Of a stretch of 64,000 nucleotides of DNA, positions 1 through 64,000 are shown piece by piece. This DNA comes from Octopus sinensis (taxonomy: Eukaryota): positions 558,001 through 622,000 of the forward strand of contig NC_043004.1 in the NCBI RefSeq assembly GCF_006345805.1, given 5' to 3'. The notes beneath the pieces are model-generated. The model did not search any database and was not told the DNA's origin. It saw only the letters and a program-made list of their open reading frames with translations. Positions within the stretch are counted from its first letter, which is position 1. Each line of letters starts with the position of its first letter. A program made the translations under genes and the position numbers.

Positions 1-2344
1 TTAAACACTTGACAATTCTGCAGTCATACATTATACTTTAAACAAATGGTTTCTTTTTATGTTTGTTTTTTTTTTAATCTTCACATTCATCCATTTTTAA
101 ATGCTTCCAGGAACCGTTTTTCCATATGAGAAGAGGATTTTAATTCCTCCCTTCACTCTTCTTCATTTCTGGAGAAAGGGAAAACTGCAAGTGTCCCCTT
201 ATGACTTTTCTGACATTGCAAAACTTCTGATTCTGGGAACAAAAAAAAAAAAAGCAAGGGAGAAAGTGATTTGAGCCTTGCCTTGTACTTTAAATGATGA
301 GTGGACATTAAATGATGAGGATGCTGATGATGAAGGATGAAAATGAAAGTTGACCAAGCAGGGTTTGAACTCTGATCACAGAGAGCTTGAATAAATACTA
401 GAAGGCATTCTAGTTGATGCCCTAATAATTTTGTCAGCTGCCCCTTATAATGCATTACTATCCTTAGTGAGTCTTGAACTTACAATCTCTGTATTTCTAC
501 CAATATCTTCTATCTTTTACTTGCTTCAGTCATTAGACTGTGGCCATGCTGGGGCACCGCTTTGAAGAATTTCAGTTGAACGAATCGACCCCAGTACTTA
601 TTCTTTTTAAGCCTGATGCTTATTCTATCAGTCTCTTGTGCCAAACTGTTAAGTTACAGGGATGTAAACACACTAATGCCGGTTGGCAAGCAGTGGTGCA
701 GGACAAACACAGACACACAAAGATATATACACACATACATATGACAGGCTTCTTTCAGTTTCCATCTACCAAATCCATTTGCAAGACTTTGGTCGACCTG
801 AGGCTATTGTAGAAGGCACTTGCCCAAGGTGTCATGCAGTGAGACTGAACCCAGAACCATGTGGGTGGTAAGCAAGCTACTTAACACACAGCCACTCATG
901 CGCCTATGTTTGCATATTATTTATAATTTTCCAGTTTCTGTAAGAAACACTACAGTAGAAGACAAGGTGCCATGTGGTGGGACTGAACCTGGAACCATGT
1001 GGTTGGGAAGCAAGCTTCTTACCACACAGCCACGTTGGAAAAAAAAAACACAAGGACTGCACTGTGTATAAGTATGGACCAGACCTTCATTTGGAGATAT
1101 TAATGAATTGTAACCTCTTTCATAGCCGGGTGGGGACGAGAAATAGAGATTTAATTATGTTTGTCTGTAACAGAGGGAAATATTGGTGATAGGAAGTGAA
1201 TCATTGACATTTCACTCAGCTGTAGACACTCTCACTTCAACTAACGGATGACTTGTGGCTTTTTCTCATCCAGGTCATCTAACCATAAAATACTGCTAGA
1301 AATAACAGCCATATTTCCATTAAATCACACTTGAAAGATCTTCAAAATGATGATATATAAGACTGTATTTGATATGATATCTCAGATTACATTAGTTGAT
1401 ATATTGTCATCATCATCATTTAACATTTGTTTTTCATGCTAGCATATAGGTGCAGGTGTAGCCGCATGGTAAGAAACTTGCTTTCCAACCACACGGTTCT
1501 CGGTTCAGTCCCATTGTGTGGCACCTTGGGCAAGAGTCTTTTACTGTAACCTCAGACCAACCAAAGCCTTGTGGAATGCGTTTGGTAGACGGAAACTGAA
1601 AGAAGGTTGTCGTGTGTGTGTGAGTCTATGTTTGTCCCCCCCCTCCACTAGAGACCTGGTGTTGGTGTGTTTATGTCCCTGTAACAATAGCGGTTCAGCA
1701 AATGAGATAACTACCAGGCTTGACAAAAAATTAGAAAAATAAATATCGGGCTTGATTCGTGTAACTAAAAATTCTTCAAGTCAGTGCTCCAGCATGGCCA
1801 CAGTCTAATGACTGAAACAAGTAAAAGATAAAAGATATGAGGCTTGAATGACTGTCCGGATAGTCATAGTCGGATTGCTTGAAATAGCAGTCAAATTGCC
1901 TTTAAATCATACCATTCCATCTTAAACCGTTCCATCCATGCCAGTATGGAAAGTGGACGATAAATGATGTTGATGATGATGATGATGATGTATGATTAAA
2001 TTAACCCAGCATATTGCTTATTGTTATCCAATCTTCCATGAAAACATGTCCAGTCATGAGGAAATAACTTACCTGGAGACAAGTGAGGGTTGGCAGCTGG
2101 AATGGCATCCACCTGCTGAAATTCTTCCTAAACAAAATCCATCTGGCCCATGCAAACATGGAAAGTGGTCGTTATGATGATGATGATGGTGGTGGTGGTG
2201 GTGGTGATGATGTTGCTTTGGCCTTTAGTGCAAACTTTCTTTTTAGTACTTTTGGTTGTGTGCCAATATATCTATGAAGAATAATCTACAAAGACTCAGT
2301 CTGATTTCTATATTCCATACCTCCTTTGATCTACTTCTCTCTTC

Positions 2345-2700
2345 ATCATCATCATCATCATCGTTTAACGTCTGCTTTCCATGCTGGCATGGGTTGACGG
2401 TTCGACTGGGGTCTGGGAAGCCAGGAGGCTGTACCAGGCTCCAGTCTGATCTGGCAGTGTTTCTACAGCTGGATGCCCTTCCTAACACCAACCACTCCGT
2501 GAGTGTAGTGGGTGCTTTTTACGTGCCACCAGCACAGATGCCAGGCGAAGCTGGCAATGGCTATGATCGGTTGGTGCCTTTTATGTGCCACCAGCACGGA
2601 GGCTAGTCGAGGCGGTGCTGGCAATAGCCATGTTTGGATGGTTCTTTTACGTGCCACCGGCACTGGTATCACAACTACAATTTCCATTGATTTTTGATCA
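2345..2700 (+). mobile_element. SINE-like family B with (CAT/ATG)n end and internal ~60-bp tandem units, representative copy (also 11130-11470, 13130-13540, 46870-47355, 62700-63225)
   Basis: catcatcatttaacgtc..ccatgctggcatgggttg..ggatgcccttcctaa(c/t)gccaacc..gtgccaccggcac recurs throughout the window on both strands. Confidence 0.85.
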
Positions 2701-3272
2701 GTTTCACTTGCCTCAACAGGTCTTTGCAAGCAGAATTTTGTGTCCCAAGAAGGAAAGGTATGCATAAGTGGACTGGCTACATCCCTGGTAAAGGCCATGT
2801 GTTATGGTCTCACTTGTCCTACCGGGTCTTCTCACGCACAGCATATTTCCAAAGGTCTCAGTCACTAGTCTCTTATTTGTATATTTTCCATTACAAGTCC
2901 TCAAATATACCTCGCCTATATATATATATGTGTGTGTGTGTGTGTAGTTATAGTGTCTAAAATAGCTTAGTTCTCTAACACCTACTTCTCAGGCTCAGTT
3001 ACCATATTTACTAAAAAAAAAAGTGCTTCTAGGTGCAGGAGTGGCTGTGTGGTAAGAAGCTTCCTTCCCAACCACATGTTTGGTCAAGCTATGGCACCTT
3101 GGGCAAGTGTCTCCTACTATAGATTCAGGCCAACCAAAGCCTTGTGAGTGGATTTGGTAGATGGAAATTGAAAGAAATCTGTCGTATTTATATATATGTA
3201 TGCATGCATGTATTAATTAATAATAATAAATTGCCAACAAAAGAATGAGACCTCGATATTATGAAAATAGAG

Positions 3273-3330
<58 letters not shown>

Positions 3331-3587
3331 TTGTGTGATTGTGTTTGTCCTGCCAACATCACTTGAAAACTGATGCTGGTGTGTTCATGTCCCAGCATCG
3401 TAACCTAGAGGTTCGGTGAGAGAGACTAATAGAATAAGTTCTAGGCTTACAAAGAATAAGTCCTGGGGTCAGTTTGTTCGACTAAAGGTGATGCTCCAGC
3501 ATGGCTGCAGTCAAATGACTGAAACAAGTAAAAGAATTTAGAAGGTATTTTACTTAGTAATAAAGGTGTGGATCTGAGAGGGGAATA

Positions 3588-3960
3588 TCTCTCTCTATAT
3601 AAACGGCAGTTTGTCTGTGCGTTTTCTGTGTGTCTGTTTTCTCGTACCCTCACTCTGACCACGGCTTTCAACCGATTCTGATGAAACTTGACACACACAT
3701 AGCCCAATGTCATAATTCAAAACTAACGCAGCAAAAATTTTGAAAAGTTCCCCCAGTTCTGAAAAAAATCGATAAATTCGACATGGGGTCGAGAATCAGA
3801 AACCCAAACCACAGACCGTCTAGGGGACGCAACTCCACCTTTTTTAACTCTCAAAAAAAATTTACAATCATTTTTTTGCTATTTTTTGGCTATAACTCTC
3901 TAAAAATGCTTTATAGTTATTTCCCTTACAAACCTGAGCAACGCCGGGCGATACTGCTAG
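3588..3960 (+). mobile_element. non-autonomous Helitron-like element
   Basis: A|TC(TC)nTATATAAA start; subterminal hairpin cctgagcaacgccggg; CTAG|T end; A/T target and no TSD. Confidence 0.75.
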
Positions 3961-4125
3961 TCTTGAATAAAATCATGTATTTTCATTCACCCAAAACCAA
4001 AAACTTTTACCAGGCCCTCGTATATTTGGAATGGATGTAACTAGTTTAAATGTTAAGAGGTTAATTTTCATTACCTGCTGTTTCTTACTTGGAGCGGTGA
4101 TGATGGAATCCTTGTAGATAACCTG

Positions 4126-4185
4126 TGACGTGAACACTTATCAGAACTGTGACGTCACATGACTCAAATTTGGACCTATAATAAA
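4126..4185. promoter_or_regulatory. cluster of bZIP sites (TGACGTG 4126, TGACGTCA 4150, TGACTCA 4160) with a TATA-like tract
   Basis: Three bZIP-type motifs within 41 bp of non-repeat sequence. Function is not demonstrated. Confidence 0.3.
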
Positions 4186-5935
4186 TGTTTATTTAAATGT
4201 GGTTAATACCATATGATGACAGACTATGAAGAAGCCAACACTTATACAAGCTTTTAACCCATTTTGTTACCATATTTTGATTCGAAACCCACTGCTTTTG
4301 TTTTAACTAATTTCAGAAATAGTTGAGAATTTTGTAGAATAGACCTATTGAGTCAAGTACATCAACATCAACATAAATATCAAATGGAAATTGTAGTTAT
4401 GATACCTGTGCTGGTGGCACGTAAAAAGCACCATCTGAACGTGGGCGATGCCAGCGCCGCCTCGACTGGCTTCTGTGCCAGTGGCATGTAAAAAGCACCA
4501 ACCGATCATGGCTGCTGCCAGCCTCCCCTGGCACCTGTGCCAGTGGCACATAAAAAGCACCCACTACACTCACGGAGTGGTTGGCATTAGGAAGGGCATC
4601 CAGCTGTAGAAACACTGCCAAATCAGACTGGAGCCTGGTGCAGCCTCCTGGCTTCCCAGACCCCGGTCGAACCATCCAACCCATGCTAGCAGGGAAAATG
4701 GACGTTAAATGATGATGATGATTAAGCTGATGTTTGGAGTATAAAATAACATGGCATTTTGATGGACGGTTTTAATCTGTTAACATTTAAACTGACTGTT
4801 TCTGGCCCAAATATTCTACCTGTTTTATGTTGAAACTGGCCAGGTGTGGCCTCTCACACCTATTCTACTATGTCATTCTAAAAATATACAATTATGTCAA
4901 CAAAATTTCAACGCTATGAGATAATGCATGATTAATTCAAAACAGCATGGATGAAGAAGCATTACATTTCATGGATTAATTTGAGTGCTGAAGGGTTAAT
5001 GTGGATCTCTTTAAACCTGGAGGTTTATATCATAGAACAAAGGGTTAGTCTCAGGTGGGTTGATATCAAGAGTCTTGAAACTAACTGCAATGCACACAAA
5101 ACACTGATAAAAATTATTTACTCAGGTTGATGAAATGCTATCCAGTAAACCAGTAAATGGTAAATGCATGGATTCCACTGTGTGGCACCTAGGGCAATCC
5201 TTGCTACTATAGGCACAATACCTGAAAATTGGGGGAAGGGGCTAGTCGATTACATCAACCCTAGTGCTTAACTGATACTTATTTCATTGACCCCGAAAGA
5301 ATAAAAGGCAAAGTTGACCTTGGTGGAATTTGAAACCAGAACATATCGATGGGTGAAATGCCACTAAGCATTTCATCTAGCGTGCTAACGATTCTGCCAG
5401 CTTGCTGCTTTAAATAATAATGATAATAATTTCTCAGGTAAATGCCAAAACAAATTTCAATATGTCAATGTATCACACTTTGGCCCCTTCTCTTACTATT
5501 CAGTGACACTTCTATTATTCCTCATGTTGGGGCGAGAGTAATAGTAGGCATAGAGATGGTGAGGGCAGTAGTAGATTGACGGTTGTGATAGTAATGGGGT
5601 TTTTGTAATAGCATGAGCTGTAGTTGTGATAGAGGCGGAGGCGATGGTGATGGTGATGGTAGTGGTAGCCAAGGCAATTAGGGATGATGGTGAAAGACAC
5701 TGGTGATGATGGTGGAAGGGAAGGCAGCGAAGTTGAAGGTATTGATGGTGTTGGCGTCAGATGTTTGAATGGTGTGTGTATGGCAGTTGTGACAATGGTG
5801 GTGGTACTGGTGATGGTGATGGTTGAAAACAATCAACAGAAAGAGATAGAGAGAGAGAGAAAGAAAGAGGTTGTACAGAAAGAAAAATTGTACTGACCCC
5901 TGAATGGGAAGACAAAAATTGTTGTTTATCATGTG

Positions 5936-5985
<50 letters not shown>

Positions 5986-6011
5986 CACACACACACACAT
6001 ATATATATATG

Positions 6012-6065
<54 letters not shown>

Positions 6066-7534
6066 TATACATGGTTCCAGGTTCAGTCCCACTGCGTGGT
6101 ACATTGGGCAAGTGTCTCTATAGCCTCGGGCAGAACCAAAGCCTTGTGAGTGGATTTGGTAGACGGAAAGTGAAAGAATCCCATATATGTGTATATGTTT
6201 GTGTGTCTGTATTTGTCTCACCAACATCTCTTGATAACTGATGCTGGTGTGTTTATGTCCCCGCAACTTAGCGGGTCGGCAAAAGAAACTGATAGAATAA
6301 GTACTAGGCTTACAAAGAATAAGTCCTGAGATCAATGTGGTTGACTAAAAGTGGTGCTCCAGCAAATGACTGAAACAAATAAAAGAGTAAAAGAGTACAT
6401 GATATCTAGGGAGTCTTGCATCATGCATGTTCACTTCGCTGCAGTTTACTTAGGAAAACATATGCGTTTGACATATTAGCTCTCTGTAGCGCAGTAGTAT
6501 TAGGAATTTTATCTTGCCACTTGATAGAGACTCTCAGTGACATGGTGGGTCAAAGAGGAGATACAAAAATACTCTGAAAACAGGAATAATCAGAAAAACT
6601 AACGAGTGGAGGGCTGTCACATTGGGTCCTGGTTTTGCTGTTACGTGCCTCCAGTATAAGCATGGATTTTATGCAAATATCGAACTAAGCCACCTCAAGA
6701 CCCACAAGAATTCAGCTGCTAATTTCGTCATCTTCTGACACATGAAGGACAAATGTCAATGCTAGATAACAGATACATGCTTATAGCAATTTACAAAAGT
6801 GCTGTTAACCTAGGTTTTGTGGTAATTTGGATGTTTTTATTTCAGAAATATATTGCAACGGGAACCAAATTCGTGTAAACAAGTGAAAATGTGTTTGCAG
6901 GCAGGCTTGTTACGTTTGCAGAGTAGCTCTTAGATATGTTGTTGTGCGTTTGTAAGAAAGTAGTTCACGAGATAAGATATGTGTGCTATACTCAACGTTG
7001 ACCGCTCTTTGATGGAAAGGTCAGCAACTTTGTTAAGTCTAATACTACATGCTTCAATTATACAAATGATTATATCTATTTATACACACACACACACATA
7101 GAGTGAGAGATACATTCATGCACACGCACACACATAGTAATGGTATATTCTGTTAAGATTGCAGTAGAGTACAGTATAAAACTCGTCCACCTCCAGATTT
7201 CACCCTGTGCTATCCAGTAGTAGTATTATATGCACTTCCAGGTTGGTGTTTGGGCTTCTGCTGTGTGTGACAAGATAATTTTTCCAGTTATAATATATAT
7301 ATTACTGGTATCCTTATATATTACTCTATTTTATATCTTATATCTTATATGTAAAGAATTATATGCCATATGTATGTATGTTATTTTAATTATCAGTTTA
7401 ATAAATAAATAAGTTAAGATTTTAATGTCCAAAAGTTGATGAACCACCTATTGTTCTCCTCCATTTTCTTATTTGCGATATATACATAAATACATATATA
7501 TAATCAAAATAAGCAACAAGGATATCCAAGGTAG

Positions 7535-7620
7535 AGTAGTACAATTGTTTCATGCTACTTCATTTTATTAAACACTAAGTATTACATCAGTTTTAAAATG
7601 TCGAGCAATCTTCAGCCACT
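7535..7620 (-). ncRNA. hammerhead-like motif with long stem II, third sequence type
   Basis: AGUGG CUGAAGA U UGCU...AGCA U GAAAC AAUU GUA CUACU; palindromic ACAAUUGU stem III; U-U closes stem II (atypical). Confidence 0.55.
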
Positions 7621-7861
7621 TATAGAATTTTTCAATTAAACGGACAATGCACATTCTTATACTTATATATATAATCATCATATCATGCATATACATCGTT
7701 ACACACACACATATGTTTATATATCTATAATTTAGTAATCTGAGTCTAAACTATCTAGGTTTCTGTAAGAAGCCCATGGAGCCAAATCTAACTGTTTTAA
7801 ATGAGACATGTAACTCCTACTAAATGCATTGAGGGCCTTTTCTTTTGATTGTCCTCTCACT

Positions 7862-7989
<128 letters not shown>

Positions 7990-8959
7990 AGTACACACAC
8001 ATAACTGTTAGACACCCCAAAAAACTGAGTTAGAAAATTTATTGACTCAGGCTGATTAAATGTTAAATCAGTGAACTTCTCCATAAATGTTAAACTCAAG
8101 GATTTGAGATCATCATCATCGTTATCATCATCATTTAACGTCCGCTTTCCATGCTGGCATGGGTTGGACGGTTTGACTGAGGACTGGCAAGCCAGAAGGC
8201 TCTACTAGGCTCCAATCTGATTTGGCAATGTTTCTACACCTGGATGCCCTTCCTAATGCCAACCACTCCGAGAGTGTAGTAGATATTTTTTACGTTTTAC
8301 CATCAAGAGGGCCAGTCAGGTGGTACTGGCATCGACCACGCTTGAATGGCGCTTTTTACATGCCATCGGCACGGGAGCCAATCAGGTGGCACTGGCATCG
8401 ACAACACTGGAATGGTGCTTTTTACATGCCACCGGCACAGGAGTTAGTCAGGCAGTGCTGGCATTGGCCATGACAATGACTTTGAGATGTTATTATGAAT
8501 TTTACATAATTTAGAATAATTTTTTTATTGAATATATTAAGTAAATAAGAAACATACTAATAATATCACATATTTTAGCTACTTAATGGACAGTTAGCAA
8601 TTTGGGGTAAAAACAAGCATTTTACCATAGAAAGTGTTTTCAAAGTACCTGAAAGAAAAACAGAACATGAATGTTATACTATATACATACATACACACAC
8701 ATACATACATACATATATAAATGGATGAATGAATTATCCTTTGATTACAGTTAACATGGAAAATTCAATAAACAGTTACCAGGCTAGCAAAATTCACGCA
8801 AGTAACAAGGATGTAGCGACCTATTCAAAGGTAGAAACTCTGGGTTAATGTGCAGTAATTTATTTACTTATACATACATACACATATATATACATATATA
8901 TACACACACACACACACATACATACATACATATATGTATATACATATGTATAGACACAT

Positions 8960-9001
<42 letters not shown>

Positions 9002-9384
9002 GCACACACACACACACACACACACACACGTGTGTGTGGAGTATTTATTTATGCATATTGTTGCTATTATGTTAAAGTGTTGTATGTCCAAATTTGGCCA
9101 AATGTGTTTACTTCAATATTTATTTTTGCTTGCAATAGCTGGTTCTTTTGGTCAAACTATTGTATCTCCAGCAGCTTCAGATGCCAAGATAACAAAAATT
9201 GTCAAAGTGTAGTACAACAGTTTTGCTATGGAATGGTGAAACTGTTTTTTTTTTTTTGTTTTTTGAAAAGACAATGTTTTGAACTTACGAGATCATTTGC
9301 ATAATAGCAACGATTTACAATCGTAGAATATTAGTTATCTTCCTTCTAAATGTGAGATTAAATTTTTTGTCTTTGATTTTTCAG

Positions 9385-9790
9385 GAGAGGATGGGTGTGA
9401 GGAAGGTCATTTTCCCATGTGACCTTCCTCACTGGAACATTGTAAGCCAGCAGCTATTACAGCTTCAGTTCTATTGCCAAAGTTCTGGTGCTACACCTCA
9501 AGGGTTAGCCCAGCTCCACCAGCAGATTTTCCTGCAGATCAGAAGCAAAGGTCCACCGACCCCATTCACCTACCATGAAGGCACCAGCAGTAGTCAACCC
9601 AAGGAGCTGTCTACAGCTGAAAGTCAACCATGTGTTTATCAAGGCCTTGTGATTTTCCTGGAACAAGTTGCTAGCATCGATGAAAAGGACTGCTTCCTGC
9701 ACTTCATCTTCCCTGCCGTTATCGATATGGCCTGTAATATCAAGGAATTAATTCCACAGGAAGGTATACCTCTCTGTCGGAAGCAGTGCA
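9385..9790 (+). CDS. PARG-like: PARG-like coding exon 1 (probable ATG at 9391)
   Basis: ttttcag acceptor, then ERMGVRKVIFPCDLPHW...IFPAVIDMACNIKELIPQEGIPLCRKQC, then donor gtaagt at 9791 (phase 1). The acceptor implies an upstream exon that was not identified with confidence. Confidence 0.85.
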
Positions 9791-12484
9791 GTAAGTTGCT
9801 ATTCACTTATCTTTAACCAGGTGTTTCTTTCTTTTTTTTTTTTGTTTTAGGAAACATTGGGCCCAGACGTGATTGTGTCGTTAAGAGGTTTGCTTCCCAA
9901 CCATTTAATTCTGAGTTTAGTCCTGTGGACAAGTGCTTTCTACTATATATTTCTTTACTACCCACAAGGGGATAAAGTCGATTACATCGACCCCAGTGCG
10001 AAACTGGTACTTTATTTATCGACCCGAAAGGATGAAAGGCAAAGTCAACCTTGGTGGAATTTGAACTCAGAATGTAAAACAGACGAAATACCTATTTCTT
10101 TACTACCCACAAGGTGCTAAACACTGAGGGGACAAACAAGGACAGACAAACGGATTATGTCGATTATATCGACCTGAGTGCGTAACTAATTTATTTATCG
10201 ACCTCGAAAGGATGAAAGGCAAAGTTGACCTCGGCGGAATTTGAACTCAGAACATAACGGCAGACGAAATACCGCTAAGCATTTCGCCTGGCGTGCTAAC
10301 AATTCTGCCAGATCACCGCCTAATTAACAACCAACAACAATAGTAATTAATTAATTAAGAAACACAAAAAGCCTTGTGAAATCAGCTAGCCAGGGTTTCC
10401 TGGCTGGAATGTTGAATTGTTTTTTTGCTACTGTTCAAACTGGCAAAGTCAACAAAGCAGTTTAGTAAACTGTTTGGTGTAATCAAAGTTTGAATAAGCA
10501 CACGGCTTGAAAAAAGACAGAAACCAATCAAAGGGAGATAATTAAGTGTGCAGGAAATGCTGACATTCTTTTACAAGTGTTGAAAGTTCCAGAAACCAAC
10601 ATTGGAATTGGTTACCTTTAATTCTTGTGGTTTGTCTTTAATTCTTGCTAAGATGTACTTTGCAGAATGTGGACATGATGAAAACATCTCAGTGTTTGGT
10701 ATTCATATAGTCCCTGGAGGTTCTTAGGTTCTTTAAAAGATTGTTTTTGAAGCAAGCATATGGAACGTCTTTAACACAAGGTCTTGTAAAGGATCTTCCA
10801 TTTGATGTAGCTGATGGTCAGATCTTTAAGTCTCTAGATTAATACTGAAAGGGTTGATGTATGTCCCCTTGGGTTGCCTAAAGCTAGAAAGATGGATGTT
10901 GTGTTTAATTTGTGTGTGTGTTTGTGCCTTCTTGCATTGACATGACATTGCATGATAGTTGTAAATGAGTGCCACTGTCATACAAGCGGTGTCCTTCATT
11001 TTCAATCTGCTATGGAAAACCTGTTTGGCTATGGGGAAATATTACCATAGGAACCAGCGTCGCCTTACTGGCACTCGAGCCATGTGCTACTAGGGTATTA
11101 AGAGCACCATCCGAGCATGATCGTTGCCAGAGTGGCTATTTGGCCTCCGTGCCAGTGGCACGTAAAAGACACCATTCGAGCGTGATCGTTACCAGCATCG
11201 CCTTACAGGCACCTGTGCCGGTGGCATGTGTAAAAGATTCGAGCAAGGTCGTTGCCAGTACCACCTGACTGGCCCCCGTGCAGGTGGGACGTAAAAGCAC
11301 CCACTACACTCTCGGAGTGGTTGGCGTTAGGAAGGGCATCCAGCTGTAGAAACTCTGCCAGATCAAGATTGAAGCTTGGTGCAGTCATCTGGTTCGCCAG
11401 CCCTCAGTCATTCGTCCAACCCATGCTAGCATGGAAAGCGGACTTTAAATGACGATGATGATGATGATGAAACAGGTGAGTGTCAGTGACAAGAAGAGTG
11501 TCCAACCGTAGAAAAATCTGCCTCCACAGATTCTGTCTGACCCAAGCAAACCTGGAAAAGTGGACGTTAAATGACAACGATGATGATTGATAATGTAGTT
11601 TTAGATACTCTGTGTCTGAATAGAAGTTGGCATGATTGTAGCTGAAACATCTTTAATCATAAGTCTGCTTGAATTAAGGTTGACCTGCAGTTAAAAGCAA
11701 CAACTCATGTTTATTGATGCATTGAAGCACACATAAAACCGATTAGGTTCATGCAAACACACACACACACACACACACATGCAGACACACACACACACAT
11801 GCAGACACACACACACGCACACACACACACATTTGTACCTCTCCATTTGTACCTCTCAGAGAAGTAATTATTGATTATCTTTTATATTTCCGCAGCCAAA
11901 AGCATTGCAGTCAGCCGTAACTTAATGTCAGCCATCATTTCATGTGCATTTCTGTGCCTGTTTCCAGAGAGGAAGAAAGAGAAAACATCGCGGCTAAATA
12001 ATATTAATTTCTCTAATTTCTTTCGCTACCTTCCTCTGTAAGTAGCTAGAATTACCATATATTTTCTTCTTCTTCTTTAGTGTTCCTTCATATACACTCA
12101 TCCATTCATTGGAGAAAACACAGCAGCCACATATGAACATAGATATATATGTAAATGTAGGCGCAGGCATGGCTGTGTGGTATGAAGCTTCATTCCCAAC
12201 CACATGGTTCCAGGTTCAGTCCCACTGTTGGCCCCTTGGGTAAGTGTCTTCTACTATAGCCTGGAGCCGGTCAAAGCTTTGTTAGTGGATTTGGTAGAAT
12301 ATCAGCAATATTGAGGAATATGTTGTCATGAAACGCGTGTAGTAAAGTATATAATTTGGAATAAGAATTGAAGGTATTAATTTTGATTATTTTAATACTT
12401 AGTCCTATATGTATCTATTGTGGATAATGTCATTCAATGATGATTGGAATTGCTTGAGGGTAATTCTGTCTCTTAAACCTATCT

Positions 12485-12522
<38 letters not shown>

Positions 12523-15500
12523 ACACACTCACACACATAACAGGTTTCGTTCAGTTTCTGTCTATGAAATCCTCTCACAAAGCATTGGTCAACATGAGGC
12601 TCTACTAGAAGACACTTACCCAAAGTGACATGCAGTGGGACTGAAATTGGAACCATGTGGTTGGGAAGCAAACTTCTTACCACACAGCCATGTCCATGCC
12701 TATTGTTTGAGTAGAAAGGGATGGGTTGATGACTTTTGTCACTCAAACGTGAGAAAAAATATCGGAACATTTAAATATTTTTATTCCTCCTGTTTCTTTA
12801 ATGTTTCACCCTTTAAATGACTATTTTTAAATAGATGCACCATTTGATATTTTCTTATGGTGATATCTTTACCAAAACTTACTCCATCATATAAAGATCT
12901 CAGAAACCTATGAAGAAAATTAATGCCTTATTAAATATTTCTTTTAATTTTTTACTAATAATTTGTCTATTTTTCTATTTCCTTAGGCAATCCCAGTGTG
13001 CCAAACTGCGTTGTATTCTTCATTATTTCCGTAGAGTTGCTTCTGCTGGCCAGTATTTCACTGGAGAAATTGAAATACAACGACAGGTTAGCAGAAATTT
13101 TTGAAAAATATTTTCTCTTTTGATTGTTGCCAGTGCTGCCTGATTGGCTCCTGTGCCGGTGGCACGTAAAAAGCACCATTCGAGTGTGGTCCTTGCCAGT
13201 ACCGCTTGACTGGCTCCTGTGCTGGTGGCATGTAAAAAACACCATTTGAGCATGGTTGTTGCCAGTACCGCTTGACTGGCTCCTGTGCTTGTGGCATGTA
13301 AAAAACACCATTTGAGCGTGGTTGTTGCCAGTGCTGCCTGACTGGCTCCTGTGCCAGTGGCATGTAAAAAGTACCCACTACACTCTCGGAGTGGTTGGCA
13401 TTAGGAAGGGCATCTAGCTGTTGAAACATTGCCAGATTGGATTGGAGCCTGGTGCAGCCATCTGGCTTGCCAGTACTCAGTCAAACTGTCCAACCCATAC
13501 CAGCATGGAAAGCAGACATTAAACGACGATGACGATGATGAACTCAGTCGGGGCTCCATATAAGGTTTTGGGGACTCCAAGCAAGCAAAACAATAAATTG
13601 GGGATCCATGGTAGTATTTTAAGGGTCCATGAAAAAACAATTTTGCTTTAGATGTCTTTATTGCCAGAAACAGCCAGGTTTCTTTCTTCTGAGACGAATT
13701 CCTCGTTACTTCTGCTGTTTTTTTAATTGTTTGCAAAAGAAAACACTTCGTTATGTAAATTTTGATTTCTGTCAACTCTTTGTTCATTTTTAGGTAATGG
13801 AACCACGAAAACGTCCAACTCTGGAAACCTGGAAGAATTGCTCTACCAGTCTCTGTCCTATTTATGTTCGAGAAAATGGTAAAACCTATGATGCCAGTAG
13901 TGCCACTTTAAAGGTTGGTAAAAATTTTTTATATTTTGTCTTTTCTCTGGAATGTAATCCTTTCTCACATGTTTGCATCAAATATTTACCTCCAAGTAAT
14001 CTTCGATAATTTCATTATTATTATTATTATTATTATTATAATGTTACGAACTTTTGTTGGGCACAAAACATGGTGCTTTCGTACATCAAGGGAGGTTACT
14101 GTGTTATGGACGTTCTCTCAGGAGTTTTGTATATTGAAATGACAAATCTAAAAACCGATCCTATCATTTGCCTGAAGAAATATTTGAAGATCTTCCAGGG
14201 AAACATTTACGTTGATATATATTATATTATTTTTAATAAGCAGAGGTTACAGAGTGACTCAAGGGTTGAACGTTTCGTGAATGGCACTTTTATCTACTTG
14301 AGAAATAGTGAAAATCACAATTCTATATTTAACAGATGAAGAATTATGTAGATTATTTACATTTGACGGATATTTGACCTCATCTTGTTTTTTGTTAACA
14401 CAACGTTTCGTCTGATATACCCACCAGCCTTCATCAGGTGCCTTAGGGAAGTTTCGAACCTGAGTCCTCATTCCTTGGGTATTTTTCGATTTTATTATTA
14501 TTATTCAGGTCACTGCCTGGAATTGAACAAGTACCAGTTACACACTGGGGTAGATATAATTGACTTAATCTGTTTGTCTGTCCTTGTTTGTCCCGTCTGT
14601 GTTTAGCTCCTTGTGAGTAGTAAAGAAATAGGTATGATGTATTCTTGAGATAAAACTCTTCATTTTATGTGACTGCAGTTTACTCAGCTCTCAACGAATG
14701 ACCCTATGATGGATTGGCGTCCTGTTCAGGAAGATTATTGTATTCTTATTTCTTTATTGCCCACAAGGGGCTAAACATACAGGGGGACAGACAAGGACAG
14801 ACAAAAGGATTAAGTTGATTATATCGACCCCAGTGCGTAACTGGTACTTAATTTATCAACCCTCGAAAGGATGAAAGGCAAAGTCGACCTCGGCGAAATT
14901 TTAGGTCAGAATGTAAAGACAGATGAAATACCGCTAAGCATTTCGCCCGGTGTGCTTACGTTTCTGCCAGCTCGCCACCTTGTATTCTTGGTAAACTCTT
15001 ATGCCATGGAATCTGGTCAATGAACTCTATGAGTCCCAGGGCTCAAGACATTACTTAGCTGCCAGCTTCAGAGAGATGGTCATGACTGGAACAAGACTAA
15101 AGGTTCTCTTTTTTTTTGTTGAGAGGTGAAAATATTTAATTTAATTTGGTAGAAGTTTTAATTGTAATGTCTAGTAATTTTATCTCTTAATTAACGTATG
15201 CATTTAGTTTATTAATCTCAAATTTCAGATTGGATTTGCTAACAGATTTCTTGGAGGTCACATTTTAAGTAAAGGTAGATGCCAGGTAGGAAACGGTTGC
15301 TTTCTATTTTATGAATTAAAAATTTTTTTTATATTTGTATTTACAAGAGACATTTTGTTACGACTAAATTGTTGGCTTCACAGATTGAAGTGAAGATGTA
15401 TATTTTTGACGTCAATCTTTTACGTGTTTCAGCCAGTGGACTGTGGTCATGCTGGGGCAACGCCTTGAGTGCTTTAGGTGAACAAATCAACCTGAGTACT

Positions 15501-15929
15501 TATTTATATTTTAAGTCTGGTTCTTATTCTATTTGTTGTCTTTTGGTGAACCACTAAGTTACAGGGGTGTAAAGAAACCAACACTGGTTGTCAAGTGGTG
15601 GTGGGGGACAAACACAACACAAGCACACACACATACATAGACACATACATATATTCATTTGTATTTGTGCGTATCTATCTGTCTGTCTGTCTAGCTATCT
15701 CTCTGTCTATCTATCTATCTGTCTATCTCTGTGTCTGTCTATCTCTCTCTGTGTCTATCTGTGTCTGTCTGTCTCTCTATGTCTATCTATCTGTCTATCT
15801 ATCTGTCTATTTATCTATCTGTCTTGCTATCTCTTTGTCTATCTCTCTCTATGTCTATCTCTCTCTGTGTCTATCTCTCTCTCTCAGTGTCTGTCTACCT
15901 CTCTCTGTCTATCTGTCTGTCTGTCTGTC

Positions 15930-15968
<39 letters not shown>

Positions 15969-18900
15969 CTCTGTCTGTCTCTCTCTGTCTCTCTCTCTCT
16001 CTCTCTCTGTCTGTTTGTCTCTCTCTGTATTTTTTAGAATAATAGATAAGGAAAACAGAGTAGACGGGTAAGCTTTATTTAGTTTGCAGCACATTCTGTC
16101 TTCCCTATCAATTACAACATACTAAATGTGCACCGAAGAATTCCTTACCTAAATCCTGCGGATGACACTTGGCAGCCGTAAGTGGTAAACGTACTCTCAA
16201 GGCACACTCCCCGGGACATACCCAAAACAAAGTTGGGATATAACATTTTAAAATCTCCTATCTAAATTTTAATTTAAACAGGTGCAGGAGTGGCTGTGTG
16301 GTAGCTTGCTTTCCAACCACATAGTTCCGGGTTCAGTCCCACTGCATGGCACCTTGGGCCGACCAAAGCCTTGTGAGTGGATTTGGTAGACGGAAATTGA
16401 AAGAAACCCGTCGTATATATAGATATGTATATGTATTTGCATGTATGTGTTTGTGTGTCTGTGTTTGTCCCACTAACATCCCTTGACAACTGATGCTGAT
16501 GTGTTTATGTCCCTGTAACTTAGTAGTTCAGCAAAAAGAGACCGGTAGAATAAGTACTAGGCTTACAAAGACTAAGTCCTGGGGGTCGATTTGCTCGACT
16601 AATGGTGGTGCTCCAGCATGGCCACAGTCAAATGACTGAAACAAGTAAAAGAATAAAAGAATATATATACACACACACACTCACATGAACATACATGTAT
16701 CAGGTTGTTCATGAATACTACTCATAACATGTAGCAACCAAACCATGTGACATGTCTGCTGCCCAACAACCTAACTACATTCTTTTGTGAAGATGGCACA
16801 AAACTCAACATGCATGATTAAACTCTAACAATTAGTACTTTAATCAAATTTAATGAACGAAAATCCTTCATACCATTTCCCCGCCATAACCTACCATACA
16901 GTATAATTACCATTCAACAGAACTCTAGTTACCATTGAAAATTTTAAACTTAACCAGGGACTATATAACATCAAAAGCCCAATGATGGCTCAGCTGACCA
17001 CAACTTCAAAGTCACTGTCAAAACTATTCTTCTTGTTAAAGATTAATAAACATTATATATATATATATACTTCATTAAAAAGTAGTACAAATATCACAAA
17101 AACTGTTACTCAGAGTTTCACGTTCTCTTTTGTCAACAGTTTTGTTCTAAACAAAACTTTCTGACGAATAGGAACGTGAAACTCTGAGTAACAGTTTCTG
17201 TGGTATTTTTGCTGCTTTTTAATAAAGCATATTATTCTACCTTTGGTATTTGAGTACTATTTTTTTTGCCACCTTGTTCCACATTTATGTGCTTAGAGCG
17301 CCTACTTCTGCTGGTGACAAAGGGCATCTCGCTCAGAGTAAAAGTTAGACTGTATGATGCATGTGTACAAACTGCCATGCTACATGGCAGTGAAACATGG
17401 GCCGTAACTGCTGAGGACATGCATAAGCTTGCAAGGAATGAAGCCAGTATGCTCTGCTGGATGTCTAATGTGAGTGTGCATACATGACAGAGTTTAAGCA
17501 CCCTGAGAGAAAAGTTGGATTTAAGAAGCATCAGATATGGTGTGCAAGAGAGACGACTGCTGGTATGGTCATGTGTTGTGAATGAATGAGGACAGCTGTG
17601 TGAAAAAGTGTCACGCTCTAGCAGTTGAGGGAATCTGTGGAAGAGGTAGACCCAGGAAAACTTGGGATGAGGTGGTGAAGCACGACCTTCAAACATTGGG
17701 CCTTACCGAGGCAATGACTTGTGACCGGGACCTTTGGAGATATGCTGTGCTTGAGAAGACCTGACAATCCAAGTGAGACCATAGCCCATGGCCTATGCCA
17801 GTGGGTGTAACCAGCCCATTTATGAATATCCCTCATTCATTGGACAATAAACCTTGATTGTGAAGACCTATTGAGGCAAGTGAAATCAAAATTGCTGACG
17901 TGACCAAAGACAGTACCGCCTGATTGGTACACATCCGAATGTGGGGTGTAACCGGGCCACTTATGAGTATCCTTCATTCATTGGACAATGAACTTTGCTT
18001 GCAAAGACCTGTTGAGACAAGTGTAAACAAACCAAAATCGCTGATGTGGCTGATGACAGTACTACCTGATTGGTACTCATGCCAGTGGAACGTTAAAAGC
18101 ACATCCATGTGTGATCGCTGCCAGGGCCACGAATTGGCTCCCGTACTGGTGACATGGGAAAAGCACCATTCAAGCATGATCGTTACCAGTGTCAGCTTAC
18201 CAGCACATGTGCCAGTGGTACATGTAAATATAAGTAGAAAAAAAAAGAAAGTATTTTTGTATTCTTTAATGAAGGAGAAATCTCGTTCGTCTCTCAACCG
18301 CATAACCAATATTTTTAACCAAACTGTTCAATGTCTTTTCGTTTTATGTCGATTTTTTTTTTTTTGTCTTTAAAAAATTGTTTTTTGTTCTTTTTTTAAA
18401 ATCTCCAGGAGGAAATTATTTATATGACCTGTCCTGAATTGCTGGCCTCTACTCTCTTCATGGAAGCTATGGACGACAATGAAGCCATAACCATTAAAGG
18501 CTTTGAGAAGTTCTCTGAGTTTTCTGGTTATGGAGAGAATTTGAAGTTCTCTGGAAACTACTGTGATAAGGCTTCTGTGAGTAACTCTGAATGCTGCATA
18601 TTTTCCTTAAATAGTCAGAATGTTTGGCGGTGCTTTGTTATCACCTATGGCAACAAGGAATACATTTAACTTTCATTGTTGTCGTCATTATCATTGTTAT
18701 CACCACCACCACCATCATCATCATCATTTAATGTCCATTTTCCCTGCTGGTGTTGGGGTTGAACAGTTTGACAGGAGCTGGTATGGTCAGGGGCCATACC
18801 AGGTTCAATAGTCTGTTTGGGCTTGGTTTCTATGGCTTGATGCCTTTCCTAATGCCAACCACTACTGGTTGGGTGCTTTTTATGTGGTACCAGCACCAGT

Positions 18901-21900
18901 ACTTTTATGTGGCACTAGTGCCTTTTACATGACACCAGCACAGGTGCTTTTTGTGTGGCATCAGCCCTGGTGCTTTTATGTGGCACAAGTGCTTTTTATG
19001 TGACACCAGTACTTTTTATGTGGTACCAGTGTTTTTTATATGGCACCAGCGCCCTCACCAATGCTTTTTTTGTGGTATCTTGGTTTTAGGACCTCTATTA
19101 TGTTGTGGTGGCAGGTCTTCTCGAGTACAGCACTGCACCACATATTTCCGTCCTCTGTCATCTCCTTTGTAAGGTTCAGCATTTTGAGATTGGCCTTCTG
19201 TACTTTGTTCCATGTCTTCCTGGGTTTCCTTCTTCTATAACTTCTTTCCACTTTAAGTGATCATCTCTTCTTTATGCCACTGTCCTCATCCATCTGCATC
19301 ACAAGACCAAACTGGTGCCGTCTCCTCTCTTGCACACTGCCTGTAATTCCTCTTATGCCCAACTTCTCTCAATATGCCAATGCTCTGTCGCACATGGACA
19401 CAATGGATTTTTATACGTAAAAAGCACCATTCGAGCGTGGTCGATGCCAGTCCCTCCGGACTGGCTCCCATGCTGGTGGCATATGAAATACACCATATGA
19501 ATGTGGTTGATGCCAGTGCTGCCTGACTGGCTCCTGTGTTGGTGGCACAAAAAGCACCATTCGAGCATGGTTGTTGCCAGTGTCACCTGACTGGCCTCCG
19601 TGCCAGTGGCATGTAAAAAGCACCATTCAAGCGTGGTCAATGCCAGTACGCACACACACACACACACACACCACTATATCATCATCATCATCATTTAACA
19701 TCTGTGTTCCATGCTGGCATGGGTTGGACTGTTTGATGGTATTTGATGGGCCCAAGGACTGCATTGTGCTCCACTGTCTACTTAGGCATGGTTTCTATTG
19801 CAGGATGCCCATCCTAACGCCAACCATTTTACAGCATTGTACTGTGGAGATACATTCATTTTCTCTTAGAAGTGAACTGTTGTTTATTTGCTTTGCATTT
19901 AAATGTTTATATTTTTGTTTTCTTTTCCTCCAGCGGAAATCTGATGGCAATCTGGAGACAATGCTAAGTGCCATCAATACACTTCCGTACAAGTTTAACA
20001 ATCAACAAAAGCAATACATGGACCGATACCTGTTGCGAGATCTCAATAAATGTCTGGTTGGCTTTCAGCCAGCAATAAGCTCACTAAATCACACATCTGC
20101 AGATGAGGATTCCTTTCTCAATCAGGTTTGTGTCAACTCTGAGACACAAACTGTTACTACTGGAATTGTAGAAGACCCCATTCTTGTAACTAACGTTGAA
20201 CCCAGCAGTCTAACGCCTCCCCATAAAAGCAATGTTGCATCTAACACAGATGAGATTCTCATTGCCAATGAAGCAACAGATGTTGAAGGTTGGTTTTTGT
20301 GTTTTTTTGTTTATTTGTTAAAATATAAGCAATAATAAATCTTAGAGCAAGTTATAAACTGTAGCTGCAACACAACGTGAAGTATATTTGCCATTTAAAT
20401 ATGGCTAACCCCTAAGGGTGGATGCTACTGTAGCTTGTAACCTCAGGAGGACACCTCCTCCAGCTGGCTATTGACACACTTTCTGTGCCCAAGTGTGTCA
20501 ATAGCCAGCTGGAGGAGGTGTTCTCCTGGGGCTACAAGCTACAGTAGCATCCACCCTTAGGGGTTAGCCATATTTAAATGGCAAATATACTTCATGTTGT
20601 TAAAATATAGTTTACTTAGTAATTGATCTGGATGAGTAATTGTCAAATACCTGTATGTTGTTATTTGTTCCTTCTCAAGCCATGCTTGGCTCATAAGGGC
20701 TGGTTTCCCCGTTTCATTGGCATATATGTTCCCCACCTAGGCAGGATGCCGGTCTGTCGCAGGTGAGCTTCAAGATGCGGGAGGAAAGAGTGAGAGAAAG
20801 TTGTGGCGAAAGAGTCAGCAGAAGATCACTCTTACCTTCTGCTGGAGCCACGTGGATCTTAGGTGTTTTGCTCGTAAACACACACATCACCCAGTCTGAG
20901 ATTCGAACCCAGAGTCCTTTGACCGTGAGTCAACTGCTCTAACCACTATGCTGTGTGTCCACTAAATACCTGTGTGGGAACATTATATCCAACATGTTTT
21001 TGATATGTCATTTGTGTGTTGTTTTATATGTCTTTCTCTTTTTCAGCTCTGAACATAGACACACATACACCACATATTTACATCTTATTTCGAAATGATT
21101 TCCATTCATATTGATTTCTGTTAATTTTAAAAATGTTTATATTTGTAGGGGAAAGAAAAGAAGTGAAATTTGTCGAAGATATTGATAGTTTTGCCAAGCG
21201 TTTAACAAAAGAAATTCTCACCGAATCTCTATGTGAATTGAACCCTCAGTGTACTTGTAATAACTCTGATGATGTGGCTCCTCGTTTTGATAAAGAATTC
21301 AAGTCTATAGCAAAGTTTATACCAGAACATTGTTCCCTGTATGGCAGCGGGCTGTTGGCGTCTACCTTTGGTCATACAGCATCGATGGATTACTTGGATG
21401 TTGATTACCATGACTGGATCTCAAACTTTCGACGTCGAAGTTCAAACCTGAGTGATTTGACATCCCGTCGAAGTAGCTGCAGTACACGTTACAGCTCCTA
21501 CAGCGACATCAGTTCAGACTTTGAGGAATTGTACGAATCTTTCATGAAACGAGAACTCACGACTCGTCCTGGTACGATTCATGAAGAAATCGGCACATAC
21601 AATGTTCAGGATTTTGCTGCCAATTTTATAGAAAACCTACTCCAAGAGAGTGCTGCTATTGTTTATAATACAACCGGTATGCAGAACTTCCAAAATATTC
21701 ACCTTCCATCTAATCTGCACAAACCTGTGCCAATTAAACTTGGCCCTGAACCAAACATCGATCGTAATGCCAATGTCTCTTTTATATCAGAGGACACTGT
21801 CCAAGGTTATGTGGATCATTTATTTGAAGACATCAAGGTGACTGTTGTTGATTCAGAAGAAATTTGTTTACAGTGTGAAAATAAAGAACAACAAAGACAA

Positions 21901-24900
21901 TGTTCATTTTTCAGCAATTTAAGCACACTGAATGATCTTTCTGATGCTAGCATCATGTCTGTTGAGCCAGCTTGTAACATTTTCCGGCCAGCCATACCAC
22001 AGGCCATCTACAGTTATTCAGATTACCTCTCAAATGAAATTTTATGTGATTCTCTAAACGAAATAAGTACTCTAAATATTTCCTTTCTTGTCAGTTCGGT
22101 TTTAGCATCCAACAGTGAACAGAAAACCTCTCCATCGTCTACAGAGCTAGACTTAACTGCAGTTGCAGATAAATTAGTCAACCAAATCTTTCGGGAAGCC
22201 AAAGCTATAGTTAACTGCACTAACCCTTCCTCAGCTTCTTCCAGTCGACGACAATCACTATGGAGCAACTCTTCTTCATTGTCTGGTTGGATGAATAATA
22301 GCTTATCGTTTGGATGTTGGATTAATGATTTAAGTTCAAACATTCTCGACAGCAGCCTGAAAACAGCTCACAAAATTAGTATGTTTATTGATAGTATTGA
22401 ATGCCATGGTGTAAAAGCTGCCTATACCTCAAGTAGTTGCCAAGGAGTTTATCTCCCTGATTACGACAAATATGCCTTGACTATTACGAAGGAACTATTT
22501 ACAAATGCTTTGTTAGAACTGCACGAAAACTACCTTATTAACCCCTATTACCGACAGCTGCTACGGTACCAATATGGGCCCAGCTTGCAGAATATGACTA
22601 GTGTTGAAGACATGGACTGTTGTGGAGTTGGTTTTGACCACAAACTTGTTCCTCAGGAAGATCTTGCCAATTTCTATATGGAACTTGAGAGGCAAAGTTC
22701 TTTGAGTGAGCAGAATAAAACAATTGAACCAAGCATGAGTGGATTCCGCGATATTACACTTTCACAGTTTGCCGAGGAACTGATGCGCGCTGATGCAACG
22801 AGCCAGTCTTTGTTGAGCTTGCGCAATAATTGGCACCAGGAAAGTTTCCACAGCGGTAGTCTGAGTGGATTTAAAGACAACACTTTGGCAAGTTTTGAGG
22901 ACGAGTTGCTTAGGAGTCGTGTTGATTCTCCAGATTCCTTACTATATTTTGATATTAGGGACAATTTCCAACATCAAGAATCAGTGATCTCTCGAACTGA
23001 TATTTCCGATGACCCGACATCTAAAGATTTCAGTGAAATCCATTCTATGTCTTTGGACAGTGACGATAATCTATCAACATTTGCTGATCAGGTGTCAGAG
23101 GAAATAATGTACGAGTCTTTTGTAGATATTTTTGGAGTCATTCCATGTAACGTTCAGTTTAAATCTAATATATGCTTGCTATGTCTTGAAATGATTGCCG
23201 ATGAAATTGCCAAAAATGTGATCCATGTTGCCATTCTGACGTTGCAAAACCCTTCTTGCGACTACAGCGAAGATTTAACTCTGAACTTTTCACAATTTAC
23301 TCATCCATGCTTGCATAGAAAATTTCCTGTAATGTCTGTCATCGATTCCGAACCACAAAACATTCCACCACCTCTAACTCTAAATGACTTTTATGAAAAT
23401 ACTTCCAAAGAAATCATAGAATCTGCTATTTTAACCGTTTCTTCATGCAGAGACATTTACAAAGTAAGTCGAAATATTTTTTTTTAAATTATTTTTCTCT
23501 TTATTCTGTAATCCTTTCTTTTTCCACTGGTGAAGCAAAAACATAAACTCCTACGAGTGAAATGAATTAACTTCACTTTTGTATTTGTTCTGCAAGGTTC
23601 TTGATGTGAATTCATGAGTTGAAATAAATCTTGTCTTGGGAGGGTCATCATACTAATAACAACAGCACATGCACTGGTGCACTACCACTTCTTTATTGCT
23701 TGTCAGTTGGTTGAATATTTACCCAACTAAGTAATTGATCATTTGTTTAATGTGCTGATTAAACAGGTGATCAGGTGTTTGTTAGTCAAAGTCCTTTTGT
23801 TTCTTTATTGCCCACAGGGGCTACACACAGAGGGGACAAACAAGGACAGACAAACAGATTAAGTCGATTATATTGACCCCAGTGTGTAACTGGTACTTAT
23901 TTAATCAACTCCGAAAGGATGAAAGGCAAAATCAACCTCAGTGGAGTTTGAACTCAGTTGGTTAAATATTGGGTAAATATTTAACAATCTGACAAACAAT
24001 AAAGAAGTGATATTGCACCAGTGCGTGTGCTGTTGTTATTGGTGTGATGGCCCTCCCAAGACACAAAAGAGAGGAAGTCACTGACCTTCTCAGTGGCTTC
24101 CTCTATCCGCAAGGTCTACTCTGATGAATTTAGTTTTTCGTTTTACTGGAGAAAAACAGCAAAACATCAACAATAAACTGAAGGATGAATCATTGGGTGA
24201 ATTTTGTCAAAATGGTGTTTTCTTGGTTAGTTGAAACAAATATTGGTTTCAGATTTTGTCTCAAGGCCAGCAGTTTTGGTGGGGGGGGGTAGGAAAATCG
24301 ATTACACCAACCCCATTGTATGACCAGTACTTATTTTATTGACCTCTGAAAAGGGTGAAAGGCAGAGTCAACTTTGGTGGAATTGGAACTCAGAACGTAA
24401 AGACAGATGACATGCCACTAAGTGTTTGGCTCAATATGCTACCGATTCTGTCAGTTTGTTGTCTTTGCATGTTTTTTTTACCAAAATCTTAACGTCTGCC
24501 TACTTCTCTCTCTTACTGCTGTAAATCATTGGTCTATTGCCATACTGGGGCACTGCCCTCAAGTATTTTAATTGACTGTGTAGATAGTTGTATTGCTTTT
24601 AGCTTTAGTTATTATTTATTACTCTCATAAGAAATGAAGGGCAATTTGAGGCTACGGTAAGAGAGACTTGCTCAAGGTGCCCTACAATGAGATCAAGCTT
24701 GGAAGTAAATATTAAATATTCTTTTCTACTCTAGGCACAAGGCCCGAAATTTGGGGGGAGTTGGCCAGTTGATTAGGTTGATCCCCAGTACGCAACTGGT
24801 ACTTAATTTATTGACTCTGAAAGGATGAAAAGCAAAGTCGACCTTGGTGGAATTTGAACTCAGAATGTAAAGACAGACGAAATACCTCTAGGTATTTCAT

Positions 24901-25980
24901 TTGGCGTGCTAACGTTTCTGCCAGCTCACTGCCTGAATTACATATTAAATATTTATTTCTTTATTGCCCACAAGGGGACAAACAAGGACCGACAAAGGGA
25001 TTAAGTTGATTACATCGGCCCCAGTACGCAACTGGTACTTAATTTATCAATCCCGAAAGGATGAAAAGCAAAGTCGACCTTATTTCTTTACTGCCCACAA
25101 GGAGCTACACACAGAGGGGACAAACAAGGACAGACAAACAGATTAAGTCGATTATATTGACCCCAGTGCGTAACTGGTACTTATTTAATCAACCCCGAAA
25201 GGATGAAAGGCAAAGTCGACCTGGGCGCAATTTGAACTCAAAACGTAAAGATAGACAAAATACCGCTAAGCATTTTGCCTTGTGTGCTAACGATTCTGCC
25301 AGCTTGACGCCCGAAATAAATATTAAATCCCATTTAGAATAGGTGTGGTTGTGTGGTTAATAAGGCTGCTTCTTGACCATGTGGTCTTGGGTTCAGTCTC
25401 ATGGTGCAGCACCTTGAGCAAGTGTCTTCTACTGTAGCTCTGTGGGTGGATTTGGTTAATGGAAACTGAAAGAAGCCTGTTGTATGTGTATTTCTGTGTA
25501 CCCTGGTCTAGACATAATGTGAGTGTTGTAAATGAGCTTCACTGTTGTACAAGCGTGGGGAAAAGTTACTTTGCTTGGAAACAGGCAGGGAGTTGGCAGT
25601 AGGAAGGCGTGCAGCTGTTGAGAATCTGCCTCAGCGAATTGTTTGATCCATGCAATGTTAGAAGAGTTGCACGTTAAATGGTGATGGTGATGAGGATGAT
25701 GATTAGGATTTAGGATATGTCTTCTCTATCAATAAACCACATTAATTTTTTTATTGTTATGTATAGCAATTCTTTAGGTAAATTGTGAGCAAAGCATGAA
25801 ATATGGGAACACCGTAGAGAAAACAGGACTGATTGTATGTATTGCTTGTTTAGAAACTGGTTGGCATTAGGAAGGGCATCCAGACGTAGAAAACCATGCC
25901 AAGTTAGACTGGCGCCTGGTGCAGCCTTCCAACATAGTCAAACTGTCCAACTCATGCCAGCATGGACAACGGACGCTTGT

Positions 25981-26012
<32 letters not shown>

Positions 26013-26048
26013 GTGATGGTGATGGCGGCGACGACGAGGAGGAGGAGG

Positions 26049-26083
<35 letters not shown>

Positions 26084-29000
26084 TGCTCTTGCAATGGTTT
26101 TTATCATTGAATGAATATTCATTACATATAGCACACATATCAAACATTTTTTTAATTAAATTTTTTGTTCATGATGATGACAACGACCATCATCATCATC
26201 ATCACCGTCATCATCATTTAACATCTGTTTTCTATGCTGGTATGGGTTGGATGGTTTGACAGGATCCATCAAGCTGCAAAGCTGCATTGGGTGTCAGTCT
26301 CAGCTTTGGCAGGCTTTCCATAGCTGGATACCCTTCCTAACACTTGCCCTTCCTAATGCCATCTAGAATATCAAATATCCCCTTTCTAATGCCATCCAGA
26401 ATGTTAAATCACTGTAAGACATCCAAAATATTGTTGGTGGCAGGCTGAAATTCACCTGCCTCAAATCAACAGCACAGCACAGCACAGGTAAATTCATACA
26501 GCTTATACAAAATCCATGTACAAGGCTTTGGTCAGCCTGGGGCTATAGCACAAGACAGTTGCAGTGGGACTGGAACCAAAAGCCTGTGATAGGTAAGCAA
26601 ACTTCTTACCGTACAGCCATGCCTGTGCCTTAATGTTCTTCTTTTTTTAGGCACCAAGTCCAGAATATCGGACATAGGTGACCATGTCCTGCCACAATTC
26701 TCTGTTCTTTGTTCCCTATAACAGTTCCATTTCTTCCTGATGTTTAATGCCTCTTCCCTCCAACCAATTCTCCAAGTTTGCCATCCATATCCTCCTTCTT
26801 CCTCTGATTCTTTCCCCTTTAGTCTCTCCGGTCATCCCTAAATTCTCTAGGCCCTCTTTCCTCATCATGTGACCAAGAAATCTCAGTTACTTGGCCCTCA
26901 TCTCACAAAGTTTCCTATTTATCACAGCCTGGGTCATCACTTCGTTAGACCCTTTTATATGTCCAGGCTATCCTCAAAATTTTCCTTAAGAACCACATTT
27001 CATATCTCTCCAAGCACCTTCTCATTTCTAATGTTACAAACCATGCCTCACTTCCATATATCAACACAAGGTAGACATAGCACTCCAATGTATGGATCTT
27101 GGTCCTGCTTCTCAAAATGTTATACAATTTTGAGAATGCAGATTTTTACCAGCACCATTTGTCTTGATCTCGTTCACACATCTTATGTCTTCTGAGATCA
27201 AAGTTCCAAAATAGTTAAAGGATGATCCCTGCTTCATAATATTCTAATAAAATGAAACTTTACCAAGAACCTTAACATCTTCATCATACCTTTCTTTACA
27301 GAAATATTTCTCGCTTGAATTTACTATCTTTTACCCTCAAATTCAACTCCTATTTATTCACATTGTTTTGAGTTAATCCTGCATTATACAGTTCTGTATT
27401 TAAGAGATGAGAAATTATGTACATTATTTACATTATTTACCTTGTTTACATTTGATGGATATTTGTCCTCATCTTGTTTGTTGTTAACACAACGTTTCGG
27501 CTGATATACCCTCCAGCCTTCATCAGGTGTCTTGGGGAAATTTTGAAACTGGGTTCTTATTCCTAAGGTATTTTTCAATGTTGTCGTTGTTATTATTATT
27601 ATTATTATTATTATTAAGGTCACTGCCTGGAATCGAACTTGGAATCTTGGGTTTACTAGCCAGACCACTACGGCATATGCCTGTGGGCATCTGGCGTAGT
27701 GGTGACCTGAATGATAATAATAATAATAATAATAATAATAACATCAACAACATCGAAAAATACCTTAGGAATGAGAACCCAGGTTTGAAATTTCCTCAAG
27801 ACACCTGATGAAGGCTGGAGAGTATATCAGCCAAAACGTTGTGTTAACAACAAATAAGATGAGGACAAATATCCATCAAATGTAAATAATGTAATCTTGC
27901 ATTATCTCAGCAACAAGATTTTGATGATCTGTATGTTTGTCTTTAGAATGAAATTGTAGGGTAGGTGTGAGAGGCAGGATCTAATCAGTTTGAACGAAAA
28001 ACATGAATATTTGGGCCAGACATGGTCGGTTTAAATACTGAAAGGGTTAACCTTTCTTCCTTCTTGATTTGCAGAGTAATTGTCGAGCGTTAGTCAGTTC
28101 ATGTGGAATCCCTGGATCAAATCCCCAGCTTGAAGTTTTGCTCCAGTGGATTGTTGCTTCATACATCCAAACTCCAGTTTTTATATGTTACACAAAGCAA
28201 AGTGAAAAACTTGTCAGGGTGAGTAAAGAACACTCGTTTATTCTGTAATGCTTCTTTTTTTTTATAATCTTTGGTGGGCGTGGCCGTTGCCAGTACCACC
28301 AAACTGGCCCTCGTGCCGGTGGCACGTAAAAGCACCCACTACATTCTTGGAGTGGTTGGCATTAGGAAGGGCATCCAGCTGTAGAAACTCTGCCAGATCA
28401 GATTGAAGTCTGGTTCGCCAGACCTCAGTTGAATCGTCCAACCCATGCTAGCATGGAAAGCAGACGTTAAATGATGATGATGATGATGATGTTACATGAT
28501 CATGAGCAGACTATTGGATGTTGTTATACATCGCTGATCACTGTGCACTTTGCATTGTTTTAGCTTTTGAATGATGTCACTGCATTGGCTAGGTGAGCAG
28601 GCTAACACCTTCCCCTGATCAGGAGGCTAGTCCATTGCGGGTGTGACCCATTTACAGCTGAATGGATTGGAGCAATGCTAAATGAAGCATTTTGCTCAAG
28701 AACACAACACATTGCCCAGTCCAGGAATTGAACTCGGCATGTAAAAAGCATCATCCAAACGTGGCCGATGCCAGTACCCACTGACTGGCTCCTGTGCCAG
28801 TGACACATAAAAAGCACTATCCGAATGTGATCAATGCTAGGCCTACCTGACTGGCTCCTGTGCCAGTGGCATGTAAAATCCTCTCTCCAAATGTGATCAA
28901 TGCCAGGGCCGCCTGACTGGCTCCTGTGCTGGTGGCAAGTAAAATGTACCCACTACACTCTTAGAGTGGTTGGTGTTAGGAAGGGCATCCAGCTGTAGAA

Positions 29001-29771
29001 ACCTTGCCAGATCAGATTGGAGCCTGGTGCAGCCTTCTGGCTCGCCAGTCCTCAGTCAAACCTTCCAGTCAGTCAGGTGGCACAGACATCAGCCACACTC
29101 GAATGGTGCTTTTTATATGCCACCTTGTATTAATTGTTTGTTGGGACACCACCTGTGTGTGTGTATGTGTGAGTGTATACATGCATACATACATACAGGT
29201 GTGTGTGTGTGTGTAGAGGCATGTGTCTTAGTGGTTAAAGGTGTTGCACTCATGGTCGTAAGATTGTGGTTTCAGTTCCTGGACTGGGCGATGCATTGTG
29301 TTCTTAAGCAAAACACTTCATTTCACTTTGCTCCAGTCCACTCAGCTGGCAAAAGCGAGTAGTTTGAGACTGACCAGTGTCCTGTTTGGGGGGAGTAATA
29401 TATATGTGCCACAGAATCTGAGAAACCAGCCTCGTGAATGTGTAACTTGCGAAAGACTTTTGATCCTTTGATATATTTACACACACACGCACACAAACAA
29501 TATGTTTCCACAGTGGGATTGAATTAAGAACCATGAAGAGAAGCTATTCTTTTATTCCTCTATTTGCTTCAGACATTTGTCTGTGGCCATGCTGGAGCAC
29601 TGCCATTAGTTGAACAGGCAGACATCCCCTCCAGACTTATTCTTTGTAAGCCTAGTACTTATTCTATCGGTATCTTTTGCTGAACCGCTAAGTTACGGAG
29701 ACATAAACACTCCAACATATGTTGTGGTGGTGATGGGGTGGGGACAAACACACACACAAACATATACATAT

Positions 29772-29821
<50 letters not shown>

Positions 29822-30462
29822 GACAGGCTTCTTTCAGTTTCCCTCTACCAAATCCACTCACAAGGCTTTGGTTGGCCTGAGGCTGTAGTAGAAGACACTT
29901 GCCCAAGGTGCCACACAGTGGGACTGAACCCGGAACCATGTGGCTGGTAAGCAAGCTACTTACCACACAGCCACTCCTGCGCCTCTGTTTGCATATTATT
30001 TATAATTTCCCAGTTTCTGTAAGAAAACGATATTCTCTGTCTCAATGTTGTTTCTCTTTCATGTTTCAGTTTCCCGATGTGGTCAGCATTGTCCAAGCAA
30101 AGTGCTGGACTGTTGGTGATCTGATGTGTACTGTACATAAGTTCTGTAACCAGGCTCTTGAGCAGTTGGACTCTGAAGGAATAATTACATTAGATTTATT
30201 CGAAGAAGTCCTCATATCTGCCCATCGTTGTCGTCCTGTTCTTGAAATGTCTCCAGATGACGCCACTGTTATTGCTGAAGTGCCTACAAGCGATTCCACT
30301 GTTGTCAACCTGCCACTTGAATATGTCACCTCTAGCAACAACAACAACAATGATGATGATAATGGTAATGTTGTTCCGGCTGTATCCGAAAATGACCAAA
30401 TCCTTCCTACCACTCTCCTCCCTTCTGAGAGTGATACAGTAATTGATGACGATCCTGACTGA
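9391..30462 (+). CDS. PARG-like: PARG-family (poly(ADP-ribose) glycohydrolase-like) gene, 10 coding exons, ~1397 aa, with ~845-aa insertion in the catalytic domain
   Basis: Exons 9385/9391-9790, 11896-12037, 12987-13086, 13794-13913, 15229-15285, 18409-18576, 19934-20288, 21149-23463, 28075-28218, 30070-30462. All have AG/GT ends with matching phases; total 4194 nt = 1398 codons. Motifs occur in canonical PARG order: IFPAVIDMAC..IPLC, ISCAFLCLFP..INF, KLRCILHYFRRV, FANRFLGG..Q/EE, PELL..NEAI..GFEKFSEFSGY, RDLNK..GF, LLQWIVAS, WTVGDL. Confidence 0.9.
9940..10320 (-). mobile_element. tRNA-head SINE family C, representative copy (also 14740-14980, 24950-25310, 52408-52620)
   Basis: Minus strand reads ggcgagctggcagaa.cgttagcacgcc..gagttcaaattccgccgaggtc..ctggggtcgat. 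Confidence 0.8.
11896..12037 (+). CDS. PARG-like: PARG-like exon 2
   Basis: TKSIAVSRNLMSAIISCAFLCLFPERKKEKTSRLNNINFSNFFRYLP; resembles canonical [22 protein letters not shown]..INF. Phase 1 to 2. Absent from the ORF track. Confidence 0.9.
12987..13086 (+). CDS. PARG-like: PARG-like exon 3
   Basis: QSQCAKLRCILHYFRRVASAGQYFTGEIEIQRQ (canonical EKLKTLFCYFRRV..G.VTFTRQ). Phase 2 to 0. Confidence 0.9.
13794..13913 (+). CDS. PARG-like: PARG-like exon 4
   Basis: VMEPRKRPTLETWKNCSTSLCPIYVRENGKTYDASSATLK; tag acceptor, aag|gttggt donor. Phase 0 to 0. Confidence 0.85.
14397..14442 (-). ncRNA. hammerhead ribozyme motif of the same family
   Basis: GGCAC CUGAUGA AGGCUG..CAGAC GAAAC GUU GUGUU; one mismatch in stem II. 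Confidence 0.65.
15229..15285 (+). CDS. PARG-like: PARG-like exon 5 (first half of catalytic loop)
   Basis: IGFANRFLGGHILSKGRCQ (canonical VDFANRFVGGGVTSAGLVQ); ttcag / cag|gtagg. Confidence 0.9.
15670..16030. repeat. compound (CTAT)n/(CTGT)n microsatellite; numerous (AT)n, (CA)n and (GAT)n tracts elsewhere
   Basis: Seen directly; it generates the spurious LSVYLSIC-type ORFs. Confidence 0.95.
16276..16660 (+). mobile_element. tRNA-head SINE family A, representative copy of many (e.g. 505-905 -, 3030-3535 +, 29560-29985 -, 59180-59535 -)
   Basis: caggagtggctgtgtggta..ggttcagtcccactgc head, microsatellite core, ...gactgaaacaagtaaaaga tail. Confidence 0.85.
17295..17850 (+). mobile_element. 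3' fragment of an RTE-type LINE
   Basis: RLYDACVQTAMLHGSETW...GRGRPRKTWDEVVKHDLQTLGL..DRDLWR, followed by 3' UTR. Confidence 0.85.
18409..18576 (+). CDS. PARG-like: PARG-like exon 6 (catalytic EE and Tyr-clasp region)
   Basis: EEIIYMTCPELLASTLFMEAMDDNEAITIKGFEKFSEFSGYGENLKFSGNYCDKAS; ccag / gtgagt. Confidence 0.92.
19115..19400 (-). mobile_element. 3' fragment of an RTE-type LINE
   Basis: RRRKPRKTWNKVQKANLKMLNLTKEM, homologous to 17582-17764. Confidence 0.7.
19934..20288 (+). CDS. PARG-like: PARG-like exon 7 (AINTL..RDLNK..GF, then start of the insertion)
   Basis: RKSDGNLETMLSAINTLPYKFNNQQKQYMDRYLLRDLNKCLVGF followed by an acidic linker; donor g|gttggt (phase 1). Confidence 0.88.
20372..20600. 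repeat. near-perfect fold-back palindrome, ~110-bp arms, 9-nt loop
   Basis: Arms 20372-20481 and 20491-20600 are reverse complements; same family as the termini at 36550-36941. Confidence 0.9.
21149..23463 (+). CDS. PARG-like: PARG-like exon 8: 2315-nt exon encoding a Ser/Asp-rich insertion with repeated amphipathic helices
   Basis: Lies within the 784-aa open frame 21133-23487. The tgtag acceptor matches the phase 1 of exon 7 and the aaa|gtaagt donor matches the phase 0 of exon 9. Confidence 0.88.
26650..27260 (-). mobile_element. decayed RTE-type LINE fragment
   Basis: KIHTLECYVYLVLIYGSEAW..EMWFLRKILRIAWT. Confidence 0.7.
27486..27531 (-). ncRNA. minimal type I hammerhead ribozyme motif (Penelope-type), intact core
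   Basis: GACAC CUGAUGA A GGCUG-loop-CAGCC GAAAC GUU GUGUU; stems I and II pair; stem III is the palindrome ACGU. Confidence 0.75.
27800..27845 (+). ncRNA. hammerhead copy with core mutation GAAA>AAAA (probably inactive)
   Basis: GACAC CUGAUGA AGGCUG..CAGCC AAAAC GUU GUGUU. Confidence 0.6.
28075..28218 (+). CDS. PARG-like: PARG-like exon 9 (degenerate GCGAFGG loop)
   Basis: SNCRALVSSCGIPGSNPQLEVLLQWIVASYIQTPVFICYTKQSEKLVR (canonical [25 protein letters not shown]..YFT); gcag / gtgagt. Absent from the ORF track. Confidence 0.85.
30070..30462 (+). CDS. PARG-like: PARG-like terminal coding exon
   Basis: FPDVVSIVQAKCWTVGDLMCTVHKF (canonical LTVGDVYKLL), an acidic tail, then TGA at 30460-30462. 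Confidence 0.88.
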   Translation, partial: FPDVVSIVQAKCWTVGDLMCTVHKFCNQALEQLDSEGIITLDLFEEVLISAHRCRPVLEMSPDDATVIAEVPTSDSTVVNLPLEYVTSSNNNNNDDDNGNVVPAVSENDQILPTTLLPSESDTVIDDDPD

Positions 30463-31806
30463 ATTCTTGCAGGAATGGATTGGGAGTTTTTAAAAAATTG
30501 TCACTGATAGTCAGAGGTTAAATTTTTTTTATCAGTTTTTTTTTTTTTTTTTTTCACCTTCCCACTGGCTCTGTTATGGTTGCTGCTTCTCAACTTCTTC
30601 TTTCTGAAAGTACCAAGATGCTATAAAGAAAGAAAGAAGATATAGAACCAAAACAAATATGAAAGCGAAGAACCACTTTGTATGTTCATCTTTGTTATGG
30701 ATGTCCATTTTTTAGAGTAGGAGAGATAGACTGGAGTTGTTGCAATAAGGATGGGCGTATACTGTTTACCCCGTCCTTGATGTGTTGCTTAAGATTATTC
30801 TGTTACCTTTTGGGCGAAGGTACGTTGCTGCTGTTGCCACAGAATGTATTGTTTTTTTTTTTTCTTTTACTGTTGAAAATCCCTGCCGAGTCATTGTTTC
30901 CTGAATCCAGTTGCCAGTATGGTTGCATTTCAAGATAAAGATCCTGTAAATGTTTGAAAAAGAAGTGTTTAAGTTTGCGAACCAAATTTGTATGAAATCT
31001 TACTCTTGTCAGTAATGGAATGCTTTCAACTGAAAGTTCAAAAAGGGAAAAAAAATGGTTGGTACCAACAACCAGAATGTCTACTTAAATGTTTGTTTAC
31101 CAAAAGCCTGTGTATAGTAAAACAAAATACAAAAAAAAAAAATCTGAAGAATTAACTTTCTATTTTCTTAATATGTTTATTTATTATTTTGTTATCTTTT
31201 ATTATTTGAGTTTAGTGAACGAGAATATAGTTTTGTTGATCTTGTTTGTGTCTTGGACTAATTCTTGCTGCCAAAAATGGTTGTTTTGAATAAACACCTC
31301 TTCTCCCATTCCAAAAATAGATGAAAAAAAAAATGTAAAAAAAATTGCAAAATTTGCTATTCATAAAATATTTTGGATTATTATCACCTGACTAATTAAT
31401 GCAAGTGATAATGATGATAATAATTGTGGAGAACTATCATAGAATTAAAAAACAAAAAATATACATATATTTTGCCTGTTTTTTTTTTTTAATTTGTATG
31501 TTTTATGATGTGTTTTCATGAGTCAGAACATGTCTATCACTTCTTAAAAGGCTACATTTAAAACTAGGCAGTGAAATAATTTAAGCTGTTTTGTGTCATC
31601 TCAACTTGAAAAAAACTTTTTTTTTAAATCAACCCTTCCCACAAAAAAAATTGAACTAAATTAAACTAAAATAAAAAGAAAAACAATAAAAATTCTTACC
31701 AAAAACGAAACAGCTGATCAGAGGGAAATATTAGCTGCTAGCTGAAACTATTTTATTTCATCTTCTCTCTCTAGTGTCTCGTTTAAAACCCAGTTGTATT
31801 AATAAA
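30463..31806 (+). other. probable 3' UTR of the PARG-like gene with candidate polyA signals
   Basis: About 1.3 kb of SINE-free AU-rich sequence after the stop, unusual in this window; AATAAA at 31289 and 31801. Confidence 0.55.
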
Positions 31807-32153
31807 TGTTTGTAATTGTAAAAGAAAAAAAAAGAAAAAACTGAACAACAAAAAATCTCTAATCAGTTTTAAATGTAATGAGAAGGTAAAACAGAATATA
31901 TTATATTTTATGTTGAAGTTTTAAAACTTAGGCATTGTGTATGGAACTCCATAAATGAATAATTAAAACATTATTATTATTATGATTATTATTATTATTA
32001 TTTGCGTTTTGAAGGAGTGGACACTTGTTTGTGGCTTGTAAGTTTTCTTTAGCATTTGTTTTATTAGTGTTCCAAATTTTGTTGGACTGCTCACTAAATA
32101 ACCCAGCTCACTGCAAGCAAATTGAGCTGATTTGGTGGGAATTCTCCCTTTAA

Positions 32154-33220
32154 CCCTTTCGTTACGAAACCGCCCGAAAAAAATTTTGGTTAATGTGACC
32201 AAGCCGCCCGAATTTACCTATTCATATTTAAATGAGAATATCAGAGCAAATCTCTTTAGCACATTCGTGAAAATACATATTATACTTCGTAAAGAGTTTA
32301 ACTAGTTTTGTACAAAAATCGAAGTGTAATTTTAATTCCGTGAATTTTGGGAGATTTTTTTCCGAAATTTGTTCCTATTGTGTTTTCAAAATTTGTAATT
32401 CTGACAAAAAATGGATATGAATTTCATTATATCAAGCAGCGAGTCAGAATTCGAAGGATTTTCTACTGAAGACCTTCATAAATCTAACTCTATGACTGAA
32501 AAAAAAAAGCATGTGGTATTTGATAATGAATCTGATGTTTCATTTTCCGAAAGTGAAAACAGTGAATCCGAGATCTCCGACAGCGATAAAGAAAATGAAT
32601 TGGCACCTGAATGGAGTGAAAATTGAAAAACTGTTTCTTTTCGGTGATTTTTCTGAAGAAACTGGACCAAGCCACAGACTTTCCCAGGAGAGTAAAGCCT
32701 TAGACTATTTCTTTTTACTTTTTCGAATGAGCCTATTTGAAATCATTACGGCGAAAACGAACCGTTACGCTAAACGTAAACAAAGCGAAAGAAAGGATAC
32801 TTTGTGGTTTCCCATAACCTTAAATGAAATTAAGACTATTTTGCCATAAATATTATTATAGGTATCAGAAAGTTACCCAGAATAACAAATTCTATCGTAA
32901 AATTTTGTTGTATACCCAATTGAATATTAGCTAATAACCCATTTTCTATAGCGATGTTTGAACAAAATTTTAATAATTTTATATTTTGTTGAATTTACCT
33001 GTATCTACCTGCAATTAGAGTCACTTTGTGACAAAAATTATAGTATAGAATTGGTTGAGAACATTTTATTAAATTATCTTCCAAAATTCACGTTAATATA
33101 TTGATAAATAAAAAAGTTATAGAGTTGTTTAATGAAACCAGACTAAATTTATGATTACGTTAGAAATTAATTGAAACACATAAGGGGTGTATTTTGATCA
33201 GAAATATAGTAACGAAAGGG
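32154..33220 (+). mobile_element. piggyBac internal-deletion derivative
   Basis: TTAA|CCCTTTCGTTAC ... GTAACGAAAGGG|TTAA. Decayed transposase N-terminus at about 32411-32890 (acidic leader; ALDYFFLLF..TNRYA..W.PITLNEIK). Confidence 0.9.
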
Positions 33221-33856
33221 TTAAGAGCGAATTTTAAGTTTTAGAATTGGAAATTTGATATTACAAAACAAAAATAAAATATCAGTATGGTTTCTTAAAT
33301 CGAGTGATGGCTGTTGGAACAGCCGTTATGACATTGTTTTCCTACCACTAGTTGATGTGGTCGAGAGATGAAGCACTGATAACAGCAGCAACAAAAACAA
33401 GAGTAGCAACAAAAGCAGAAGCACGGATTCCACCACCAATGTGGAGGGCATATCAGCCGAAACATTGGGTTAACAAACAAGATGAGGACAAATATCCGTC
33501 AAATGTAAATAATGTAAATAATGTAGCGTCATATATATATAAACAATTTATAAACAAGGGCAAAAGAAAATTATTCCTATGCCAATATGCTGATAACAGA
33601 CTTTTAAATTGTCAATTTGTACATATTATAATATACCCACTACAGAAATATATTGTGCTGAAATCGAGTGCAACGTAGTGGGTATATAATAATATGTGGA
33701 AATTGACAATTTAAAAGTCTGTTATCAGCATATTGGCATAGAAATAATTTTCTTTTGTCCTTGTTTATAATTTTAACCTTTGAAGATATTTTAATATGCT
33801 GCCACTTTTTTGGTGAAATTTTTTCTGTAAAAAAACTTCATCCTATATATATGTAT

Positions 33857-35831
33857 ATGATGATGGCCGTCCACTTGTGACCGAGGAAGACCATTGCTGA
33901 CCTTAGGGACATTGTGCGCTCTGGGACTAACTTATATTTTACATTTGCGGCTCCGTTGGTGGCTAATGAGCCCTGCTCTTGACAAGCATACATGACTGCA
34001 AACATTGCAGACCAAGCTTTCCCCATTCACTATACAAGCCGTGCGCTTTCGCGGAGCTTGCTTAAGTTCTTCATGCTGGATACGTGCTCTCTCAAAAGTG
34101 TCGGTCCCCTCCTTCCTCTATCTGTGGCGATGACAGGCATTGCTCTCCCAGTCAGTGTCCTGTATATCACAGGCCTTTAATGAGGACTTGACACAGTCCT
34201 TAAATTGCAGCTTTGGTTTCTGCCAGAGTCTCCTTCCATTCACAAGTTCATAGAGCATCTGGTTAGGAATCCTTCTATCCTTCATTCTAATAAGGTGTCC
34301 GGTCCAACGTAACTGGTGCTTGTGCACCATCGCCTCAATACTCAAGATATCAGCTGTCCTCAGGATCTGTGTGTCTGGAATTTTTGAGGTCCAGCCAACA
34401 TTGAGAATGTGTCTGAGACATTTCTGATGAAAGCGTTCAAGGACCCTTACCTGATATTTGTACAGAGTCCATGTCTCACATGAGTAGAGGAGCGATGTCA
34501 GTACACAGCAACTTTTGTTCTCCTTGCGATGCCATGTTGGGACCAGACATGAGACTGAAGAGACTGGAAGGAATTAGTTGCTTTCTGCAAGCTTGTCTAC
34601 TACCTTCAGAATTGTTCCTTCAACCAAGATAGCTGGTTCTATATATGGATTTCCTGGTGCAGGCTGGAACATTACAACAGTCTTGTCCAGGCTAATGCTG
34701 AGTCCAAATGCCCTGCAAGAAGCAGAAATGCAATTCATGAGTATTTGCATGTCATCCACTGTATGAGTGAATAAGTCACAGTCATCTGCATAAAGGAGGT
34801 CACGAATAATAGACTGGGAAACCTTTGAATTGGCAGCAAATTGGCGAAGATTAAAGAGGCGGCCAGAGGATCGATATCTGACATATATTCCCAGAGATTT
34901 AACCTTAGCAAAAGCATGAGTAAAAGCAGCAGCAAAGTACAAAGAAAAGAGAGTTGGGGCAAGGATGTCACCCTGCTTGACACCATTCTCTACAGGAATG
35001 GGCCCACCATGGTACCACCAACATTGACCCAAGCCTCCATCCCATCATGAAATGATTTAATTATAGCTACAAAGTGATCCAGACATCCAAGTTTGCCAAG
35101 TATTTTCCACAGAAAGGCCCTATTTACAGTATCAAAGGCCTTTGTTAAATCAATGAATACCTGGACAAAATCCATATTCTGCTCATAGCACTTCTGCATC
35201 TGTCTTGCTGTGAAAATCATATCCATTGTCCCTCTACCAGATCGGAAGCCACATTGAGATTCAGACAGGACATCATTTACGAGACACCCATTCAGACGGG
35301 TAAGAAGAATATTTGCCAGAACCTTGCCAGCAGCTGATAGTAGAGCAATAACGCTGTAGTTACCACACATTGTTCTGGCTCCTTTTCCTTTATATAGAGA
35401 AGAATAATTGCATCCTTCCAGTCCTTAGGGATTGCACCATCCCTCCAGACTGCACTAATAAGTTCATGAAGGGACTGTGTAATGCAATTACCACCAAATC
35501 GCAAGACCTCAGCACAAATTCCATCCTTTCCAGGTGCCCTACCAAGATTCAATTTACTTATTGATGTCATCACTTCATCTATTGAGAGCGAGGAGTCTAA
35601 GGAGCCAATGATAGGTCTTTGTTGCGTAGTATCAATCACTGTTTCATCCACAACTGACTCATGGTTTAGGAGTTCAGAGAAGTGTTCGATCCAGCGACCT
35701 GTGATTTCTGTTGATTTAGTAAACTGAGTGGAAGACTCCTTGGGAAGCAAAGGAGCTGATGTGGAGCTCTTAGGTCCATAAGCTCGCTTCATAAGATGGT
35801 AAAGCTTCTTGCTGTCATTTGCATATGACAC
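33857..35831 (-). mobile_element. 5'-truncated, frameshifted RTE-clade LINE
   Basis: RT motifs ESQCGFRSGRGT.DMIF, FIDLTKAFDTVNR, GVKQG..LAP.LF and LLYADD; thumb region YSCETW..LRWTGH; C-terminal CxxC..GLISH; (ATC)n tail; internal deletion near 34575. Confidence 0.9.
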
Positions 35832-36715
35832 ATTCTACCAGTATCCGAAGTTTGACAGTGTTTAGTTATAAAAAATTAATTTCTCAATCTGCCGTTCAAA
35901 GGAAAAAGATCCCTTTCTATGTTCATTTGGCTAAACTGTAGAAATTGTTGTTTTGATATTGTTAAAATCCCCGTATTTTGCCATGTTAATTGAAAAAAAA
36001 AAAAATTCGAAAAAGTGGAGTTGGGGTGGGTGGGTTACATTTTGAAAAAAAATTATTTTTTCACATATCGTAATCTCCAACATCTAAAATGTACGAATTC
36101 AAAGAAATTTCTTCAAAAAGAAATGCATTTTTGAAGGTGAGGTGCCGCACCGCATTGGTCGCCGAATATTATTAATGCTTCATCTGTCGATCTCAGATGA
36201 ATGAAATAGCTGCTAAATCTCCCTCAAATCACATCCAACATCTTTTAAAAAAAAAAAAAAAAAAAAGGGAAGAAGGGCAAACTTGGGATAATGTAGGCCT
36301 TCTTTCAGAGATGTAAGGGATGGTCAGGGCTGGAACGTCTTTGATTCTAAATTTGCTCAAGCAGGGTTAAGCAGCAGCAGCAAATTAGCGTATGGCCTAA
36401 CAAGGGAAACTACGCGGTCATTCAACATGCTAGAAATAGCAACCACAAGCTCACCCAATTCATATCCCACGGTCCTAAAAAGGGATATTTTTCATAATAT
36501 TAAACAATGATAAATCTCAGAGCGAGTTATAAACAGTAGCGGTAACACAACGTGATGCATATATGCCATTTGAATATGGCTAACCCAAAAGGGTAGATGC
36601 TACTGTAGTTTGTAGCCCCAGGAAGACACCTCCTCCCGCTGGCTATAGACACACTATCTGTGTCCTGTCAGTATTTGTGAAGGGGAGTCATCCTCCCCGT
36701 CTTCAACACATGATA

Positions 36716-36760
36716 CACACGTACCCGAATTTCAAGGTGTTTACCTTTCATCAGCGTGTG
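36716..36760 (-). ncRNA. hammerhead ribozyme motif, second sequence type
   Basis: CACACG CUGAUGA AAGGU AAAC ACCUU GAAA UUCGG GUA CGUGUG: 6-bp stem I and 5-bp stem II. Confidence 0.75.
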
Positions 36761-38096
36761 ACAATCATGGTTGTCGACGAGAAGTCAGATTCCTTCACAA
36801 ATACATATACTTTTTCCAGTGTCGATATGACACTGATATTGAAAAAGTGAAATCAAACAATGATAAATCTCAGGGCTACAAACTACAGTAGCATCCACCC
36901 TTTTGGGTTAGCCATATTCAAATGGCATATATGCATCACGTTTCATAATATTGTTTTAAATATACAAAAGGACGAGGTGGTCATGGCTAGAATTCCTTTC
37001 GTTATACGTCTGTTTGGTCAGGACTGAGTAAAATCTAAGCAGCAACAACAACAGTACTGAAATCGGTGTCACTGACATGCTAGTAATAGCAGTCAAATGT
37101 CCTTCACAGTAACTTTTACCCTTCAGAAAAAAAAAAGAGACGAATATATTGTGCAAGTCAATTCTGCTATACACTGGGACCTCACGTATTTAATATAGTG
37201 AGTTGACAAAAACCAAGATTAAATGAACATATCCATACAATTGTAGACAGAATCCTTCGAAGGCGGGGGTTAAATTTTTGTAAAAGTGAGGAAAAAAACC
37301 CATGTAAGGAAGATAACTCCAATAAACTTAATGAAGTTTTGAAAAATAAAGGAAAAGGCTGACTTTGGTGGAACTGAAGAGAATTAAATAGAACCATGCA
37401 GATCAAGAAGGAAGCATTTACGAGGTTGATTGACATGCTAGAAATAGCAGTTCAATTTCCCCCTACCGTCTTTAGAAGGGGCTCATTAGGTTATGTAGTG
37501 CGAGATATACTATTCTAGGAAAACACGAAGAGAAAAATGAAGATGTGTTGGTTGGCATGGCAAGGAGTTGGTGTATTTGAGGGTCATAAACAGACATTCG
37601 ATCAGTTACTTTGGTGCTATGGATGTTCTTGAGCAGAACTCACTCAGCAAAAATAACATCGATTAAACTCGTTGGTGGACAAAAGGCTTCAGGCTCTTTA
37701 CATTCAGAATTCAAACCTTGTCGGGATCGATAATATAAGTACGAATCTTGTTAAAATTCTTCCAACAATTTTAAAGTATTTCAAATTTTCACCAGCTTTT
37801 AGTTTTTTCAAACTTTCTACACTGATGCAATTTCTTTATTATTAAGTTTTAGAAAAAATAAGTACCTTATTTTCGTCATTAACATTCAAAAACTACATTT
37901 GTTTGAAAATAATTTGGTGAGATTTGAATTACTTCAAATCGTTGGAAAAATTTTAGCAAGATCCCTAAGTACTAGTTGAGCACTGGGTTCGATGCAGGCG
38001 ACTAACCCCTCCCACCACAGAATTACAGGCCATACGCTTATATTTAACTGGCAGCTAAGCCCAGTTTCACCCGGTCTGTTTGGATGATGTGGCTGT

Positions 38097-41000
38097 TGTT
38101 GTTGTTATATATATATAATGTATTGAGTATTAAAGGAAGTAGTGAGTACTTAGTATGAAAGATTAAGAAAATGAGAGAGACTGAAACAACGTGTTAACGA
38201 TACAAGATACTTTATTCGACTGCCGTTGTTGTACAAGTTAATTGTTTTGGCGGGAAACAAAGTGAAAGTCCTTTTATCAAGGGAGACAATGGGCGACGTT
38301 GATTGTTCATGTTTGTTGTGATGATTATATAACATCTTCCTTTTTTTTTTTTTTTTTTAAATTTTTTTTTATATCATCTGTATCTACAGGGAATAATTAT
38401 TCGTCGTCCACTTTTTGTGGTTTTATTATTTGTAGTGTTGAATTCTGTAGTTGTGCTGTTTTTGTTTTTTCATGCGTGTTTGTTGACTTTGGAAATATAT
38501 TTTCATAATCTAATTCTTCTGTTATGCGAACGTGTTCGTTTGTTTTAAGAATATGTTGTCTATTTCGTTTGACTGTATTTCCTTCCTCTGTTATTACTAA
38601 GTATGAACGAGGTTGCTCTAGTTTTTTAATTATTTTGCCCCTTCTAAACCAATTGTTGTTAAACTTAATTCTAACCGTGTCGTGTGGTTTTAACTCTGGG
38701 AGTTCTGTTGTAATGTTTGATTTCTTCTTTTCGTGAGGCCTGATACCAATTTTGTCGTGTAATATGTTTGGGAGATTTGTTCGCAATGTTCTATTCATTA
38801 TTTGATTTGCAGGGGATGGTGCACCATTTTGTAATTTAGTCGTGCGTAATGCTAAGAGCGCTAACTGAGGTTCTTCGTCACTTTTGAATGCCTTTTTTAG
38901 CGTCTTTTTTATTGTCTGTATATTTCTCTCAACCATGCCATTCGCTTGATGATAATGCGGGCTTGTCTTCGTGTGATGAAAATGCCAATTTTTTGCAAAT
39001 TTTTTGAATTCAGCCGAATTGAATTCTGGACCGTTGTCACTTACAACTGTTTGCGGAATTCCGAATTTAGCAAAAGTTTCTTTTAATTTTTTGATTACGG
39101 TTTTTGACTGGCAATCATTTATTTCGTGTAGATCAAAAAAATCTTGTTGTATAGTCAATAATTGTGACATACGAATTTCCAGACAGGTGAAATACGTCTG
39201 TACCCACTTTGGTCCATGGTGTAGTAGGTATTTCATGATTTATTAGTGGTTCGGCTGCTTGTTGATTTTTGTAGTCAATGCAGTATGAGCATGTGTTAAT
39301 CATGTCTTTGATTTGAGCGTTAATGCCGGGCCAGTATATACATTCCTTCGCTCTCTCTATGCATTTTTCGATACCCATGTGTCCGGTATGTATTTCCTGT
39401 AGAGCTTCTCTACGTAATGACTTAGGTACAATTATTCTTGAACCTTTTAGAACGAGACCATTGACGATTGATATTTCATCACGAACGGATACGAATGGTT
39501 TGATGTTTATTGGTATTTTGTCTTTTGGGGGCCATTCTGTTCTTGTATATGTGACGAGTGTCTGTAGAGACGGGTCGTCTGCAGTGGCTTCTTTATACTC
39601 TTTTAATTTAGTGTCGGTTATGGGGTAATTTTTTATTACTGCATGAATGTGCGATTTCATATCTTCGTCTGATACTTCTGGAGTATTTTGCTCAAGGTAT
39701 GCACGTGATAGGGTATCTGCAACAATTGATTCTTTACCAGGTATGTGGTTTAGGTCAAAATCATATCTTTGTAATGTTAGTAGAAATCTTTGGATTCTGG
39801 GGGGGCATTAGTGATCGATTTTTTGAATATTTGCTTCAACGGTTTATGGTCATTTTCGATTCTGAAATGAGTTCCGTATATAAACTGATGAAATTTCTTG
39901 CATGCGAAAACTATACTGAGAGCTTCGCTCTCTATCGGACAGTAGTTTTGTTCCGCTTGAGTTGTTGCACGAGATCCAAACGAAACAGGTAGCCATCTTT
40001 CGTTGTGTTTCTGCTCAAGTATCGCTCCGAGCCCATGCTTACTAGCATCTGTAGTTATTTTTATTGGTAGATCTGGATCATAAAATTGTAGCACTGGTTT
40101 TCTGGTAATCATTTCTTTTAGCTTTTTTATTGCTTCGATTTGTGGTTTGTCGAATGACCATAACGTGTCACTCTGTAGAAGCTGGCGCAATGGTGCTGTG
40201 ACTTCGGAGTAATTAGATAAAAATTTACATAGGTAATTTGTCATACCTAGGAATCTTTGTAATTCTTTTTTACTTGTTGGCAGTGGCATGTGAATGATTG
40301 CTTGTACCTTGGTTGGATCTTGTTTTATCCCTTCGCTGGTTAATATATGCCCAAGGTACTTGATTTGTGATTCATAGAAGATACACTTTGATTTATTTAA
40401 CTTTAATCCGTGCTTTCGGATTCGATCGAAAACTTGTTGTAGTCTATTTGTGTGTTCTTCTAAAGTGTTGGACCAGATTATGATGTCATCCTGTGAATTT
40501 CTTGCTCCTTCTATGCCCTCTATTATTTTTGAAATTTCTTTTTGGAAAACTTCACTGGCGCTGTGAATTCCAAAGGGTAGTCGTGTGAAGCGATACCTTC
40601 CAAAAGGTGTGTTGAACGTTAAAAGATGGGAGCTTTCTTCGTCAACTGGAATTTGCCAGTATCCATTAGATGCATCGAGTTTTGAAAAATATTTTGGGTT
40701 ATGCATTTGTGCAAAAATGTCCTCCGCTGTAGGGAGTTTGAAATGTTGCCTTTTTATGGCTTTGTTTAGATTCTTGGGGTCTAAACAGAGTCGGAGTTTT
40801 CCGTTGGCTTTTTCAACGATGACTAGGGAATTTACCCAGTCTGTAGGTTCACTAACAGGTTTTATGATATCTAATTCTGTCATTCTTTTTAATTCTTTGT
40901 TGAGTTTTTCTTTTATAGAAAAAGGAACCGATCTTGGTGGATGAATTACAGGAGTTATTTGTGGATCCACTGTGATATGATGTGTTATTGACAAAGTGCC

Positions 41001-42602
41001 GATTTCTCCGAAACAGTCTTCATATTTTTCTAATATGTCGTTTGTGTTCGACGAATTTATTTTTGAAATTCTCTGAATTAGGTTCAGATCTTTAGCTGTC
41101 TTTGCATCTATAACTGCGTGCGAGTTTGTTTTTGCAACAATGAATTTTATTTGCTTTGATAATTCTTTGTATTTAATGACTGCTGTGCATTTTCCTAGCA
41201 CTTTTATAGCTGTGTTATTATAAGCTGATAATCGAGTTGAAGTTTTTTGCAGTTGTGGTTTTGGAATTATATTTCTATATTCTCTGAATGGCAGTACGGT
41301 TACGTCTGCTCCTGTATCTATTTTGAATGTTACATTCGAGTTGTTCACTTTTAGTTCGACCGTCCAAATGTCTTTTGGAGTCTTGAACTTTTCGATTTTG
41401 TGCACGCGGGAATTATTTGCAGTGATCATTTCGAGTGCATGTGTATCGTCATCTGATTCATCGTCGATATGTATCTCTACTTTATGTACAAATTTTCTTG
41501 ATTTGCACATTTTTGCATAGTGTCCTTGTTTCTTGCATTTTTCACATGTCTTGTGAAATGCTGGGCATTTATTTCTTTTGTGATTATAACCACAATAGTG
41601 ACAGTTAGTGACGTAGTGTTGACTTGGCGCTTGAAACTTCGCGGGCTTTCTGTCACTTCCGCCTTGTTCGTTTTGATGTCTGGATTGCATATGGCGGGTT
41701 ATTTGGGTTTTGGCGCCTTTTCTGTCGTGTTGACTATATACCCTCGAGATTTCGTTATCTCTTGTTTCGGATGTGGCATTTAGCATCCTTGATTGGAGTC
41801 GTGTTTGCTCTGCACTCTGACCTGCTTGAATTGTTTTTTGTAGGTCTAAATTTGGTTCTCTCAATAATCTTTCTCTTAATCTCATGTCTCTGATTCCACA
41901 TATCAGAATATCTTTGGTGAGACTGTCTGTGAGGTTGCCGAATTCGCACTGTTGTGCCTTTTGGCGCAACTCTACTACGTACTCATCGAATTTTTGATGT
42001 TCCGCTTGTCCACATGTGAAGAATTTGTGTCTTAGGAAAGTTATGTTTTTCCTGGGTTCACAATATGCATCGAATTTTTCGATTACTGTCTGAAGGTTCA
42101 TTTCTTCGTCGGGTGAATCGAAATCCAGTGTGGAATGGATATCTCGGCCTTTAGAACTGATGCAAGTTAAAAACATTGAAGTTTTTACTTTGTCTGGCTT
42201 CATGTCACTTTCTGTTGCTATCAAAAGAGATTGAATTCTTTTTTCCACTTTTTCCATGCTGCGGCTAGATTTTCCTGATTAAAGTCTAGGTCTTTTGGAT
42301 GCGGTAAATTTTCCATTTCGTCTTTGAAGTATGATTTCAACTTCTTTTTTCCTTTGGTTTCTGTATTTTGGGTTCTTTTAGTATTCTGACACCATGTTGT
42401 TGTTATATATATATAATGTATTGAGTATTAAAGGAAGTAGTGAGTACTTAGTATGAAAGATTAAGAAAATGAGAGAGACTGAAACAACGTGTTAACGATA
42501 CAAGATACTTTATTCGACTGCCGTTGTTGTACAAGTTAATTGTTTTGCCTGGAAACAAAGTGAAAGTCCTTTTATCAAGGGAGACAATGGGCGACGTTAA
42601 CA
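38097..42602 (-). mobile_element. Ty3/gypsy LTR retrotransposon (Mag-like), full length
   Basis: LTRs at 42395-42602 and 38097-38334 with TG..CA ends; GCTGT TSD at 38092-38096 and 42603-42607; PBS TGGTGTCAGAA at 42394-42384 (tRNA-Leu type); PPT A18GGAAGA at 38358-38335. Confidence 0.97.
38397..42316 (-). CDS. gag-pol polyprotein (~1306 aa if three 1-bp indels are corrected)
   Basis: Starts MENLPHPKDLDFNQENLAAAWKKWKKEF. Two zinc knuckles at 41505-41603, protease DTG at 41310-41318, RT LDASNGYWQI and SQDD, RNase H TDAS and DHKPL, integrase HHCC with VGTD, VSDNG and ANGMVE. Frame breaks near 42225, 39795 and 39138. Confidence 0.92.
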
Positions 42603-44901
42603 GCTGTGATCGTTTTCGGTTAGGCATAATCTATAACAGCTTTTCTCAACCTTATCATTTCAGGTCCCGTTTCGATTGGAGCCTCCAGCTGTATGAAAAT
42701 TTCCTGACCCCACCCCGTCAAAAAACAGCTTCTATTTTAAGGGCAGAAGAAAGAGGGAAATTCCATTAGAAAAAGTTTTAATTGATTTTCTCGGTGAGTA
42801 TGTGGGTTAGGAAAAAATTCAAATTGTATTCCAATCTATGCACTTGTCTCCACATGTGTGCCATTTTTCACGTGAATCCACTCTGCCGTTTGGCTGTGAA
42901 CCTCAAGACAAGAAAGAATACAACGATCGCCCATTTCCAATTTATATTATAGATTAGGAGTTTTATTACAAGGGGGACTGTTCTTTAGTAAACACCGGGT
43001 ACCAAATGACCTCCCCAACAACCATGCGGATGATTTATGGTGTAAATATTTTATGTCGCCGTGTCTTCACGCCCAGCAGTCAACAATGGACCCTTCATTC
43101 TGTAAAGGTATATTTCATTAATGCTTTCTACTGTATGATCCCGAATCAATTTATGGTTTACATATTTCTGACAATGATGCTATTTACAGTTTTAGCGACG
43201 TTGGGGGAAGTTAAGTTCCCCGACTAAGGTCTTGGAAATCATAATTAGGCGACTTTGCTTCGATGCCCGGTTGTAGTTAATTAGCATTAGCAATAATTAA
43301 GCCGTTGATGGCACTGAGAAAGGTATGAACGTCACACCTTCACATCTATAATTCCATGCCGCATGTCTGTGAATATACGAAGATTCATTCTCCCCCCCCC
43401 CTGTCCCAATCCAGAAGGTTAAACAAGAGTCTTTTATTTATTTTAATGAAAGTTAATTCCTCTGAATGATTGTGTCAAACACAAATATCGAAGAATATTT
43501 AGTATGATTACAAAATGCATTTATTTATATGTCTCTAAATAGAGGTTGTTGTTAAATCGCATAATGTTCTGTTGTCCTTAAATATAGAATTCAGTTTCCT
43601 TTAAACGCTAATGGGCAACCTGCGGCCCGTGAGATTTTCTGACTGGCACAGTTAACGAAATATTACCTCTTCTTAGTTGTGCGACCCTCTTCTTTAAAAA
43701 GATTGCTCATGTCTTCTCTAATCTATCATTGAAACATCACCGAAGCCAATCAGTTTTGCGTAGATTATCCCTGCCGAGGCTAATCCGGAATCGCTGATTA
43801 GAGGGACGATTAGGTCATATGATGAAAGTATTGAACATGCATTGCTGACGGATCTTTTGGTGATTAATAGACATTCTCTCGAACCCTCTATATTCCGTAC
43901 AGAGGCGCAGGTATAGCCGTGTGGTTTCGGGTTCAGTCCCACTGCACGGCACCTGTCTTCGGGGTTGCCCAGCGCCTTCTTAATGAATTTGGTAAGAGAG
44001 AAACTGGAGACTCGTCGTGTATACATCTGTCTTTGTGATTGTCCCCACCACCACTACCGCTTCACAACCAGTGTTGTTTTGTTTGTCTTCTTAACTCAGT
44101 GGTTCGGCAAAAAGAGACCAATACAATAAGTTCTAAACTTATTAAGTACTGGGGTCAAAATTGTTAGCCTTGTGCTTATAGTAGAAATCATCATCATTAT
44201 TATTGTTATTATTATTATTATATCGAAAAGTGGCGAATTGGCTGAATCATTACTATGTCAGATGAAAAATGCTTTATTCTTTTGCTCTTTTACACGGTTC
44301 AGTCATTTGACTGTGGCCACGCTGGAGCACTGTTTTTAATCGAACAAATTGACCTCACGATTTATTCTTTGTAAGCCTAGTACTTATTCTATCGTTCGCT
44401 TTTTGATGAACCACTAAGTTACAGGACGTAAACACACCAACATCTGTTGCCAAGCGATGGTGGAGGCACAAACACAGATACACAAATACATACATACACA
44501 CACACATATATATGTGTGTGTATAATATATATATATATGATAGGCTTCTTTCAGTTTCTGTCTACCAAATCCACTCACAAGGCTTTGGTTGGTTTGAGGC
44601 TCTACTAGAAGACATTTGCTCAATGTGCAATGCAGTGGGACTGAACTCGGAGCCATGAGGCTGAAAAGCAAGCTTCTTATCACACGGCCACACTTATGGC
44701 ATTTTTTTCTAAATTTATGCTCTGAGTTCAAATGCTACCAGAGTTAACTTTTTCTTCCATTCAGGGTCAATAAAATAAGTACAAGTTGAGGACTGTGGTC
44801 AGTGCTATGAACTTACGCTCGCTTCCCAAAATTTCAAGCCTTGTGCCTGTAATACAATGGATTATTATTATTTCTTGTCTATCATATTGCTGCCAACTTG
44901 G

Positions 44902-44928
44902 ATGGCTGGTCCCTCTGTTAGGATCACA
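44902..44928 (+). CDS. MRPS9: probable first coding exon of MRPS9 (start of mitochondrial targeting peptide)
   Basis: ATG MAGPSVRIT then aca|gtaaga, phase 0, compatible with the exon at 47848. The frame continues Arg-rich and acid-free (VRRSPLRHTPHL..HSR) to a second donor at 45003. Confidence 0.5.
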
Positions 44929-47847
44929 GTAAGAAGATCTCCTCTCAGGCATACTCCACATCTAACAACCTGTAATGGTGGCACTTTTATGCCCCATTCC
45001 AGGTTTAGTTTTTGGCTTTTATGACTGTTTAATTCACTGTTCCATCACCATATCAACCTTGGTCTGGCTAAAACTTTGCTGCAGCTACAGATTTGGTTTT
45101 TAACCCACAGTAAATCTGTGCAAACATCATTTTGTTCTGTTATATTTTTTATTATTATTATTATTGAAAAAGGAGGAGCTGGCAGAATCGCTAGCGTGAT
45201 GAACGAAATGCTTAGCAGTATTTCGCTCATCACTACGTTCTGAGTTCAAATTCTGCCGGGGTCAACTTTGCCTTACACTGGGGTTGATGTAATCAACTCA
45301 TCCCCACCCTTGTGGCAAAATTTGAAACCATTATTATTATTATTGAAACTTGCAAGAAAAGTCCCATCCTGTATTTTGTGAGGGTCCTAAGTAAAATTCT
45401 TGAGATTTGAGGAGACTTGTTATCACCAATTCTCAAGATAACATTCCTGTTATGTAATATAGCGTGGAATAGTTATATAATAATAAATATCTCCAATATA
45501 GTCTCAGGGCCTGAAATTTAGAGGGGAGAGTAGTTGATGCCATCAACCCAGTACCTGAGTTTAACTTCATTTTATTGAATCCAGTTGGAAGAATAGCATA
45601 GTTGGCTTTGGCAGGACTTGAACTCAGAATAAGTCAGAAGTAATACCGCAAGGCATTTTGTCCAGTGCTCTAATAATTCCTCGAAGCCACCACCCAACAA
45701 TGATGATGATAATAATCCTTTCCAATAAAAGGAACAAGGTCTGAAATTTGATGGGGATGGGGCTGCTTGATTGTTGACCCTGGTGCTCAACTGGTATTTA
45801 TTTTTTTATCACTAAAAAGATAAAGTTAACTTCAGTGGGATAATAATAATAATAATGATAATAATAATAACAATAAAAATTTAAAATGCCCTGATGAAGC
45901 AGCAGGCAATGGCTCTCATGGTTTCTAATCTTGAGTGATCAGAAGTGTTATGCACATTGTTTGGTCTTGGTATAAAAGATGGGCTACAACAAATATTTTG
46001 CTCAATACCACAGATTTGCTTGTCAGTTGCTGGACCTTAACCAGTTGAACATGTCTCTTTGTGGCTGACGATATGTGCATCTCTCATCATTATCATCATC
46101 GTTTAATGTCTGCTTTCCTTGCTAGCATAGGTTGGATGGTTTGACTGGGGACTGACGCTGCACCAGGTGCCAGTCTGATCTGGCAATGTTTATACAGCTG
46201 GATACCCTTCCTAATGCCAACCACTGTGAGAGTCTAGTGGGTGCTTTTTATGTGCCACCAGTACAGGAGCCAGTTGGGGTAGGGGGGGGGGCTGGCATTG
46301 ACCACATTCGGATGGTGCTGTTTATGTGTCACCGGCATGGGGAGCCAGTCAGACAGGAGCAGAAATAGTGGGGGAGCATCATAGCCATGTGTTGAGAGGA
46401 ATTCTTTGGAGTTTTGAATAATTCACTTCTGGAAACATGGGTGCATCATCCTTAACCAATCTTTATTCAGTAACCTTTTAATGAGGATGGGCTGCTCAAC
46501 TTGATCAAAATTCTAACTGGGCCCCTCCTGCAAAGTCATGTGCTCTTCATCTTGATATGCGGTCACCATATTGCACACATATGGTTGAGATGCATGTGCC
46601 TGGTGTACCCTTATCAGGTGGGTAGTTATGGTTGGTGTGTATTGGGTTTCGTATATTTGTACCCAGGCGTCAATTTGGTGGCATATGCTAATCTCTCATT
46701 CACTAATTTTAGTGACCCCAAAAATGAAAGGCACAGTTGACCTCAGCAGAATTTGAACTCCGACCATGAAGATAGATGAAATACTGATAAACATTTTGTC
46801 CAACATGGTAATGGCTCTGCCAGCTTGCCACCTAAGGAATAATAATAATAATAATAATTTCCTAATGCCAACCATTCTGAGAGTGTAGTGGGTGCTTTTT
46901 ATGTGCCACTGGCATGGGAGCCAGTCAGATGGCACTGGCAATGTGCTGCCTGACTGGCTCCCGTGCTGGTATCACGTAAAAAAACACCATCCGAACATGG
47001 CTGATGCCAGTGCCACCACCCTGACGGCTGCTGTGCCAGTAGCACATAAAAAACACCATCCGAATATGGCCAATGCCAGTGTCACCACCCTGACTGGCTC
47101 CTGTGCTGGTGGCACGTAAAAAGCACCATCCGAACGTGGCCGATGCCAGTGCCGCCTGACTGGCTCTCGTGCTGGTGGCATGTAAAAAGCACCCACTACA
47201 CTCTTGGAGTGGCTGGCGTTACGAAGGGCATCCAGCTGTAGGAACATTGCCAGATCAGATTGAAGCCTGGTGCGGCCTCCTGGCTTGCCAGTCCCCAGTC
47301 AAACCGTCCAACCCATGCCAGCATCGAAAACGGATGTTAAACGATGATGATGATTATCAAAAACAGTTGTGCATCAGAGTAGATTTCTTAGTGTAATTAA
47401 TTTCGTCTTTACAAATTCTAGGTTCAAATCCCCACAAGGTCAACCTCCTGGGGTCGATAAAATGCATCAATCATCTCTAAGGGTTAATGTAATTGATTAC
47501 ATCTCTTCTACAAATTTGTTCCATTGTCATCATCATCATCATCATCATCTTTTAACATCCATTGTCCATGCTGGCATGGGTTGGACAGTTTGACCAGGGC
47601 TGGTAAGCTGAAAGGCACAAGACTTCAGTCTGATTTGGCATGGTTTCTATGGCTGGTTGTCCTCTCTAATGCCAACCATTCCAAGAGTGTAATGGGTATA
47701 TGAAATGATAATTACATAATAATTATAATTAGTAAATTATTACCGTAACACATACTAATGATGTTGATGGTTAATGAGATGTAAGCTAGTGTAACTTCTA
47801 ATTCTTATTTCTTTTTTGTTTTCTTCTTTTATTTTCTATATTTTCAG

Positions 47848-50800
47848 TTGCGGTTTATATCTCCTGAAGCGACCTCATCTTTGATAAAGCTTTCAGAGCA
47901 TAGACAGAGGAGACCCATAAAAAAAGCAGAGAAGATTAGCCGAGCCATGCTTGCCTATATCGAAAGAGCAAAAGCACATGGTATCTCTCACTTTCTCTTT
48001 ATAACCGAAATATTATTGGGTTGGGGAATAATTATTGTGGCTTTTTCCAACGAATTTTATTCAACAAAAATAATAACAACATGTAATGGAAACATCTTTA
48101 AATGATTATTCTGGAGCATATTCCCCATTTACTTCAATTACTGCTTCCTATTTGCTTGGCAGACGGTCAGACCGTCATTTAAAGATGATTTTGTTAAATA
48201 TTGTTATTGTTTTTGTTGAATAAAATTTGTTGAAAAAAAGCCGCAATAATTATGCAGTAACCCAATAATTGAACCATGACAAGTTTTTTGATTGTGTTAA
48301 GCTGGGAAAAAAGTGTGTGTGTGTGTGTGCGTGTGTGTATGTGTGTGGAGTAGTGAAGGCTGATACAGATGGTAGAGTGTTGGATAAAATACACTCAAGT
48401 ATATTATTTTGAGTTCAAATCCTGCCAGAGTTAACTACACTTCCATTAATTTTGTGGTTCATGAAAGCATGGCCGTATGGTAAAGAAACTTGCTTCATTA
48501 CCGTATGGTGTCAGGTTCAATCTTAGTGTAGCACCTTGGGCAAGTGTCTTCTACCATAACCCCAGGTTGACCAAAGCCTTGGGAATGGATTTGATACATG
48601 GAAACTTAAAGAAGCCTATTTCACATATATATTATCATCATCACTGTCATTTGTTTGTTTTCCATGCTGGTATGGGTTGGACGGTTTGACCAGGACTGGC
48701 CAGCCAGAGAGCTGCACCAGGCGCCCTTGGTTTCTTTTGATGTGGTTTTCTATGTTTGGATGCCTTCCTAATGCCAACCACTTTCCAGTGTGTACCAAGT
48801 GCTATTTATATAGCACCTGCACCAGTGCTTTATACGTGGCACCAGCACAAATGGTTTCCTTATGTGGCGCCATGCCCTCGTCTTGATTTCTTGTGATGGT
48901 TATAAACAAACATCACCATCATACAAGTGATGTTGTTCATTTTCGGTCTTCTTTGAAAAACGTGTCAGGCCTTGGGGAAAATATTACTTTATTTCAAAAC
49001 TGGTGAGGTTTGGCAACAGGAAGGGATTCCATCTTTTGAAAATTGATCCCAACATATTCTGTCTGACTTATTCATGCATGGAAAGTGGATGCGCAGGAGT
49101 GGCTGTGGTAAGTAGCTTGCTTCCCAATCACATAGTTCCGGGTTCATTCCAACTGCGTGGTACCTTCAGCAAGTGTCTTCTACATTGCAATGAGATGTCT
49201 TCTCCTTTGTACCTTACATCTCACCCCTCTCGTATTCATCCACATAAATGTGTAAATTTTATGGATTTGTTTTAAAGTAATTACCCATCCATCCATCCAT
49301 CCATTTCCTCTACCCATTATTCCTTCTATAGAGTTCCTCTTGGAACCAACAGCCAATACACTTCCCTGCTGGATTCCCAAGCATGATCATTTTCCACCCA
49401 TCTCATTCTTGGTCTACCCCTAGGTCTCCTGCTGGTTAGTCTGGCTTGAAGAATTTGTCTTGTGATCCTTTCCTATGGCATTCTAACCCCACATGCCAAG
49501 ATGACAAATATTCATCAAATTTTCTTTCTTGACAGATGCACAGATGAAAGAAGAAATTGCACAGTATGAAATTGGTAAAAGACATTTGGCCAACATAATG
49601 GGTAAAAATGCAGAGACTTTTACTCAAGAAGACATAGACGTAAGGGGTTTTCTCTTTTATCTTTGACAGTTTGCAAAAATAGTCTTCTGGAATTCAGATT
49701 TAGATAATCAATTGCCAGGGCCATGGATTGGCTCTCATGCTGGTGGCACGTCAAAAGCACCATTCGAGTGTGATCGTTGCCAGTGCCACTGGACTGGCTC
49801 CCATGCAGGTAGCATGTAATAAACACCTTTTGAGCATCATCGTTGCGAGAACCGCCTGACCAGCCCTCATGCCGGTGGCACGTAAAAGCACCCACTACAC
49901 TCTCAGTGTGGTTGGTGTTAAGAAGGGCATCCAGCTGTAGAAACTTTGCCAGATCAGATTGGAGCCTGGTGCAGCCTTCTGGCTCACCAGTTCTCAGTCA
50001 AACCGTCCAACCCATGCCAGCATGGAAAGCGGACGTTAAACGCCAATGATGTAGTTTTATAACCTGACAGTAAGGCTGCATATAACGATCTTGTAGATTA
50101 TAGTGCATTGGAGATGGTTGGTTTATTTGTTCATTTTGTGCCTGTTTTTCCATGCTTATATGGAGTGAAAGAATGTCATTCACAGTAGTTAGTTAGTTAA
50201 GTTTTTGGCTCAAAAAGCAAAAAGCAAGGCCATGTAGGGGGACATGGAGTTATGTACAGGGTGGTGTTCATGTAAAGCGTTCAGGCCACTTGTGGTCAAG
50301 GGAGACTTTGAACCGAACGGTCGTCGGTTTTTTCTATAGTAATTTCTATAGCCAGCTGTCCTTCCTGATGCTGTTCCTTACCTGATTTTCATGTGAAGGA
50401 TCACTTATTCCATATAATTTCGTAGGTGCCAAGACAATTTGTTGATAGGAGAGACTGATAGATCACTGCTTGCTGTGCTCTCATACGAATGATTGCATAT
50501 GTAAACACACACACAAGCAAACTGAGGCAATCAAGAGTTGTTATGTGTTTTGCACAAAGATAACAGTGGCTGCAGTTAAGATCGAACTGAGGATCATGTG
50601 GTTAGTGGCTCAGCTCTTTTACATCCTAGTCACATTAGTCTAATCTCCAGTTTTAATGTTTCTTCTATGTACAACAGTTTGTCAGATTTTGTTTCAGTAT
50701 TTCCAAGTCTAAACAGCTTGCCAGTGCACAACACCTGATCAATAGCCAAATTGATTGGAAATCACTTGGATAAAACTATTTTGATCTTTTAAAGTAAAAT

Positions 50801-53800
50801 TCATATCATTCTGTTCACTTTAATGTGTTGACAACAGAAATTGTAGCTAAAAGATTTCTAAATAACAGATATTCTTGGAAACGGTTGTAGTGTAGATTCT
50901 AAATTCTCAGGAAAACTGAGTTTGCAACCCAGATTTAATTCATTTATTCTGTTAATGTCTGCTTAGAGTCAGCCTTGGTGAAACACCTCCTATTCTTTGA
51001 CCTCATCAATGAGATCTATAATGCTGATCATTTGGTGATAGGAACCTCGAAGTAGGAAAAGCAAAGCAGTTGTCTCTATTTATCTTACTATTTGTACGAC
51101 ACACAGAAGAACTTGTTCTTATTTTTTTAATTTTGTTATGGTGGCAAGTTGGCAGAACTGTTACTGCACCAGACACAATGCTTAACGGCATTTCTTCTGT
51201 TCAAACTCCACCCAGGTTAATTTTGTCTTTCATCCTTTTGGAGTCATTTAAAGATGAACCCCAGTTGAGCACTGGGGTGTTGATGTAATCAACTTCAACC
51301 TCCCTCAAAATTGCTGGCCTTGTGCTAAAACTAGAAAGGCTTATTTAATAGTCTTATGAGTAATACGAGTGATGACTTATGGTTTGAAACAGTTTACTAA
51401 AATGCTTTTGTTTCTTTGTATCATTTTCCCAGAAAGCTATTGAATATCTGCTGCCATCTGGTTTATATGCCAAAAAAGCCAGGCCATTGATGAAGGTGAG
51501 TCAGTTTGCTTTGAGTGTCTCTATACTAACATACATGTGTCCTGTGATTCATTGGGTTGTCAGGTCCTTACTGAAGACTGCTGGGGATGATAGAGGGTCT
51601 GCCTCTAAGCCATAAAAAATATTTTCAGTTTAGTACTGCAAGCAGTGGAGCTTGTTACCTATAATCCCTCCACTTACATCATTGATCCGCATCTTTTTGT
51701 TTCATAGGAAGAAATAGCAACATGATAACCCCTTTCGAGGGTTTTGAAGGAGGTGGAAGGGAGGAAAAAACTATCAGTTATGGGTTATCTGAAAATCAGA
51801 GATCTGGGACCAGTGCCTGCAACAGAGTGGACCTTGTTTGAAAGTACCTGCTGACTAGAAGGGAGTGTTAAAATAGGTGTTGAATTAGATTACTCAGGTA
51901 CTGGTGAATTGATTAGACTTCCGTGTGGTTTCTTTGTATCAAATTTCACTCTGAACACTTGGGTTTAACTTTGTATTGAAGGTGCAGTGTTGTGGAATAG
52001 AATCTTGATCTACATGACCATGAAGCAAATTTCTTTAATGAAATACAGTAATTCCTTGCCACATTGCCGTTTATTATTTAAGCTTATGTCGATTCCTCCG
52101 TGGTGTTGTTTTGCATTTATAATAAAATAAATATATACAGATTATGAAAATTTTAAAAATATATATCCAGTACTATACTGTTTCTACTTTGTGGATTTTT
52201 CACCTATCGCAGGGTTTTTTGGAACATAGCACTTGCGATAGTTGAGGGATTACTGTACCTTGTTTATGAGATTTAATGACTACTTAAGCAGTGGCTGTGG
52301 TGATGATGCTGATGCTGTTATTGATGAAAATGATGAAAGACAAACAGAAATAGTAACAGCAGTGATGATAGTCAATTGTTTTTTCTTCAATAAACATTTT
52401 GTGTAAGGTGGAGAGCTGGCAGAAACGTTAGCACATCGGGTGAAATGTTTAGCAGTATTTTATCTGCCTTTATGTTCTGGGTTCAAATTCCGCCGAGCTT
52501 AACTTTACCTGTCATCCTTTTGGGATTGATAAATTAAGTACCAGTTGCGTACTGGGGTTGATCTAATCGATTAGCCCCCTTCCCCAAAATTTCGGGCCTT
52601 GTGCCTAGAGTAGAAAAGAATAAACATTTTGTGTATCCTTTTGATGTTTTAAACTTGTTTAAATTAAAATTTCGACTTTTCTCATTAGTTTTTTGTTTTA
52701 TTCTTCAGCATCCTTATGAAATTTTCCCACCACAAAAAAGTAAGTCTCCAGATATTACAATATTTCTGCTTACCATCTTTATACTTCGTACTCTAATCTC
52801 TCATCCCCTGGTGTAAAGCCACTGCCCTTAATATTACAAACCCTCATTCGAGGGTTCTTGTCTAGTGAGTTTCTTGGTGACTTCACTGGTGTTGGTGCTA
52901 TTCCAAAAAGACATCCAGTACGATCTGTTAAGCGATTGGCATTAGGAGGGCATCCTGCTGTAGAAACCCTGCCAAAACAGACAGCAGTAGGACTTGGCAC
53001 GGTTCTCTGGCTCACCGGTTCCTGTCAAACCAGCCAACCCATGTGAGATGTTAAATGATGGTGATGATGATGATGTTCACCACCACCATCATCATCATCA
53101 GGTCAAATACTGTTGTTTTCTGAATCACTTTTTACAGTTTGAAGGGAAACTTTTGGTATGAACCAACAAAGATACTTCTTTATGGTTCCTCGATCTGTCA
53201 GAGCCAGCCAAATAACCCTCAAATATCACCCTACCATCTTAAGAAGAAAACGTGAAGACATGGTAGTCATGCAGATCTAGATACAGCCATCATCATCATC
53301 ATCATCTGACAAAGAAAAGATGTGAAGATCATGGCTGGAAGAACTTTTATCATAAGTCAGTTTGGGGGCCGTTATCCCTGGCTGGCTCCCATGCCAGTCG
53401 ATGTAAAAAGCACCATCCAAATGTGATTGATGCCAGGTCTGCCTGACTGGCTCCTGTGCTAGTGGCACATAAAAGGCACCAACCAGTCGTGACCGATGCT
53501 GGTACCCACAACTGGCTCCTGTGCTGGTGGCATGTAATAAGCACCATCTGAACATGATCATTGCCAGGTCCACCTGACTGGCTCCTTTGCTGGTGGCACA
53601 TAAAAAGCTCCCACTACACTCTTGTCAGAGTGGTTGGCATTAGGAAGGGCATTCAGCTGTAGGAACCTTGCCAGATCAGAATGGAGCCTGGTGCAGCGGG
53701 GGGGGGGGGGGGGGGCTGGCATTGAGCATGTTCAGATGGTGCTTTTCACATGCCCCTGGCACAGGGAGCCAGTTAGGCTGCACTGGCAATGACCCTTGCA

Positions 53801-56800
53801 TGTATGGTGCTTATTGCATGCCACCAGCATGGGAGCCAGTCAGGCGGCACTGGCATCAGCTACAACTACAATTTCCATTTGATTGTGATTTTGATTTTGA
53901 TTTTTATTTTACTCGACTCAAGGTCTCCTCAAGGACGGAGTGTCGTCCAACAATTCAAAGGTACTTTTTAAATGGGCTGGTTATGCGACACTGGTGTAGG
54001 CTACAGCTGTGATGTCACTTTACTGGCCAGGTCTTTTCAATCACAGTATATCTCCAAAGGTCTTGGTCTTTCGGCATTGCCTCTGTGAGGCCCAACGTTC
54101 AACAGTTGGCACCTGGAAGAACATTCAGCCTTGAGAAGTCTTGTCCAACCCATGCCAGCATAGAAGAAACAGACATAAAACCTATGATAATGAATAACAA
54201 TGTTTTTATTGTTTTTTATCATTTTACAACAGGTGCTCAGTTCGGAATGGATGGACGCCCTTTTCACTGGTTATTTTATACGGCAAAGCCCAACTATTAC
54301 AACTTAATGTATGTAAGTACTTTATTCAGATTTGGTTATTTTGGCTTCTTCCCTTGCACCATATTTTCATCCTCCATATCAGGCACAAGCGTAGCTGTGT
54401 GGTTAAAAAAGTTTGCTTCCCAATCACCTGGTTCCAGGTTCAGTCCCACTGTGTGACACCTTGGGCGTGTATCTTCTGTCATAACCTTGGTCCAACCAAA
54501 GTCTTGTGGGTGGATCTGATAGGCAGAAATTGAAAGAAGCCCATTGCGTGTATACATATATATGTATATGTGTATATATATATATGTGTGTGTGTGTATA
54601 TATATATATATACACACACACGTGTATGTGTGTATATATATATATATATAATTCATAAAAAAAAAATGAAGAAAAAAGCAACAATGTGGGGCTGTGGTAC
54701 ATGCAAAGTATTAAAAGATGCTCTGGGAAGGAAAGAAAGGGGTTTTTATCTTTTGAACAAAGCTCTTCTTCAGAAACAGGAGATAGAGGAAAGTCTAAGA
54801 GAAAAGGAAGATGGAGGAAAAAAATCGCCAACAATTCACATGTAGTTTCATCATCATCATCATCACCATCCTCTACTGTCCATTTTCCATGCTGGCATGG
54901 GGTGGGGGGTGTGTGTTTCTCTCATTGTCTTCACATTGTGTGAGTTGTAAATGAGTTTCACTGTTATACAAGCGGTCATGTCCTTCATTTCTAATGTCTT
55001 GCAAAAGCACGTCTGGCCATGGGGGAAATATTACCTTTGCTTGGAAACAGGTGAGGGTTGGTGACAGGAAGGGCACCAGGCTATAGAAAAACCTGCCTCA
55101 GTTGAATCTGCCCGACCCATGCAAGCTCAGGAAGATGGCTGTTAAAATGATGATGGTGATGGGATCAGCCAAAGAAGATTCTACACAACCTGCAACGTTC
55201 CCAGTCTACAAGTAAAGCCAGTCTGTATCTCATTTTAATTTGCAAACCACCCTTCTATCCTATAAAGCCCACACACCATAGGCACATACATGGCTGTGTG
55301 CTAAGTAGCCTGCTTCCTAACCACATGGTTCTGGGTTCAGTCCCACTGTATGGCACCATGGGCAAGTGATTTCTGTTATAACCTTTGACTGACAAAAGCC
55401 TTTTGAGTGGACAATGGATTCAGTAGGCACAAACTGAAGGAAACCTGTTGTGTGTGTGTATATGTATATATATATCATCATTTAAGATCTGTTTTCCATG
55501 CTGGCATGGGTTGGACGTTTTGACAGGTTCTGACCAGCTGAATGGCTGTTCAGGCTCCGTATCTGTTTTGGCATGGGTTCTATGGTTGGATGCCCTTCCT
55601 AATGCCAACCACTTTGCAGACTCTACTGGAGTGCTTTTATGTAGCACCAGCACCCATGAGCCTGTATTAAGGATGCTCAGCTGGAGAGGGTTGCATGAGA
55701 TGACCCTGTACGTAAGGGCAACCACACTTTTACATAGCTTGATGTTGTCTTTTCAAGCACAACAAATCGCCATGCGTCTCGGTCCCGTGTTATCCCCTCT
55801 GTAAGTCCCAACGTCTTTAGATCCTTTCTCACCACTTCGTCCATGGGGTGGTGTCTTTGTGTCTGTTTGTTCTCCACTACCACTTGGTAGCCGGTGTTGG
55901 TGTATTTATGTCCCTGTAACTGAGTGGTTTGGCAGTAGAGACTGATAGAATAATTACCAGGCTTAACAAAAGAAAAATTAGTACTGAAGTCTCTTCAAGG
56001 TGGTGCTCTAGCATGGCCACAAAAACCATCAGGCTGTACTGACCAATTTAGTACCACACCAACACATTGTATGCATGAAATGTATTAAAACAGAGAATTC
56101 TTTAGAGTCTTTAAAATTCCATTTCAGGACATTGTGTGGAAAATTGAGGCTTTGAAGAAAAAAGAAGATGAATCGTACGCACAGACAACATTATTTACGA
56201 AACCTAAAGAAATGTAAGTCAACTTTTGAAATTCATTGCAAAGATTGTTATTGGTGAAACGGGTGGATGCAGTAGAATGCTTGCTTTCTTCACTAAATGT
56301 TCTGCTGTATTGAAGTATGTCTCTTTGCTTTCTCACTTCAAATTTCATGGAGTTTGACGTCATGAAATAAAAAAAAAATAATGGACATAGCTGTGGGGTT
56401 CAGAAGCTTGATTCCCAACTATTTAGTTTTAGGATCAGTCCCAGTGTGTGGCACCTTGGCAGGTGTCTTCTACTGTAACCTCTGGGCCAAATAAAGCTTT
56501 GTGAAAGAATTTGGTGGGCAGAAATTGAACGAACCCATTATATATATATATATAAATAAGGATAAGATCGTTATTTAAATACCAATCTTATCAGGTGGCC
56601 AGCATGGGAATAAAAACCTTCAAAGGTAATAATTATTATTAAAATTTTAATTTAGGGTATCCAAGAGATACCACCACGTTGGAAATAGCAGCCAAAACTT
56701 GACTCTATAACCACATTAAATGTTCATACAGCACCAGGAGAGAAGACAAAGAGACAAAATAAACTAGCAAAAAAATTACTGGATAATTCCAGATCCCAGA

Positions 56801-58212
56801 TTTCTGGCTCTGCATAAGAAATGCTCTGCCTTCATCAGTGGAATATACTCAGATAGTACATAAATACAAGACTATTGGGTTGATTTGCTTGACTAAAGGC
56901 GGTGCTCCAGCATGGCCGCAGTCAAATGACTGAAACAAATAAAAGAATATCAGCCCAAGGAGATTCTCTACCACCTGTGCAACATTTCCCGTTTATAAAT
57001 TTTATCATGACAACAACCGCAGCAACAACAACAATTATGATGGTTAATCCTATAATCTGTTTGATTTCCTTTGCTGCTCTCTGGAAGCTGTTATTTTCAT
57101 TTTAGTTGCAAAGTGAACTTCTTTGGCACTGCCACTGTGTGCATCTGTTCCAAAAACCTTATCTAATGATCCAAAAACCTTATCTCCTTGTAATTAATGA
57201 TTTTTTTTTTATATACAAAATATGTAGTTTGTAATGTGAAATGAGTTTTCTCTTGTTTAGCATTGGCTTAACCCTTCCGTTACTGTATTTATTTTGAGAT
57301 GGTCTGTGTTTCTTTCAATTACTTTAAATATAACAAAGAATTTAGTAAAATAACTTAGTTATCATTCAACTAGTGTTGGGAACATAAATTGTGACTAAGG
57401 TTTGGTGGAAGCTTTTAATTCAAAACTTATGAAAGCAAGTCATTTGTGCTCAGAGCCAGAGCCAGTTTCAGCTGGGTTTGTAATGAAAGGGTTAACCCTT
57501 TCGTTACTGTATTTATTTTGAGAGACTTTGTGTATCTTTCAGTTACTTTAAATATAACAAAGAATTTAGTAAAATAACTTAGTTATCATTCAGCTAGTGT
57601 TAGGAACATAAATTGTGACTAAGGAAGATTTTAATTCAAAACTTATGGAAACAAGACATTTATACTCAGAACCAGAGCCAGTTTCAGCTGGGTTGGTAAC
57701 GAAAGGGCTAAGTCTTTCAGTGAAAGTTTTACTAAAATCTAATGTTTAATCTTGTTTTTATTTTAAAATTCATATTTTTATCTAGAAATTTAAAAAGTAG
57801 CGAATGGATCGACTTGGATCGTTTGAAGCAAATAGTTTTAGAAAAAATCACTGAAGAAGATGTAAGTATATGTTTTAGCTTCATTTTATTTTTCGTACCT
57901 GTTTTTGCCATGGGGATATAGGTTGGGCAAAGCTTCTTCTAACACTACTGCCTGGATGGAACCCTGCCCAGGTGCCAACCCTGCAATGTTTTTAGTTAAG
58001 GTATTCAATTCTAATGGTCTTCATATTCTTGTATTTGTTTCAGTCATTTGACTGTGGCCATGCTGAAGCACCACCTTTAGTTGAGCAAATCGACCTCATG
58101 ACTTATTCTTTGTAAGCCTAATACTTATTCTATTGGTCTCTTTTGCTGAACTGCTAAGTTACAGGGACGTGAACACACCAACATCAGTTGTCAAGCAATG
58201 TTGTGGGGAACA

Positions 58213-58250
<38 letters not shown>

Positions 58251-58512
58251 CACAGGGTGTTGAAAAGGGCTCTCTGCAGTAAGTATTTAATGGTTTTTGG
58301 GCGGTTCTTGTACACTGATCCTTTACTTGCTCCCCAGAAAAAAGTCTGGTGGTGTTAAATCAGGTGATCTTGGTGGCCAAAGTCCCTTTGAAATAATCCG
58401 TTCACCAAAAAACTCTTGAAGTAGTGCCATGGTGATGCGCAGGATGAAAAAAATTCACTGTGGTGAGACTTTTTGAACACCCTGTGTATGTATATATGTA
58501 TGTATGTATGTA

Positions 58513-58555
<43 letters not shown>

Positions 58556-60015
58556 ATATATATATATATATATATACACACCCAATCGGCCTCTTTCAGT
58601 TTCCGTCTACCAAATCCACTTACAATGCTTTGGTTGGCCCAGGGCTATAGTAGAAGACACTTGCCAAGGTGCCATGTCATGGGACTGAACCTGGAACCAT
58701 GTGGTTGGTAAGCAAGCTACTTACCACACAGCCACTCCTGCACCTATATATTTAAATACCCAACAGCACATTTTTGTTTATGGAGGACTTGAACATGAGA
58801 TAGTATCAAAAGGTTCCAGGACTAGTTATGTTTGATAACAAATAACTTATCTCCCTAATTTTTAACATCGTCTCCTTTGAAATAGTCCCCTAGCACAGCA
58901 ATACCCAAGTCCCAGGGATCCTGCCTCTTTGGGAATGTGACCTGGAAGTCATTTTCTGTTAGCGAGTTGAGGACTTTCTGTGATTCGTTCTGCATCTCAA
59001 CAGCGGTGTTAAAACAGCAACCTTTGAGCTGCATTTTCATCTTGGGGGAAGAGACAGAAGTCCACAGGGGCTAAATCTGGTGAATAGAGAAAGGGTCTTT
59101 CATGCAGGGTCAATGTAAAGCGACATACATTTCATATTCTGCATTTTATGTTCAAAAATGAGGGATCATCGAATGCCTACCTTGTTTCAATCATTTGATT
59201 GTGGCCATGCTGGAGCACTGCCTTTAGTCGAGCAAATCGACCCCAGGACTTATTCTTTGTAAGCCTCGTACTTATTCTATCGATCTCTTTTGCCGAACTG
59301 CTAAGTTACGGGGACGTAAACACACCAGCATCAGTTGTCAAGCGATGTTGGGGGGACAAACATATGCACACATGTACATATATATATATATATGACGTCT
59401 ACCAAATCCACTCACAAGGCTTTGGTCGGCTCGAGGCTATAGTAGAAGATAATTGCCCAAGGTGCTACGCAATGCGACTGAACACGGAACCATGTGGTTG
59501 GTAAGCAAGCTATTTACCACACAGCCACTCTTACGCCTATCTAATGCCCACCTTTTCAGTTCATTGGTTGAATAAATGGTTGCCCTAGCTTGAGTTTTGA
59601 GTTCTAAATCAAAGGTGTTTTGATCAATGAAACCTGGGCTATTTGAAATTTTTAAATATTTTCTACTTAAATTAGAAAAACGTAGATGATGATGATGTGA
59701 TAAGTTCACCAAAGTACTACTTCAAAGTGTGATTATGCAAGGCTGGAATTCATCATACATTTATACACACACGCATACATATGTATGCATGTAAGTATGT
59801 AAGTCTCTGTCACCATCATTTCATGTCTATGTTCCATACGTGTGTGTGTGTGTGGGTGCAGGTGTGGCTGTGGGGTTAAGAAATTAGCTTCCCAGCCCCA
59901 TGGTTTCAGGCTCAGTTCCACTGAGTGCCACTGTGGACAACTGTCTTCTACTAAAGCTTTCTGACTGGATATGCTAAATGGAAACTGAAAGAAATCCATC
60001 ATATACTTAAATATA

Positions 60016-60047
<32 letters not shown>

Positions 60048-61731
60048 GATATATATATATATATATATCAAATACAAAATTAGACAAGAATGCAAGCCAT
60101 CTGGACAGTTAGGTGATACACAAAACGTCCAGATAGACGATACAAAGAAAACAAGGACAGGTCATTCAAAGTTTTCTTTCCGCAGTCAAGTACCAGATTA
60201 TCTTTGCAATTTTGGCTGATTATACTTGAGATTGCTCCAATTTGACCAGCCCCTAGGAAAAACTAAGCTAAGAGCATTAGATTCCTTGGAAGAAAACAGC
60301 AAATGTATACAAAAACAAGGATGGAAAAAAAATGGACATATATATATATATGTAGCTATTATGAAGTTATAAGGTGTTACTCAGGCCCCCCAACTATGAG
60401 TCCATTGCATCTTAGAGCAGAAACAACTGTAAGCTAATGAAGTTCATTAGATAACTATTTCATTATTGATTCCTTTGTCATCTCATTTTCTTTATATGTA
60501 CGTACACACACACATGCATATAAGGTTCATTGTTCTTTCTATTATTTTTGATTTATAGAGGAATTGTCTTGAGTCTTATTCTTGTCGTTGCAGCATAACA
60601 ACTTCATTAATCTAATGGAACGTCTGGTGTCTCAGCAATTTAGCTCCACAGAAGAGGAATTCATTTTAAAATACAGAAAGAAATATGAAAACCAGCTTTC
60701 ACAAATTCAAATTGAAACCGTAAGTTCCATTTAAACATTACACTTATGATCTATGTAAGAAGCTTGCCTCCCAATCACATGGTTCTGAGTTCAATCCCAC
60801 ATATGGCACCTCGGGCAAGTGTCTTCTACTATAGCCTCGGCTGACCAAAACCTTGTGAGTGGATTTGGTAGATGGAAGTTCCATCATGTGAAGTGCTTGT
60901 GGCTCCTTTGATAGGTAAAAACAGAGCTGGATTAAGGCTCATAGAGGCCCTAAGCACTTAAAAGGTTTTGGTGCCCTCAAGTATACATAAATGGTTCAAA
61001 ATGTAAACAATAATAAACCATAAAATAAATTTTTTATTTTTCAAAATGAAACAAAATTCACAGAAAGATGGAGAATAATGTTTATTTTTGTATGCTTCCA
61101 TTTTATTTATATTTGAAAAGTTTTCTCCATCGTTTTTTTTTTAATTACAATGTGTTCAGTGTTATCATTAAAATTAATTTTATGCAAAACTTCTGTAAAG
61201 ACGGTTACTATTCAAAATATTTAAATTTTTATATTCTTTACGGCAAATCAATTCTTACCATTTTTGAACTGTTTTAAAATATGACAGTGATTGAAAGAAA
61301 AATATGTTTAAATAGGATTAAAATTAATTTTATCTGCCATAAAATTGCAGTTGTTTGTTTCACTAATTGGTGATTAAACCAAACATGAGGATTCTCCTCG
61401 TGGATAATTAGTACAAGGGAGATAATCGTTTCTTCATTAGATTAAAGAATAAGTATTAAAGAATAAGGAAGACGATGCATAGAACATACATATGTAATTT
61501 TCTTTTTGCTTACTTATTAGGAAGGTGTTAAACTTACTGGTCATAGGTAAACACATATAGCACCATTTCATTCCTTTTAGAAATTGTCAGTATGACTTAA
61601 CTCAAGGTAAATAAATTAAGCTTTTGCAGTGATGGAAAATATTTGTTTTGGTCCTCCTCAGAAATATATATGTTTGTTCTTATTTCAGCCTCTTATTGAT
61701 GAAGATGGTCGCCAGTATGTAAAAACTGTAG
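47848..61731 (+). CDS. MRPS9: mitochondrial ribosomal protein S9 (uS9m); 3' end lies beyond the window
   Basis: Phase-consistent exons 47848-47980, 49536-49639, 51433-51495, 52709-52739, 54233-54312, 56128-56213, 57786-57861, 60594-60719, 61689-61731. They encode [85 protein letters not shown] and DEDGR, all characteristic of MRPS9. Confidence 0.95.
57272..57707. mobile_element. two tandem piggyBac-type MITEs (57272-57491 and 57496-57707) sharing one TTAA
   Basis: Same CCCTTTCGTTAC-type TIRs as 32154-33220; ~215-bp direct repeat. Confidence 0.85.
58251..58486 (-). mobile_element. Tc1/mariner-type mini-element
   Basis: TA|CACAGGGTGTT ... AACACCCTGTG|TA termini; internal [14 protein letters not shown] motif on the minus strand (58332-58379). 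Confidence 0.8.
58855..59095 (-). mobile_element. mariner transposase C-terminal fragment
   Basis: [34 protein letters not shown]...LGDYFKGD. Confidence 0.8.
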
Positions 61732-62389
61732 GTAAGGTCCAACAATGATTTTGTTTTTTCTACTTAAGTTCTGGTCTGTATTTGAAATAATTTCCACTGA
61801 TTTATCATAATAGATAGAGGAGTGGCTGTGTGGTTAGGAAGCTTGCTTTCCAACCTCATGGTTATGGGTTCAACTTCCACTGCGTGACACCTTGGCTTGG
61901 GCAAATGTCTTCTACTATAGCCCCAGGTCGACTAAAACTTTTTGAGTGGATGGAAATTGTATGGAAGCTTGTGTGTGTGTGTGTGTGTTCTTGTCTTGAC
62001 TTGATGTGACAATTGTACATGATCGTCACTATCATAGAAGCAGTGTCCTTCATTTCTAGTCTTCTGTGAAAGTCTTTGACAGGAAGGCCATCCTACCTTA
62101 GAAAGTCTACCTCAGTAAGCTCCATCTGATCCATGCAAGCATGGGGAAAATGTTAAAAGGATGATGATGAAGATCACTCACTCACTCATGGGCCCTTTTT
62201 GAGACTGACAGTCATCAGTGCCTGGATGAGGTGTATATAGAAATGGAAGGCAGTCAGAGTTGTGGAGGACCTTCAGCAAAAACGGAGTGACTCTTCACCC
62301 ACATTTTATTTGTGTTTTTGTTTTTTTTTAATTATACTGTTTAATTACATTATGGCCATACTAAACAGATGCATCGATGTTGACCACCT

Positions 62390-62520
62390 CATGAGGCACA
62401 TCATAGAAAGGAAAAAGTGGTAAAGAACCTGGCAAAGATGGGGCCTTGATCAATTTGGATCAGTCAAAAGCTTTTGGTAGGGTTGATCATCAGTACTTGG
62501 TGGCTGTCCTGGAGGTGGCA
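62390..62520 (+). mobile_element. L1/Tx1-like reverse transcriptase fragment
   Basis: Translates as GALINLDQSKAFGRVDHQYLVAVL (compare the LDQxKAFDRVxH motif). Absent from the ORF track. Confidence 0.6.
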
Positions 62521-64000
62521 TTGAGGTCATTGGCAGTACTCTGAGGAAATACAAAGTAGTGACAGGTACAAAAATTAAGCAAGAGTTGATCCTACAATTT
62601 GGCACTTGAGATGCAGTTCGATACTGTTCAATGGTGTTGTTGCACTGGACAAATGGACAGGTCAAGCTGCTTTGGGTTTGGTTTGATCTAGCCCTCCACA
62701 ATCAAATGGAAATTGTAGCTGTGGCTGATACCAGTGCCACCTGACTAGCTCCCATGCTGGTGGCATGCAATAAGCACCATTCATGCATCGGTCGTCGCCA
62801 ATGCCACTTGACTGGCTCCCTGTGCTGGTAGCACATCAAAAGCACCATCTGAATGTGGTCAGTGCCATCCCTCTCGCCCTAGCTGGCTCCTGTGCCAGTG
62901 GCATGTAAAAAGCACCATCTGAACGTGGCCAGTGCCAGTGCTGTCTGACTGTCTCTTGTGCTGGTGGCATGTAAAAAGCACAATCCGAACATGGTCGGTG
63001 CCAGCCTCCTCGCCCCATCTGGGTACTGTGTCAGTGGCGCGTAAAAAGCACCCACTACACTCTCAGAGTGGTTGGCATTAGGAAGGACATCCAGCTGTAG
63101 AAACATTGCCAGATCAGATTGGAGCCTGGTGTGACCTCCTGGCTTGCCAGACCCCGTTCGAACCATCCAACTCATGCCAGCATGGAAAACAGACGTTAAA
63201 CGATGATGGTGATGATGATGATGATGAATATGCTACTGAGAAATAGTAGTATGCTCAGAGAACATTGGTTGTCATGGACAAGATGACAGAAGAGGAATAT
63301 AAAGAGAGAGACCGAATGAGATGATTTGGCATGGCTGTTTTGGTGCTGAAGATTTGGCACAGCTGACTGGACAGTCAACATGTTTGGGTGACGGTAATTT
63401 TTGGTGCATGGAAATATACACAAACAGATAGAGACAGCCAAGCATTTTCTCTGTAGTAAGACAGCTATTCCTGTCCCTCTGTCATGCACCAACCTCTTGC
63501 ATGATACATGGCCACTTCTCTCACTTCCTCTCCTTCATTGAGCTGAGGGGTCCTCCTCTTGCAGACTACTTGGTGACCTTGTGGGTGCTAATGCCACATA
63601 AAAGGCACCCTGTGCTGGCAACACATAAAAGGCACCCTGTACACTGTGTAAAGTTGTTGGCATAAGGAAGGGCATCCAGACATAGAAAGCATGCCTGGTG
63701 CAGCCCTCAGGCTTGCCAGCATGGAAAACAGACATTAAATGACGATAATGATAAACAAAGTAAATGCTCATATACACAAACAGAGAGAGAGAGAGAAAGA
63801 GAGAGAGAAGGAGAGAAACATTTGAAATGTTTGACACCAAATAAATCAGTGTCAGCTCAGCAGTAGCGATTAGGTAGCACCAGAATGGCCGTGACAAAAC
63901 ACACCCATGAACAGAATGGTTGTATTGCTGACCTAGCCAAACCACGTCACCATGGTAAAAAAAATGTTACTATAATGGTGAGGATGATGATGATGATGAC

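What the first reader, a model, noticed from the sequence alone, without database searches (positions are those of the whole stretch)
15229..28218. PARG active site partly rewired: QEE kept, other catalytic motifs lost
Compared with canonical PARG: VDFAN>IGFAN (the Asp equivalent to human D737, one of three critical acids, is Gly at 15232-15234); GGG>GGH (15253-15261); AIDA>AINT; and the diphosphate-binding loop TGNWGCGAFGGD>ALVSSCGIPGSN. Q-E-E (15283-15285 plus 18409-18414) and the clasp Tyr (FSGY) remain. The reading frame is intact over 10 exons, so this looks like a maintained pseudo-enzyme, PAR reader or altered-specificity hydrolase, probably a paralog of the housekeeping PARG.
Basis: partly seen in the sequence, partly recalled or inferred. 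Interest (0 to 1): 0.72.

Follow-up and report, generated by a model that had tools for sequence, protein, structure and literature searches.

The report
Dead PARG domain in AKAP-like scaffold
This octopus gene encodes a large scaffold protein built around a poly(ADP-ribose) glycohydrolase fold that has lost its active site and ligand pocket but is still strongly conserved; it belongs to an uncharacterised invertebrate family that links true PARG enzymes to the vertebrate kinase-anchoring proteins AKAP3, AKAP4, AKAP11 and SPHKAP.

Summary
The protein is 97% identical to Octopus bimaculoides LOC106877645, which is annotated as "uncharacterized".

The site is more degraded than reported. Besides D737>G, GGG>GGH and D825>N, the diphosphate loop has lost three residues including N869, and F875 is Pro. 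The adenine contacts are also changed: E727>Y and F902>K. Q754/E755/E756, N740 and Y795 remain.

The same states occur in Argonauta and in a third cephalopod transcript. dN/dS is 0.07 in the PARG core. 75-78 of 78 canonical PARG representatives keep each of the single-residue sites.

The gene is not a one-off paralogue. It belongs to a bilaterian family of PARG-like proteins with a 400-2600 aa insert at one fixed loop. Scallop, abalone, limpet, brachiopod, echinoderm and amphioxus members keep the catalytic motifs. Cephalopods and arthropods lost them independently.

The part after the insert matches the AKAP4 C-terminus (hhalign 98%). The insert carries AKAP-type amphipathic helices and RRxS sites.

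Best reading: a PARG pseudo-enzyme module inside an AKAP110-type scaffold. PKA anchoring is inferred, not shown.

The parts
9391..9790 (+). Coding exon 1. Starts at the ATG (MGVRKVIFPCDLPHW...). Contains the family-specific N-terminal FPCDLPxW motif and the start of the PARG helical domain.
   Evidence: Gene model. The start agrees with the O. bimaculoides protein P0001.
11896..12037 (+). Coding exon 2 (PARG_cat_N helical domain).
   Evidence: AG/GT boundaries, frame kept. An exon of the same size is present in Argonauta.
12987..13086 (+). Coding exon 3 (AKLRCILHYF motif).
13794..13913 (+). Coding exon 4. GKTYD replaces the canonical GTIED. TAT at 13887-13889 is Tyr at the human E727 position (adenine N6 contact).
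15229..15285 (+). Coding exon 5, IGFANRFLGGHILSKGRCQ. D737>G (15232-15234), N740 kept, GGG>GGH (15253-15261), Q754 (15283-15285).
18409..18576 (+). Coding exon 6. E755/E756 are kept (18409-18414), and Y795 is kept in FSGY (18520-18531).
19934..20288 (+). Coding exon 7. AINT (19970-19981, D825>N), LLRDLNKCLVGF, then the start of the insert. There is a possible unused alternative donor at 20125/20126.
21149..23463 (+). Coding exon 8, 772 aa and the bulk of the 847-aa insert.

Amphipathic AKAP-like helices:
- 21151-21240 (ERKEVKFVEDIDSFAKRLTKEILTESLCEL)
- 21604-21663
- 22153-22212
- 23071-23133
- 23182-23244 (CLEMIADEIAKNVIHVAILTL)
- 23380-23439

RRxS clusters: 21403-21483 and 22240-22266.

Conserved acidic module SSDFEELYESF: 21511-21543.
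   Evidence: Argonauta has the same single large exon. The insert is in frame in an RNA-seq contig of another cephalopod (L002).
28075..28218 (+). Coding exon 9. Degenerate diphosphate loop ALVSSCGIPGSN (28087-28122). PQLEVLLQWIVAS (28123-28161). CYTKQ with Lys at the F902 position (28195-28197).
30070..30462 (+). Coding exon 10. End of the macro fold (WTVGDL, 30106-30123), an acidic Asn/Asp-rich tail, and the stop codon TGA at 30460-30462.
   Evidence: The tail evolves faster (dN/dS 0.36).

Best explanation
The gene encodes the octopus member of an old, uncharacterised bilaterian family.

**Architecture.** In this family a complete PARG catalytic domain (helical accessory domain plus macro fold) is split by a very long, mostly disordered insert. 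The insert sits in the surface loop between the LRDLNKxxVGF helix and the diphosphate-binding loop.

**The PARG module.** The two halves still fold together into a PARG-like module. In cephalopods that module has lost what PAR hydrolysis needs, and most of what canonical ADP-ribose binding needs:
- D737>G
- third Gly of GGGx7QEE >His
- D825>N
- N869 deleted
- F875>P
- E727>Y
- F902>K

It therefore most likely acts as a non-catalytic structural or interaction module, a pseudo-enzyme.

**The insert.** It carries about a dozen amphipathic helices. Several fit the docking consensus for the PKA regulatory subunit. It also carries clustered RRxS sites.

**Link to AKAPs.** The piece after the insert is homologous to the conserved C-terminus of vertebrate AKAP3, AKAP4, AKAP11 and SPHKAP (Pfam AKAP_110).

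**Likely function.** The protein most likely works as an A-kinase-anchoring-type scaffold.

**Shown:** gene structure; fold; residue states; conservation; family membership; homology to the AKAP4 C-terminus.

**Inferred:** loss of hydrolase activity; loss of canonical ADPr binding; PKA anchoring.
For: **Gene model.** Intact 10-exon model with all GT-AG introns. 97% identical to O. bimaculoides LOC106877645. Argonauta has the same exon structure.

**PARG homology.** Pfam PARG_cat_N and PARG_cat_C. PDB PARGs at E 1e-39 to 1e-42.

**Structure.** AF2 model of P0001 aa 121-1320: PARG halves at pLDDT 65-97, insert below 50 but helical. Foldseek against PDB gives 42 significant hits, all PARG. The best is E 6e-20, rmsd 2.4 A over 247 columns.

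**Residue states.** From alignments. Residue roles are taken from PMC7050489.

**Comparison with canonical PARGs.** Canonical representatives are nearly invariant at every changed site.

**Selection.** dN/dS 0.06-0.10. The substituted residues are identical in three cephalopods.

**Family.** Long-insert members with intact motifs occur in Mizuhopecten, Haliotis, Patella, Biomphalaria, Lingula, Tubulanus, Acanthaster, Diadema, Branchiostoma and Saccoglossus.

**AKAP link.**
- hhalign of the family C-terminal profile against a real AKAP4 C-terminal fragment gives prob 98.2%, E 6e-14. A canonical PARG profile gives 91%, E 1e-6.
- The window piece against AKAP4 by BLASTP: 34% identity over 65 aa, E 1e-12.
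- The only non-PARG Pfam families hit by more than one of the 33 family members scanned are AKAP_110 (7 members, best 4e-6) and SmAKAP (2). RII_binding_1 is among four single-member hits.
- AKAP consensus motif: 7 hits in the insert against 1.2 expected. RRx[ST]: 4 against 0.35 expected.
- Published report that the C-termini of AKAP3, AKAP4, AKAP11 and SPHKAP are PARG macro remnants (PMC11377751).
Against: **No biochemistry.** Q754/E755/E756, N740 and Y795 are retained across cephalopods. This could mean residual or altered catalysis or ligand binding.

**The AKAP evidence is weak for the window protein itself.**
- All AKAP Pfam hits are below the gathering thresholds.
- None falls on the window protein.
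- The insert has no PDB sequence match.
- The RII-binding consensus is loose.

**The AF2 insert helices have low confidence.** The AF2 input was the O. bimaculoides orthologue lacking its first 120 residues, with a 15-row alignment.

**Loss of ADPr binding is only inferred.** It rests on residue identities, not on a modelled complex.
Confidence: 0.65

Rival explanations
1. The protein is an altered-specificity hydrolase or an ADP-ribose/PAR reader. The retained QEE, N740 and Y795, together with a remodelled but conserved pocket (G, H, Y, K, SSCGIPGSN), would bind or cleave a different ADP-ribose-like or nucleotide ligand.
For: The QEE, FAN and FSGY motifs are conserved in all three cephalopods, and the replacement residues are themselves invariant. 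Purifying selection on the core is very strong (dN/dS 0.066). PMC11377751 proposes PAR binding for the AKAP macro remnants.
Against: Contacts described as essential for adenine and diphosphate binding are gone: F902>K, E727>Y, F875>P, N869 deleted. Arthropod members also lost QEE (now QES or QEC) yet are maintained, so the family tolerates complete loss of the site.
Confidence: 0.17
2. It is an ordinary active PARG, either the housekeeping enzyme or a tissue isoform, and the substitutions are tolerated.
For: The catalytic Glu pair is present and the fold is predicted with confidence.
Against: 75-78 of 78 canonical representatives keep each of the single-residue sites changed here. UniProt lists D737 as an active-site residue (from my own knowledge). 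The diphosphate loop is shortened by three residues. The protein falls outside the canonical PARG clade.
Confidence: 0.03
3. It is a decaying pseudogene or a gene-model artefact.
For: The active site is degraded and the introns are full of repeats.
Against: There is no stop codon or frameshift over 4194 coding nt, and all 9 introns are GT-AG. The exon structure is the same in Argonauta. The mRNA is assembled in a third cephalopod. dN/dS is about 0.1 at dS 0.81.
Confidence: 0.02

Closest known systems
Canonical poly(ADP-ribose) glycohydrolase (human PARG Q86W56; PDB 4B1H, 6OAK; Drosophila 8ADJ)
   Same: Both Pfam domains are present (PARG_cat_N and PARG_cat_C). About 33% identity over the pre-insert part (aligned to rmsd 2.4 A) and the same predicted fold. 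Q754/E755/E756, N740 and Y795 are conserved.
   Different: D737>G, G746>H, D825>N, I726/E727>T/Y, F875>P, F902>K, and G868-W870 deleted. An 847-aa insert replaces a spacer that is 11-36 aa in most canonical PARGs. There is no long N-terminal regulatory region. The protein lies in a separate clade.
Vertebrate AKAP_110 family (AKAP3, AKAP4, AKAP11, SPHKAP), whose C-termini were reported as PARG macro-domain remnants (PMC11377751)
   Same: The C-terminal ~80 residues (PQLxxxLQWIxAS...WTVGDL...) are homologous: hhalign 98.2%, BLASTP E 1e-12. Both are long, Ser-rich, helix-studded scaffolds with AKAP-type amphipathic helices. Both lack catalytic residues.
   Different: [quoted passage not shown] Its AKAP Pfam similarity is sub-threshold. 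PKA binding is untested.
Long-insert PARG-like proteins of other invertebrates (e.g. Mizuhopecten LOC110449053, Haliotis, Lingula LOC106166730, Acanthaster LOC110980795, Branchiostoma, Saccoglossus LOC100367685), all annotated as uncharacterised or auto-named PARG
   Same: Same architecture, same insert position, and shared insert modules: the IDSFAKRL helix, W..F.RRRSS...SSDFEELYESF, and VQDFAANFIENLLQES...Q.F....KP.P.
   Different: Those members keep VDFAN, GGG, QEE, AIDA and ATGNWGCGAFGGD. The cephalopod branch does not, and it is long in the tree.
Arthropod subgroup of the same family (Penaeus, Limulus, Ischnura, Coccinella, Haemaphysalis)
   Same: Also a catalytically degenerate long-insert PARG-like protein.
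   Different: A different, independent set of losses: VCFSS, GGx, QES/QEC, Y795 region deleted, GNWGCG kept but AFGGD lost.

Membership tests
Active canonical PARG (EC 3.2.1.143) | PARG catalytic-domain fold (helical accessory domain plus macro core) | tested here: met
   Pfam E 1e-22 and 4e-45. AF2 plus Foldseek hits are all PARG structures, best E 6e-20.
Active canonical PARG (EC 3.2.1.143) | Catalytic signature GGGx{6,8}QEE preceded by a conserved Asn (PMC7050489) | tested here: not met
   The window has GGHx7QEE. The third Gly is His (15259-15261). Asn and QEE are present. G746 is Gly in 78/78 canonical representatives.
Active canonical PARG (EC 3.2.1.143) | Acidic residue D737 in VDFAN | tested here: not met
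   Gly at 15232-15234. Asp in 75/78 canonical representatives.
Active canonical PARG (EC 3.2.1.143) | Diphosphate-binding loop TGNWGCG[A,V][F,Y]GGD | tested here: not met
   SSCGIPGSN with a 3-residue deletion; the G[A,V][F,Y] patch is G-I-P.
Active canonical PARG (EC 3.2.1.143) | PAR hydrolysis in vitro | not testable with these tools
   Needs an enzyme assay.
ADP-ribose-binding macrodomain (reader) | Adenine pocket: stacking Phe (F902), E727 contact to N6, Y795 | tested here: not met
   F902>K (28195-28197) and E727>Y (13887-13889). Only Y795 is kept.
Bilaterian long-insert PARG-like family (unnamed) | N-terminal FPCDLPxW start, AKLRCILHYF, LLRDLNKxxVGF, a >350-aa insert before the diphosphate loop, and LQWxxAS...WxVxxL after it | tested here: met
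   All motifs are present. Top hit to the family profile at 574 bits. It groups with the long-insert members of other lophotrochozoans in the NJ tree (52% bootstrap for that grouping; cephalopod clade 100%) and lies outside the canonical PARG clade (93%).
AKAP_110 family (Pfam PF05716) | Conserved C-terminal domain of AKAP3/4/11/SPHKAP | tested here: inconclusive
   hhalign of the family profile against the AKAP4 fragment: 98.2%, E 6e-14. Window piece by BLASTP: E 1e-12. The Pfam HMM hits only 7 of 33 family members, all below the gathering score, and not the window protein.
A-kinase anchoring proteins (functional class) | Amphipathic helix that binds the R-subunit D/D domain | tested here: inconclusive
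   7 consensus matches against 1.2 expected, all in predicted helices. SmAKAP hit on the orthologous helix of P0003 at 26.3 bits against a cutoff of 27. Binding itself is not testable here.

The most novel reading that the evidence does not exclude
The ancestor of the vertebrate AKAP3/AKAP4/AKAP11/SPHKAP anchoring proteins was a catalytically competent PAR glycohydrolase with a PKA-anchoring insert. Many living invertebrates (scallop, abalone, brachiopod, sea star, amphioxus) would still make such a PARG-AKAP enzyme that couples cAMP/PKA signalling to ADP-ribose removal. Cephalopods, arthropods and vertebrates would each have turned it independently into a pure scaffold. On this reading the octopus gene is a snapshot in which the whole PARG fold survives as a pseudo-enzyme.
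Probability: 0.35. Interest if true: 0.75.

Novelty: new variant of a known kind. Interest (0 to 1): 0.55.

Why it matters
Macrodomain pseudo-enzymes, and the PARG-like remnant in human AKAPs, are already known. What I did not find described in the searched literature is the full-length intermediate: a complete PARG catalytic domain split by an AKAP-type insert.

This intermediate is widespread in invertebrates. The catalytic motifs are intact in many phyla and were lost independently in cephalopods and arthropods.

This makes one origin question testable. AKAP11 and SPHKAP are proteins of current neuropsychiatric and metabolic interest. Were their ancestors PKA-tethered PAR hydrolases?

It also provides natural paired controls for biochemistry: active-looking scallop or abalone members against the dead octopus member.

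For the octopus gene itself the practical message is an annotation correction. It should not be called an active PARG.

Tried and rejected
1. **A second PARG in the window.** tblastn with a PARG probe on both strands found only this gene.

2. **Finding the canonical octopus PARG.** The word-indexed homologue searches returned few PARGs and no cephalopod one. Name look-ups on 20 of the hits of the representatives search (two batches of ten, mainly non-family hits) gave canonical PARGs for Mytilus, Sinanodonta and Haliotis, but none for a cephalopod. This remains unverified.

3. **O. bimaculoides genomic locus.** Not on record by exact look-up, so dN/dS used Argonauta and an RNA-seq contig. dS against the latter is saturated.

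4. **Insert-deleted constructs.** I used contiguous substrings instead.

5. **Pfam on the window's own insert and helices.** No hit even at E 10. PDB sequence search of the insert also gave nothing.

6. **A remnant of the PARG N-half in the AKAP4 N-terminus.** hhalign probability was 0.9%, so I rejected this as unsupported.

7. **Literature on 'pargl' or 'PARG-like'.** Only gene-list mentions of zebrafish pargl, with no functional study.

8. **Pseudogene or artefact reading.** Rejected.

Full report
**What is in the window.**

The window is cephalopod genomic DNA. On the + strand I reconstructed a 10-exon coding model:

| Exon | Coordinates |
|---|---|
| 1 | 9391-9790 |
| 2 | 11896-12037 |
| 3 | 12987-13086 |
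| 4 | 13794-13913 |
| 5 | 15229-15285 |
| 6 | 18409-18576 |
| 7 | 19934-20288 |
| 8 | 21149-23463 |
| 9 | 28075-28218 |
| 10 | 30070-30462 |

Every intron is GT-AG and the frame is open for 1397 codons. The product is 97% identical to Octopus bimaculoides 'uncharacterized protein LOC106877645 isoform X2'. It is 81% identical to an Argonauta hians protein and 63% identical to a protein from an RNA-seq assembly (SRR8281676). The Argonauta locus has the same ten exons, with identical sizes for exons 2-7 and 9. The RNA-seq contig carries the whole reading frame uninterrupted, insert included. tblastn found no other PARG-like gene in the window.

**Checking the observation.**

Pfam gives PARG_cat_N (1e-22) and PARG_cat_C (4e-45). 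phmmer against PDB gives Drosophila, human, mouse, rat and Tetrahymena PARGs at E 5e-42 to 5e-26. The printed alignment to human PARG fixes the positional equivalences.

For numbering I used the anchors E756, Y795 and F902 given in the review PMC7050489 and counted along the PDB sequence. The octopus states are:

| Human PARG position | Octopus state |
|---|---|
| I726/E727 | T/Y |
| D737 | G |
| N740 | kept |
| G744-G746 (GGG) | GGH |
| Q754/E755/E756 | kept |
| Y795 | kept |
| D825 | N |
| T867 | S |
| G868-N869-W870 | deleted |
| G871 | S |
| A874 | I |
| F875 | P |
| G877 | S |
| D878 | N |
| F902 | K |

According to the review, the adenine is stacked on F902, and the G[A,V][F,Y] patch of the diphosphate loop strains the distal ribose. 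Both are gone. The site is therefore degraded for ligand binding as well as for catalysis.

**Is this normal for PARGs?**

No. An exhaustive profile search of 1.84 billion representatives found 4586 PARG-domain proteins. In the 78 canonical-type sequences among the session's hits the counts are: E727 76/78, D737 75/78, N740 74/78, G746 78/78, QEE 77/78, Y795 76/78, D825 77/78, and GNWGCG[AV][FY] 67/78. The cephalopod combination occurs nowhere else among those hits.

**Is it maintained?**

Yes. Nei-Gojobori dN/dS between the window and Argonauta (dS 0.81):

| Region | dN/dS |
|---|---|
| Whole gene | 0.099 |
| PARG core (aa 80-373) | 0.066 |
| Macro piece after the insert | 0.060 |
| Insert | 0.096 |
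| Acidic tail | 0.36 |

Against the third cephalopod dS is saturated, yet every substituted residue (Y, G, H, N, S[ST]CGIPGSN, K) is identical. The site was rewired once, early, and then frozen.

An AlphaFold2 model was built of the O. bimaculoides orthologue, residues 121-1320 with a 15-row alignment. It gives pLDDT 65-97 for both PARG halves and below 50 for the insert, which nevertheless contains about 13 helices. Foldseek against the PDB returns 42 significant hits, all PARG structures. The best is E 6e-20 with rmsd 2.4 A over 247 columns.

**What family is it?**

The 'insert' is not a peculiarity of octopus. The same architecture is shared across the family:
- a start at FPCDLPxW with no N-terminal regulatory region;
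- AKLRCILHYF;
- LLRDLNKxxVGF;
- then 400-2600 residues;
- then the diphosphate loop and LQWxAAS...WxVxxL.

It is found in Branchiostoma, Saccoglossus, Acanthaster, Diadema, Lingula, Tubulanus, Mizuhopecten, Haliotis, Patella, Lottia, Plakobranchus, Biomphalaria, Macrostomum and throughout arthropods. In most canonical PARGs the same spacer is 11-36 residues.

In an NJ tree of the N-terminal 355 columns the canonical PARGs form one clade (93% bootstrap). That clade includes the canonical molluscan ones from Haliotis, Mytilus and Sinanodonta. The long-insert proteins lie outside it. The cephalopods form a long branch among lophotrochozoan long-insert members.

The genus Haliotis has both a canonical PARG (P0077) and a long-insert protein (P0042). 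The two are therefore old paralogues.

The non-cephalopod molluscs, the brachiopod, the nemertean, the echinoderms and amphioxus keep VDFAN, GGG, QEE, AIDA and ATGNWGCGAFGGD. The loss is thus cephalopod-specific. Arthropods lost the site independently and differently (VCFSS, GGx, QES/QEC, AFGGD replaced).

All these proteins are annotated as 'uncharacterized', auto-named 'poly(ADP-ribose) glycohydrolase', or 'serine-rich adhesin-like'.

**The AKAP connection.**

Apart from the PARG families, the only Pfam families hit by more than one member are A-kinase-anchor families. All the hits are below threshold.
- SmAKAP hits the first insert helix of the third cephalopod (26.3 bits against a cutoff of 27) and of Saccoglossus.
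- AKAP_110 positions 607-676 of 690 hit the piece after the insert in several members.
- Over 33 members, AKAP_110 hits 7 (best 4e-6) and SmAKAP 2. RII_binding_1 is one of four families hit by a single member.

I used a fragment recalled from memory only as a probe and fetched real AKAP4 C-terminal sequences with it.
- hhalign of the family's C-terminal profile against one of them gives 98.2% probability, E 6e-14, over 81 columns.
- An equally sized profile of canonical PARG C-termini gives only 91%, E 1e-6, over 62 columns.
- The window's own piece aligns to AKAP4 at 34% identity over 65 residues, E 1e-12.

[quoted passage not shown] The invertebrate family found here still has that N-terminal half. 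It is closer to the AKAP C-terminus than canonical PARG is. It is therefore the likely source lineage.

Within the octopus insert:
- The RII-docking consensus [AVLISE]xx[AVLIF][AVLI]xx[AVLI][AVLIF]xx[AVLISE] occurs 7 times against 1.2 +/- 1.2 in shuffles.
- RRx[ST] sites occur 4 times against 0.35 expected.
- All motif hits lie in predicted helices.
- Several insert modules are conserved from octopus to amphioxus and hemichordate.

**Best explanation, and what is not shown.**

I conclude that the finding is a genuine, conserved PARG pseudo-enzyme module embedded in an AKAP110-type scaffold protein. Loss of hydrolase activity and of canonical ADP-ribose binding is inferred from residue identities. 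PKA anchoring is inferred from homology and motifs, and the window protein itself gives no AKAP Pfam hit.

The retained QEE, N740 and Y795 leave room for an altered ligand or activity, which I put at about 0.17. I could not confirm a canonical PARG in the octopus genome with the tools available.

I found no paper describing the full-length PARG-AKAP architecture in invertebrates. That search covers only the held library.

Noticed in passing
window 38397-42257 (- strand): Ty3/Gypsy-like LTR retrotransposon coding region. An 826-aa gag-protease-RT-RNaseH ORF lies at 39777-42257. Two integrase ORF pieces lie at 39133-39660 and 38397-39236, separated by frameshifts. The region also shows strong AT/GC skew in the composition profile.
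   Followed up: no
window 34574-35831 (- strand): Three overlapping ORF fragments of a non-LTR (LINE-type) reverse transcriptase, broken by frameshifts.
   Followed up: no
window 2511-2663, 4404-4561, 8311-8464, 13124-13370, 18872-19009, 19418-19647, 28753-28945, 46949-47193, 49712-49846, 53404-53608, 62811-63052: A dispersed, SINE-like repeat made of 2-4 tandem units of ~66-70 bp (core ...GGCACGTAAAAAGCACC...CCTGACTGGCTCC...). It occurs in both orientations, and several copies sit inside introns of the PARG-like gene.
   Followed up: no
window 15672-16028 (intron 5): A long (TCTG/TCTC)n microsatellite directly downstream of the exon that carries the IGFAN/GGH motifs. It produces spurious long ORFs.
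   Followed up: no
window 20125/20126: AATCAG|GTTTGT is a phase-0 potential donor inside exon 7. It could splice to the phase-0 exon 9 and skip the whole 850-aa insert, giving a compact pseudo-PARG. There is no evidence that it is used. Insert-less family-like proteins of 470-513 aa do exist in other taxa (P0010, P0048, P0050).
   Followed up: partly
related proteins P0008, P0013, P0020, P0054-P0078, P0146, P0166 (arthropods): A pan-arthropod subgroup of the same long-insert family (shrimp, tick, damselfly, beetles, millipede, horseshoe crab) has lost the PARG catalytic motifs independently and in a different way (VCFSS, GGx, QES/QEC). It keeps GNWGCG.
   Followed up: partly
P0036 (AKAP4 fragment, Lemmus) vs window aa 255-307: The AKAP4 N-terminal stretch ICFVDVS...KLNLENLEEKEIIVIKDTEK lines up loosely with PARG IGFANRF...TLFMEAMDDNEAITIKGFEK. 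This hints that vertebrate AKAPs may also keep a trace of the PARG N-half. hhalign probability is only 0.9%, so this is unsupported.
   Followed up: partly
window 30337-30459 (C-terminal tail, aa 1326-1397): An acidic, Asn/Asp-rich tail that evolves about 4-6 times faster (dN/dS 0.36) than the rest of the protein. It is greatly expanded by poly-Asn in Argonauta.
   Followed up: no
cluster of P0121 (Mytilus canonical PARG): The 90% cluster of the Mytilus canonical PARG also contains many eS24 ribosomal-protein entries. This suggests a shared or chimeric gene model (PARG fused to or overlapping RPS24) in mussel annotations.
   Followed up: no

What the first reader, a model, noticed from the sequence alone, without database searches (positions are those of the whole stretch)
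21181..23430. PARG fused to an array of AKAP-like (PKA RI-type) docking helices: candidate ADP-ribose/cAMP signalling scaffold
The insertion between RDLNK..GF and the last catalytic loop contains nine spaced 17-mers with one pattern: IDSFAKRLTKEILTESL (21181), VQDFAANFIENLLQESA (21604), IYSYSDYLSNEILCDSL (22006), LTAVADKLVNQIFREAK (22153), FGCWINDLSSNILDSSL (22309), YDKYALTITKELFTNAL (22462), LSTFADQVSEEIMYESF (23071), LEMIADEIAKNVIHVAI (23185) and LNDFYENTSKEIIESAI (23380). Hydrophobics at 1, 4-5, 8-9, 12-13 and 16-17 match the RI-anchoring peptide RIAD (LEQYANQLADQIIKEAT) and the repeated helices of AKAP11/SPHKAP-type proteins, here set in Ser/Asp-rich linker. I know of no described PARG-AKAP fusion; novelty and binding are inference.
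Basis: partly seen in the sequence, partly recalled or inferred. Interest (0 to 1): 0.92.

Follow-up and report, generated by a model that had tools for sequence, protein, structure and literature searches.

The report
Octopus PARG carrying AKAP-type docking helices
An octopus gene for a poly(ADP-ribose)-trimming enzyme has a 771-residue floppy loop carrying nine kinase-docking-type helices; it appears to be the still-whole invertebrate form of the vertebrate AKAP11/SPHKAP anchoring proteins, which would show where that psychiatric-risk gene family came from.

Summary
All nine 17-mers sit at the stated coordinates inside one 2,315-nt exon (21149-23463). That exon splices in frame into a 10-exon PARG gene. 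My hand-built 1,397-aa model is 100% identical to RefSeq XP_029639794.1 (Octopus sinensis, "uncharacterized").

The exon encodes a disordered insert between RDLNKCLVGF and the diphosphate-binding loop of the macro domain. The same split-PARG architecture occurs in bivalves, gastropods, a brachiopod, a nemertean, an annelid, echinoderms and amphioxus.

Six of the nine helices are conserved in position across these phyla, and linkers are not. A profile of the conserved helices finds one clear hit in the whole PDB: the RI-binding helix of smAKAP (5HVZ, E=0.0013). The helices carry the published RI determinant, [F/Y]A at positions 1-2.

Profile-profile alignment shows the family is collinear with vertebrate SPHKAP along its whole length. 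The C-terminal match is strong (E=6e-20). The N-terminal (E=4.4e-5) and insert (E=0.0012 to 0.011) matches are weaker.

The gene is therefore most likely the invertebrate counterpart of the PARG-derived AKAP11/SPHKAP family, not an unprecedented fusion. In Octopus the catalytic loops have decayed, so PAR hydrolysis is doubtful. PKA binding is untested.

The parts
9391..9790 (+). PARG gene exon 1 with the start codon (MGVRKVIFPC...). It encodes the start of the PARG helical domain.
   Evidence: tblastn to ortholog P0001; splice model; model identical to XP_029639794.1
11896..15285 (+). Exons 2-5 (11896-12037, 12987-13086, 13794-13913, 15229-15285). They encode the rest of PARG_cat_N and the start of the macro domain, including FANRFLGGHILSKGRCQ (GGG signature changed to GGH).
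   Evidence: all sites AG/GT and in frame
18409..18576 (+). Exon 6: EEIIYMTCPELL...SGYGENL. The catalytic Glu-Glu of the QEE motif is retained.
   Evidence: Pfam PARG_cat_C 5e-15 on this exon alone
19934..20288 (+). Exon 7: ...YLLRDLNKCLVGF (20036-20065), the last helix of the N-terminal half of the macro domain, then the start of the insert. The insert start includes a degenerate remnant (SNTDEILIANEATD, 20240-20281) of the phospho-FFAT motif that orthologs and SPHKAP carry here. An internal phase-0 donor at 20125 could in principle skip the giant exon.
21149..23463 (+). Giant exon 8 (2,315 nt; residues 448-1219 of the model). It is a disordered insert carrying all nine helices.
   Evidence: no Pfam, PDB-sequence or fold match as a whole
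21181..21231 (+). Helix 1, IDSFAKRLTKEILTESL (FA dipeptide). Conserved in position in 14 orthologs.
   Evidence: best HMM hit, 13.7 bits; pLDDT 73-77
21412..21543 (+). The most conserved block of the insert: DWISNFRRRSSNLSDLTSRRSSCSTRYSS..SSDFEELYESF. It holds two PKA-consensus RRxS sites followed by an acidic-aromatic FFAT-like stretch (EFEEYYDNF in orthologs).
   Evidence: (top two conserved windows)
21604..21654 (+). Helix 2, VQDFAANFIENLLQESA. [FY]A is present in 14 of 15 family members. It aligns with high confidence to the invariant SPHKAP helix GxYATNLAESVLQDAFIRLSQ.
   Evidence: AF2 pLDDT 81-90
22006..22359 (+). Helices 3-5 (22006-22056 IYSYSDYLSNEILCDSL; 22153-22203 LTAVADKLVNQIFREAK; 22309-22359 FGCWINDLSSNILDSSL). 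They lie in the poorly alignable middle of the insert. Helix 3 shares 8 of 14 residues with the smAKAP helix YAHRLSQDILCDAL.
   Evidence: low occupancy; found by the leave-octopus-out HMM
22462..22512 (+). Helix 6, YDKYALTITKELFTNAL (YA dipeptide). Corresponds to the strongly conserved ...SLSRDLLTNAF[IL]EVQ of orthologs.
22738..22914 (+). Duplicated short motif SGFRDITLSQFAEELMR (22738-22788) and SGFKDNTLASFEDELLR (22864-22914). The first copy aligns to the SPHKAP helix FANEVAAKIMN.
23071..23430 (+). Helices 7-9 (23071-23121 LSTFADQVSEEIMYESF; 23185-23235 LEMIADEIAKNVIHVAI; 23380-23430 LNDFYENTSKEIIESAI). All three are conserved in position from molluscs to amphioxus. Helix 8 aligns to the RIAD-like SPHKAP helix HVEQYANRLAADIVE.
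28075..28218 (+). [quoted passage not shown] The diphosphate-binding loop has decayed to SSCGIPGSNP (28096-28125), followed by QLEVLLQWIVASY...
   Evidence: hhalign to the SPHKAP C-terminus 99.2%, E=6e-20
30070..30462 (+). Exon 10: the end of the macro domain (FPDVVSIVQAKCWTVGDLM...), an acidic/Asn-rich tail, and the stop codon TGA at 30460.

Best explanation
Window 9391-30462 (+) is the Octopus sinensis gene LOC115214898. It encodes a PARG-family protein whose macro domain is interrupted by a 771-residue intrinsically disordered insert. The insert sits between the helix ending RDLNKCLVGF and the diphosphate-binding loop, and almost all of it is encoded by one exon (21149-23463).

The protein belongs to a bilaterian-wide family of 'split PARGs'. 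These are the invertebrate counterparts of vertebrate SPHKAP/AKAP11, and through them of AKAP3/AKAP4.

Shown: the exon is in frame and part of the mRNA. The insert has no globular fold. It carries nine amphipathic helices of one motif ([FY]-A-x-x-h-h-x-x-h-h-x-x-[AS]-h-x-x-h), six of them conserved in position across phyla. The family is collinear with SPHKAP.

Inferred mechanism: each helix is a docking site for the dimerisation/docking (D/D) domain of a PKA regulatory-subunit dimer, most likely RI-type. The folded macro domain then holds both ends of a multivalent string that can gather several PKA holoenzymes, as SPHKAP and AKAP11 do with RI. The conserved RRxS sites next to the helices would be substrates of the anchored kinase.

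In most orthologs the PARG catalytic signatures and the FFAT/phospho-FFAT (VAP-binding) motifs are intact. Those proteins may therefore combine PAR/ADP-ribose hydrolysis or binding, ER tethering and PKA anchoring. In Octopus the diphosphate loop, one Gly of the GGG motif and both FFAT motifs have decayed. The octopus protein is thus probably a scaffold with a pseudo-enzyme or reader-like macro domain, a drift parallel to that of the vertebrate AKAPs.
For: Gene structure. All splice sites are AG/GT and in phase. The model is identical to RefSeq XP_029639794.1. An intron-free 4,385-nt contig from another mollusc carries one ORF with PARG + insert + PARG.

PARG identity. Pfam gives PARG_cat_N 1e-22 and split PARG_cat_C 4e-45. 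With the insert removed, the core aligns end to end with human PARG structures at E=6e-39.

Family. 1,882 profile hits. Named orthologs with the same split occur in Pinctada, Mizuhopecten, Mya, Haliotis, Patella, Lottia, Lymnaea, Biomphalaria, Lingula, Tubulanus, Owenia, Acanthaster, Diadema and Branchiostoma.

Helix conservation. Helices H1, H2, H6, H7, H8 and H9 have occupancy 0.95-1.0 in 14 orthologs and are among the best-conserved 17-residue windows. Helix positions score above linker positions (Mann-Whitney p=3e-5).

AKAP likeness.
- The 24-position helix profile searched against 177,635 PDB sequences gives the smAKAP RI-binding peptide 5HVZ_C as the sole clear hit (E=0.0013; the next hit is 0.21).
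- [FY]A occupies positions 1-2 in 14/15 (H2), 10/15 (H8), 9/15 (H9) and 8/15 (H7) family members. Hydrophobic residues fall at 1,2,5,6,9,10,13,14,17. This is the RI-type consensus of PMC12083921.
- There are weak Pfam SmAKAP hits on ortholog helices. Genuine SPHKAPs show the same pattern.

SPHKAP homology. hhalign gives 98% over the whole length, with collinear high-confidence blocks: the N-terminal half of the macro domain, LRELNKAxVGF ~ IIFEINKFLIGL, the phospho-FFAT motif, H2, the LSxFAEELM motif, H8 and the C-terminal half. Piecewise results are C-terminus E=6e-20, N-terminus E=4.4e-5, insert E=0.0012 and phospho-FFAT E=0.011.

Literature. The C-termini of AKAP11, SPHKAP, AKAP3 and AKAP4 are half a PARG macro domain (PMC11377751). 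SPHKAP has a phospho-FFAT motif (F212/T214) and two RI-anchoring helices, and it forms RI clusters that RIAD disperses (PMC10460453).

Disorder. AF2 gives pTM 0.25 with isolated helices, and there is no fold match.
Against:
- None of the nine octopus helices, scanned as 29-mers, hits Pfam RII_binding_1 or SmAKAP, whereas the Ht31 control does.
- Only four of the nine octopus helices have a strict [FY]A. H3-H5 are not conserved outside cephalopods.
- Insert-only homology to SPHKAP is weak taken piece by piece (hhalign probability 19% or less). The SPHKAP helix aligned to H2 lies in the N-terminal 819 residues, which did not cluster with RI in PMC10460453. Not every helix of this motif is therefore an RI anchor.
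- In the AF2 model of alligator SPHKAP, four such helices are predicted with pLDDT 82-90 and may pack into a bundle. Some helices could be structural.
- Amphipathic helices of this register also bind other D/D-type proteins.
- The ADP-ribose arm is weakened in Octopus.
Confidence: 0.6

Rival explanations
1. The helices are docking sites for other proteins with a four-helix D/D-type module, such as ROPN1/ropporin, SPA17, CABYR or DPY30-like proteins, or for some unrelated partner. On this reading the protein is a scaffold, but not a PKA scaffold, in octopus.
For: No octopus helix reaches any Pfam AKAP model. Strict FA/YA is present in only 4 of 9 helices.
Against: The best and only clear PDB match is an RI-bound AKAP helix. 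The homologous vertebrate proteins SPHKAP and AKAP11 are experimentally established RI anchors (PMC10460453, PMC12083921). The FA/YA determinant is conserved at H2, H7, H8 and H9 across phyla.
Confidence: 0.2
2. The helices are structural or self-associating elements, for example an intramolecular bundle, packing onto the macro domain, membrane-binding amphipathic helices, or condensate 'stickers'. Their resemblance to AKAP helices would then reflect only shared amphipathicity.
For: AF2 predicts a run of four well-scored helices (pLDDT 82-90) in the homologous middle of alligator SPHKAP. In real proteins amphipathic helices are far commoner than in shuffled sequence, so the shuffle test overstates specificity.
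Against: The octopus insert model has pTM 0.25 and no fold match. Natural helical PARG domains give only 0.42 motif hits per 771 aa against 9 here. The sequence-specific [FY]A start and the [AS]-h end are conserved, which goes beyond simple hydrophobic periodicity.
Confidence: 0.13
3. Annotation or assembly artefact: the giant open frame is a separate nested gene or a non-coding coincidence inside a PARG intron.
For: None found beyond the unusual size of the exon. No RNA reads were available for this window.
Against: A 784-codon open frame in AT-rich DNA, with phase-matched consensus splice sites on both sides. An identical RefSeq model. A single uninterrupted ORF on an intron-free contig in another mollusc. 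The same architecture in 14 or more species from 7 phyla.
Confidence: 0.02

Closest known systems
SPHKAP (SKIP) and its paralog AKAP11 (AKAP220): vertebrate multi-helix, RI-anchoring AKAPs of the 'AKAP 110' family
   Same: The two are collinear along the whole protein by profile-profile alignment. The N-terminal segment is RQVL..WL..LCPI / NEAIxIxG / LRELNKAxVGF in the split PARGs and ACKKVL..YWL..LCRIG / NEIVLLSG / IIFEINKFLIGL in SPHKAP. A phospho-FFAT motif ([DE][FY]xTA[SF]E) follows directly. Next comes a long disordered region with several [FY]A-type amphipathic helices (H2 ~ GEYATNLAESVLQD; H8 ~ HVEQYANRLAADIVE). The C-terminal half of a PARG macro domain follows (E=6e-20). Genuine SPHKAPs give the same weak Pfam pattern: AKAP_110 on only the last ~90 residues, plus sub-threshold SmAKAP hits.
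   Different: The octopus protein and its invertebrate orthologs still have the complete PARG helical and macro domains at Pfam significance, and most keep GGG-x-QEE and GNWGCGAF. SPHKAP and AKAP11 have no recognisable catalytic residues, and only their C-terminal half had been recognised as PARG-like (PMC11377751). Octopus lacks the FFAT motifs. PKA binding is proven for the vertebrate proteins and untested here. AKAP11 itself was not retrieved; its relation rests on the literature.
Canonical PARG (e.g. human PARG catalytic domain, PDB 4B1G/4A0D)
   Same: The PARG helical domain and macro fold are present. The catalytic Glu-Glu is retained. With the insert removed, the core aligns end to end with solved PARGs (E about 6e-39 to 8e-42).
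   Different: The loop between ...NKAxxGF and GNWGCGAFGGD is 14-111 residues in short-loop PARGs and about 850 residues here. In Octopus the diphosphate-binding loop is SSCGIPGSNP and GGG has become GGH.
smAKAP RI-binding helix (PDB 5HVZ chain C) and the RIAD peptide
   Same: Same register and key residues. The family consensus ledfAdsLakdilqeAfl compares with smAKAP ILEYAHRLSQDILCDALQ. Octopus H3 YSDYLSNEILCDSL shares 8 of 14 residues with it. The RIAD core QYANQLADQII (confirmed in the literature) resembles SPHKAP EQYANRLAADIV and octopus H8.
   Different: smAKAP is a 97-residue, membrane-anchored, vertebrate-only protein with one helix. The similarity is helix-level, probably convergent or motif-level, and does not indicate family membership.
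AKAP3 / AKAP4 (sperm fibrous-sheath AKAPs; Pfam AKAP_110, PF05716)
   Same: Their C-terminal LQAVLQW[IV]AAS...LLDWL segment is the same PARG-derived piece. Lingula and one other homolog hit AKAP_110 positions 607-669 at E about 1e-3.
   Different: The octopus protein does not reach the AKAP_110 threshold. The central 600 positions of that model match nothing in the invertebrate proteins.

Membership tests
PARG (poly(ADP-ribose) glycohydrolase) | PARG helical domain plus PARG macro domain (Pfam PF20811 + PF05028) | tested here: met
   PARG_cat_N 1.2e-22; PARG_cat_C 4.1e-45 in two stretches. Solved PARGs match at E=6e-39 to 8e-42.
PARG (poly(ADP-ribose) glycohydrolase) | Catalytic signature GGG-X6-8-QEE | tested here: inconclusive
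   Octopus has GGHILSKGRCQEE: the Glu-Glu is kept and the third Gly is replaced by His. 15 of 40 family sequences have the intact signature.
PARG (poly(ADP-ribose) glycohydrolase) | Diphosphate-binding loop GNWGCGAFGGD | tested here: not met
   Octopus has SSCGIPGSNP at 28096-28125, and O. bimaculoides has the same. The loop is intact in Pinctada, Mizuhopecten, Haliotis, Patella, Lingula, Tubulanus, Acanthaster, Diadema and Branchiostoma.
PARG (poly(ADP-ribose) glycohydrolase) | Hydrolysis of poly(ADP-ribose) | not testable with these tools
   Needs an enzyme assay.
A-kinase anchoring proteins (functional class) | Direct binding of a 14-18-residue amphipathic helix to the D/D domain of a PKA regulatory-subunit dimer | not testable with these tools
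A-kinase anchoring proteins (functional class) | Amphipathic helix with hydrophobic positions 1/2, 5/6, 9/10, 13/14, 17 | tested here: met
   The position-wise hydrophobic fraction is 0.7-1.0 at those positions in six conserved helices across 15 species. All nine are predicted as helices by AF2.
A-kinase anchoring proteins (functional class) | RI-type determinant: F/Y-A at helix positions 1-2 (PMC12083921) | tested here: met
   In Octopus H1 FA, H2 FA, H6 YA and H7 FA meet it; H3 YS, H4 VA, H5 WI, H8 IA and H9 FY do not. Across orthologs: H2 14/15, H8 10/15, H9 9/15, H7 8/15.
A-kinase anchoring proteins (functional class) | Match to a curated AKAP helix model (Pfam RII_binding_1 PF10522 / SmAKAP PF15127) | tested here: not met
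   None of the nine octopus 29-mers hits, while Ht31 hits at 6.8e-7. Orthologs give only sub-threshold hits: SmAKAP 2.5e-4 to 0.77, and RII_binding_1 0.014 in Patella. In the reverse direction the family helix profile hits smAKAP 5HVZ_C at E=0.0013.
AKAP 110 family (SPHKAP, AKAP11, AKAP3, AKAP4) | C-terminal PARG-derived segment (...LQWxAAS...LFDWLL) | tested here: met
   hhalign of the invertebrate C-terminus against the SPHKAP C-terminus: 99.2%, E=6.1e-20; 98% in the tool run.
AKAP 110 family (SPHKAP, AKAP11, AKAP3, AKAP4) | Pfam AKAP_110 (PF05716) above the gathering score | tested here: not met
   No hit for the octopus protein. The best invertebrate hit is 18.7 bits against a cut-off of 25 (Lingula). 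Real SPHKAPs score only 23-78 bits, and one scored nothing.
AKAP 110 family (SPHKAP, AKAP11, AKAP3, AKAP4) | Collinear N-terminal domain, phospho-FFAT motif and internal helices shared with SPHKAP | tested here: inconclusive
   N-terminus 69% probability, E=4.4e-5; phospho-FFAT E=0.011; insert E=0.0012. Block confidences are high within the full-length alignment. Foldseek on an AF2 model of SPHKAP matched PARG only over ~84 columns, the length of the confidently modelled C-terminal segment; the output does not state which residues aligned. In Octopus the phospho-FFAT motif is degenerate.

The most novel reading that the evidence does not exclude
Most invertebrate bilaterians (molluscs, brachiopods, nemerteans, echinoderms, amphioxus) possess a bifunctional enzyme-scaffold. 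It is a catalytically competent PARG whose macro domain is split by a disordered arm. The arm carries FFAT/phospho-FFAT (VAP/ER-tethering) motifs, PKA-consensus sites and six or more RI-type A-kinase-anchoring helices. This would physically couple poly/mono-ADP-ribose turnover to anchored cAMP/PKA signalling at ER contact sites. The vertebrate AKAP11/SPHKAP/AKAP3/AKAP4 family would be its pseudo-enzyme descendants. They would retain both halves of the macro domain, not only the C-terminal half. RI-selective anchoring would then predate vertebrates, contrary to the current timeline.
Probability: 0.35. Interest if true: 0.88.

Novelty: new variant of a known kind. Interest (0 to 1): 0.74.

Why it matters
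AKAP11 is one of the strongest shared risk genes for bipolar disorder and schizophrenia. SPHKAP organises type I PKA at ER-plasma-membrane and ER-mitochondria contacts. Their origin is obscure. The latest evolutionary survey (PMC12083921) dates SKIP, AKAP220 and RI-selective anchoring to the base of vertebrates. The only link to PARG (PMC11377751) is a remote C-terminal half-domain, with the N-terminal half said to have been lost.

The octopus gene and its orthologs look like the missing whole form: a full PARG with the AKAP arm inserted in one loop.

If this is right, four things follow.
- It dates this AKAP family, and probably FA-type RI anchoring, to the bilaterian ancestor.
- It predicts that the N-terminal ~185 residues of SPHKAP (and, as its paralog, probably AKAP11) are the other half of a macro domain. 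That gives these disease proteins a testable ADP-ribose-reader hypothesis.
- It offers natural enzyme-plus-scaffold versions (Haliotis, Lingula, Branchiostoma and others) in which cross-talk between ADP-ribosylation and PKA can be tested directly.
- It shows pseudo-enzyme drift occurring independently in cephalopods and vertebrates.

The protein itself is already in RefSeq and UniProt, but only as 'uncharacterized' or automatically named PARG.

Tried and rejected
- **Pfam and PDB sequence search on the 784-aa frame** gave no hits.
- **Pfam AKAP helix models on the nine 29-mers** gave nothing, although the Ht31 control worked. I therefore reversed the test and searched the PDB with a family helix profile.
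- **The word-indexed homolog search** found only 4 relatives. The exhaustive profile search was needed.
- **Pfam AKAP_110 on full-length invertebrate proteins** gave only sub-threshold C-terminal hits. I first read this as evidence against an AKAP-110 relationship. I dropped that reading once genuine SPHKAPs behaved the same way.
- **'LQWxAAS' as a signature linking split PARGs to AKAP3/4** was rejected, because it is the general PARG consensus.
- **The 579-585-aa cluster members as insert-less isoforms** was rejected. They are genomic exon ORFs of the insert itself.
- **AF2 plus Foldseek to prove a complete macro fold in SPHKAP.** Only ~84 columns matched PARG, at non-significant E-values. 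The N-half claim therefore rests on hhalign alone.
- **NJ tree to decide whether split PARGs are paralogs of short-loop PARGs** was inconclusive, because the species of the short-loop representatives are unknown.
- **Literature search for the exact SPHKAP RI-helix sequences** found none in the held library.
- **Macrostomum P0070** turned out to be a tandem double PARG, not an insert.

Two searches used AKAP3/4 and SPHKAP sequences recalled from memory purely as bait. Only the database sequences they returned were analysed.

Full report
**1. What is in the sequence.**

The window is AT-rich animal DNA with short exons, retroelements and SINE-like arrays. They lie in one 784-codon open frame, 21133-23487.

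A tblastn with the closest full-length relative placed PARG exons on both sides of that frame. I built the gene by hand. It has ten exons, at 9391-9790, 11896-12037, 12987-13086, 13794-13913, 15229-15285, 18409-18576, 19934-20288, 21149-23463, 28075-28218 and 30070-30462. Every site is AG/GT and every phase matches, giving 1,397 residues. This model is 100% identical to XP_029639794.1, 'uncharacterized protein LOC115214898 [Octopus sinensis]'. It is 97% identical to the O. bimaculoides protein that UniProt auto-names poly(ADP-ribose) glycohydrolase.

Pfam finds PARG_cat_N (1e-22) and a PARG_cat_C split into two stretches (4e-45). With the insert removed, the core aligns end to end with solved human PARG catalytic domains (E=6e-39). 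The giant exon is therefore a genuine in-frame insert of about 771 residues. It lies between the helix ending RDLNKCLVGF and the strand leading to the diphosphate-binding loop.

**2. The pattern is not chance.**

A simple rule (hydrophobic at 1, 4-5, 8-9, 12-13, 16-17, polar elsewhere, no Pro/Gly) gives 9 sites against 1.7 +/- 1.2 in 2,000 shuffles. Shuffles are a lenient control, because real proteins are rich in amphipathic helices.

A stricter test used an HMM built only from the aligned helices of other species. The same HMM gives 0.04 hits per shuffled insert and 0.42 per 771 residues of ordinary PARG domains.

AlphaFold2, run with a 29-sequence alignment, predicts each of the nine as a helix. 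The model has mean pLDDT 52 and pTM 0.25 and no tertiary confidence. Foldseek finds no fold. The picture is helices on a disordered string.

**3. Relatives.**

The word-indexed search found four relatives. One is a 1,329-residue ORF on an intron-free 4,385-nt contig (SRR31729873). It reads PARG N-half, then an ~850-residue insert with the same helices, then ATGNWGCGAFRGD and the PARG C-half. This shows that the insert is part of a mature message in another mollusc.

An exhaustive profile search gave 1,882 hits, 34 of them below 1e-30. Source names place the split-PARG architecture in the following taxa:
- Bivalves: Pinctada, Mizuhopecten, Mya.
- Gastropods: Haliotis, Patella, Lottia, Lymnaea, Biomphalaria, Plakobranchus.
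- The brachiopod Lingula, the nemertean Tubulanus and the annelid Owenia.
- The echinoderms Acanthaster and Diadema, and the cephalochordate Branchiostoma.

Most of these keep GGG-x-QEE and GNWGCGAF. Octopus has GGH-x-QEE and SSCGIPGSNP.

**4.

I aligned 15 full-length family members with E-INS-i. Helices H1, H2, H6, H7, H8 and H9 have occupancy 0.95-1.0 and are among the best-conserved 17-residue windows of the insert. Helix positions score higher than linker positions (Mann-Whitney p=3e-5). H3-H5 fall in an unalignable stretch.

The most conserved elements of all are not among the nine. The first is DW..RRRSSNLSD..SRRSSCSTRYSS.FSSEFEEYYxNF, which holds two PKA-consensus RRxS sites and then an FFAT-like acidic-aromatic core. 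The second is a duplicated SGF[RK]DxTLSxF[AE]EEL motif.

Many orthologs also carry a phospho-FFAT-type motif ([DE][FY]xTA[SF]E) right after ...GF. Many carry a textbook FFAT (E[YF]xDALD[IV]P) between H8 and H9. Octopus has lost both.

**5. Are the helices AKAP-like?**

In the forward direction the answer is no. None of the nine octopus 29-mers hits Pfam RII_binding_1 or SmAKAP, whereas the Ht31 control hits RII_binding_1 at 6.8e-7.

In the reverse direction the answer is yes. A 24-position profile of 52 conserved helix copies was searched against all 177,635 distinct PDB sequences. It gives one clear hit, the smAKAP peptide crystallised on the RI-alpha D/D domain (5HVZ chain C, E=0.0013). The next hits start at E=0.21 and are mostly designed helical proteins.

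PMC12083921 defines RI-type anchoring helices by F/Y-A at positions 1-2 (97.7% conserved) and hydrophobic residues at 2, 5, 6, 9, 10, 13, 14 and 17. That paper also shows that removing the dipeptide abolishes RI binding by smAKAP. In the family alignment, [FY]A occurs in 14/15 (H2), 10/15 (H8), 9/15 (H9), 8/15 (H7), 7/15 (H6) and 4/15 (H1) members. The hydrophobic register is the published one. In Octopus itself H1, H2, H6 and H7 have FA or YA.

**6. Relation to known AKAPs.**

I retrieved real AKAP3/4 C-terminal exons and full-length SPHKAPs, using recalled sequences only as bait. I then ran profile-profile comparisons. The tool run gives 98% probability, E=2e-13, on the C-terminus.

A local hhalign run of the full-length profiles gives one collinear alignment of 981 columns. 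Its high-confidence blocks, in order, are:
1. RQVL...TLExWLxSxxxLCPIxV ~ ACKKVL...STxYWLxNxxxLCRIG.
2. MxDNEAIxIxGFE ~ PKENEIVLLSGL.
3. LLRELNKAxVGF ~ CIIFEINKFLIGLE.
4. sxEEFxTAxES ~ SSIEEDFLTASEHLEEE. This is the SPHKAP phospho-FFAT whose F212 and T214 are required for VAP binding (PMC10460453).
5. H2 ~ GEYATNLAESVLQD.
6. LSxFAEELM ~ VSTFANEVAAKIMN.
7. H8 ~ HVEQYANRLAADIVE.
8. The C-terminal half.

Tested piecewise, so that the strong C-terminus cannot carry the rest, the results are: C-terminus 99.2%, E=6e-20; N-terminal domains 69%, E=4.4e-5 over 149 columns; insert at best 19%, E=0.0012; phospho-FFAT block E=0.011. The invertebrate helix HMM also finds five to seven helices of the same motif in every SPHKAP examined.

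Genuine SPHKAPs hit Pfam AKAP_110 only over their last ~90 residues and give weak SmAKAP hits. This is the same pattern as the invertebrate proteins, so the missing central AKAP_110 match is not evidence against the relationship.

An AF2 model of alligator SPHKAP shows a beta-beta-beta-alpha-alpha-beta-beta-alpha N-terminal region of moderate confidence and a confident C-terminal helical piece. Foldseek ranks PARG structures first, but only over ~84 columns and at non-significant E-values. Homology of the SPHKAP N-terminus to the first half of the macro domain is therefore suggestive and not proven.

**7. Most likely function.**

The following points are shown. The protein is a PARG-family protein with a disordered, helix-studded arm. 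It is the cephalopod member of an old bilaterian family. That family is very probably the invertebrate counterpart of SPHKAP/AKAP11.

The following points are inferred. The helices dock the D/D domains of PKA regulatory-subunit dimers, most likely RI-type, so that one molecule gathers several holoenzymes. This would match SPHKAP and AKAP11, which form RI assemblies that RIAD disperses (PMC10460453). The conserved RRxS block would be a substrate in cis. In orthologs the FFAT motifs would tether the complex to VAP on the ER, and the intact macro domain could hydrolyse or read ADP-ribose. In Octopus the diphosphate loop, one signature glycine and both FFAT motifs have decayed. The PARG core also sits on the longest branch of the split-PARG group in the NJ tree. 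I therefore expect a scaffold with an inactive or reader-only macro domain.

I put 0.97 on the in-frame insert, about 0.85 on the SPHKAP/AKAP11 relationship, and about 0.55-0.6 on PKA-R binding by at least some helices.

**8. Caveats.**
- The SPHKAP helix aligned to H2 lies in the N-terminal 819 residues, which did not co-cluster with RI (PMC10460453). Motif membership does not guarantee anchoring.
- Some homologous helices may pack intramolecularly.
- Other D/D-type proteins use the same helix register.
- Whether these invertebrates also have a separate short-loop PARG is unresolved.
- AKAP11 itself was not retrieved. Its inclusion rests on the literature statement that it is SPHKAP's paralog.

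**9. Novelty.**

The protein is in public databases without functional annotation. A PARG-AKAP link is published for vertebrate C-termini.

Within the held library I found no description of three things: intact invertebrate PARGs carrying the AKAP arm, homology between the SPHKAP N-terminus and the first macro half, or pre-vertebrate RI-type helices in this family. Four literature searches returned only PMC11377751 for PARG together with these AKAPs. PMC12083921 explicitly dates SKIP, AKAP220 and RI-selective AKAPs to the vertebrate stem.

I rate it a new variant of a known kind, with high interest for the AKAP/PKA and ADP-ribosylation fields.

Noticed in passing
window 38397-42257 (- strand): Ty3/Gypsy-type LTR-retrotransposon pol region with RVT_1, RT_RNaseH and RT_RNaseH_2, Integrase_H2C2 and rve domains. 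It is spread over three overlapping or adjacent ORFs, so it is probably frameshifted and decayed.
   Followed up: partly
window 34577-35032 (- strand): Isolated reverse-transcriptase fragment (RVT_1, 8e-10), a remnant of another retroelement. The neighbouring ORF at 35295-35831 has no Pfam hit.
   Followed up: partly
window 2511, 4404, 8311, 13124, 18872, 19418, 28753, 46949, 49712, 53404, 62811: Short tandem arrays (2-4 copies) of one 62-71-bp SINE-like unit (...CCTGACTGGCTCCTGTGCCAGTGGCACGTAAAAAGCACC...) recur across the window in both orientations. Several lie inside PARG introns.
   Followed up: no
window 20117-20131 (exon 7) and 28075: An internal phase-0 donor, CAG|GTTTGT (the exon would end at 20125, after ...SFLNQ), is phase-compatible with exon 9. 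It could give an insert-less, canonical-length PARG isoform. No transcript evidence was available.
   Followed up: partly
window 28075-28218; O. vulgaris protein CAI9727037.1 (P0169): The O. vulgaris annotation (1,350 aa) is otherwise nearly identical but lacks the 48-residue exon 9, which holds the degenerate diphosphate loop. This is either an annotation gap or real exon skipping.
   Followed up: no
window 21412-21543 and orthologs: The best-conserved piece of the insert is not a helix. It is DW..RRRSSNLSD..SRRSSCSTRYSS.FSSEFEEYYxNF: two PKA-consensus sites followed by an FFAT-like EYYDNF core. SPHKAP has two similar SKQSS[CT]ESIT[DE]EF[SY]R[FY]M blocks at a different position.
   Followed up: partly
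orthologs P0001, P0022, P0028, P0029, P0033 (between helices 8 and 9) and just after ...GF: Mollusc and brachiopod orthologs carry a textbook FFAT motif (E[YF]xDALD[IV]P) and a phospho-FFAT motif ([DE][FY]xTA[SF]E). Octopus has lost both, in addition to its catalytic-loop decay.
   Followed up: partly
P0070 (Macrostomum lignano, 1,500 aa): This long 'PARG' is a head-to-tail duplication of two complete PARG domains and not an insert-bearing PARG. Length alone does not identify family members.
   Followed up: yes
P0029 (Lottia gigantea model), residues ~330-550: The gene model contains many tandem copies of a ~17-residue unit (RMPRVNSILYIVGRDEIC...) inside the macro domain. This is probably a mis-annotated intronic tandem repeat.
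   Followed up: no
window 15674-16028: A ~350-bp TCTG/TCTC-rich microsatellite in the intron between exons 5 and 6 produces spurious Leu/Ser/Cys-rich ORFs on the + strand.
   Followed up: no
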